In this document: positions 1 to 32,000 of the stretch, in pieces
Position numbering within the stretch: position 1 is the first letter of the stretch
How the letters are laid out: the number at the start of each line of letters is the position of its first letter
Source: an uncultured archaeon
GTDB taxonomy: Archaea > Iainarchaeota > Iainarchaeia > Iainarchaeales > DATDZZ01
Direction of reading: 5' to 3'
Length of the DNA stretch: 32,000 nucleotides
NCBI GenBank assembly: GCA_964373795.1
Contig: CAYJVY010000011.1
Coordinates: 13,141-45,140 of the forward strand
Program-made: the position numbers and the translations under genes
The notes under the pieces: model-generated
Seen by the model: the letters and a program-made list of their open reading frames with translations, nothing else
The model's database searches: none
Told to the model about the DNA's origin: nothing

Positions 1-716
1 TAGGACTAATTGGAGGAAGCATTCCTTTCTGGATTTACTTTTATGCAATAAAAATAGGTTCAGAAATTTATTCAACTCCTTATGGAATTGTTGCAGGATT
101 TTTCCACAAATCGACTCTATTTGTTTTCGTTGCAATACTTGCAACATTTTTTTTAAAAGAAAAAATTTCTAAAGAATTTATTGTGGGAGGACTACTATTA
201 CTTTTAGGAAACTATTTACTAGCTAAAAATTTTTTCACCATAGGTTTTCCAGAATTAATAGTTTTTATTGCAATAATTTTATGGGCAATTGAAAATGTTA
301 TAAGCAAATTTACTTTAAGAGAACTTTCAGGTAATCAAGTAGCATTTGGTAGAATGTTTTTTGGATCAATAATATTAATGTTAATGCTTGTAATTACTGG
401 ACAAGCAAACGAATTTCTTGCATTTGAACCAAAAACACTTTTTTGGAGTTTTATAACTGCTATTCCTTTGTTTTTATACGTGTTTTTTTGGTATAACGGA
501 TTAAAACACATTGAAGTAAGCAAGGCAACAACTATTTTAATGCTAGGACAACCAATAACTTCCCTGCTTACATTTACTTTTAACGGAGTAATGCCAAACA
601 TTCAAGAAATTATTTCAAGTACATTAATTATTAGTGGAATTATTTTAGTAATAGGTTATTCAAATATTGTTGGCTTCATTAATAAATTTCTTGCGACAAG
701 GAGGATTACACAATAA
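1..716 (+). CDS. DMT/EamA-family transporter, 5' partial
   Basis: Frame 3 is open from the left window edge (GLIGGSIPFWIYFYAIKIG...) and continues into the listed 183..716 ORF. The product is multi-TM: the tail of one EamA-like repeat followed by a complete second repeat. The start lies outside the window. Confidence 0.7.
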   Translation, partial: GLIGGSIPFWIYFYAIKIGSEIYSTPYGIVAGFFHKSTLFVFVAILATFFLKEKISKEFIVGGLLLLLGNYLLAKNFFTIGFPELIVFIAIILWAIENVISKFTLRELSGNQVAFGRMFFGSIILMLMLVITGQANEFLAFEPKTLFWSFITAIPLFLYVFFWYNGLKHIEVSKATTILMLGQPITSLLTFTFNGVMPNIQEIISSTLIISGIILVIGYSNIVGFINKFLATRRITQ

Positions 717-1399
717 TTTCAATTCAAGGACTTCAAAGAAGTTGCAAAAATAGTTTTCCAACTAATTTCAAAGAATATTGCGGGCCAAAAAATGCATTCC
801 ACGAATTCAATGAGTTCATTAATAATCCCTCCAATGAAAAAATTGAAAAAATAAAATCATTAATAAAACAATTTCCAATACTCTATTCATATTATGAATT
901 CATTGGAAAAAAAATTAATGCACATCCATTAGATGAAAAAGTTATAAAATACTACTGGCTTTCCGGTGAAGAAAAATTTTCAAACAAAAATGTTTTGAGA
1001 TTTCTTTCAACAAAAATGATAAAAAACGGTTTAAGCAAAAAAAGAATTAAAACAATTTCTGAAAGCCTCCCTAAACAAATTCACATTGACCACTCATTTC
1101 ATGTTTTAATAGTGAAATTTATAACAGAAAAAGTAGAAAAAACAATTGAAAATTTTTCAAAATGCTTAATAATGCCTGCAAGAGTTATAAAAGTTAATGA
1201 AAAAATTTCAGTAGAGGCAGTAGAACTTCAAAATATGGAAGGAAAACTTATTGAAAAGAAAAAAATAGTTGAAAACCCATTCAAAATACATTTAAAGAAA
1301 AATGAATTGGTGTCAATCCATTGGAACAACATAATAGAAAAAATTTCTAAAAAAACTGTTTCAAAACTTATAAAATCAGTTATGGAAAAATTTTCATAA
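713..1399 (+). CDS. Conserved hypothetical protein (YCGP motif, DUF6390-like) with a probable non-canonical ATA/ATT start
   Basis: The frame is open from 686 to the stop at 1397-1399, but there is no ATG/GTG/TTG before 995. The upstream part (SCKNSFPTNFKEYCGPKNAFHEF...YYWLSGEEKF) reads like a real N-terminus. GGAGGA at 700-705 lies 7 nt before in-frame ATA (713) and ATT (716). Confidence 0.5.
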   Translation: MISIQGLQRSCKNSFPTNFKEYCGPKNAFHEFNEFINNPSNEKIEKIKSLIKQFPILYSYYEFIGKKINAHPLDEKVIKYYWLSGEEKFSNKNVLRFLSTKMIKNGLSKKRIKTISESLPKQIHIDHSFHVLIVKFITEKVEKTIENFSKCLIMPARVIKVNEKISVEAVELQNMEGKLIEKKKIVENPFKIHLKKNELVSIHWNNIIEKISKKTVSKLIKSVMEKFS

Positions 1400-1406
1400 A
1401 AATCCT

Positions 1407-2159
1407 TCAATCAACTGGTTTAGCAATACTCCACATTAATTCAAAATAATCTCTATAAGAATCAGATAAAGCAGAACTATCAATTGCTATTCCAATCCAA
1501 TGATCCTCTGTTTGAAGTAAAAAACTTATTTTATTGCCATACATCCAAGTAATTGCAGGACTCTTAAATTGTTTTGGCAACACACGTAATTTAATCATTG
1601 GATCTCTAATAACGTCTGCTCCTTCATTAAGAATATACCTAGCTTTTACTCCAAGTCTTTGCCTTTCCTTGTAATATTTTTTATGCCAAATTGGATCAAT
1701 TTTTCTAAAATACCCTGAAGCCGCGCCAATTAAAACCATTTCTTTTTTTGTTACAACTGTTTGAATCATTGCATCGTTAAAAATATTCTTTAAGCCTTCC
1801 CAACCTTCAAAAACCTCTACATTAACTTTTTTTCCAGACTTTTTCTGCAAAGACTTAAATCTAGGTAAAAAATCTTTTAACTCCGATTCAAGCTGCTTAA
1901 TTCTTTCCTCTTTTGCTTTCAAAAAATCAAACAATTTTTCAACAGGAGCTGCTTTAAAGAAACGCAAATTATTTTTAATAACATAACTCGCTAAACCCAA
2001 TTCTACAAGTTTATTCAAGTCATCGTAAACATTTGGCCTGGAAATTTTAACCTTTTTAGCTATTTCAGAAGCAGTTGCTTCTCCAGATTTAAGAAGAGTA
2101 AGAAATACCTCAGCCTGCTTCTTTGTTAAACCAAGCGAAACTAAAAATCCTTCTTCCAT
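1407..2159 (-). CDS. TrmB-family transcriptional regulator
   Basis: N-terminal winged HTH (LGLTKKQAEVFLTLLKSGEATASEIAKKVKISRPNVYDDLNKLVELGLA), then a coiled linker and a C-terminal effector-like domain, as in TrmB. Start placed at MEEGF (ATG 2159-2157), not the upstream MYIYL extension. Confidence 0.75.
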   Translation of the reverse strand: MEEGFLVSLGLTKKQAEVFLTLLKSGEATASEIAKKVKISRPNVYDDLNKLVELGLASYVIKNNLRFFKAAPVEKLFDFLKAKEERIKQLESELKDFLPRFKSLQKKSGKKVNVEVFEGWEGLKNIFNDAMIQTVVTKKEMVLIGAASGYFRKIDPIWHKKYYKERQRLGVKARYILNEGADVIRDPMIKLRVLPKQFKSPAITWMYGNKISFLLQTEDHWIGIAIDSSALSDSYRDYFELMWSIAKPVD

Positions 2160-2192
2160 TAAATAAATATACAAAACATATATTTAAAGTTG

Positions 2193-2254
2193 TTGTATGA
2201 AAATTATACTACAAAACCTTATTTTGTTTTTTAGTTGTATTTTTTTAATACAAC
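2193..2254. promoter_or_regulatory. Pair of TTGTAT-N7-ATACAA palindromes in a divergent promoter region (candidate TrmB-like operator)
   Basis: GTTGTAT-tttttta-ATACAAC at 2234-2254 is a perfect 7-bp inverted repeat. TTGTAT-gaaaatt-ATACtACAA at 2193-2214 is an imperfect second copy. Both lie between the divergent genes ending at 2159 and starting at 2289. Confidence 0.45.
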
Positions 2255-2288
2255 ACATGATTATTAACGCAATTTCTGCAATTTAGTT

Positions 2289-2645
2289 ATGGAATTAATG
2301 ATCTTAAAAGTGTTGGGAAATTTGTTTCTTGGAAACATTGACTTTTTTGTTTCCTTGATTTTGAACAACATTTTCTTGACATTTGGATTGTTTACATACT
2401 TTGTCATTATTCAAGGAGAAAAAGCTCATTTACTTAGATTTGGAGTTTTCATGATTTTTTTATGGGGAGTGTTTGATTTTATTACAGTTAATGGAGGAAT
2501 TCCTTTCAGTAGATTCAGCATGTTTTGGTATGTATTTTTAGCTCTTGGAACAGTTACAATGACTCAAGGAACAAGGCTTGCTTCTAAAGCAACTATAATA
2601 ATTATTTTATGGTATCAATCTTTTTCATTTTTTCTGGGAGGATAA
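2289..2645 (+). CDS. Hypothetical integral membrane protein
   Basis: 118-aa ORF with about 4 hydrophobic segments. No recognisable motif. Confidence 0.5.
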   Translation: MELMILKVLGNLFLGNIDFFVSLILNNIFLTFGLFTYFVIIQGEKAHLLRFGVFMIFLWGVFDFITVNGGIPFSRFSMFWYVFLALGTVTMTQGTRLASKATIIIILWYQSFSFFLGG

Positions 2646-2646
2646 A

Positions 2647-2814
2647 ATGTTTTGGAAAAAAACCTCGAATGCATTGATTTATACTGCAAGTATTTACATA
2701 TTTTATTTTGTTTCAAGTTTAAGTGGATTTAGATTGGCTTGGCAAGCATTTTCTTTAGAAGGATTTATAGCAAGTTTTTTGTTTGTTTTTACAGCTAACT
2801 GGTTGTTTAATTAA
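2647..2814 (+). CDS. Possible small (55 aa) membrane protein
   Basis: ATG at 2647 lies 1 nt after the previous stop and is preceded by GGGAGGA (2635-2641). Translation MFWKKTSNALIYTASIYIFYFVSS...FTANWLFN has two hydrophobic segments. It is below the ORF-track size cutoff. Confidence 0.35.
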   Translation: MFWKKTSNALIYTASIYIFYFVSSLSGFRLAWQAFSLEGFIASFLFVFTANWLFN

Positions 2815-2822
2815 GCTCAAAT

Positions 2823-4100
2823 CTAAACTAGTTTTGTTTGTTCCACTTTTTCTTTTAATTTTTTTTCTTGAGGCTTGAGTTGGGATAGAAGTTCAATTAC
2901 TTTATCTATTTCGTCTTCTGAAAGCAAGTCAAACACTTGTTTTACTTCAAAGGCTTCATTGAAATCAGTTTCGTTCAAGTTTTTCTCCAACAAATTAAAA
3001 CCTAAATTTATAATGCTTGCCTTATTTTTTTGCAATTCTCGTAACTCTAAAATCTTTTTTTTAAAAGATTCAAGCGAAAAATCTTTGCTTAAAGAAATAA
3101 TTGCTTTTCCTTGAAATAATTTCAATAAAGGCGCTAAATCAATATCTGCTTGTTGAACTCCTTTAGCTAAAGAGCCAAGCAACTTTAATCTAATCATTGG
3201 AGTTAGCTTAAAATTCTCTGAACTTAAATCTTTTTCAATTGCTTCTTTCACTGTTAAAGCAATTTCTTCTAAAGAAGCTTTTTCAAACTTCAGTTTATGA
3301 TAGAATAGTTTTCGTTGATTTGGAAAAGAAACAAATCTCAAATCATTTGATTCAGTATCAAATAATACAAATCCTTTAGGTTTTTCTGCTTCCAGTTTCT
3401 TCATTTGAGTATGAATAGTCGACCCAGGAATAAAAAACAAGCCTTTATTTAATTTGTGAACTGCATGCCAATGAAGATGCCCATTAATGTATAAATCAAA
3501 TCCGACAGGCAAATCACTTAAAGAAATAGATGCAGTCATTTCATCATCAAATGGAAGAAACTCTTTCAAGGACTGATGAAAAACAAATACATTAAATGCG
3601 TTTTCAATTGGCTTTGAATTCCATAACTGAATTGCTTCTTTAGCTTTTTTTTCAGGAACTCCTCCCAATCCGTGAACAGCAATTTTCTCCAAACCTTTTT
3701 CAATCAACAAAGTTTCAGCATGAAAATGAATTAAAGCTTGAGCAGAATTCAATATCTGCAAAGCATTTGATTTTTCTTTAGAACGAAATTCATGAGTTCC
3801 ATGAATTGCAATTACTGGAATTCCTTGAAAAACAATTTCTTTTTTTTCAGGCTTTAATTTAAATAACTTGATTTCAGATTTTCTTGCTTTCCTAGGCAAG
3901 GAAAACAATTCAAAAGCTTGATGCCAAGTTTCCTGAGTAGGAATACTTGAATCAAACAAGTCTCCAGGCATTAAAATTAATTCAGCTTGTTCTTGAATAG
4001 CTAAATGAAATGCTTGCTCTAAAGCATTAAAAGAGTCGTTCGCGCGCTCGGAATTTAATGCAAACCCTAAATGAGTATCAGAAATTACTGCTATTTTCAT
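2823..4100 (-). CDS. mre11: Mre11-type DNA double-strand-break repair nuclease (calcineurin-like metallophosphoesterase)
   Basis: Motifs MKIAVISDTHLG, PGDLFDS, AIHGTHE and INGHLH appear in Mre11 order, followed by a C-terminal helical region. No rad50, herA or nurA is adjacent. Confidence 0.8.
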   Translation of the reverse strand: MKIAVISDTHLGFALNSERANDSFNALEQAFHLAIQEQAELILMPGDLFDSSIPTQETWHQAFELFSLPRKARKSEIKLFKLKPEKKEIVFQGIPVIAIHGTHEFRSKEKSNALQILNSAQALIHFHAETLLIEKGLEKIAVHGLGGVPEKKAKEAIQLWNSKPIENAFNVFVFHQSLKEFLPFDDEMTASISLSDLPVGFDLYINGHLHWHAVHKLNKGLFFIPGSTIHTQMKKLEAEKPKGFVLFDTESNDLRFVSFPNQRKLFYHKLKFEKASLEEIALTVKEAIEKDLSSENFKLTPMIRLKLLGSLAKGVQQADIDLAPLLKLFQGKAIISLSKDFSLESFKKKILELRELQKNKASIINLGFNLLEKNLNETDFNEAFEVKQVFDLLSEDEIDKVIELLSQLKPQEKKLKEKVEQTKLV

Positions 4101-4774
4101 TCAAGGTCACGCTCCTTGAACGCGACAGCTCCGCCGGTTGCTTCGGCGTCACTAAAAATTGGCAAAGACTTTAAATCACTTAATTTTTCTAAAACAAAGT
4201 CCGGGTTTGATTTCAACAAAGTTTTTCTAGAATTATAACCATTAACAAAAGCAGCAGATTTTACTCCGCCATGCTTTGCTGTTTCAATGTCATGAACCAT
4301 GTCTCCAACATATAAAACATGTTCAGGAATATGATCCAAATTTTCAACTACTTCATGAATTTTATTCATTTTATTCACTACTTCACAATAAATTTTGTCA
4401 AAAAATTTTTCTAACCCGAATAACTTTATTTCTCTTTCAATGAATTCTTTTGGATGACTACTTAAAACATCTAATCTAATGTTTTTGTTTTTCAACCATT
4501 GCAAGGTATTAATTACATCCGGATATAAATGTTTTAATTGAAGACTTTTAAAAAAAGGCAGAAAAACATTTTTTTGTTTTTCATCAATTTTTATATTAAT
4601 TTTTTTATAAAACTCTGGCCAAGGAAGAATATATTCATCTCTAAATTTCTCTAAAGAAATTCTTTTCCCGCCATAATATTTTACTACATGCATTGTTGCT
4701 TCATACACGTTTTCCAAATCGTTTACTATTACGCCGTTCCAATCAAAAATAACTGCTTTAATCATTTCACTCAC
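4097..4774 (-). CDS. HAD-superfamily hydrolase (phosphoglycolate phosphatase-like)
   Basis: HAD motif I region VIFDWNGVIV, a cap region, and motif IV YVGDMVHDIETAK. The stop overlaps the mre11 start (ATGA). The last 18 codons are encoded by GC-rich island A. Confidence 0.75.
   Translation of the reverse strand: MSEMIKAVIFDWNGVIVNDLENVYEATMHVVKYYGGKRISLEKFRDEYILPWPEFYKKINIKIDEKQKNVFLPFFKSLQLKHLYPDVINTLQWLKNKNIRLDVLSSHPKEFIEREIKLFGLEKFFDKIYCEVVNKMNKIHEVVENLDHIPEHVLYVGDMVHDIETAKHGGVKSAAFVNGYNSRKTLLKSNPDFVLEKLSDLKSLPIFSDAEATGGAVAFKERDLE
4103..4153. repeat. GC-rich island A (related to islands at 5737-5802 and 30126-30179)
   Basis: Contains blocks TCACG (4107-4111), TGAAC (4117-4121), TCCGCCGG (4130-4137) and GCGTCACT (4146-4153), in the same order as island C. 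There is an internal hairpin CGCCG-gttgctt-CGGCG (4132-4148). Confidence 0.4.
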
Positions 4775-5663
4775 TAAAAATTAATTTCATTAAATCATTC
4801 TTTTTTTGTTGAGATAAAAACATTAATGGATACAAAATCATTAAATCATATTCTTTGAATTTTTCTTCTACAGGAATTACATTAAAATCTTGTTTTGAAA
4901 AAACAACTGCATTAATGGAATATTTTTCCATTAATGCTGGAACTTCATTCAAGGAATGAACTTTGAAGTCTCTAAAAGAATTCCATGAAACAAGTTTTTG
5001 AAAAAGCTTTTCAACAGCTTCATGATTTTCTTCACTTGAAATTGGAAAAATATTGCAACCTCTTTTCATTAAAAGCCATGCAGCAATTAAATCTTCTTTT
5101 CGCGCTTCACTGAAAATAAAACAATTTCCTTCAACGCCTAAAGGCAAGCCTTTTAACCCTGAAACTTCTTCAAAAAAAATAAAAAACTCTTTTGGATGAA
5201 TTTCAATAAAAATTGTTTTAACAGGCTTGGATAAATTCACTTTCAAACCTGGAATGGAATTCAAAACTTGTTTTCCCACAAGGTTTTCAGTGTCTTTACT
5301 TGAAAAAGAATGCTGGCCTCTTCTTTGAACAGATAACTTAAAAGAGTCTCCTGAATGCAAAAAATTTTTTGCATGAAGTAAAACCTTTTCCTGAATTTCT
5401 TCAAGCACGGGATTAGAGTAATTAAATGCTTTTGCAATTGAATGAATTCCAAAAACTAATCCAAGTTTTTCACTTAAATCAGGAGAAGAAAAAATGAATA
5501 ATCTTCCAGGAGCTTTATCAATTTTTTCAATGTTTATTGAATGCTTTTTTGCAATCAATTTAATGTGTTCAACTAATTTTTTTACAAAAAACTGTTTAAC
5601 AAAATGAGTTTTAAGAGACATCTCTGAAGAGGTTTTCACAATCAAGCAATTAAATTCCTGCAT
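4767..5663 (-). CDS. ThiI-like THUMP-domain protein with a degenerate PP-loop
   Basis: N-terminal ferredoxin-like plus THUMP region (SFKLSVQRRGQHSFSSKDTENLVGKQVL...GLKGLPLGVEG) aligns by eye with ThiI. The expected SGGxDS is replaced by FSEARKED ahead of a conserved-looking AAWLLMKRG. Confidence 0.65.
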   Translation of the reverse strand: MQEFNCLIVKTSSEMSLKTHFVKQFFVKKLVEHIKLIAKKHSINIEKIDKAPGRLFIFSSPDLSEKLGLVFGIHSIAKAFNYSNPVLEEIQEKVLLHAKNFLHSGDSFKLSVQRRGQHSFSSKDTENLVGKQVLNSIPGLKVNLSKPVKTIFIEIHPKEFFIFFEEVSGLKGLPLGVEGNCFIFSEARKEDLIAAWLLMKRGCNIFPISSEENHEAVEKLFQKLVSWNSFRDFKVHSLNEVPALMEKYSINAVVFSKQDFNVIPVEEKFKEYDLMILYPLMFLSQQKKNDLMKLIFSE

Positions 5664-5710
5664 AAAAGTCTTTGCTTAGGAAAACAATAAATAGGTTTGC
5701 GAATTATAAA

Positions 5711-5720
5711 TTTATATAAT
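5711..5720 (+). promoter_or_regulatory. TATA-box-like element upstream of GC island B and tRNA-Cys
   Basis: TTTATATAAT lies about 25 nt upstream of the point where the sequence switches from AT-rich to GC-rich (about 5737-5745). Confidence 0.4.
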
Positions 5721-5736
5721 CTCAGTAAAAGATCTT

Positions 5737-5802
5737 TCACGAACGAAGTGAGCATGCTCAGTCAAAGACTGTGCGCATACTCTTCGGACGTTACGGCGAT
5801 GT
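5737..5802 (+). ncRNA. GC-rich island B: candidate structured 5' leader or co-transcribed small RNA of tRNA-Cys
   Basis: About 65 nt of GC-rich sequence between the TATA-like box and tRNA position +1. It contains the perfect 12-nt palindrome TGAGCATGCTCA (5749-5760) and shares TCACG..AAC, GCTCAGTCAAAG and CTTCGGxCGTyAC with islands A and C. Confidence 0.3.
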
Positions 5803-5873
5803 GGTGGAATGGCAGATCGGCTATGCGCTCGCCTGCAGAGCGAGATAGGAGGGTTCAACCCCCTCTTCCACCT
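5803..5873 (+). tRNA. tRNA-Cys (GCA)
   Basis: Manual cloverleaf. Acceptor GGTGGAA/TTCCACC, D-arm GCAG-ATCGGCT-ATGC, anticodon arm CTCGC-CTGCAGA-GCGAG (anticodon GCA), T-arm GAGGG-TTCAACC-CCCTC, discriminator T. CCA is not encoded. Confidence 0.9.
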
Positions 5874-6023
5874 TTATAAATTAAATAATTTAAAGAATTC
5901 GTCTCTTGTTAATCCAGCTTGTTTTATTATGGAATTTAGAGTTCCTTTTGAAATTACATTATGATTTGGAATTGTCAATCTTTTATAAGATTGGAAGTTT
6001 AGGCAATTACTTCCACCACTTCT
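5874..6023 (-). pseudogene. hicA: 5'-truncated hicA toxin remnant
   Basis: The frame translates GGSNCLNFQSYKRLTIPNHNVISKGTLNSIIKQAGLTRDEFFKLFNL*, matching the C-terminal two-thirds of HicA (..GSH..IP.H..l..GTL..I.KQAGL..eEF). There is no start codon, multiple stops lie upstream in frame, and the GSH histidine is replaced (GSN). Confidence 0.5.
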
Positions 6024-6211
6024 TCATCTATTGAAGGAGGAATTGGCTCATTATGTTTTTTTAAACTATCTAAATACCCTTTAATTGCATCTTTAATATT
6101 TTCAAGTGCCTCGCTTCTTGTTTTTCCTTGTGAAATACATCCAGGAAGAGAAGGACATTCAACTACAAATACTCCTTCTTCATCTTTTTCAACAATAATT
6201 CTGAACTTCAT
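5999..6211 (-). CDS. hicB: HicB-family antitoxin (UPF0150)
   Basis: MKFRIIVEKDEEGVFVVECPSLPGCISQGKTRSEALENIKDAIKGYL is the classic HicB N-domain signature. Start placed at MKF (ATG 6211-6209), because the upstream 28 codons look like spurious extension. Confidence 0.75.
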   Translation of the reverse strand: MKFRIIVEKDEEGVFVVECPSLPGCISQGKTRSEALENIKDAIKGYLDSLKKHNEPIPPSIDEEVVEVIA

Positions 6212-6395
6212 GAATTCACCTAAAAAATATGTATAAAGAAGAATATAAATATTTGCAAGACTTACAGATATTTTTATCAAAATTTGATTGAACACTAAAT
6301 TGAATGGTAATTAAGATTTATAAAAAGAAAAGAGACTTTTAAAAAGGTTTGGTCGGAAAAATAGTATATTAATTACACGAATTTTTAGTGATTTT

Positions 6396-7106
6396 ATGGG
6401 TTTACGTCCAGGTCATTGTTATAGTAGAATGAAAAGAGCTTACACTAGAACAGCTGTAACTGTGCCTGACAGAAACTATATTGGAACAAATCCAAATGTT
6501 AGAACAAGACAATGGAATATGGGAAACGGATTAAAAGAATTCAATACAGTAGTAGAATTAATTGTCGAAGACACTATTCAAATAAGGGATAATGCTTTAG
6601 AAGCAACAAGAGTTTTAGTTACAAAATCTTTATCTGATGCATTAAAAAAAGAAGGATTTTTCTTAAAAATAAGGGTTTACCCTCACCAAGTGTTAAGAGA
6701 AAACAAGCAAGCCCAAGGAGCTGGAGCAGACAGAGTTACAACTGGAATGAGTCATGCTTTTGGAAAACCAACTGGAAGAGCTGCAAGAGTTAAAGCAGGA
6801 CAAGTATTAATGAGTTTACTTGTAAACGAACAATCAACTGAAATAGGAAAAGAATGCTTATTAAAATCAAAATCAAAACTTCCATGCAGAGTAACAACTA
6901 GAGTTCACAAAGATGTTCAATCAATTGGCACTAAACCAAAGAAAATTAAAATGCCTAAAGAAGAAAAGAAAGAAGAAACAACTGAAGCAGAAACAGGTGA
7001 AAAGAAAGAAGAAGGAAAAACTGAAACAAAAACAGAGAAAGCAAGCGATAAAAAAGAGGAAGCAAAAACAGAGAAAAAAGGAAAAGAAGAAGCAAAGAAA
7101 AAATAA
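6396..7106 (+). CDS. rpl10e: 50S ribosomal protein uL16 (L10e) with a roughly 60-aa K/E-rich C-terminal extension
   Basis: MGLRPGHCYSRMKRAYTRTA...RVYPHQVLRENKQAQGAGADRV..GMSHAFGKPTGRAARV matches archaeal L10e. The tail from about 6931 is lysine/glutamate/threonine low-complexity sequence. Confidence 0.9.
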   Translation: MGLRPGHCYSRMKRAYTRTAVTVPDRNYIGTNPNVRTRQWNMGNGLKEFNTVVELIVEDTIQIRDNALEATRVLVTKSLSDALKKEGFFLKIRVYPHQVLRENKQAQGAGADRVTTGMSHAFGKPTGRAARVKAGQVLMSLLVNEQSTEIGKECLLKSKSKLPCRVTTRVHKDVQSIGTKPKKIKMPKEEKKEETTEAETGEKKEEGKTETKTEKASDKKEEAKTEKKGKEEAKKK

Positions 7107-7182
7107 AAACTAATTCTAGGAAAAAAAAGGTTTTCAAGGTAACCAAAAGAATTTAATAGTAAAAAGTCTTTCTTTTAACTAA

Positions 7183-10100
7183 ATGAAATCAATTGCTTGG
7201 TTTAAAGAAATCAAAAAAGAAGACGTAGGAATAGTTGGAGGAAAAGGAGCTAATTTAGGGGAAATGGTTAACGCAGATTTTCCAGTTCCTCTAGGATTTT
7301 GCATTACTGCTCAAGCATACTTTAAATGGCTTGAAGACACTGGATTAAAAAAAATAATAATTAAAAAAATTAATTCAATTGACGTTGAAAACACTGAACA
7401 ATTAGAGCAAACAACTAAAGAAGTAAGAGAACTAATTATTAAAAAAGATTTAAGTCTAGACTTAAAATCAGAAATACTTAAAGCCTATCACACTTTAAGC
7501 GAGAAAAAGATTGGATGGATTGGATTAACTGAATATGTTTACGTAGCTGTTCGTTCAAGTGCAACAGCAGAGGATTTACCAAGCATTGTTGAAGACTCAC
7601 ATGTATTAGTAAAAATTAATGGCAAAACAATTTATGACTCAATAAAAAATATTTACAACCTTTATGGAGATTGCACAAATAATGAAGTAGAAGTTATTGC
7701 TCTTGAAAACAATGAAGCTAAATGGATAAAAGCTCAACAAATATATTGTCATCCAGCAAAAGAAAAAAAATTATATAAAATAGTAACAGAAACAGGAAGA
7801 GAAATAACAATCACAAAAAACCACACATTAATAGTCTTAGATGAAGATACTTTGAATCCTAAAACAATTTCTATTGATGAACTCAAAAACGGCCAAAAAG
7901 TTCCAGTAACAAAATCAATTCCATTTATTGATTCTAATTTGAAATTCATAGATGTATTGGAATACATTCAAGATAATGACATATTTTTAGAAGAAGATTT
8001 AGTTTACATTAAAAATAATTCCTCCAATTGGACAATTCAAAACCCGTTAAAAAGACATATTTCAATAAACAAAAACCTTGCTTATTTTTTAGGACTGTAT
8101 TGCGCAGAAGGAAGCACATATCTTGAAAACGGAGTAATAATAACAAACTCAGATAAAAATGTAATAGAAAAAACAAAAACGTTTTTAAGAGAACTTGAAT
8201 TATACAACAATCAAAAAATAAACAAGCATTCCATTAGAGTTTATTGTAAAACATTAGTAAGACTTTTGCACGTCATTATAGGCAAACCTTTGAATATTAA
8301 AGGAAAAGGAAAATCAGCACAAATAAAAAAGGTTCCAAACTTTATTTTTGATTGCTCAAAAGAAATTATTGGAACTTTTTTAAGCGGTTGTTTCGATGGA
8401 GATGGATATATTGGTAGAGAAGCTATAGAATACACATCAATATCTGAAATGTTAATTGGAGGAATTGTAAAGCTTTTAGAATTACTAAATATAAATTTTT
8501 ATATTCGAAAGAAAAAAAATACTTTCACCATATATATTCCTGCTTCACAAGCAGAACAATTCAAAAACATGATTAATTTAAATCATTCTGAAAAATCAAA
8601 AAAATTGGATAATTTGATTACAAGGTATAATAAAAGAGAAAAACATGCAGAATTCAAAAACCCGTTCATTGTTTCCCCAACCTTGTCAAAAAACCTAAGA
8701 AACGCCTTTAATGAAACACTAGAAAAAAGACTTGGAGAAATTGCAAAATGCATTCAATGCAAAAACTCTGTAGAAAAAACAAGTTACTATAAAAATAGAT
8801 TAAGATATTATTGCAAACACTGTAAAAAAACATTTTATGAAAAAGAAATCATAAAAGAAGAAATTGATAAATATGTTTACTATGATGAAAAAGGCAGATT
8901 CAAAAAATATTTTACTCCGTGGAATAAAGCACTAATTAGGGGAAGATTGTCTAGTACAAGGTTTGAAAAATTTATTAAAAAAAATAATTTGAAAGATTAT
9001 GTGCAATTTTTTAATAATAGTGTTTTGTGGGACCAGGTAAAAGAAATTCAGGAAATTGATTACAATGGAATGGTTTATGATTTTACTGTGCCAAAAATAG
9101 AAAACTTTGCGGCTGGATTAGGAGGGATCATTACTCATAACTCAGCCTCTTTTGCAGGGCAGCAAGACACTTACTTGAATATAATTGGCGATCAAAAATT
9201 ATTAGATGCAGTAAAAAGATGCTGGGCTTCATTGTTTAATGCAAGAGCAACTTATTATAGAAAAAAACAAGGATTTAGAACAGAAAAAGTAGGAATATCA
9301 GTGGTAGTGCAAAAAATGGTTAACTCTGAAGTAGCAGGAGTAATGTTTACTTCCACTCCAACAGGAGATGAAACAAAAATAGTGATTGAAGCAGCATATG
9401 GATTAGGAGAGGTAGTTGTATCAGGAAGCGTTACTCCAGATACATACATTCTAGATAAAGAATCGCTACAAATTTTAAGCAAAAAAACTTCAACTCAAAC
9501 TTGGATGACAATAAGAAAATCTGGGGCAAGCCAAAAAGAAGATGTAAACGAAAAAATGCAAGAAAAACAAAAACTTGAAGACAAGCATATAATTGAGTTA
9601 GCTAGAATTGGAAAACGAATTGAAGCTCATTATGGGCATGCACAAGACATTGAATGGGCTTTAGAAAATGACAGGCTTTATATTGTGCAATCAAGAGCAA
9701 TTACAACTTTAGGATTAGGAAAAAAAGCTTTAGAAAAAGAAACTCAAAAAATTGAAACAACTGCAAAACCTTTAATTATTGGATTAGCTGCTTCTCCTGG
9801 AATTATTTCAGGAAAAGTAATAATTGTTCCAACAGTTGAAGATATTCAGAAAGTAAAAACAGGAGACATTATTGTAACAATAATGACTGATCCAGACTGG
9901 GTTCCAATAATGAGAAAAGCTTCAGGAATAATTACAAACGAAGGAGGATCAACTTGTCATGCAGCAATTGTTTCAAGAGAATTAGGAATTCCATGCGTTG
10001 TTGGAACAGGAAATGCAACAGATATTTTAAGAGACAACGAAGAAATAACTTTAGATGGATTTACTGGAAGAATTTTTGAAGGAAAAATCGCAATATCCAA

Positions 10101-11247
10101 GCCAAAAGAAGAATTAGAAAAAAAAGAATTAATTCAAGAAAAAGAAATAAAAAAAATTGAAACAGCTTTGGAAAAACTTGATTTAAAAGAAATTGAAAAA
10201 GAAGAAAAAGAATCAAGGAAAGCATTAGATGGAAGATTAGAGGAATTAAAAAAAGAAATAAAAGAACACGAAGAAGAATTACTGAAACTAAAAGAAATTG
10301 AAAAAGAATCAAAAGAAAAAGCTAAAGAAGGATTAACTGAATTGCTTGCAAAAAGAGCAATTAAAGTTAAAGTAAATGTTGCCTTGCCTGATGCAGCAGA
10401 AAAAGCAGCTAAAACAAATGCAGACGGAGTAGGCTTATTGAGAGCGGAACACATGATTACTGCTTCAGGAATTCATCCAGCAAACTTTATTAGAGAAGGA
10501 AAAAAACAAGAATTAGTGAAAACAGTTAAAGAAGGAATTAAAAAAGTAGCAGAATTATTTAAAGAAAAACCAGTATGGTATAGAACATTTGATGCTAGAA
10601 CAGATGAATTCAGGCACTTAAAAGGAGGAGAAAAAGAACCAAAAGAAGCCAATCCAATGCTTGGATGGCATGGAATTAGAAGAGCTTTAGATGAACCAGA
10701 AATAATTAAAGCAGAGTTCACTGCAATAAAAGAATTAGTAAAAGAAGGATTCAATAATATCGGAGTAATGCTTCCATTTGTTGAAGCAGTTGAAGAAGTA
10801 AAAAAAGCAAAAGAAATAGCTAAAAGCATTGGCTTACAACCATTAAAAGACGTTGAATTCGGAGTAATGATTGAAACCCCTGGAGCAGTATGGATTATTG
10901 ATGAATTAATTGAAGAAGGAATAAGCTTTATTTCATTTGGAACAAACGATTTAACTCAGCTTACTCTTGGATTGGATAGAAATAATGAAAGAATTCAAAA
11001 ATGGTTTAATTCAAAGCATCCAGCAATTCTAAGGCAATGCGAATACGTAATAAAAAAATGCCTTAAAGCAGGGGTAAAAACATCTATTTGCGGACAAGCA
11101 GGATCAGATCCTGAAATGGTGAAAAAATTAATTGAATACGGAATTACAAGTGTTTCCGCAAACATTGATGCAGTGGAAAAAATTAAAGAACTAGTTCTAG
11201 AAGAAGAAAAAAAGAAAATCTTAAACAAAATCGATAAAGAAAACTAG
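7183..11247 (+). CDS. ppsA: Phosphoenolpyruvate synthase (pyruvate, water dikinase), intein-containing
   Basis: N-terminal ATP-grasp region (GGKGANLGEM, VAVRSSATAEDLP / SASFAGQQDTYLN), phosphohistidine domain (GGSTCHAAIVSRELGIPCVVG) and C-terminal PEP-utilising barrel (GLLRAEHMI, IETPGA, FGTNDLTQ). It is interrupted by an intein at 7582-9141. Confidence 0.9.
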   Translation: MKSIAWFKEIKKEDVGIVGGKGANLGEMVNADFPVPLGFCITAQAYFKWLEDTGLKKIIIKKINSIDVENTEQLEQTTKEVRELIIKKDLSLDLKSEILKAYHTLSEKKIGWIGLTEYVYVAVRSSATAEDLPSIVEDSHVLVKINGKTIYDSIKNIYNLYGDCTNNEVEVIALENNEAKWIKAQQIYCHPAKEKKLYKIVTETGREITITKNHTLIVLDEDTLNPKTISIDELKNGQKVPVTKSIPFIDSNLKFIDVLEYIQDNDIFLEEDLVYIKNNSSNWTIQNPLKRHISINKNLAYFLGLYCAEGSTYLENGVIITNSDKNVIEKTKTFLRELELYNNQKINKHSIRVYCKTLVRLLHVIIGKPLNIKGKGKSAQIKKVPNFIFDCSKEIIGTFLSGCFDGDGYIGREAIEYTSISEMLIGGIVKLLELLNINFYIRKKKNTFTIYIPASQAEQFKNMINLNHSEKSKKLDNLITRYNKREKHAEFKNPFIVSPTLSKNLRNAFNETLEKRLGEIAKCIQCKNSVEKTSYYKNRLRYYCKHCKKTFYEKEIIKEEIDKYVYYDEKGRFKKYFTPWNKALIRGRLSSTRFEKFIKKNNLKDYVQFFNNSVLWDQVKEIQEIDYNGMVYDFTVPKIENFAAGLGGIITHNSASFAGQQDTYLNIIGDQKLLDAVKRCWASLFNARATYYRKKQGFRTEKVGISVVVQKMVNSEVAGVMFTSTPTGDETKIVIEAAYGLGEVVVSGSVTPDTYILDKESLQILSKKTSTQTWMTIRKSGASQKEDVNEKMQEKQKLEDKHIIELARIGKRIEAHYGHAQDIEWALENDRLYIVQSRAITTLGLGKKALEKETQKIETTAKPLIIGLAASPGIISGKVIIVPTVEDIQKVKTGDIIVTIMTDPDWVPIMRKASGIITNEGGSTCHAAIVSRELGIPCVVGTGNATDILRDNEEITLDGFTGRIFEGKIAISKPKEELEKKELIQEKEIKKIETALEKLDLKEIEKEEKESRKALDGRLEELKKEIKEHEEELLKLKEIEKESKEKAKEGLTELLAKRAIKVKVNVALPDAAEKAAKTNADGVGLLRAEHMITASGIHPANFIREGKKQELVKTVKEGIKKVAELFKEKPVWYRTFDARTDEFRHLKGGEKEPKEANPMLGWHGIRRALDEPEIIKAEFTAIKELVKEGFNNIGVMLPFVEAVEEVKKAKEIAKSIGLQPLKDVEFGVMIETPGAVWIIDELIEEGISFISFGTNDLTQLTLGLDRNNERIQKWFNSKHPAILRQCEYVIKKCLKAGVKTSICGQAGSDPEMVKKLIEYGITSVSANIDAVEKIKELVLEEEKKKILNKIDKEN
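7582..9141 (+). mobile_element. Intein (520 aa) with LAGLIDADG homing endonuclease in ppsA
   Basis: Begins SIVEDSHVLV (block A with Ser-1), block B ITKNHTLIV, LAGLIDADG motifs LAYFLGLYCAEGS and FLSGCFDGDGYI, and ends GGIITHN followed by Ser+1. Removing it restores the conserved AEDLP-SASFAGQQ. Confidence 0.85.
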
Positions 11248-11290
11248 GAAAGATTTTTATTAAAGTAAAGCATTATTTTTTGAGATTGAA

Positions 11291-12046
11291 ATGAGTTTTT
11301 CAAAAATATTAATTGCATTGATTTTAATTTCATTAACCGTAAGTGTAGCCGCGCATACAGAAACTAAAGAGCCTGCAGCAGGAGAAATAACTGAATTTCT
11401 TCCATTAGATCCATTTCAAGGAATAATTATTGCTTCAATAATTATTTTACTAATTTTAATTATTTCTTTTGCTTTACAGAATTCTTTAAGCAATCAGGTA
11501 AAAAAAATACTTTTTGTAATCATTGTAATAGCAACTGTTTTGCCAACACTTTATTTAGCCGGAAGCACTGTTTACCTAAATCTAATATCTGAATCTGAAG
11601 GGCCAATTCATTGGCATGCAGATTTCGAAATAGAGATTTGCGGAGAAAAAATTAACAAAGAATTAATTGAATCAGAAGGCTTGTCAAATAAAGTTGGAAA
11701 CTCTGTATTTCATCATCATAATGATTACAGAATTCATGTTGAAGGAGTTTTAATAAAAAAATCCCAAGCATCTCTTGGAAATTTTTTCAAAGTAATTGGA
11801 GGAGAATTTGAAAAAAGCCATTTAAGGATTCCATTAAAAAATGGAAAATTTAAAGAAGTTCGATTAGGAGATAAATGCCCTAACGGAAAACCTGGAAAAC
11901 TAAAATTATTAGTATTAAATCGTGAAACAGAAAAATTTGAAGAAAATCCTTTATTAGATGAATATGTGTTAAAGCCTTTTGAATTAATTCCTCCAGGAGA
12001 TGAATTAAAAATTGTGTTTGACTCTGAAAATGGAAGTGAAAAATAA
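11291..12046 (+). CDS. Membrane-anchored/secreted protein with a His-rich motif (HWH...HHHND..H.E)
   Basis: Signal-like N-terminus and 2 TM segments, then IHWHADFEIEICGEKI...VFHHHNDYRIHVEG...LGNFFKVIGGEF. This pattern recalls conserved proteins encoded next to thiol-disulfide membrane proteins. The stop overlaps the next gene (ATAATG). Confidence 0.55.
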   Translation: MSFSKILIALILISLTVSVAAHTETKEPAAGEITEFLPLDPFQGIIIASIIILLILIISFALQNSLSNQVKKILFVIIVIATVLPTLYLAGSTVYLNLISESEGPIHWHADFEIEICGEKINKELIESEGLSNKVGNSVFHHHNDYRIHVEGVLIKKSQASLGNFFKVIGGEFEKSHLRIPLKNGKFKEVRLGDKCPNGKPGKLKLLVLNRETEKFEENPLLDEYVLKPFELIPPGDELKIVFDSENGSEK

Positions 12047-12756
12047 TGGCAGTAGAAGCATCTATTCCTGCATTAAGCACTGTAATAATTACTGCATTAA
12101 TTGATTCAGTTAATCCTTGTGCAATAGGAGTATTAATTTTACTTATTTCAACAGTTATTGCTACTTCTCAAACAAAAAAAAGAATGCTTTCACTTGGATT
12201 TGCATACATTGCAGCAGTATTCATTACTTATTTTTTAGCAGGAATTGGATTGCTATTCGTTTTTGCCTACATTCCTCAAACAATTGCAGAATACATTTCA
12301 ATTATTGTGGGAACATTAATTGTTTTCGCAGGCTTAATTGAATTAAAAGATTTTTACTGGTATGGACAAGGATTTTCGTTATCAATTCCTCCTGAAATGA
12401 GTAAAAAAATTTCAAATTATACAAAAAATTTAAGCATTCCAGGAATAATGTTTTTAGGAGCATTTGTTTCAGCAGTTGAATTGCCTTGCACTGGAGCTCC
12501 ATATCTAGCAATTTTATTAGTATTAAAACAAAGCTTTGATTTAACTGCTTTAGGATTACTAATCTTATATAATTTTATTTTTGTTTTACCATTAATAGTA
12601 ATACTTTTATTAGCAGCTTTAGGAATAAAGATAACAGAAATAAAGGCTTGGAAACATAGAAACAGGCCTTACATGAGATTATTTAGTGGAATGCTTTTAA
12701 TTGCATTAGGATGGCTATTAATTTTAATTGCAAACGGAACAATTAATTTCGGGTGA
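12046..12756 (+). CDS. CcdA/DsbD-family transmembrane thiol:disulfide electron transporter
   Basis: Six predicted TM segments, with the two signature cysteines in IDSVNPCAIGVL and VELPCTGAPYLA. Confidence 0.75.
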   Translation: MAVEASIPALSTVIITALIDSVNPCAIGVLILLISTVIATSQTKKRMLSLGFAYIAAVFITYFLAGIGLLFVFAYIPQTIAEYISIIVGTLIVFAGLIELKDFYWYGQGFSLSIPPEMSKKISNYTKNLSIPGIMFLGAFVSAVELPCTGAPYLAILLVLKQSFDLTALGLLILYNFIFVLPLIVILLLAALGIKITEIKAWKHRNRPYMRLFSGMLLIALGWLLILIANGTINFG

Positions 12757-12761
12757 AAAAA

Positions 12762-13034
12762 ATGAATTCAATAATTGTGAAAAGAAGAGGACATGAAGAA
12801 AAATTTGATGCAAAAAAATTATATGGAAGCGTTTACTGGGCATGTAAAAGCAGTCACTTACAAGAACAATTTTGTGAACAAACATCTGAAAAAGTTTTAA
12901 AAGCAGTAAAACAATGGTTAAAGAAAAGAAAAAAAGTTGACTCAAACCAAATCTTTAAATGCATTGTAAAAGAATTAAAAAAACACGATAAAGATGCTTC
13001 ATTCATGTATGAAACGCATAGAGATTTAAGTTAA
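12762..13034 (+). CDS. Stand-alone ATP-cone domain protein
   Basis: IVKRRGHEEKFDAKKLYGSVYWAC...SNQIFKCIVKELKKHDKDASFMYETHRD follows the ATP-cone consensus. The ATG at 12762 is preceded by GGTGA (12752-12756), so the listed GTG at 12753 is probably not the start. Confidence 0.65.
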   Translation: MNSIIVKRRGHEEKFDAKKLYGSVYWACKSSHLQEQFCEQTSEKVLKAVKQWLKKRKKVDSNQIFKCIVKELKKHDKDASFMYETHRDLS

Positions 13035-13117
13035 CATGCATTAAAATAAATTAGTTTGAAAAAGAAATATATTATTAATTGTTGCATTAACTAATTTTTT
13101 TAAGAGTTAAAAGAATT

Positions 13118-13232
13118 GGGCCTGTAGCTCAGTTGGTAGAGCACATGACAAATTAAATCATTCAATAATTAATGATTGGTTTGGGTGAAGCTCTTAACCA
13201 TGGGGTCAGGGGTTCGAATCCCCTCAGGCTCG
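13118..13232 (+). tRNA. tRNA-Lys (CUU) with a 42-nt intron
   Basis: Acceptor GGGCCTG/CAGGCTC, D-arm GCTC-AGTTGGTA-GAGC, T-arm AGGGG-TTCGAAT-CCCCT. Joining 13147 to 13190 gives anticodon stem CATGG/CCATG and loop CTCTTAA (U33, anticodon CTT, A37). Confidence 0.85.
13148..13189 (+). other. tRNA intron at the non-canonical position 30/31
   Basis: The intron ACAAATTAAATCATTCAATAATTAATGATTGGTTTGGGTGAA has an internal hairpin AATCATT/AATGATT. Its boundaries are inferred only from restoring the anticodon arm. Confidence 0.6.
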
Positions 13233-13243
13233 TTTCATTAACT

Positions 13244-14827
13244 CTACCCTGATTCAATAGAGAAAAGAATTGGTGGATCAATTTTTACTTCAGTTCTTGT
13301 TTTAGGGTCTTCAAAGGATACTTCAATCAAGCATTCAATTTTTTGGCTTGGCTCTGCTGCATCAGGAAAAGAAAAAGTCATTGGAACAGAAAACTTGCTA
13401 TTACTTGAACCCTTTCTCTTTAAATCAATTGGAAAAATGTTTGCAGTTTTTTGAGGAATATTAATAATTGAAGTACTCTCACAGCTATCTAATCCAAAAT
13501 CGTTAAGACTTCCTTGTTTTACTTGAAGGTCTACTTTTGAAACATCTAAATCTCCTTTGTTTTCCAAGTCAAGAGAAACTTGTTTTTTTTCAGGGTTTCC
13601 ACTTGAATCTCTTCTAAGCTTATAATTATTTTCCAAAGGCCTTAACAAAGCAGAAACCAGAATTTCAGCTTCTTTTAATTTTACTTCAAGTAAAAGTTTA
13701 TGCAAAACAGATTGATCTTTTTTCACAACAAGATATCCAGTTCCAAGAACTTGCCTTGCAGTTGCAGGAGGGGAAAACTTTAACAAGCCAATAAATTCAT
13801 TATTTTGCTTGTCAGCAGAAATATCAATAAAGCAATTCTTAATATTTTCACAACCAGTTAAAGAAAACCAATTCAAAAAATCGTCTTTACTGTTTTCACC
13901 TACATCAGCTAATTCAATGCTTATTTGAATTTTTTCAATTTTAATTGAACCCTTATTAGTTATCTTAATATCCTTAGTTAAATCTGCTCCAGCTTTTGCA
14001 TCCATGGAAAGAGTTCCAGTAGGATTAATACTTGTCTCAGGCTTTGGAAAAACTCTAAAAGAAAACTCTTTATTAGTTTTATCGCTTTTCAACAAACCTT
14101 TAATTAAAAACTGGCCTTTTAATTCATCGCCTTTAGATTTATCTTTAACTCTATAACTGTCTTTAACTTTTACTCTAAGCTTTAATTCATCTTCTCCATT
14201 AGGAGATAAAGGAAAAGTACTTGGAACAAATTCCGTTGACTCAAAAACGTCTTTAAACTCTTTTCCATCTAAATCAAAACTTAATTCAACTAATTTTTTT
14301 TGATCTTTATTCTTAATCCTAGTTAAAGCAAATTCTTTTTCCTCTCCAATAGATAAATCAGGAAAAGAAAAATCCAATAAATCTAAATCAAAATCTTTAG
14401 ACAAAGTAATATTAGAAGGGGAAACTCCTCCACGAGTTACAGTAATTTCTTGAGACAAAGCCTTGTGTTTTGGAATGGGATTAAACTCAATTGAATAAGT
14501 TCCCTCTCTAAGCTTTCCAGAAATTATTCCAGAACTAAACTCTAAAACCTTGCTTCCTTTAGAATCTAAAACACTTCCAGAAGCAGCTGAAATAACTTTG
14601 CTTTCAGTATCCTTAATTGAAACATTTACTTCAACAATGCCTCCAATAAAAAAATCGTAAACAAAAAACACCACTATTAAGAAAACAAGTAATGCAAGAA
14701 TTTTCTTCCAATGAGGAAGAATAGGGGAAAGCATTTCCTTCACTGAATCCAAAGGCCCTCCAGATGATTGTCCGCCAAACCCTCTAGGTTCAAATCCGCC
14801 TCCAGAAAACTCGTCAAAATTAGCCAT
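13244..14827 (-). CDS. Hypothetical membrane-anchored protein with a large extracytoplasmic beta-rich region
   Basis: 527-aa ORF with a Gly-rich N-terminus (FSGGGFEPRGFGGQSSGG), one TM segment (ILALLVFLIVVFFVYDFFIGG), then repetitive beta-strand-like sequence. No recognisable catalytic motif. Confidence 0.6.
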   Translation of the reverse strand: MANFDEFSGGGFEPRGFGGQSSGGPLDSVKEMLSPILPHWKKILALLVFLIVVFFVYDFFIGGIVEVNVSIKDTESKVISAASGSVLDSKGSKVLEFSSGIISGKLREGTYSIEFNPIPKHKALSQEITVTRGGVSPSNITLSKDFDLDLLDFSFPDLSIGEEKEFALTRIKNKDQKKLVELSFDLDGKEFKDVFESTEFVPSTFPLSPNGEDELKLRVKVKDSYRVKDKSKGDELKGQFLIKGLLKSDKTNKEFSFRVFPKPETSINPTGTLSMDAKAGADLTKDIKITNKGSIKIEKIQISIELADVGENSKDDFLNWFSLTGCENIKNCFIDISADKQNNEFIGLLKFSPPATARQVLGTGYLVVKKDQSVLHKLLLEVKLKEAEILVSALLRPLENNYKLRRDSSGNPEKKQVSLDLENKGDLDVSKVDLQVKQGSLNDFGLDSCESTSIINIPQKTANIFPIDLKRKGSSNSKFSVPMTFSFPDAAEPSQKIECLIEVSFEDPKTRTEVKIDPPILFSIESG

Positions 14828-14925
14828 TCAAAGCCTCAATAAATTTAATCAAATGATTTATATAATAAAAAACAAATATTTAATTCTTTTTACATTAAAT
14901 ACCTATAATAATTAAAGGAATTTAA

Positions 14926-15354
14926 GTGAAAAACACTAAATTAGATGAAAACGAGAAAGAATTAAAGTTGTTTTTGTTATTCGTATTAATTTTAACCATA
15001 CTTATTTTTGGATACATTTACTGGCTTCAATTAAACAAACAACCCGAAACATTTTCAGAAACCTATTTAGGAAAAATGGAAAAAGAAGCAAAAGTTAATA
15101 AAGAATTCAATGTACAATTTATTATTGAAAACAAAGAAAGAAAACCAATGAATTACAATTATTCAATTTCAATTGAAGAAAAAGAAATTGAAAAAAAAGT
15201 TTCACTACAAGAAAATGAAAAAAAAACAATTAATGAAAAAATTATTTTCACAAAAGCAAGCGAAGAAAAAAGAGTTTTAATTGAAGTAAAAAAAGATGAA
15301 AACAATTCCAAAGAATTAAGTTTATGGTTTTGGGTGAAAGTAAATGAAAATTAG
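14926..15354 (+). CDS. Hypothetical single-TM protein (loosely DUF1616-like C-terminal domain)
   Basis: GTG start after AAGGA, one TM segment, then FSETYLG...FNVQFIIENKERKPMNYNYSISIEE...LSLWFWVKV, which loosely resembles archaeal DUF1616 domains. Unverified. Confidence 0.5.
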   Translation: MKNTKLDENEKELKLFLLFVLILTILIFGYIYWLQLNKQPETFSETYLGKMEKEAKVNKEFNVQFIIENKERKPMNYNYSISIEEKEIEKKVSLQENEKKTINEKIIFTKASEEKRVLIEVKKDENNSKELSLWFWVKVNEN

Positions 15355-15766
15355 TTTTATTAGTTGCTCTGAACAAGAAATTGATTTCTTGCCAGAATTA
15401 GAAGAATTTTTAGTAAACGAAGTAATGGGTTTAGAAACAGAAACTTTCTACGTTCCAACAGTTTTAGATATTCCTTTACAAGCAAAACAAGTATCAAGCA
15501 ACTCAGACTTAGTTTTTACGTTATACTCATTTGAAAAAGAAGATAAAAGAATTTCACTTGTTTTGGAAAAACTTTTAAAAATCGAATTAGATTCAAATAC
15601 CAGAATAGTTAAAGCAATTGAAGAAACAGAAGAATCAGAAATTTTAACTGAAGAAGACGTTCAAAAAGAAAAAGAAAGACTAGTAAAAAAATGGGGAGAA
15701 ACAATAATTAATTTAATTCACTTTCCTGAAAAATTTAAACCAGGATTTGAAGAAACAGAAGAATAA
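15344..15766 (+). CDS. Hypothetical acidic protein
   Basis: ATG preceded by GGGTGA, overlapping the previous gene by 11 nt. There is a weak by-eye resemblance to the lumazine-synthase-like alpha/beta fold (VPTVLDIPLQAKQV). Not reliable. Confidence 0.5.
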   Translation: MKISFISCSEQEIDFLPELEEFLVNEVMGLETETFYVPTVLDIPLQAKQVSSNSDLVFTLYSFEKEDKRISLVLEKLLKIELDSNTRIVKAIEETEESEILTEEDVQKEKERLVKKWGETIINLIHFPEKFKPGFEETEE

Positions 15767-15768
15767 AA

Positions 15769-16428
15769 CTATTTTTTTCTTCCAACAATTAATGCATGAT
15801 CTTTTTCAAAAGGCTCTAAAAAAAGCACTTGCAAAACATTAAAGTCTTTTTTCAAGCTTTCCTCAACTTCTTTGAAAACCTTTTTAGGATTTGCAGCAAC
15901 ATCAATTGAACGAGCCTTTACAGCTAACAAGCCAATGCCATTTTTCTTTAAAAAGCATTCAGCATTCTTCAAAAAAATCTCGCTTTGATTTTTTTGAGAA
16001 ACATCTTGAAACAATACATCTACTTCTAAAACAAATTCTTTATACAATTCAGGATGATTGGCGGACTGCATTATTGGAACTAAATTTTTTCTTTTCTCGC
16101 AAAGCATTACAAATTTCCTCATTACTCGAGCAGAAATATCAACTCCAAAAACAACTCCCTTTAATCCAACAATATCCGAAATATGGGAAACAGTTGTTCC
16201 TTCAGCGCTACCCAAATATAACACTCTTGAACCATCATTAAATGGAAATGTTTTCAAACCCTTTTTAATTGCTGCTCCTAATTTAGATCTTTGAGGCTTC
16301 CACTCTCTATATTCAACTCCATTAAATTTGAACAAGTTTTCTCCATAAACTTTTTCTCCTGGAACAAGGTTTTTAGTTACAAGTTTATTTTTAAAAACAA
16401 AAAGTCCTGGAAAAATTTGTTTAAGCAT
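15769..16428 (-). CDS. flpA: Fibrillarin-like rRNA/tRNA 2'-O-methyltransferase
   Basis: YREWKPQRSKLGAAI, VLYLGSAEGTTVSHISDIVG, GVDISARVMR and DVSQKNQSEIFLKNA are all typical fibrillarin blocks. It lies immediately downstream of nop5. Start placed at ATG 16428. Confidence 0.9.
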   Translation of the reverse strand: MLKQIFPGLFVFKNKLVTKNLVPGEKVYGENLFKFNGVEYREWKPQRSKLGAAIKKGLKTFPFNDGSRVLYLGSAEGTTVSHISDIVGLKGVVFGVDISARVMRKFVMLCEKRKNLVPIMQSANHPELYKEFVLEVDVLFQDVSQKNQSEIFLKNAECFLKKNGIGLLAVKARSIDVAANPKKVFKEVEESLKKDFNVLQVLFLEPFEKDHALIVGRKK

Positions 16429-16439
16429 AAAAATCAAAA

Positions 16440-17249
16440 TTAATTTCTTAAACCTTTAACTTGTTCTAAACGTTTTAGAAGACTTTTCTCTAAATCTTTT
16501 GCAATAAAGGCTTTACCAAAAAAATCTTCTTTAACTGCAATTGCAAGTTTTGCAGCTAAAGCCCTGGCTATTTTACCTTTTTGTTTTGGCTTTAATTCTT
16601 TAAGCATTGGATGCTGAAACAAATATCCATGCTTTGGAGGATTTGAATGAGTTTTTAAATGCTGAAACAAGGACTTTTCTGCTCCAAGAACTTGAAGAGT
16701 TGAAGAAGGCAAAAAAGCAAGTTTTTCTAGCGAACCCGAATGAGCTAAAAATCTTGCTCCAAGCAATCCTCCACATAAATAAGAAAAATTTGGAGCAACT
16801 TCTTTCATTCCTTGTTCAATGAATTCAACTAATTCTTTTCTAAATTTTTTTAAATTCAAAGCATTTCTTGCAAGAGACTGAATTTCAATTAAATCTTTTT
16901 CTGAAAGATTTGCTCCCATGGAAGTATTTACCTTGCTTAAAATTTCTTCAATCTTTTTCTCGTTTTTATAAAATGCTATTAAATATTTTTTAGAAAAATT
17001 TTTTCTTTCTCCAAGCAAAACACAATTCAAGTAAACTTCGTTGTCATTTAAAAGCAATTGAAGTTCAGGAAAATGCATTCCAAACCATTCAATACAGTGC
17101 TCAGATAATTCATTAAAAGATTCATCTAATTCATCAATAACTGAAACAGCTTTAACTAAATGCAAGTCTCTAGAAGAATACTTTTCTTTAACTTGTTTTT
17201 TTGTTTCAGCAATGAGTTTTTCACGAATTTCATTAAATGAGTTAGCCAT
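16440..17249 (-). CDS. nop5: Nop5 (Nop56/58) C/D-box sRNP protein, short form
   Basis: NOP-domain blocks EWFGMHFPEL, SMGANLSEKDL, APNFSYLCGGLLGARFLAHSGSLEKLAFLPSSTLQVLGAEKSLFQHLK, PPKHGYLFQHP and KGKIARALAAKLAIAVKED. At only 269 aa, the sequence starts directly in the helical region. Confidence 0.85.
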   Translation of the reverse strand: MANSFNEIREKLIAETKKQVKEKYSSRDLHLVKAVSVIDELDESFNELSEHCIEWFGMHFPELQLLLNDNEVYLNCVLLGERKNFSKKYLIAFYKNEKKIEEILSKVNTSMGANLSEKDLIEIQSLARNALNLKKFRKELVEFIEQGMKEVAPNFSYLCGGLLGARFLAHSGSLEKLAFLPSSTLQVLGAEKSLFQHLKTHSNPPKHGYLFQHPMLKELKPKQKGKIARALAAKLAIAVKEDFFGKAFIAKDLEKSLLKRLEQVKGLRN

Positions 17250-17301
17250 AATAAATAGCTAAATAGAAAGCAATTTAAAAACTATTTAATTGAATTAAGT
17301 C

Positions 17302-18786
<1,485 letters not shown>

Positions 18787-18834
18787 TCCAATAAACTCAT
18801 TAAATCCAGGAAAAAGCCAAGAAAAACAGACTTA

Positions 18835-18876
18835 GACAATTGTCAAAAAAAACAATATATTTAAATGACAATTGAC
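18835..18876. promoter_or_regulatory. Two GACAATTG(T/A)C sites flanking a TATA-like box (candidate operator of the downstream XRE regulator)
   Basis: GACAATTGTC at 18835-18844 is a perfect 10-bp palindrome and GACAATTGAC at 18867-18876 is a near copy. AATATATTTA (about 18853-18863) lies between them, about 60-100 nt upstream of the 18934 start. Confidence 0.4.
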
Positions 18877-18933
18877 GAAAAGGATTTTTAAACAGTTTTA
18901 ACATTAATTAAATAAATTTAAGGCAGTGAAAAA

Positions 18934-19638
18934 ATGGAAAAACTAAAAACCTCTATTGCAGGAGAAATAACTCTTTCAAAAGATCCAGGAGGATCAATGA
19001 AGAAATGGAGAGAAATCTTTGGGATTTCTCAAACAGAGTTAGCAGACTATTTAAATGTTTCAAGTTCAACTATTTCAGATTATGAAGGAGGAAGAAGAAA
19101 ATCTCCTGGAATAACAGTTATTGCAAGACTAGTTGATGCATTACTTTTCCTTGATAAAAGACATGGTGGAAAAATAACAAAACAATTAATGAAAGACTTT
19201 GAGCCAGAACAAGAAATATTTGATACACACGAATTTTTTTCAGCATTAAAAGCCAAAAACTTTGCAGAAAAAATTGATGGAACATGCGTTGCCTGTCCAT
19301 CAAAATTAAAAGAAACAAATATTTATGGATACACAATAATTGATTCACTTAAAGTAATATTAGATGTTCCAGTACACGAATACATGCAATTATATGGAAA
19401 AACCCCTGAAAGAGCATTAATCTTCACTCAAGTTGAAAGCGGTAGAAGCCCTTTAATTGCAGTAAAAATTGGCAGGTTTTCAACTGACATGAAACCATCA
19501 ATAATAGTCTTACATGGAATAACAAAAGATGTAGATAAGGTTGCAATTAAAATAGCTGAATCAGAAAAAATTCCGTTACTTATTACAAGTAAACCAATTG
19601 AAGAAATAAAAAAATCTTTAACTGATTTTGAATCATAG
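18934..19638 (+). CDS. XRE-family HTH transcriptional regulator with a conserved archaeal C-terminal domain
   Basis: WREIFGISQTELADYLNVSSSTISDYEGGRRKSPG is a Cro/C1-type HTH. The roughly 150-aa C-terminal domain is not identified. Confidence 0.65.
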   Translation: MEKLKTSIAGEITLSKDPGGSMKKWREIFGISQTELADYLNVSSSTISDYEGGRRKSPGITVIARLVDALLFLDKRHGGKITKQLMKDFEPEQEIFDTHEFFSALKAKNFAEKIDGTCVACPSKLKETNIYGYTIIDSLKVILDVPVHEYMQLYGKTPERALIFTQVESGRSPLIAVKIGRFSTDMKPSIIVLHGITKDVDKVAIKIAESEKIPLLITSKPIEEIKKSLTDFES

Positions 19639-20352
19639 TTATTCTTGGATTCTAACACAATAAGTATTCCTATATTTTCTTGATCCATCATCTGTCTCTC
19701 CAATTAATTTATTAGAATAAACATATTTCACTTTATACTCTTTAGCAAGTTTTACACTTACATGCTTTGAAGCCTTATTTGAACCAATTAATACATCAAA
19801 ACCATTAGGAACTTTTTTAAGTCCAACAATTTTTGCAAGAGAATCTTTTTCCTCTTCAAATGCAAGAAACTCTTTCAATTTAAGTAATGCTTCTTCTAAC
19901 TCTAAAAGAGAAGTTTTCTTTGTTCCACGAATTTGAATAATACCTTCATGATAATTTGATGAAACCTTCATGCAAGCATCACAAATAAGAGATTGAGGTT
20001 TAAGAATTGACTCTCTTTCTAAAAACAATTTACTTCCTTCTAATTCACCTTCAATCTTTATTTTAGCAATTGACTTGCCTTTATCAAAAGGAATTAATTT
20101 AACTTTTACAACAAAATTCTCTAAATCTTTTACTTTAAGTTTTTCGTTAACTATTTCAACAAGGTTTTCAGGAGATTGTTCAACCCAATTAAATCTAATT
20201 CTAATCTGATTACATCTCTTACAATGATCTATCACAATCTCTTTATCTATTTCAACTAAATTAGGATGATCCTCTAAAAAACAGTTTAAACAAAAATTCT
20301 TAAAAAACTGATTTGATTCCTTTCCACATTTAGGGCAAAAACGTTTATTCAT
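19639..20352 (-). CDS. NMD3-family protein (archaeal ribosome biogenesis factor homolog)
   Basis: N-terminal cysteine clusters FCPKCGKE..FCLNCF..HCKRCNQ and a later ICDACMK, followed by a beta-rich domain. The arrangement is typical of archaeal NMD3 homologs. Confidence 0.55.
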   Translation of the reverse strand: MNKRFCPKCGKESNQFFKNFCLNCFLEDHPNLVEIDKEIVIDHCKRCNQIRIRFNWVEQSPENLVEIVNEKLKVKDLENFVVKVKLIPFDKGKSIAKIKIEGELEGSKLFLERESILKPQSLICDACMKVSSNYHEGIIQIRGTKKTSLLELEEALLKLKEFLAFEEEKDSLAKIVGLKKVPNGFDVLIGSNKASKHVSVKLAKEYKVKYVYSNKLIGETDDGSRKYRNTYCVRIQE

Positions 20353-20388
20353 TTAATAATACCCATTACAATTAATTTAAAAAATATT

Positions 20389-21207
20389 TTAAACATGCTT
20401 TAATTTTTTCTTCTTCTCATAAGCTAAGTAAAAAACTGGATTCAAAACATAAGAATAAGTTGCAAGAACAGCAATTAAAAACCTCAACAAGATAAACAAA
20501 AATAGGAATTCAAGTTTGTCAGCAAAAAAAGACAAAATCCAACTAGAAATTGAAACAAGAAAAGGAAAAACAGATGCCTTTGAAATATCAATTGAATTTT
20601 TTTTAGTTAAAGAAAAAGTCCGAAAAATTACTTGCAAAAAGTTTTGCTTCTCTAAAACAGATACTGGGAAAAGCAAAAAAAACAAAGCATTTGCAATGAA
20701 AACCATTAACAAAAAACCAATCAAAGAAACTGCAATCAAAAAAATGTTCTTGGAAGGCAAAAACAAATTTAAAGCCAAGCTAAAAGGAATTGTAAGAATT
20801 GAAAAAAAAATCAATTCAATAAAAATTGCAGGAATAATTACAAAAAATTTATTTAAAGCTTCTTTAAATCCTTTAATAAAAGAAATATTTTTCCTTGCAA
20901 TAAAGTCCCTAACTAAAACAGAATACATTGCATTAATCAATGAATCCAAAATCAACACTAAAAGCGAGAAAACAAAAATTATGGATGATTGAATTAACAA
21001 TGAAAAAGCTTTAACAATTCTTTCCTCTCTAGAAAGAGAAAATAATTCAAGAGACTGAACTATTAATGGAGCAGTTAAAAGCATTAAAACTCCGTACAAA
21101 GCTGCAATAAAAAATTTTGGTAAAAAAAGCTTTGGAATTTTTACAAGAGTCTTAAAGGCATCAATCAAAACAATAAAAAACTTTGACATAAATTCACCAA
21201 CTGCCAA
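20389..21207 (-). CDS. Hypothetical polytopic membrane protein
   Basis: 272-aa ORF with at least 6 hydrophobic segments. The antisense 158-aa ORF is K-rich low complexity and was rejected. Confidence 0.55.
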   Translation of the reverse strand: MAVGEFMSKFFIVLIDAFKTLVKIPKLFLPKFFIAALYGVLMLLTAPLIVQSLELFSLSREERIVKAFSLLIQSSIIFVFSLLVLILDSLINAMYSVLVRDFIARKNISFIKGFKEALNKFFVIIPAIFIELIFFSILTIPFSLALNLFLPSKNIFLIAVSLIGFLLMVFIANALFFLLFPVSVLEKQNFLQVIFRTFSLTKKNSIDISKASVFPFLVSISSWILSFFADKLEFLFLFILLRFLIAVLATYSYVLNPVFYLAYEKKKKLKHV

Positions 21208-21243
21208 AGAAAATTTAATTCAAATTTAAAGTAAAAAAAACCA

Positions 21244-22524
21244 TTAAAGTAATTTAACTATTTCCCCTACTTTTGGAGCAAAAGCTTCAAATCCTTTTTC
21301 TTTTAACTCTGTTTGATAATCAGAAATTACTTTTGAATCTCCATGCACACAAATTACTTTTTCAGGAGAAAGAGTTTCAACTGTTTTAATTAACTCTTCA
21401 TGTCCTGCATGAGCAGAAAAATCTGCAAAATGAACTTTTGCTTCAACCTTTTCCAAGCTTCCTTCAATAGGAATTTTTCCAGTATCCTTTAAAATTCTTC
21501 CAGGAGTTTCCTCTACTTGATAACCAGTTAAAAAAATAGTTGAATTCTTGTCTTTAATAAACTTAGGCAAGTAATGATAGATTGGACCGCCCATTAACAT
21601 TCCAGCAGTTGTAACAATTGCACAAGGTTCTTTGAAAACTCTTTTCCTAACTTTTTTTTCTTCAACCCAGTGAGCCCAACTCAAAGACTTTTTCAATAAC
21701 TTAAAATCTCTAAAATAATCAGGATAATCTAAAAAAATTCTTGCAGCCTTCATTCCCATTCCATCAAAAAAAACTTGGCCATTCAATTTTTTTTCAAACA
21801 AAATTTGAATTACTTCTTGACTTCTACCAATTGCAAAAGAAGGAATCAAAGCCCACCCACCTTTATCAATTGTTTCTTGAACTTTCTCAAAAAAAACTTT
21901 TTCAATTTCCTTTCTATCTTCATGCTCTTTATTTCCATAAGTGGTTTCCATAATCAAGTAATCACAATTCTTAATTCCTTTTAAATCAGCTCCATTAAAG
22001 CTACGAGTTTGCTCTAACTTAAAGTCTCCTGTATAAACAAGACTTTTATTAGAGTAATTTAATTTAACCATTGAAGAGCCAAGAATATGCCCTGCATCAA
22101 ATAACTCCATTAAAACATTTTCAGTTATCTGTAAAGGCATTCTATAACGCGTTGGAAAAGAAAACTTTGTAACTCTTTCAATCTCTGATTTCTCAAATTT
22201 TGGAGCCACTCCCTCAAAATCAGCAATCTTTAAAGTATCAAACCAAAGCAACCTACTCAAATCCAAAGTAGGAGGAGTCAAATAAATCAAACAATTATTG
22301 TAATCAAATAAATGAGGAAGATTTCCTGAATGATCAAAATGAGCATGAGAAACTATTGCAGCAGACAAGTTTTCTTGAATCTCTCCAGGATACATGGGGC
22401 CTTGAGGAGTAAGCTTTACTCCGTGATCTAACAAAATTTTATCCTTTGCATCAACTACAAAACTACTCCTACCAACCTCTTGAGCAGCTCCATAAAACTT
22501 AACACTTAAACCCATTTCACTCAC
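21244..22524 (-). CDS. Beta-CASP / metallo-beta-lactamase-fold ribonuclease (aCPSF2-like, no KH domains)
   Basis: MBL motifs LDHGV, VSHAHFDHSGNLP and FDAGHILGS, plus beta-CASP/C-terminal motifs (ETTYG, FSAHAGHEEL, VCVHGD). Confidence 0.8.
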   Translation of the reverse strand: MSEMGLSVKFYGAAQEVGRSSFVVDAKDKILLDHGVKLTPQGPMYPGEIQENLSAAIVSHAHFDHSGNLPHLFDYNNCLIYLTPPTLDLSRLLWFDTLKIADFEGVAPKFEKSEIERVTKFSFPTRYRMPLQITENVLMELFDAGHILGSSMVKLNYSNKSLVYTGDFKLEQTRSFNGADLKGIKNCDYLIMETTYGNKEHEDRKEIEKVFFEKVQETIDKGGWALIPSFAIGRSQEVIQILFEKKLNGQVFFDGMGMKAARIFLDYPDYFRDFKLLKKSLSWAHWVEEKKVRKRVFKEPCAIVTTAGMLMGGPIYHYLPKFIKDKNSTIFLTGYQVEETPGRILKDTGKIPIEGSLEKVEAKVHFADFSAHAGHEELIKTVETLSPEKVICVHGDSKVISDYQTELKEKGFEAFAPKVGEIVKLL

Positions 22525-22650
22525 ACAAACAATTTAATAAGTAATAAAAGATACAAGAATATAAATAGATGATGGTTAAACAAAACAAAAAAACATTCAA
22601 AGAACTTGAAAAAAATTTAATAATTGAAGAATTCAAAAAGGGCATCATTC

Positions 22651-22720
22651 AATTCAAGTACCTGGTGCCTAAAATTCACTGCATTTTTCCCTCTGAAAAA
22701 ATGAAAACCTGGTGCCTAAA
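22651..22720 (+). repeat. Dispersed repeat, copy 1 (two ACCTGGTGCCTAAA units around a 33-nt spacer)
   Basis: 22659-22720 is identical to 28939-29000 (62/62), and similarity extends 8 nt further upstream with 2 mismatches. The internal 14-mer occurs at 22660-22673 and 22707-22720. Confidence 0.85.
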
Positions 22721-22765
22721 TTTGAGTTCCAAAACCTTTTATTTTTTTGTGAACGAAATTAAGTT

Positions 22766-23764
22766 ATGGGATTTGAAATAAACTTTGAAGAATTAGCTAA
22801 ACAGATTAATGAAAAAAAACCTAAAACTGTTTTAATTCAAGCTCCAGATGGAATGAAAATGCAGTTAATTGAAGTAGTAAAAGAACTTGAAAAAAGAACT
22901 AATGCAGAATACTTAACTTTAATAGAACCTGCATGGGGCTCATGCGATTTAGCTGATGAAAAAGCAAAAAAACTGAATGCAGATTTATTGATTCATTTCG
23001 GGCATAACATGATTTATCCTGGAAGAATTCCAACAATTTTTTTTCCTTTAACTCCAAAAATAGATCCACAACCATTAATTGAAAAACTAATTAAATTTCT
23101 TTCAAAAGAAAAAGTGCTTGAAATAGGATTAGTTTCTTCAAGTCAATTCACTCCATACCTTCAACAAATAAAGGATTACTTAGAAGAAAAAGGTTTTTCA
23201 GTTTCAATTGGAAAAGGCTCTAATAGAGTAAAAGACTTTGGACAAGTCTTGGGATGCAATTATTCTTCTGCATTAGACTTGGATGAAGACATTGAAGCAA
23301 TTGTTTACTTTGGAGATGGAATTTTTCACCCAATTGGAATAACTTTTTCTTCAAAAAAAAGAGTAATAATTGCAGATCCCTATACACTTGAAGTAAAAGA
23401 ATTAAAAGAAGAAAGAGACAAATACTTGAGGAAAAGATTTGCAATAATAAGTCAATGCTCGCATGCACAAAAATTTGGAATAATTGTTTCAATTAAATCA
23501 GGACAGCTATATCTACAAACCGCACGAAAAATGAAGGAATTAATTGAATCAAAAGGAAAACAAGCATTCATTCTAGTATGCGATTTTGTTTACCCTCAAT
23601 ACTTTTTAGGATTAGATGTAGATGTATTAGTTAACACTGCTTGTCCTAGATTAGCAATTGAAAACCTTCAAGAATTCAATAAATTAATGATTAATCCAAA
23701 AGAACTAGAAATAGCATTAAATGTTCGCTCGCTTCACGACTACCAATTCGAAGAACTAATTTAA
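22766..23764 (+). CDS. dph2: Diphthamide biosynthesis protein Dph2 (2-(3-amino-3-carboxypropyl)histidine synthase)
   Basis: Size and blocks VLIQAPDGMK, WGSCD, LIHFGH, FGIIVS.K.GQ and NTACPR fit archaeal Dph2. Confidence 0.8.
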   Translation: MGFEINFEELAKQINEKKPKTVLIQAPDGMKMQLIEVVKELEKRTNAEYLTLIEPAWGSCDLADEKAKKLNADLLIHFGHNMIYPGRIPTIFFPLTPKIDPQPLIEKLIKFLSKEKVLEIGLVSSSQFTPYLQQIKDYLEEKGFSVSIGKGSNRVKDFGQVLGCNYSSALDLDEDIEAIVYFGDGIFHPIGITFSSKKRVIIADPYTLEVKELKEERDKYLRKRFAIISQCSHAQKFGIIVSIKSGQLYLQTARKMKELIESKGKQAFILVCDFVYPQYFLGLDVDVLVNTACPRLAIENLQEFNKLMINPKELEIALNVRSLHDYQFEELI

Positions 23765-23960
23765 TAACTCAATTTCTTTTAATTCAACAAAATACAATTT
23801 ACTGCCATCCACAAGAGCACAAAAAGTATTTTCAGGGCAAGAAAAAATTTCTTCCCTAAGCGTTCCGGAAAATTTAACTCTTGCTTTAGATTGAATTGAT
23901 TTCAGTTTTTCTAAAATTTCTTTTGAAGAATTTTCAATAACATAATTTTTTTCATAAAAA

Positions 23961-24761
23961 TCATTCCTCGTCAGGCAAAACTAAGGTTCCCTTAAATTCA
24001 GTTCCATGAACAGCGTTTTCAATGTTTTCAATGCTTTCCGCACTTAAAATAAAGGATTTAATTTTGGAACGCTTTAAAATCAAACAACTAGGCAAATCCA
24101 ATACAACATTTTGCCCTGGCTTGGCATTCAAAGAAGTTGAACGCGAAACAATTTTAATTAACTCTGAATGAGTTAAATGAGAATAAAACTTTGCTTTAGG
24201 GTTTTCTCTGGGATCAGAAGAATACACTCCATCAACATTAGATAAATTCATGAAATTCGCGTTAACTGATTCAGCAATTAATGCAGCAACAGTATCAGTA
24301 GTAATTCCAGGCAAGATTCCTCCAAAAACAGGAATTAATCCTTTTTCAAGTTTTTGCCTTGCTTGATAAATTTTTTTCAAAGGCTCTGGAAAAGCATTCT
24401 CAAAAGCCTGTGAAACAAGCTTTGCATTTAATTGAGTAGCCATTATGCCAATTTCATCCAAAAAAAAATTGCTTGCTCCTAAAGCCTTTCCAGCTGCTTG
24501 AAACTCTCTAGCAGTTCTTCCTCCTCCTACAACTAAAACAAATTTATATCCTTCCTTCATTAAATTACTAAAAGAATGAGACAATTTTCCAAGCAAACCA
24601 GTATTAATTTTTTCCTTAATTACAATGCTTCCACCAAGAGAGACAACAAAGGTTTTACTCGAATCAAAAAAAGAATTCACTCCTTCAACTGATTCAATTA
24701 CATCATTATTAGAGTTAGAAGAAACAGCTTCTTCATTAAACATTTCAAAAATATCAGGCAT
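23961..24761 (-). CDS. pyrH: UMP kinase (archaeal PyrH; amino-acid kinase fold)
   Basis: FVVSLGGSIV, VLVVGGGRTAREF, IPVFGG..PGITTDTVAALIAE and NVDGVYSSDPRENP. Start placed at ATG 24761, because the longer ORF would run across the aRF1 start. Confidence 0.75.
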   Translation of the reverse strand: MPDIFEMFNEEAVSSNSNNDVIESVEGVNSFFDSSKTFVVSLGGSIVIKEKINTGLLGKLSHSFSNLMKEGYKFVLVVGGGRTAREFQAAGKALGASNFFLDEIGIMATQLNAKLVSQAFENAFPEPLKKIYQARQKLEKGLIPVFGGILPGITTDTVAALIAESVNANFMNLSNVDGVYSSDPRENPKAKFYSHLTHSELIKIVSRSTSLNAKPGQNVVLDLPSCLILKRSKIKSFILSAESIENIENAVHGTEFKGTLVLPDEE

Positions 24762-24868
24762 TAAAAAGTCCCTGAACATAATAGTGAAAACCAGTATAAA
24801 AATATTTGGCTTCAAAAAATTAATAAAATAAAACACATTTAAAGAAAAAAAATGAAGTGAATTCAAAA

Positions 24869-27613
24869 ATGAAATTAGAAGAAATAGATACAGCTCTAGT
24901 AATGGTTTTCAAGAAAAAACTAAAAAAATTACAAGAATTCAAAGGACAAGGAACTCAACTAATTTCCCTTTACCTTCCAGAAGACGTTGACAGAAGCTCT
25001 GTAATGAATCAATTAACTGAAGAAATCAGTCAAAGCTCTAATATTAAAAGCCCTCAAACAAGAAAAAACGTTCAAGGAGCTCTAAGAAAAATAATTAATT
25101 TCTTAAAACACATTAACTTTAAACTACCAAAACACGGATTAGTCGTGTTTGCAGGAAACATTGCAGAAGCCGGCAGATCAGACATAATTCTGCAAACCAT
25201 TAACCCAATAAAAGACTTAAGAACAAAACTTTACTGGTGTGATTCAGAATTTCATTTAGCTCCATTAAAAGAAATGATTACTCCAAGCGATGTATATGCA
25301 TTAATTACAATGGATAAAAGAGAAGCAACAATTGCAAGCCTCATAGGAAAAAAATATGAAATAGTTGGACACTACACTTCAAATGTTGCTGGAAAAACAA
25401 GGGCAGGCGGACAATGCCTTTCTCCAGATTCACTAGTTCAATTAAGTAATGGAGAAATACTTCAAATAAAAAACTTACACAACCCATTAACTCTTTCAAG
25501 CTTTGATTTTTCAGAAAATAAATTAAGTCATTCAAAAATTGTTGACAAATGGGAGAACAAAAAACAATTGATTAAAATAATTACAAAAAAACCTCGCACA
25601 GAATTAAATTGTTCTCCAGACCATTTATTTTATGTATTTGAAGACAATAAAGTAATTGAAAAATCAGCAAAAGAACTAAAATTTAATAACAAGTTATTAA
25701 TGCCTGAAAAAATCAAAACAGAGGCAGAAAAAATTTTATTAAAATCAAAGCAATACTTCAATAGTTTCATTTTAACTAGCAAAGGAAGAAAAAAATTAAT
25801 AAATGCAAGGAAAATAAATAACTTAAGCCAAAAACAACTTGCAAACAAAACACAACTAACTCAAACAGCTATATCTTCTATTGAGTTAGGTAAAAGAAAT
25901 TCTAGAAAAAATGTTATAAAAAAGATTTGCAATTCACTTGAAATAAATTTTTTAAATTTTATAAAGCAAAACTGTAAAGAGAATTCAACCCTTAATCTAC
26001 CAAAAGCTATTGATGAAAAACTAGCTAAAATAGTTGGATACTTTTTAGGAGATGGAAACTTTGAAAAAGAAAGAATTAATTTTTCCGAGCAATCAAAAGA
26101 AGTTATTAAAAAATATGCCGAATTAATTAAAAAATATTTTAACTGTAATACATCTTTAAAATTTAGAAAAAATAAAGGATATTATTCTTTAAGAGTCTAT
26201 GGTAAGCCAATAGTTGAATTACTAAAAAATGAATTTCCAGAACTAAAAAAAAGTAAAGATAGCTTAATTCCATCAAAAATATTGAAATGCAATAATACAA
26301 TACTTGCAAATTTTTTGAATGGATTATTTGATGCAGAAGGATTTATTTCAAAAAAAAGAATTGGTTTTGCAGCAAATAACAAGTTATTAGTTCAACAAAT
26401 TCAATTAGCTTTACTTAGGTTTGGAATAATTGCTTCATTACACGAATATAATAACAGAGCCAATAAATACAGCAAAAACCATCGATTCTCTATTGACATA
26501 GCTGAAAAAGAATCAATTAAAATCTTTAAGCAAAATATTGGTTTTACAAATTCACAAAAACAATTCAATCTAGAAAAAGCAATTAAAAGCAAATCAAATA
26601 AAAGCCTCGTTAGACAAATAGTTTTTAATGGAAGCAATATAAGAAAAATAATTGAAAAACATGGATATAATTTACAGTTATTTCCAAAAGTAACAAACTT
26701 TTTTAGAAATGAAAGAAATATGGGTAAAGAGATTTTTAAAAACTCAATATTAAATTATGTCAAAGACAAAAAATTATTTAATGAATTAAAAAAAATATAT
26801 CAATATCCACTTATTCCAGTAAAAGTACATTCAATTGAAAAAACAAATATTCAAACAAAAATGGTTGACATTTCAGTTCAAAATCAAAGCTTTGTTTCAA
26901 ATGGATTATTAGTGCATAATAGCTCTCAACGTTTTGAGCGTTTAAGAGAGGAAGCCGCACACGACTTTTATAAAAGGGTTTCAGAAAGAATGAATGAAAT
27001 ATTTGTTCCAGTTGAAGAAAAACTAAAAGGAGCAATAATTGGAGGCCCTGGAATGACTAAAAATCATTTCCTTGAAAGAGAGTTACTAGATCATAGAATA
27101 AAGAAAAAAATAATTGGAATATTAGATGCATCTTACACTGATGAATCAGGGATAAGAGAATTAATTCAAAAATCAGAAGAACTATTAAGAGACACTGAAT
27201 TAATGAAAGAAAGAACAATAATAAATAAATTCTTGGAAGAAATAGCAAAAAACGGTTTAGCAGCTTATGGACAAAAAGAAGTAGAAGAAGCATTATTAAT
27301 AGGAAAAGTTTCAACACTAGTTTTGTCAGAAGCATTAACTTGGAGTGTATTCAGAGTTGAATGCGAGTCATGCAATAAAATTGAAGACATAATTGTAAAA
27401 GAAATTGAAAAATTTGAATCAAATAAAATTAAATGTTCTTCTTGTAGTTCAAGTCAAATCGAAGTATTAGAAGAAATTGATTACGTTGACTTCATGCTTG
27501 AAAAAGCTCAAAAGATTAGTGCAGAAACAATAATTGTTTCAACTGACACAGATGAAGGAGAACAATTCTTTAAAGGATTTGGCGGCATAGGGGCAATCCT
27601 TCGATACAAATAA
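24869..27613 (+). CDS. prf1: Peptide chain release factor aRF1, intein-containing
   Basis: NIKS motif (SSNIKSPQTRKNV), GGQ motif (KTRAGGQ) separated from SSQRFERLREEAAHDFYKRV by an intein, and a C-terminal domain with a CxxC..CxxC knuckle. The extein is about 412 aa, normal for aRF1. ATG 24869 is preferred over GTG 24857. Confidence 0.9.
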   Translation: MKLEEIDTALVMVFKKKLKKLQEFKGQGTQLISLYLPEDVDRSSVMNQLTEEISQSSNIKSPQTRKNVQGALRKIINFLKHINFKLPKHGLVVFAGNIAEAGRSDIILQTINPIKDLRTKLYWCDSEFHLAPLKEMITPSDVYALITMDKREATIASLIGKKYEIVGHYTSNVAGKTRAGGQCLSPDSLVQLSNGEILQIKNLHNPLTLSSFDFSENKLSHSKIVDKWENKKQLIKIITKKPRTELNCSPDHLFYVFEDNKVIEKSAKELKFNNKLLMPEKIKTEAEKILLKSKQYFNSFILTSKGRKKLINARKINNLSQKQLANKTQLTQTAISSIELGKRNSRKNVIKKICNSLEINFLNFIKQNCKENSTLNLPKAIDEKLAKIVGYFLGDGNFEKERINFSEQSKEVIKKYAELIKKYFNCNTSLKFRKNKGYYSLRVYGKPIVELLKNEFPELKKSKDSLIPSKILKCNNTILANFLNGLFDAEGFISKKRIGFAANNKLLVQQIQLALLRFGIIASLHEYNNRANKYSKNHRFSIDIAEKESIKIFKQNIGFTNSQKQFNLEKAIKSKSNKSLVRQIVFNGSNIRKIIEKHGYNLQLFPKVTNFFRNERNMGKEIFKNSILNYVKDKKLFNELKKIYQYPLIPVKVHSIEKTNIQTKMVDISVQNQSFVSNGLLVHNSSQRFERLREEAAHDFYKRVSERMNEIFVPVEEKLKGAIIGGPGMTKNHFLERELLDHRIKKKIIGILDASYTDESGIRELIQKSEELLRDTELMKERTIINKFLEEIAKNGLAAYGQKEVEEALLIGKVSTLVLSEALTWSVFRVECESCNKIEDIIVKEIEKFESNKIKCSSCSSSQIEVLEEIDYVDFMLEKAQKISAETIIVSTDTDEGEQFFKGFGGIGAILRYK
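25415..26920 (+). mobile_element. Intein (502 aa) with LAGLIDADG endonuclease and an XRE-type HTH, inserted after GGQ of aRF1
   Basis: Begins CLSPDSLVQL, block B NCSPDHLFYV, HTH NLSQKQLANKTQLTQTAISSIELGKRN, LAGLIDADG motifs IVGYFLGDGNF and FLNGLFDAEGFI, and ends NGLLVHN followed by Ser+1. Confidence 0.85.
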
Positions 27614-27616
27614 GGC

Positions 27617-27637
27617 TTTTCTTTTACGAAAAGAAAA
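27617..27637 (+). terminator. Perfect 9-bp hairpin just after the aRF1 stop
   Basis: TTTTCTTTT-acg-AAAAGAAAA lies 4 nt after TAA (27611-27613). The T-rich arm fits archaeal oligo-T termination. The function is inferred. Confidence 0.3.
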
Positions 27638-27666
27638 CCCTGGAAAAGAAAAATATTGGGAATAAA

Positions 27667-28923
27667 ATGCAAGAAAATTTTTTCATTAAAACTCCAGGCA
27701 TTGGAGGAAAAATTAAACGAAGATATTCTGATTTCATAGTAGAAGAAATAACTGCAAACCACGAATGCAAAGTAGAATTTTTTCTTGCAAGCGAAGAAGA
27801 AAAACAAAAATTAAGAGAAAAAATTTCTTGGCCTGCAAAGCCTGAAAATGAAAGAGAAATTAATCAATTAATTCTGGAAATGGAGAAATTCAATTTAGAT
27901 TTAATTCTTGCATTAAAAATAATTGCTCGCTTTATAGGAGTAAGCCAAAAAAGAATTGGATATGCAGGAATTAAAGACAAACGCGGAATAACAAGTCAAT
28001 TAATTTCTATTTGGAATCCAGATTACGAAAAACTAAAACAATTCAAGTCAAGAAGCATTTTCCTCAAACCATTGCAGTGGAGTAATAAAAGAATTGAATT
28101 AGGAGAATTAAATGCAAATAAATTTGAAATAACTATTAGAGAAATTGATTTAGAAAAAAAAGAATTAGAGAAAAGAATTAATGAATGCTTTAATGAATTA
28201 CAAAAAGGGATTCCAAATTATTTCGGCGAACAAAGATTTGGAGGAATAAGGCAAGTAACTCATCTAGTTGGAAAAGAATTCATTAAAGGCAATTTTGAAC
28301 AAGCAATTAAAATGTATTTAACTTTTTCAGTTCCAAAAGAAGAAGAACAAGTAAGAAACGCAAGAAAAAATTTATTTGAATCAAATGATTTTTCTAAAGC
28401 ATTAAAAGAATTCCCTCAAAAATACAGATTTGAAAGAGCAATATTAAATCATTTAACTAAATACCCGAAAGACTTTGTAGGAGCATTCAGAGCTTTGCCA
28501 AAAAAATTAAGATATTTATTTACTCATGCATTTCAAAGCCATTTATTTAACAAAATAATTAAAGAAAGAATTAAACAAGGAATTTCATTAAACGCAATTG
28601 AAGGAGACATTTTAGAAGAAGGCATTCCAACTGCTCCATTAATTGGATTTGATTCAGAATTTGCAGAAGGAGTAATTGGAGAAATAGAAAAAAAAGTTTT
28701 ACAAGAAGAAGAAATTGAATTAAATCAATTCAAAATTAATTCAATGAATGAAATGAGTTCAAAAGGCAGTAGAAAAAAAATTGTTTTAATTCCAGAAAAC
28801 TTAAAATTAATTAACATAGAAGAAGATGAATTTAATGCAGGAAAATTAAAAGCAATTATTTCATTCACTTTAAGCAAAGGAAACTATGCAACAACAGTTT
28901 TACAAGAAATAATGAAAAATTAA
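27667..28923 (+). CDS. truD: tRNA pseudouridine synthase TruD/Pus7 family
   Basis: GIGGKIKRRYSDFIVEEI, IGYAGIKDKRGITSQ (catalytic Asp block), NYFGEQRFG and the overall length. Confidence 0.85.
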   Translation: MQENFFIKTPGIGGKIKRRYSDFIVEEITANHECKVEFFLASEEEKQKLREKISWPAKPENEREINQLILEMEKFNLDLILALKIIARFIGVSQKRIGYAGIKDKRGITSQLISIWNPDYEKLKQFKSRSIFLKPLQWSNKRIELGELNANKFEITIREIDLEKKELEKRINECFNELQKGIPNYFGEQRFGGIRQVTHLVGKEFIKGNFEQAIKMYLTFSVPKEEEQVRNARKNLFESNDFSKALKEFPQKYRFERAILNHLTKYPKDFVGAFRALPKKLRYLFTHAFQSHLFNKIIKERIKQGISLNAIEGDILEEGIPTAPLIGFDSEFAEGVIGEIEKKVLQEEEIELNQFKINSMNEMSSKGSRKKIVLIPENLKLINIEEDEFNAGKLKAIISFTLSKGNYATTVLQEIMKN

Positions 28924-28930
28924 TTTTTAA

Positions 28931-29000
28931 AATTCAGTTACCTGGTGCCTAAAATTCACTGCATTTTTCCCTCTGAAAAAATGAAAACCTGGTGCCTAAA
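28931..29000 (+). repeat. Dispersed repeat, copy 2
   Basis: See copy 1. The 14-mers are at 28940-28953 and 28987-29000. It starts 8 nt after the truD stop and ends 72 nt before the next start codon. Confidence 0.85.
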
Positions 29001-29072
29001 AAGCAAAGCCAAAACACAAATGAAAGATTAATAAATAAATAGAAATTTTATGATATTATTTTAAGTGATTCA

Positions 29073-30029
29073 ATGATTCAAGAAATACTTCTTTTCACAG
29101 GGTTTTTCATTATTTCCTTTGTATGCGTTTTTGTAATAAAAAAAATTAATTTTCAAAAAGGCATTCAAGGAATTGACATTAACAAAGAAGATCAAAAAGT
29201 TTTGCCTGAATCAACTGGAATTGCTTTACTAATTCCATTATTTTTAATTACTCTTTACGAAGTGCTTGTATTAAAAGAATTAAATTTCATTCCATGGATT
29301 TCACTAACAACTGTTTTTGCTTTTGTTGGATTCTTTGACGACACTAGACACAAATTTAAAACAAAAACATTGTCTTGGAGTATTAGAGCAATTCCAATGG
29401 CAATTTCCTCACTTTTATTTGCATACATTTTTTCTTTAGAGCCTGCATGGCTTTGGTTTATTCCACTAGCATTATACATTTCCGGAATTGCATCATATCA
29501 AAACACTTTAGCTGGATTAAACGGATTAGAAATTGGCTCTGGATTCATTATAAGTTTATTCACTTCATTCATTTTATGGAATACTCCAATGAAGTTTGCA
29601 GCAATTGTTTTAAGTGCAGCCATTCTAGGATTGCTTGCATGGAACAAGTTTCCAGCAAAAGTTTTCCCAGGAGACTCAGGAACACTATTAATTGGATCAG
29701 CAACTGCAACTCTTTTCCTGTTAACTAAAAACTTTGAATTAATTTTACTCGGATTTTTACTATACCTTCCTCACATGATTGACTTCTTTATTTTAAAAAC
29801 TCTTACAAGCCAAGGAGACAAAACCCAACAAAAATTTCGCCCATACAAATTACTAAAAGACAACAGACTAGCAATTCCATCTTATCCAGATGGAAAAATA
29901 AGATATGATTTAGCTAAACTAGTAATAAAAATTTTCGGGCCATTAAAAGAATGGCAAATAGTATTAGTGCTATGGGTTGTTGTAATCTTAAATGGATTAA
30001 TAATGCTTTTTTTATTCAAAAAAATCTAA
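29073..30029 (+). CDS. Glycosyltransferase family 4 (MraY/WecA/AglH-like polyprenyl-phosphate HexNAc-1-P transferase)
   Basis: Polytopic membrane protein with FVGFFDDTRH, NGLEIGSG and VFPGDSGTLLIG blocks. Confidence 0.8.
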   Translation: MIQEILLFTGFFIISFVCVFVIKKINFQKGIQGIDINKEDQKVLPESTGIALLIPLFLITLYEVLVLKELNFIPWISLTTVFAFVGFFDDTRHKFKTKTLSWSIRAIPMAISSLLFAYIFSLEPAWLWFIPLALYISGIASYQNTLAGLNGLEIGSGFIISLFTSFILWNTPMKFAAIVLSAAILGLLAWNKFPAKVFPGDSGTLLIGSATATLFLLTKNFELILLGFLLYLPHMIDFFILKTLTSQGDKTQQKFRPYKLLKDNRLAIPSYPDGKIRYDLAKLVIKIFGPLKEWQIVLVLWVVVILNGLIMLFLFKKI

Positions 30030-30030
30030 C

Positions 30031-30179
30031 GCACGCCGTTCAGCCGGCGAGGCTGAGTCAAAAGCCGGCGAGGCTGAGTCAAAAGCCGGCGAAGCTGATG
30101 CAGAGCAGCCGGCGAGGCTGAGTGCTCACGTGAACATCGGCTTAATCGGCCGAACGCCTCGCATCCGCCGGGCGTGACT
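30031..30179. repeat. GC-rich island C with 21-nt tandem repeats
   Basis: AGCCGGCGAGGCTGAGTCAAA occurs at 30042-30062 and 30063-30083 (identical), with degenerate copies starting at 30084 and 30107. The 3' part carries blocks TCACG, TGAAC, TCCGCCGG and GCGTGACT, shared with island A. Confidence 0.8.
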
Positions 30180-30183
30180 GCAA

Positions 30184-31302
30184 CTAGTGAAACTTTATTA
30201 CATAATGACTTCTTCCTAAAACAATGCTGAACAACATGCTTGCAATTGTTGGAATAACTAGTCTCACTACATCAAATGCAATTAATACTGCTCCAATTTC
30301 ACTTAAAGAAAGCATTGTTTTTCCAGCAATTAATGGAAATGAAAGAAAACTATATCCAACTAATTCAACTAATCCAATTCCTCTTGGAAGAAAAGGAGTT
30401 TTTTCAAGCAAAGCAATTAAAACAAATAACACTAAAATAAATTCTAACTGCAAATTAATTCCTAAAGAATAAAAAGTAAAAGTTAAAGCTAAAAACTCTA
30501 AAGCAAATGAAAGAAAGGAAAGAAAAAACACTGCAACAAAATGTCTTTTCTTTACTCTATGCAAGTAAAAAGTGTATTTTTCAAAAAACAATCCTATTTT
30601 GAATATCAATCCTTCAGGTTTTCCAAAGCCTTTAAAAAAATTTGCAATCCTTAAACCAATTGATTTATTTAAAGGCAAGAAAAACATTAACGCAGAAAGC
30701 AATACAACCATAAACCCACTTAACAATCCAAGCAATAAAATTAATTCAATTCCAGTGAAAACAAGTTTAATTAAATAAAAGTATAAAACAAGTGAAGCAA
30801 AAATTGACAGCAATAAAAACTTTGTTCCCTTGTTTACAAGAGAAGCTGCAACAGATTCATTATAACTAATTCCAAAATATTTCTTCAACCTAGTTGACCT
30901 TAAATACTCTGCTCCAAGTTGAATTGGAGTTAAAGACCCAAAAAAAGAAGAAAAACCCACTGCCAACAAGTTCCTATACCTAATAATGTTATGCTTTTTA
31001 ATCAAGTAACCCCATGAAAAAACCCACACAAATATCTCTAAAATAAATAAAATGCTTGCCAAGGCAAAAAAAAACAAATTAATTGAAGTTAAAGAATTAA
31101 AAGCCTCTGTAAGGGATCCAATTACAACAAATAATACAGTTAAAACAATTAGTGAAAGAATTGCTCCTTTTAAATGCTTGTTCACTTTCAAAACCTTGAA
31201 GAAATTAATTAATTTAGATTCAATATTTAAATTTAAGGATTTAAGAATTAGAATCCTTCTTTGAAATTTTTCCAAGTTTTCCTGTTCTAAAAAGCCTGTC
31301 AA
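30184..31302 (-). CDS. Polytopic membrane protein (UPF0104 / lysylphosphatidylglycerol-synthase-TM-like flippase-like family)
   Basis: 372 aa with about 8 TM segments and a basic N-terminal region before TM1. This architecture is typical of the family often found beside glycosyltransferases. The start is uncertain because of a 62-nt overlap with the upstream gene. Confidence 0.45.
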   Translation of the reverse strand: MTGFLEQENLEKFQRRILILKSLNLNIESKLINFFKVLKVNKHLKGAILSLIVLTVLFVVIGSLTEAFNSLTSINLFFFALASILFILEIFVWVFSWGYLIKKHNIIRYRNLLAVGFSSFFGSLTPIQLGAEYLRSTRLKKYFGISYNESVAASLVNKGTKFLLLSIFASLVLYFYLIKLVFTGIELILLLGLLSGFMVVLLSALMFFLPLNKSIGLRIANFFKGFGKPEGLIFKIGLFFEKYTFYLHRVKKRHFVAVFFLSFLSFALEFLALTFTFYSLGINLQLEFILVLFVLIALLEKTPFLPRGIGLVELVGYSFLSFPLIAGKTMLSLSEIGAVLIAFDVVRLVIPTIASMLFSIVLGRSHYVIKFH

Positions 31303-31921
31303 CTAAATCGTTCACGTTTTCAATTTTTTCTGAAGCATCTCCATACATTAAATTCATTACTTGCACTGAAACCCTTTCCACATCCTTTGCTTCCTTTGGA
31401 TAAATTGTTACTTGATTTTTTTGCAACACAACAATTGATTTCTCTAAACCCTTATTAGGGTATTCAACTTTAATTAAAACACTTGTTTCAAGATTTGAAA
31501 ACCTTTCACTACACTCCTCTAAAGACAATTTCACTGCCTTTTTTGGATCACCTAAATTAGTAGTACAAGAAATAAGTTTTTTCTCTGAATCTAATTCTCT
31601 CCACAAGTTTTCCACTCTTTTACTGCTCTGAATGAAAACAACATTAAACACGTTAGCAGAGCCAAGCATTAAAGAATTCACTAAATCTCCTTGCACTAAA
31701 ACAGGCGAAGCAATAAAGCTTTCTTGCTCGCCTAATTCCTTCAAATACTGCGAAGGTTTTTTCAAATCACTTGAAAAAACAATTCCATCAAACTCTTCAT
31801 TAAATTCATACTTTTTAACAGACTTAGTTAAAATAAAACCAGCCACGCCCAAAATTAATACAATTAAAACAACAGCTAAAATCATTGAATAAGATCGCTT
31901 CATTAAAAAACCATTCAACAA
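31241..31921 (-). CDS. Hypothetical N-terminally anchored protein
   Basis: 226-aa ORF with one TM segment (ILAVVLIVLILGVAGFIL) and then a soluble domain. No motif recognised. Confidence 0.5.
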   Translation of the reverse strand: MLNGFLMKRSYSMILAVVLIVLILGVAGFILTKSVKKYEFNEEFDGIVFSSDLKKPSQYLKELGEQESFIASPVLVQGDLVNSLMLGSANVFNVVFIQSSKRVENLWRELDSEKKLISCTTNLGDPKKAVKLSLEECSERFSNLETSVLIKVEYPNKGLEKSIVVLQKNQVTIYPKEAKDVERVSVQVMNLMYGDASEKIENVNDLVDRLFRTGKLGKISKKDSNS

Positions 31922-32000
31922 AAAGAATTTAAATCCAATTTAACCTCCAACAACTATTTAAAGAAAAAGTATTACAAATTTAAATAGTGGTTAAAAAATG

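Follow-up and report, generated by a model that had tools for sequence, protein, structure and literature searches.

The 32,000-nucleotide stretch of DNA that we analyzed (the window) contains two copies of an intergenic repeat that is real and belongs to no described family; it is of the kind of short, lineage-specific intergenic repeats or cis-elements. Each copy consists of a 14-nucleotide box, a 33-nucleotide spacer and the same box again, with a period of 47 nucleotides. Comparison with related genomes indicates that the core of the box is conserved in one other lineage, where a pair of boxes encloses a structured, RNA-like element. Judging from these sequences, the box pair looks functional, and we tentatively propose that its role is that of an RNA-level module.

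Positions 22659-22720 of the window are the same as positions 28939-29000 over all 62 nucleotides, and pairwise comparison could not extend the exact match. If flanking bases are included, the two copies agree at 68 of 70 positions (starting from 22651 and 28931) and at 76 of 85 positions (through 22735 and 29015); outside the repeat, the similarity is at background (14/30 upstream and 6/30 downstream). The original prediction had described a 62-bp identity on the same strand at a distance of 6.3 kb, near-perfect over 70 bp and with rapidly diverging flanks, and had divided each copy into two 14-mers with a 33-nt spacer and a 47-nt period. The coordinates confirm all of this. The 14-mer, ACCTGGTGCCTAAA, occurs four times in the 32-kb window, always on the plus strand (Table 1), while 0.10 occurrences would be expected by chance, and none of 100 shuffled sequences reached four. 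No further sites with up to two mismatches were found in the window. The spacer of copy 1 ends in TGAAA, which lengthens its second box to an 18-mer that is shared with the relative L007 (see below). The motif CCAAAAC lies at an equal offset in both copies, which by itself could be due to chance (rough P ~0.05). Separately, GGGCATCA at positions 22640-22647, 12 nt 5' of copy 1, matches the box core AGGCACCA in inverted orientation at 6 of 8 positions and could form pairs with the box at the RNA level; copy 2 has no such sequence on its 5' side.

Table 1. Coordinates, within the window, of the parts of the two repeat copies and of the neighboring GC-rich element
Feature	Position	Strand	Remarks
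Copy 1, left flank AATTCAAGT	22651..22659	+	7/9 in common with copy 2; 9-bp arm with 22720-22728 in plus-strand RNA
Copy 1, box 1 ACCTGGTGCCTAAA	22660..22673	+	exact 14-mer
Copy 1, spacer	22674..22706	+	A/T-rich, 33 nt; small hairpin of 22684-22689 with 22695-22700
Copy 1, box 2	22707..22720	+	46 nt 5' of the Dph2 start codon (22766)
Copy 1, right flank	22720..22735	+	arm ATTTGAGTT (pairs with 22651-22659), then CCAAAAC
Copy 2, left flank AATTCAGTT	28931..28939	+	starts 8 nt past the TruD stop codon (28921-28923)
Copy 2, box 1	28940..28953	+	exact 14-mer
Copy 2, spacer	28954..28986	+	33 nt; same sequence as the copy 1 spacer
Copy 2, box 2	28987..29000	+	73 nt 5' of the start codon (29073) of GT4 (glycosyltransferase family 4)
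Copy 2, CCAAAAC	29009..29015	+	common to copy 1; past an unrelated 8-nt patch
GC-rich element	30030..30185	-	67% GC; takes up the whole intergenic region of the convergent GT4 and LPG-synthase genes; context, outside the repeat

A true genomic repeat causes a break at k-1 (30 nt) in an assembly graph with k=31. Two Logan unitigs, L004 (run ERR4904391, with an identical Dph2) and L005 (run ERR3478686, with an identical GT4), begin at exactly 30 nt to the left of the site of right-hand divergence between the copies. The Logan unitig with TruD (L062, from ERR3478686) stops exactly 30 nt past the point where the copies converge on the left. Because the unitigs break at exactly k-1 in independent runs, the repeat is not an assembly artefact. 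The breaks imply at least two copies, and two were counted in the 32-kb window of the 45-kb contig.

The host is a Diapherotrites-like DPANN archaeon. The best named relative of its Dph2 is from "Candidatus Diapherotrites archaeon" (66% identity), and the window, which is about 30% GC, contains an intron-containing tRNA (13118-13232), genes for the archaeal proteins fibrillarin, Nop5, NMD3, a beta-CASP nuclease, Dph2, UMP kinase, TruD and a GT4 glycosyltransferase, and a gene for an LPG-synthase-like membrane protein. Two regulators are encoded in the window: a TrmB protein (1407-2174) and an HTH_3 protein (18934-19638). The aRF1 and PEP synthase/PPDK genes contain one LAGLIDADG intein each. 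(The aRF1 intein, 24857-27613, is at the GGQ region, has an extra HTH_3 domain and is conserved in L007 and L045-L047; the PPDK intein, 7183-11247, is absent from L007 and L059.) At 5736-5802, directly 5' of tRNA-Cys (5803-5873) and downstream of the strong TATA-like sequence AAATTTATATAA, is a GC-rich segment of about 60 nt that includes GUGAGCAUGCUCAGUCAAAG, a sequence similar to motifs found in the family of GC-rich elements described below; this segment may be a co-transcribed small RNA or a leader.

Both copies of the repeat are intergenic and lie between housekeeping genes. Copy 1 is in the 241 nt that separate Dph2 from the divergently oriented beta-CASP gene on the minus strand. Dph2, UMP kinase, aRF1 and TruD occupy the 6.3 kb from one copy to the other, and since this is a housekeeping block that is syntenic in relatives, the copies are not the ends of an integrated element. 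We also rejected an att-bounded integrated element between them for want of mobile-element genes there. When the 30 ORFs of the window were scanned against Pfam, no cas, integrase, transposase or Orc1/Cdc6 genes were found.

The intergenic regions that hold the two copies are either compact in relatives or differ there in their arrangement. In L045-L047, TruD and GT4 are separated by just 4 nt and GT4 overlaps the LPG-synthase gene. In the window, the spacer between TruD and GT4 that holds copy 2 is 149 nt, and the compact arrangement of the relatives implies that this spacer and the GC-rich element are additions in the window's lineage. Similarly, about 11 kb (11248-22524) separates PPDK from Dph2 in the window; the two genes are adjacent or nearly so in L007 and in the more distant relative L059, where the interval is contiguous. 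Copy 1 is at the right edge of this 11-kb stretch, at a synteny break. (The stretch contains the intron-containing tRNA, fibrillarin-Nop5, a class II aminoacyl-tRNA synthetase, NMD3 and the beta-CASP nuclease.)

We scanned the Dph2 loci of relatives for the 14-mer, allowing up to three mismatches, and found a pair of boxes in one lineage, which is represented by two ENA assemblies (L007 and L008) and by the GTDB genome "archaeon isolate SMAG_U8205" (L030). The Dph2 of this lineage is 53% identical to that of the window. In L007, the boxes ACCTGGTGCCTAAC and GCCTGGTGCCTAAC are on one strand, 138 nt apart (8646-8659 and 8784-8797), and a GC-rich segment of 124 nt fills the interval between them exactly, in a genome that is 34% GC. 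The box-bracketed unit folds better than shuffled sequences (z = -2.63), its minimum-free-energy structure pairs the two boxes with each other, and T6 follows directly after it. The cargo has no match in Rfam. The 18-mer TGAAAACCTGGTGCCTAA is present exactly in L007 box 1 and in box 2 of both window copies, and it is the sole non-coding exact match of at least 18 nt between the window and L007; the others are in syntenic orthologous coding sequence. The TGAAA-extended box is thus first in L007 and second in the window. At position 14, the four window boxes have A and the two L007 boxes have C. Relative to Dph2, the box pair is oriented alike in the window and in L007. In both genomes the pair is upstream of Dph2, within the PPDK-Dph2 interval; a gene on the opposite strand puts 1.2 kb between the pair and Dph2 in L007.

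The Dph2 loci of four other relatives (L006, L010, L058 and L059-61), the closest relative among them, yielded no box at up to three mismatches, and neither did the GT4 loci of relatives (L044-L049). The box is therefore conserved but narrow and patchy in its distribution. It had been argued at the outset that a repeat confined to these two places and absent from all relatives would suggest a chance recent duplication. The outcome is split: the 62-nt unit itself was found nowhere else, but the 14-mer core and five flanking bases recur as a pair in L007/L008/L030. Because the paired core brackets a structured, RNA-like element there, a conserved cis-element or small RNA is favored over a chance duplication. 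A tiny mobile unit, the other option that had been offered, is somewhat less likely but would fit the compact or rearranged loci of the relatives.

L007 has another layout of repeat, small hairpin and repeat. Just 5' of its tRNA-Cys (3536-3606), the region 3396-3535 contains two direct copies of the 27-nt repeat TTGATCAAACTTTTCTTAAAAGTTTGC, with an 8-bp hairpin, and a degenerate third copy abuts the tRNA. The copies are split by GC-rich hairpin segments of 32 and 35 nt, the second of which begins with GCGGGG, as the tRNA does. These may be repeated promoter or leader units or partial duplications of the tRNA.

The cargo of L007 belongs to a dispersed family of GC-rich hairpin elements. The window has a member 1 kb downstream of copy 2 (30030-30185), which contains 3.8 tandem units of the 21-nt sequence AGCCGGCGAGGCTGAGTCAAA. 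Its minus-strand end has the hairpin CGCCG-GCUGAA-CGGCG, a 9-nt tail (GUGCGUUAGA) and U7, and it has no match in Rfam. The L007 cargo (8660-8783) is homologous to the minus strand of this element, with a best match of 25 nt at 92%. The closest relative, L044 (GCA_030650135.1), has three smaller members (520-575, 1590-1640 and 1680-1730) just downstream of same-strand genes (LPG-synthase and GT4). They begin with TTTTGTCAGGGT(T/G)CCG(A/T)AGG(A/T)ACCCTAC and continue with a second hairpin and a T-rich tail; the stems of the second hairpin are CGCCG/CGGCG, CGAGG/CCTCG and TGCGG/CCGCA, which are compensatory changes. The L044 elements could be terminators, 3' UTR elements or small RNAs.

Across the family, the architecture is hairpin 1, UACUCAG, hairpin 2 (CGCCG GCUGRA CGGCG), a short tail and a U-run. 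Hairpin 2 has compensatory changes in three of its five pairs, and 91% of cells are paired, as compared to 26-49% if the partners are slid. The U-run and the location downstream of same-strand genes tell which strand of the family is sense, and on that strand the boxes have the sequence CCTGGTGCCTAA. Boxes are present in the L007 member alone; the four other members do without them, so the boxes are not required by the GC-rich RNA family. In L007, box 2 occupies the position of the family's tail, between hairpin 2 and the T-run, and the boxes appear to be built into the transcription unit of the GC-rich member.

In the window, neither copy folds better than dinucleotide-shuffled sequences on either strand (z = -0.62, +0.27, +0.73 and +0.94). 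The original prediction had drawn attention to an A/T hairpin in the spacer and to the near-palindrome ACCTGGT. The hairpin does exist (UUUUUC with GAAAAA; Table 1), but neither feature has statistical weight. In all of the minimum-free-energy folds that we computed, box is paired with box, via GGUGCC/GGUGCC. This segment is self-complementary only with G.U pairs (two of them), so the boxes can pair only as plus-strand RNA. Self-complementarity over six bases has a chance expectation of about 5%. The geometry of the pairing is two-fold symmetric: a 3x3 loop (CCU/UAA), 6 bp and another 3x3 loop (UAA/CCU). In copy 1, furthermore, the 9 nt before box 1 (AAUUCAAGU) pair fully with the 9 nt after box 2 (AUUUGAGUU), with two G.U pairs. 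(By null simulation, P ~0.003; at the DNA level, 7/9 pair.) The flanks of copy 2 form 3 bp only.

Searches of known families and of large sequence collections turned up no relatives of the full unit. At the gathering score, Rfam identifies only two tRNAs in the window, and in a search to E = 10 the best E value over the repeat was 8, which agrees with the earlier statement that it fits no known family. Searches to E = 10 likewise yielded nothing for the L007 cargo or for the GC-rich element of the window. ARAGORN found no tRNA or tRNA-like gene at the repeat. The exact box pair with a gap of 20-50 nt had no matches in 185,579 GTDB species genomes; in IMG/VR, neither the box pair nor the spacer had any. 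In JGI metagenomes, the box pair matched just three contigs (L001-L003; Ga0268261 and Ga0209755), which are tandem satellites with units of 27 and 57 nt. These satellites are probably eukaryotic and unrelated to the archaeal element, with the 14-mer there by chance. A scan of the GTDB species genomes with a 17-mer gave 33 matches, or about the chance expectation, and the pair was found only in L030; we judged that a single match from Woesearchaeota (L033) lies within coding DNA. When IMG/VR was scanned with a 16-mer, the matches were to one further family and, on the opposite strand, to the anticodon arm of a phage tRNA-Leu(UAG); both are due to chance. In the tRNA-Leu(UAG) sequences (L051, L053, L054, L056 and L057), the reverse complement of the box, UUUAGGC-ACCAG, corresponds to the anticodon loop and the 3' stem; since the window element lacks a 5' stem and a T arm to go with them, we take this correspondence to be a coincidence. 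BLAST of the repeat against phages and plasmids found nothing, and neither did a scan of viral contigs for the Dph2 protein. Among the collections searched, the 62-nt unit is seen only in this organism.

We also considered and rejected several known kinds of element. C/D box sRNAs have a C box (RUGAUGA), a D box (CUGA) and 12-nt guides; on reading the repeat, we found one CUGA and a weak AAUGAAA, with no C box or conserved D box on either strand. For a tRNA-derived att site, the minus strand does have GGCACCA, like the 3' end of a tRNA, but there is no fitting acceptor strand, T arm or tRNA in the window. As for a small ORF, the products from the two copies diverge, and a conserved ORF is unlikely because a period of 47 nt, which cannot be divided by three, puts the two boxes out of frame with each other. 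Replication origin boxes were rejected on the direct orientation of the repeats and the lack of an Orc1/Cdc6 gene in the window. A target for the homing endonucleases of the inteins was rejected because the repeat has no likeness to the aRF1 extein junction (translation read by eye; aRF1 only). Finally, the template and variable repeats of a diversity-generating retroelement (DGR) do not fit, given that the two copies do not differ and that we saw no reverse transcriptase.

Our tentative proposal is that the repeat might be an RNA module of the plus strand, in which a small cassette is closed by the two boxes. The conserved pair of boxes (core CCUGGUGCCUAA) would bracket a short cargo that is read on the plus strand. 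The boxes would pair through GGUGCC, with its two G.U pairs, and thereby close the cargo within the symmetric helix and its 3x3 loops. In the relative, the cargo would be a structured RNA of 124 nt that ends in U6; in the window, it would be a minimal A/U hairpin of 33 nt, with the module present in two identical copies, one after TruD and before GT4 and the other before Dph2. The box pair could be a boundary, docking or processing signal for a sequence-specific factor, which would probably be dimeric, and it could serve to define or stabilize the ends of a small transcript or of a segment of a 3' or 5' UTR. The transcription of the module, the recognizing factor and any processing are what we infer; what the sequences show is the repeat, a box that is conserved in two lineages, an RNA-like element that the boxes bracket exactly, and a potential for pairing that is limited to one strand.

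We prefer to read the box pair at the RNA level because the sole informative homologue brackets a clearly RNA-like unit in the sense orientation, because box 2 of L007 is set between the last hairpin of that unit and its terminator, and because the pairings work only in plus-strand RNA. The box was kept where neutral DNA was not, given that TGAAAACCTGGTGCCTAA is the only non-coding match of its length to L007, and it exactly brackets a well-folding, T6-ended segment in all three genomes of that lineage. The compensatory changes in hairpin 2 of the cargo family, the agreement between the sense strands of family and boxes, the box-box pairing in every minimum-free-energy fold and the equal orientation of the box pairs to Dph2 in both lineages also favor the RNA module, as does the dependence of both the box pairing and the copy 1 arms on G.U pairs. 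On the other side, both window copies fold no better than shuffles, copy 2 does not have the flanking arms, and no promoter is obvious within the repeated unit. The four members of the GC-rich family besides the L007 cargo manage without boxes, the order of the extended and plain boxes is reversed between L007 and the window, the six-base self-complementarity of the box has a chance expectation of about 5%, and the helix-loop geometry differs from the bulge-helix-bulge motif.

An alternative that we hold to be only slightly less probable is that the repeat is an insertion scar or a miniature mobile unit. The boxes would then be a target-site duplication of 13-15 bp, left by staggered-cut integration into a preferred box; the insert would be 33 bp in the window and the 124-bp GC-rich element in the relative, and the 62-70-nt product would later have been copied elsewhere. 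To our knowledge, the only archaeal enzyme that makes 14-15-bp duplications is the casposase/Cas1-type integrase. The sharp edges of the direct repeats and their near-equal lengths (14-15 nt in the window and 13 nt in L007) fit this scenario, and the A or C at position 14 is what local duplication would give. The cargoes are unrelated in length and sequence, and the L007 cargo comes from a dispersed family that is found at different loci in different genomes. It also makes sense of the additions relative to L045-L047 (copy 2 and the GC-rich element), of the synteny breakpoints (with PPDK-Dph2 contiguous in L059) and of the patchy spread, with no box in six other loci of relatives. Target-site duplications of 14-15 bp are the hallmark of casposases, and casposase can integrate short duplexes as well (PMC5137440). 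Yet no relative has a single "empty" box, the window encodes no cas1, integrase or transposase, the inserts have no common terminal sequences, and the other members of the GC-rich family have no flanking duplication. In L007, box 2 is at the family's own tail position and looks integrated into the unit rather than flanking it. An insertion also leaves the extra shared TGAAA unexplained and demands a second mechanism for the second window copy.

Alternatively, the boxes might be a pair of DNA operators, bound by a regulator or roadblock, that act on the Dph2 and GT4 promoters and, in the relative, on a small-RNA promoter. We think this unlikely. The box is a GC-rich island in A/T-rich intergenic DNA that bears promoters, and an A/T-rich, TATA-like tract directly precedes the TGAAAA-box at L007 box 1 and at window box 2, a position that an archaeal repressor would occupy. 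The TrmB and HTH_3 regulators are nearby, and the spacer has phased T5 and A6 tracts. But unlike a typical regulon motif, all copies are exact: there are no degenerate sites in 32 kb, and the lone match with up to three mismatches is in a coding region. Nor is the box palindromic, the spacing varies (47 versus 138 bp), the distances to the start codons of Dph2 and GT4 differ by 27 nt, L007 box 2 is at an RNA 3' end and far from promoters, and the perfectly conserved 33-nt spacer is unaccounted for. Less probable still is that some 70 nt of intergenic DNA were duplicated recently and neutrally and have no function themselves. Such a duplication would suit the two visible copies, which are 100% identical over 62 nt and lose their similarity abruptly, as well as the insignificant fold and the absence of the unit from the collections searched. 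However, the internal doubling of the 14-mer would need its own explanation, and the box and five flanking bases form a same-strand pair again in a lineage whose Dph2 is only 53% identical. It is because the non-coding 18-mer is conserved across lineages and recurs in this paired form that a meaningless duplication is disfavored. Lastly, we reject a degenerate mini-CRISPR array, of which there is hardly any prospect. Direct repeats around 33 nt, a typical spacer length, do recall a repeat-spacer-repeat unit, but CRISPR repeats are about 23 nt or longer, the extended flanks of the two boxes are dissimilar (3/12 and 5/12, by eye), the same "spacer" is at two loci, that of the relative is 124 nt, and the window has no cas genes or leader. 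The original prediction had dismissed CRISPR as well, and the 14-nt repeat, identical spacers and lack of cas genes in the window uphold this.

It is quite doubtful that the repeat will prove to be either a casposase-like duplication around a single insert or a new RNA bracketing or processing signal, but each would have consequences. If the box is the preferred target of an integrase that makes 14-bp staggered cuts, then the window unit (box - 33 bp - box) would have arisen naturally in a DPANN archaeon as the single-spacer product of a casposase-like integration, and would be a living example of the proposed first step from the target duplication of a casposon to the CRISPR repeat-spacer unit; integration duplications would thus bear on the origin of CRISPR repeats. 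If the RNA reading is true, the box pairs would be a new sequence-specific bracketing or processing signal, read by a dimeric nuclease or ligase, and as boundary signals they would give archaea a new way to define small RNAs. If neither holds, this is a lineage-specific repeat of local interest only. That a box of 12-14 bases persists across lineages whose proteins share only about half of their residues points strongly to a system of sequence-specific recognition. The boxes always come as same-strand pairs around a variable cargo, and such a system could serve RNA boundaries, integration or regulation. We know of no description of a box-pair recognition system of this sort; as far as we know, almost no non-coding elements have been described from the tiny and poorly understood genomes of DPANN archaea.

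Of the known systems, CRISPR mini-arrays and solitary repeat units share the layout of repeat, 33 nt and repeat on one strand, but their repeats are about 23-50 nt rather than 14 nt, and they would not be expected to have an identical "spacer" at both loci or an interval of 124 nt in the relative. MITE or REP-like repeats are likewise short, non-coding, multi-copy, intergenic, hairpin-forming, lineage-restricted and found at synteny breakpoints. In contrast, the ends of the window unit are direct rather than inverted, neither copy is surrounded by a target-site duplication, and two copies were seen; the 9-bp arms, which are present in copy 1 only, depend on G.U pairs. In the bulge-helix-bulge stems of rRNA, tRNA introns and circular sRNAs, both sides of the RNA can pair, as they can here, and the two-fold symmetric structure would suit a dimeric enzyme. 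The box pairing is a 6-bp helix with 3x3 internal loops, however, whereas the bulge-helix-bulge has 3-nt bulges that are 4 bp apart; no register of the box-box pairing gives one, and the flanks in the window are direct repeats instead of being complementary. Archaeal operators beside a TATA box also have a conserved box of 12-14 bp, paired and directly downstream of an A/T-rich, TATA-like tract, but the boxes described here are exact and non-palindromic, their spacing is very variable, and one of them is at the 3' end of an RNA. The products of casposons and Cas1 differ from the repeat in that there is no casposon or cas1 in the window, the inserts are 33 and 124 bp and not kilobases, no empty site was found, and both loci hold the same product. 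The L007 insert lacks terminal inverted repeats, and the ends of the 33-nt insert match only as TTCA/TGAA. What the repeat does have in common with these products is an archaeal host, an insert flanked by direct repeats of 13-15 bp, a target that was apparently reused in two lineages and, in one case, an insert of the size of a CRISPR spacer; the direct repeats in the window, at 14-15 nt, are as long as the 14-15-bp target-site duplications of casposons.

Follow-up and report, generated by a model that had tools for sequence, protein, structure and literature searches.

The two convergent genes for a family 4 glycosyltransferase (GT4) and an LPG_synthase_TM-family membrane protein of a Candidatus Diapherotrites (DPANN) archaeon are separated by a GC-rich island that is real, derived, tandem-repeated and non-coding, and that has no homolog in the collections searched. 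We tentatively explain it, with somewhat less than even confidence, as the insertion of an orphan palindromic repeat, GC-rich and non-coding, of the same kind as REP/BIME elements, MITEs or GC clusters, which grew by slippage and is passive in the 3' UTRs of both genes. That it arose as a mobile or selfish element, grew by slippage and is transcribed passively is inferred from its features. All positions refer to the window, that is, the whole 32-kb stretch of DNA that was analysed.

A composition scan of the window gave a G+C content of 65.1% for positions 30030-30179, compared to a mean of 29.5% for the window as a whole, which confirmed the GC-rich island in AT-rich DNA that had been claimed in an earlier, sequence-only reading. 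The 154 nt between both stop codons have 65% G+C and the remaining intergenic stretches in the window 11-37%, and the top 60-nt G+C peak of the whole window (0.67) lies inside the island. The tRNA-Cys region is the sole other island in the window with a comparable G+C contrast. As that reading had also proposed, the gap between the convergent stops is filled exactly, the flanking stop codons being the GT4 TAA at 30027-30029 and a minus-strand stop (CTA on the plus strand) at 30184-30186.

Tandem Repeats Finder assigned the island a period of 21 with 3.8 copies (score 118, span 30042-30123). The two identical and two degenerate 21-nt copies that had been described were recovered at 30042, 30063, 30084 and 30107 (Table 1), and so were the four GCCGGC palindromes, at 30043, 30064, 30085 and 30108. 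The units are spaced by 21, 21 and 23 bp, the last value resulting from two additional bases after copy 3. In copy 3, a G-to-A change (GAGGC to GAAGC) removes one pair from the 4-bp stem of the unit hairpin. With up to three mismatches allowed, four occurrences of the 17-nt core were counted in the 32-kb window, compared to 0.00 expected. The whole window holds five GCCGGC sites (the four of the island and one elsewhere) vs. 0.30 expected, a number reached in 0 of 100 shuffles. The identity of copies 1 and 2 suggests that slippage was recent.

The hairpin TCGGC/GCCGA proposed for the right part of the island was found in place. The outer and long-range complementarity that had been claimed fared less well: the motifs exist (GCCTCG at 30156-30161, CGCCGG at 30166-30171, CACGCC at 30032-30037 and GGCGTG at 30171-30176), and the segment with the degenerate inverted core could pair with CACGCC or with any repeat core, but the pairing is at chance level. 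Between the 45-nt ends, the best gapped match, taken as a terminal inverted repeat, scores 15, a value equalled or exceeded in 133 of 1000 dinucleotide shuffles.

Table 1. Coordinates of the GC-rich island, its internal features and the flanking genes in the window
Feature	Position	Strand	Description
GT4 gene (left flank)	29073..30029	+	Glycosyltransferase family 4, dolichyl-phosphate GlcNAc-1-P transferase type; full length
Seven-T run	30019..30025	-	Within the last GT4 codons, directly past the island
Island	30030..30179	.	Non-coding insertion of ~150 bp filling the gap between two convergent stop codons
Island end sequences	30032..30061 and 30121..30150		Left and right
Repeat copy 1	30042..30062	+	AGCCGGCGAGGCTGAGTCAAA; palindrome GCCGGC and small hairpin AGCC-GGCGA-GGCT
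Repeat copy 2	30063..30083	+	No difference from copy 1
Repeat copy 3	30084..30104	+	81% identity to copies 1 and 2
Repeat copy 4	30107..30127	+	81% identity; 17-nt core unchanged, tail differs (GCTC for CAAA)
Near-palindrome centred on CACGTG	30123..30136	.	TGCTCACGT / ACGTGAACA
Hairpin TCGGC-ttaatcg-GCCGA	30137..30153	.	Arms 30137-30141 and 30149-30153
Degenerate inverted repeat core GCCTCG..CGCCGG, then GGCGTG	30156..30176	.	Read from the sequence
LPG_synthase_TM-family gene (right flank)	30184..31185	-	Membrane protein of 333 aa; full length compared to relatives

That the island is genuine DNA was supported by three Logan contigs, which come from k=31 assemblies independent of the window's own assembly and are all 100% identical to the window. 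In run ERR3478686, one contig (28971-30061) encodes the exact GT4 protein and reaches 31 nt into the island, and a second one (30121-31934) encodes the exact 333-aa membrane protein and reaches 59 nt into it from the right. In run ERR4904391, a third contig (30137-31407) encodes the same exact 333-aa protein and extends 43 nt into the island from the right. Both junctions are thus reproduced at 100% by contigs from two runs, which excludes, at these junctions, the mis-assembly that the sequence-only reading had raised as a possibility. The central part, 30062-30120, is covered by the window's assembly alone and, therefore, the exact repeat number depends on that assembly. The left contig enters the island by 31 nt and does not end at its edge, so that an empty-site allele is not indicated.

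The ends of these contigs carry further information. When the window was modelled as a k=31 de Bruijn graph, ends were predicted at 28968 and 28971, at a 62-nt repeat (see below), which are the Logan ends observed there. For the island, this model places the breaks at 30071 and 30063, because copies 1 and 2 have identical 30-mers in common; the ERR3478686 contigs end at 30061 and 30121, i.e., 10 nt and 58 nt short of the predicted branch points. These early breaks suggest further copies or alleles of the island in the sample. They correspond to the pattern given by a second sequence that shares both island end sequences (Table 1) and differs outside or between them, which could be a variant allele or another copy with other flanks. 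Strain variation, or a low coverage of GC-rich DNA, could equally explain these breaks, and two more ERR3478686 contig ends are without explanation, at 26375 (in the eRF1 intein) and at 31934 (upstream of the gene at 31921).

To place the island in its lineage, we compared the locus with that of relatives, of which the nearest have GT4 proteins 50-61% identical to that of the window. The gene order eRF1-TruD-GT4, with the convergent LPG_synthase_TM next and a hypothetical and an S-layer gene beyond it, is kept in four Diapherotrites lineages (L003-5, L006, L140, L141). In these four relatives, GT4 and LPG_synthase_TM have 3' ends with an overlap of 4, 27 or 47 nt or with a 12-nt gap between them, and no comparable GC island was found in the ~56 kb of their DNA around the locus. 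The C-terminus of the window's GT4 (ending in FKKI before the stop) matches those of the relatives through the final residue. For the membrane protein, the likeliest start is the GTG at 31185, which yields the 333-aa product recorded in public assemblies. Since the relatives have no spacer and both proteins are full length, ~150 bp were added exactly between the stops and neither gene was damaged. The island is thereby shown to be a derived insertion. Of the MITE-like insertion considered in the sequence-only reading, it is the insertion itself that stood, by virtue of the four relatives without the spacer, but the terminal inverted repeat was not significant and no other copy was seen in the window or in the collections searched.

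Other small repeats were observed in this clade. A 62-nt dispersed repeat (TACCTGGTGCCTAAAATTCACTGCATTTTTCCCTCTGAAAAAATGAAAACCTGGTGCCTAAA, with the internal direct repeat ACCTGGTGCCTAAA) is present in the window at 22659-22720 and 28939-29000 in two 100% identical copies, both upstream of plus-strand genes (dph2 and GT4). The second copy sits in a 149-nt gap between TruD and GT4, genes that abut or overlap in four relatives (L003-5, L140, L141); in the relative L006, other genes lie between TruD and GT4. It may represent a small mobile insert, or else an operator or promoter element common to both genes. In the closest relative, L002 (GCA_030650135.1), a 28-nt GC-rich hairpin (TTTTGTCAGGGTNCCGNAGGNACCCTAC) was found at 521-548, 1585-1612 and 1677-1704, that is, in three copies within 4.5 kb, each immediately past a gene end; its sequence differs from that of the window island. 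The final ~40 nt of the L002 GT4 gene are duplicated along with the hairpin. The hairpin has the look of a REP-like family that sits at the 3' ends of genes in the clade. From the L002 hairpins and the 62-nt repeat it follows that small hairpin repeats at gene ends exist in this clade.

Several other identities of the island were examined and discarded. A coding fragment was rejected, as the concatenated translations of four frames had no match at E ≤ 10 among 5.8 billion proteins. The island's G+C is flat over codon positions (0.61-0.72), and it is spanned by open frames in two cases out of six, which, by our estimate, is expected for 150 nt at 65% G+C. A readthrough or frameshift extension of the flanking genes was also rejected: the in-frame extension of the LPG_synthase_TM gene comprises 13 codons, and the C-terminus of GT4 is conserved to its end. 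CRISPR repeats are 23-50 nt long and alternate with unique spacers of like length; here, the 21-nt units are joined head to tail without spacers, and a CRISPR array was therefore rejected as well.

Homologs of the island were sought in several collections. With blastn against plasmids and phages, chance matches alone were obtained (22-41 nt, E values of 0.1-0.4, e.g., in Stx phage tail-fibre genes). The 17-mer had five single matches in viral contigs of 48-67% G+C, with no wider similarity. When the two-core pattern, the right-arm 22-mer and the CPR-type unit were run against the viral contigs, either GC-rich phage coding matches or none were retrieved. The tandem pattern (at least 1.3 units) yielded two chance single-copy matches in 185,579 GTDB species genomes (the source genome not being among them), one in a Rhodospirillaceae MAG and the other in a Gammaproteobacteria MAG. 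The exact 21-mer was absent from the JGI metagenomes, and a second island copy was not found in the 32-kb window. A search of the literature on DPANN GC-rich repeats and on both run accessions returned no relevant item.

A loose two-core pattern was found in metagenomes at at least 120 loci, nearly all of them in coding DNA of 58-80% G+C. Among the matches listed, the gap measured 10 nt in 105 of 141, a length that dominates because a 21-nt period preserves the reading frame (GCC GGC GAG GC = A-G-E-A). These loci were rejected as homologs and attributed to a coding-frame effect in GC-rich DNA. Two outliers among the matches listed, L084 and L100, are 37% G+C contigs of Patescibacteria (CPR), as judged from their genes (murF-mraY-murD in L084; YraN-like, GIY-YIG and CCA-adding-like in L100). 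Each has a GC-rich tandem array, the one in L084 (1753-1800) being 22 nt x 2.2 and the one in L100 (1-100) 21 nt x 4.8. Like the window island, these arrays have the core GCCGGCGAGGC and a hairpin with a GGCGA loop. The stems, however, differ (AGCC/GGCU in the window, CUAGCC/GGCUGG in L084 and CCUGCC/GGCAGG in L100), the linkers are unlike and the hosts are bacterial; further, the GCCGGCGAGGC core is the search pattern itself, and similarity ends at 11-14 nt. We regard the two arrays as a suggestive lead and not as homology. As to their settings, the L084 array lies within a 408-nt hairpin-dense murF-mraY spacer (1506-1913), between the two arms of a perfect 11-nt inverted repeat (GTCATTCTGGC/GCCAGAATGAC), and in L100 an HTH-type open reading frame passes through the array as PASPAGG repeats.

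We also compared the island with known classes of small repeats. In common with REP, BIME and REPIN elements, it consists of short GC-rich imperfect palindromes that are extragenic and non-coding and lie at gene 3' ends or between convergent genes. The clustering of REP/BIME units in direct and inverted orientation is likewise seen, with four direct AGCC/GGCT units and the degenerate inverted core at 30156-30171. In contrast, a genome with REPs holds tens to hundreds of them, together with a RAYT transposase, while one cluster is visible here and no RAYT was present among the 30 window proteins; moreover, the unit hairpin is just 4 bp long and the host is archaeal, REPs being bacterial. Only the position and the architecture of REPs are thus found in the island, and family membership cannot be claimed for it.

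In the AT-rich mitogenomes of yeasts, the intergenic regions of elevated G+C are GC clusters, which form hairpins, are polymorphic for presence or absence and are presumed to be mobile (PMC7846184; de Zamaroczy and Bernardi 1986, as cited therein). The island shares with them that it is an isolated, GC-rich, hairpin-forming, intergenic and non-coding stretch in an AT-rich genome, present or absent according to lineage. It differs from them in that they belong to another domain of life, are unrelated in sequence and form multi-copy families, whereas one island copy is visible. MITEs, archaeal ones included, are also shorter than 500 bp, non-coding and intergenic and have foldback potential. Unlike in MITEs, the terminal inverted repeat of the island is at chance level, and no convincing target-site duplication, further copies or parent IS element were found. 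A possible target duplication is AAC, at 30028-30030 and 30181-30183, three bases being uninformative.

According to the explanation that we prefer, the orphan palindromic repeat insertion, a short GC-rich sequence would have landed in the few bases between the stops of the convergent genes, about the sole spot in a tightly packed genome where coding regions and promoters would be spared. Replication slippage or unequal recombination would then have raised its 21-nt unit, built around GCCGGC, to four copies. The island would probably have no dedicated function and would probably be a passive passenger in the transcripts of GT4 and LPG_synthase_TM, at their 3' ends. In line with this are the four relatives without a spacer at the site, the junctions confirmed in independent contigs, a composition foreign to the genome (65% vs. 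29.5% G+C), the identity of two of the four copies and the lack of an RNA-family or tRNA match (see below). The 62-nt repeat as another small intergenic insert of the lineage, the different 28-nt GC hairpin with three copies at gene ends in L002 and the analogy with yeast mitochondrial GC clusters (PMC7846184) point in the same direction, and the early Logan contig ends hint at extra copies or alleles.

The orphan insertion is nevertheless weakened by several observations. No second copy was seen in the window, the viral contigs, the GTDB species genomes or the JGI metagenomes, the terminal inverted repeat was not significant, and a candidate target duplication of just 3 nt is too short to count. 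The 30 window proteins that were scanned include no transposase, RAYT or integrase; they are housekeeping proteins, two of them with inteins. The early Logan breaks, too, are open to causes such as coverage or strain variation, given that the ends at 26375 and 31934 are equally unexplained, and the plus-strand folding score of the array (z = -2.82) also fits an RNA role. As it stands, the island is a genuine oddity, a singleton without comparative support.

Part of this evidence would also suit a one-off capture, in which GC-rich filler from a co-resident organism or element was ligated at break repair and remained single-copy, immobile and functionless, its unit being expanded later by slippage. 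We consider such a capture possible but unlikely. It would account for the one copy that is visible, the foreign composition, the absence of a significant terminal inverted repeat and the lack of mobile-element genes nearby. No donor was found, however: the 21-mer is absent from the JGI metagenomes, and the tandem pattern had no more than two chance single-copy matches in 185,579 species genomes; nor did the four translations match any of the 5.8 billion proteins at E ≤ 10. The early Logan breaks also point, if faintly, to several copies or alleles.

The second alternative is a structured RNA specific to the lineage and read from the plus strand, either an independent small RNA of ~150 nt or an element of the GT4 3' UTR. 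Its design, as drawn from the sequence, would be four AGCC-GGCGA-GGCU hairpins serving as protein-binding sites and closed by a CACGCC/GGCGUG helix. The G+C content of the island equals or exceeds that of the tRNA genes of the window, and there is a precedent: Klein, Misulovin and Eddy reportedly found, in 2002, ncRNA genes of AT-rich hyperthermophiles by means of GC islands. A TATA-like AT-rich sequence can be read ~25 nt upstream of the island on either strand. On the minus strand, the seven-T run (Table 1) is a possible archaeal oligo-T stop for transcripts crossing the island. A terminator and promoter scan of the bacterial type, not designed for archaea, returned none.

The search for known RNA families upheld the earlier statement that the island matches neither tRNA, SRP, RNase P, C/D nor H/ACA RNAs. 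With Rfam on both strands of the island at E ≤ 10, the sole match was isrC, with 14.8 bits vs. a threshold of 39 (E = 2.8). The gathering-threshold Rfam scan of the whole window detected two tRNAs alone, both outside the island, and ARAGORN found no tRNA and no tmRNA in the island. An archaeal C/D sRNA was considered and rejected. These RNAs are 50-70 nt long and have a C box RUGAUGA, a D box CUGA, internal C'/D' boxes and guides of ~12 nt; in the island, the sole C-like box is CUGAUGC at 30094-30100, and the next CUGA is 17 nt off, where the guide should be ~12 nt. The C'/D' candidates fit at 4/6 and 3/4 positions. The genes for fibrillarin and Nop5 are adjacent on the minus strand of the window (15769-17249), so that the box C/D RNP machinery is present and C/D sRNAs are expected somewhere in the genome; no recognisable C/D sRNA was found in the 32-kb window.

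Folding gave z-scores of -1.08 (plus strand) and -0.49 (minus strand) for the island with short flanks, of -1.84 and -1.23 for the trimmed island and of -2.82 and -1.08 for the repeat array. Overall, the folding is weakly to moderately stable, and the plus-strand array alone departs clearly from shuffled sequence. In the plus-strand fold of the array, the palindromic GCCGGC cores pair across repeats. The hairpin at 30137-30153 appears in the minus-strand minimum-energy folds, plus-strand folds pairing this region in another register, and the pairing of the segment 30156-30176 is seen in plus-strand folds. The mild plus-strand bias could be explained by an RNA role or by a G-over-C skew plus G-U pairing.

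For a structured RNA, the better folding of the plus strand, both for the island and for the array, is hence on the positive side. This is counterbalanced by the z of just -1.08 with short flanks, by the origin of the array score in GCCGGC pairing between repeats and by the lack of an Rfam match above threshold even when E values up to 10 were admitted. The hairpin of copy 3 is broken, the helices listed in the sequence-only reading are no better than chance, and the box spacing does not suit an archaeal C/D sRNA. In addition, the element is absent at this site in the four relatives, with no GC island in 56 kb of their DNA. A plus-strand RNA or 3'-UTR element of this kind is, in our opinion, an unlikely reading too. 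Of the structured ncRNA first put forward, which had leaned on the rule that GC-rich islands in AT-rich archaeal genomes tend to be structured RNAs, the plus-strand array score is what remained; the missing Rfam and tRNA matches, island z-scores between -0.5 and -1.8 and the broken hairpin of copy 3 went the other way.

Going further, the island might represent a new archaeal regulatory RNA or shared 3'-UTR element, acting as a multivalent protein-binding platform of four tandem hairpins with GGCGA loops, or an unrecognised class of GC-rich hairpin minisatellites spreading through ultra-small AT-rich prokaryotes. The latter idea arises because the L084 and L100 arrays have the GCCGGCGAGGC hairpin core. 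Both versions together are, in our judgement, distinctly unlikely.

Improbable as well is an array that acts at the DNA level, the third candidate of the sequence-only reading, in which the four GCCGGC sites and one inverted site would be bound cooperatively by a dimeric protein in the manner of iterons or centromeres. The spacing of 21, 21 and 23 bp invites this notion, 21 bp being two helical turns and hence placing the sites on the same face of the DNA, and GCCGGC is otherwise nearly missing from the window. Plasmid iterons are likewise ~21-bp direct repeats in head-to-tail phase, at about two helical turns. In contrast to them, the island has no Rep gene or origin context and lies in a conserved chromosomal housekeeping neighbourhood. 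There is no adjoining Rep, Par or Orc gene, the 30 window proteins that were scanned contain none of these domains, the relatives lack the island, a place between two gene ends is an unusual position for an operator, and no G-string like that of origin recognition boxes can be read in the sequence.

Finally, an assembly chimera or contaminant junction, for which the abrupt, foreign change in composition and the coverage of 30062-30120 solely by the window's own assembly could be adduced, is very improbable, as independent k=31 assemblies of two runs match both junctions at 100%, the flanking genes are also neighbours in four relatives and there is no sign of an empty-site allele.

The meaning of the island depends on which of these readings applies. 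If it is merely an orphan repeat insertion, GC islands in AT-rich DPANN genomes are unreliable markers of RNA genes, and tiny, tightly packed genomes still accept small non-coding inserts at a "safe" site between convergent genes. In practical terms, the island would in that case also make a handy strain marker, as the repeat number may vary. A multi-copy state would place it among the earliest families of a REP- or GC-cluster-like type to be described from DPANN archaea, and a discrete transcript would make it a new small RNA, specific to the lineage and of unusual repeated-hairpin design.

Some further observations were made in the window. Directly upstream of tRNA-Cys (5803-5873) lies a moderately GC-rich stretch of ~58 nt (~5745-5802, plus strand), with a strong TATA-like box (aaatttatataat) ~25 nt further upstream. 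This stretch has no Rfam match and a folding z of -0.04, and it may be a long 5' leader of tRNA-Cys or a separate small RNA. A likeness between the island and this leader (gctcagtcaaag against gctgagtcaaaag) extends to 11 of 15 positions and was taken as chance. A tRNA gene of 115 nt at 13118-13232 (plus strand), presumably with an intron, was detected by Rfam with 51.9 bits and missed by ARAGORN in bacterial mode. Two genes are split by inteins: the one for a PEP-utilising enzyme of the pyruvate phosphate dikinase/PEP synthase type (7183-11247) and the one for eRF1 (24857-27613). The eRF1 intein is absent from the relatives L140 and L141 and also present in the relative L003. Both inteins of the window carry LAGLIDADG homing-endonuclease domains, and that of eRF1 has, in addition, an HTH_3 domain.
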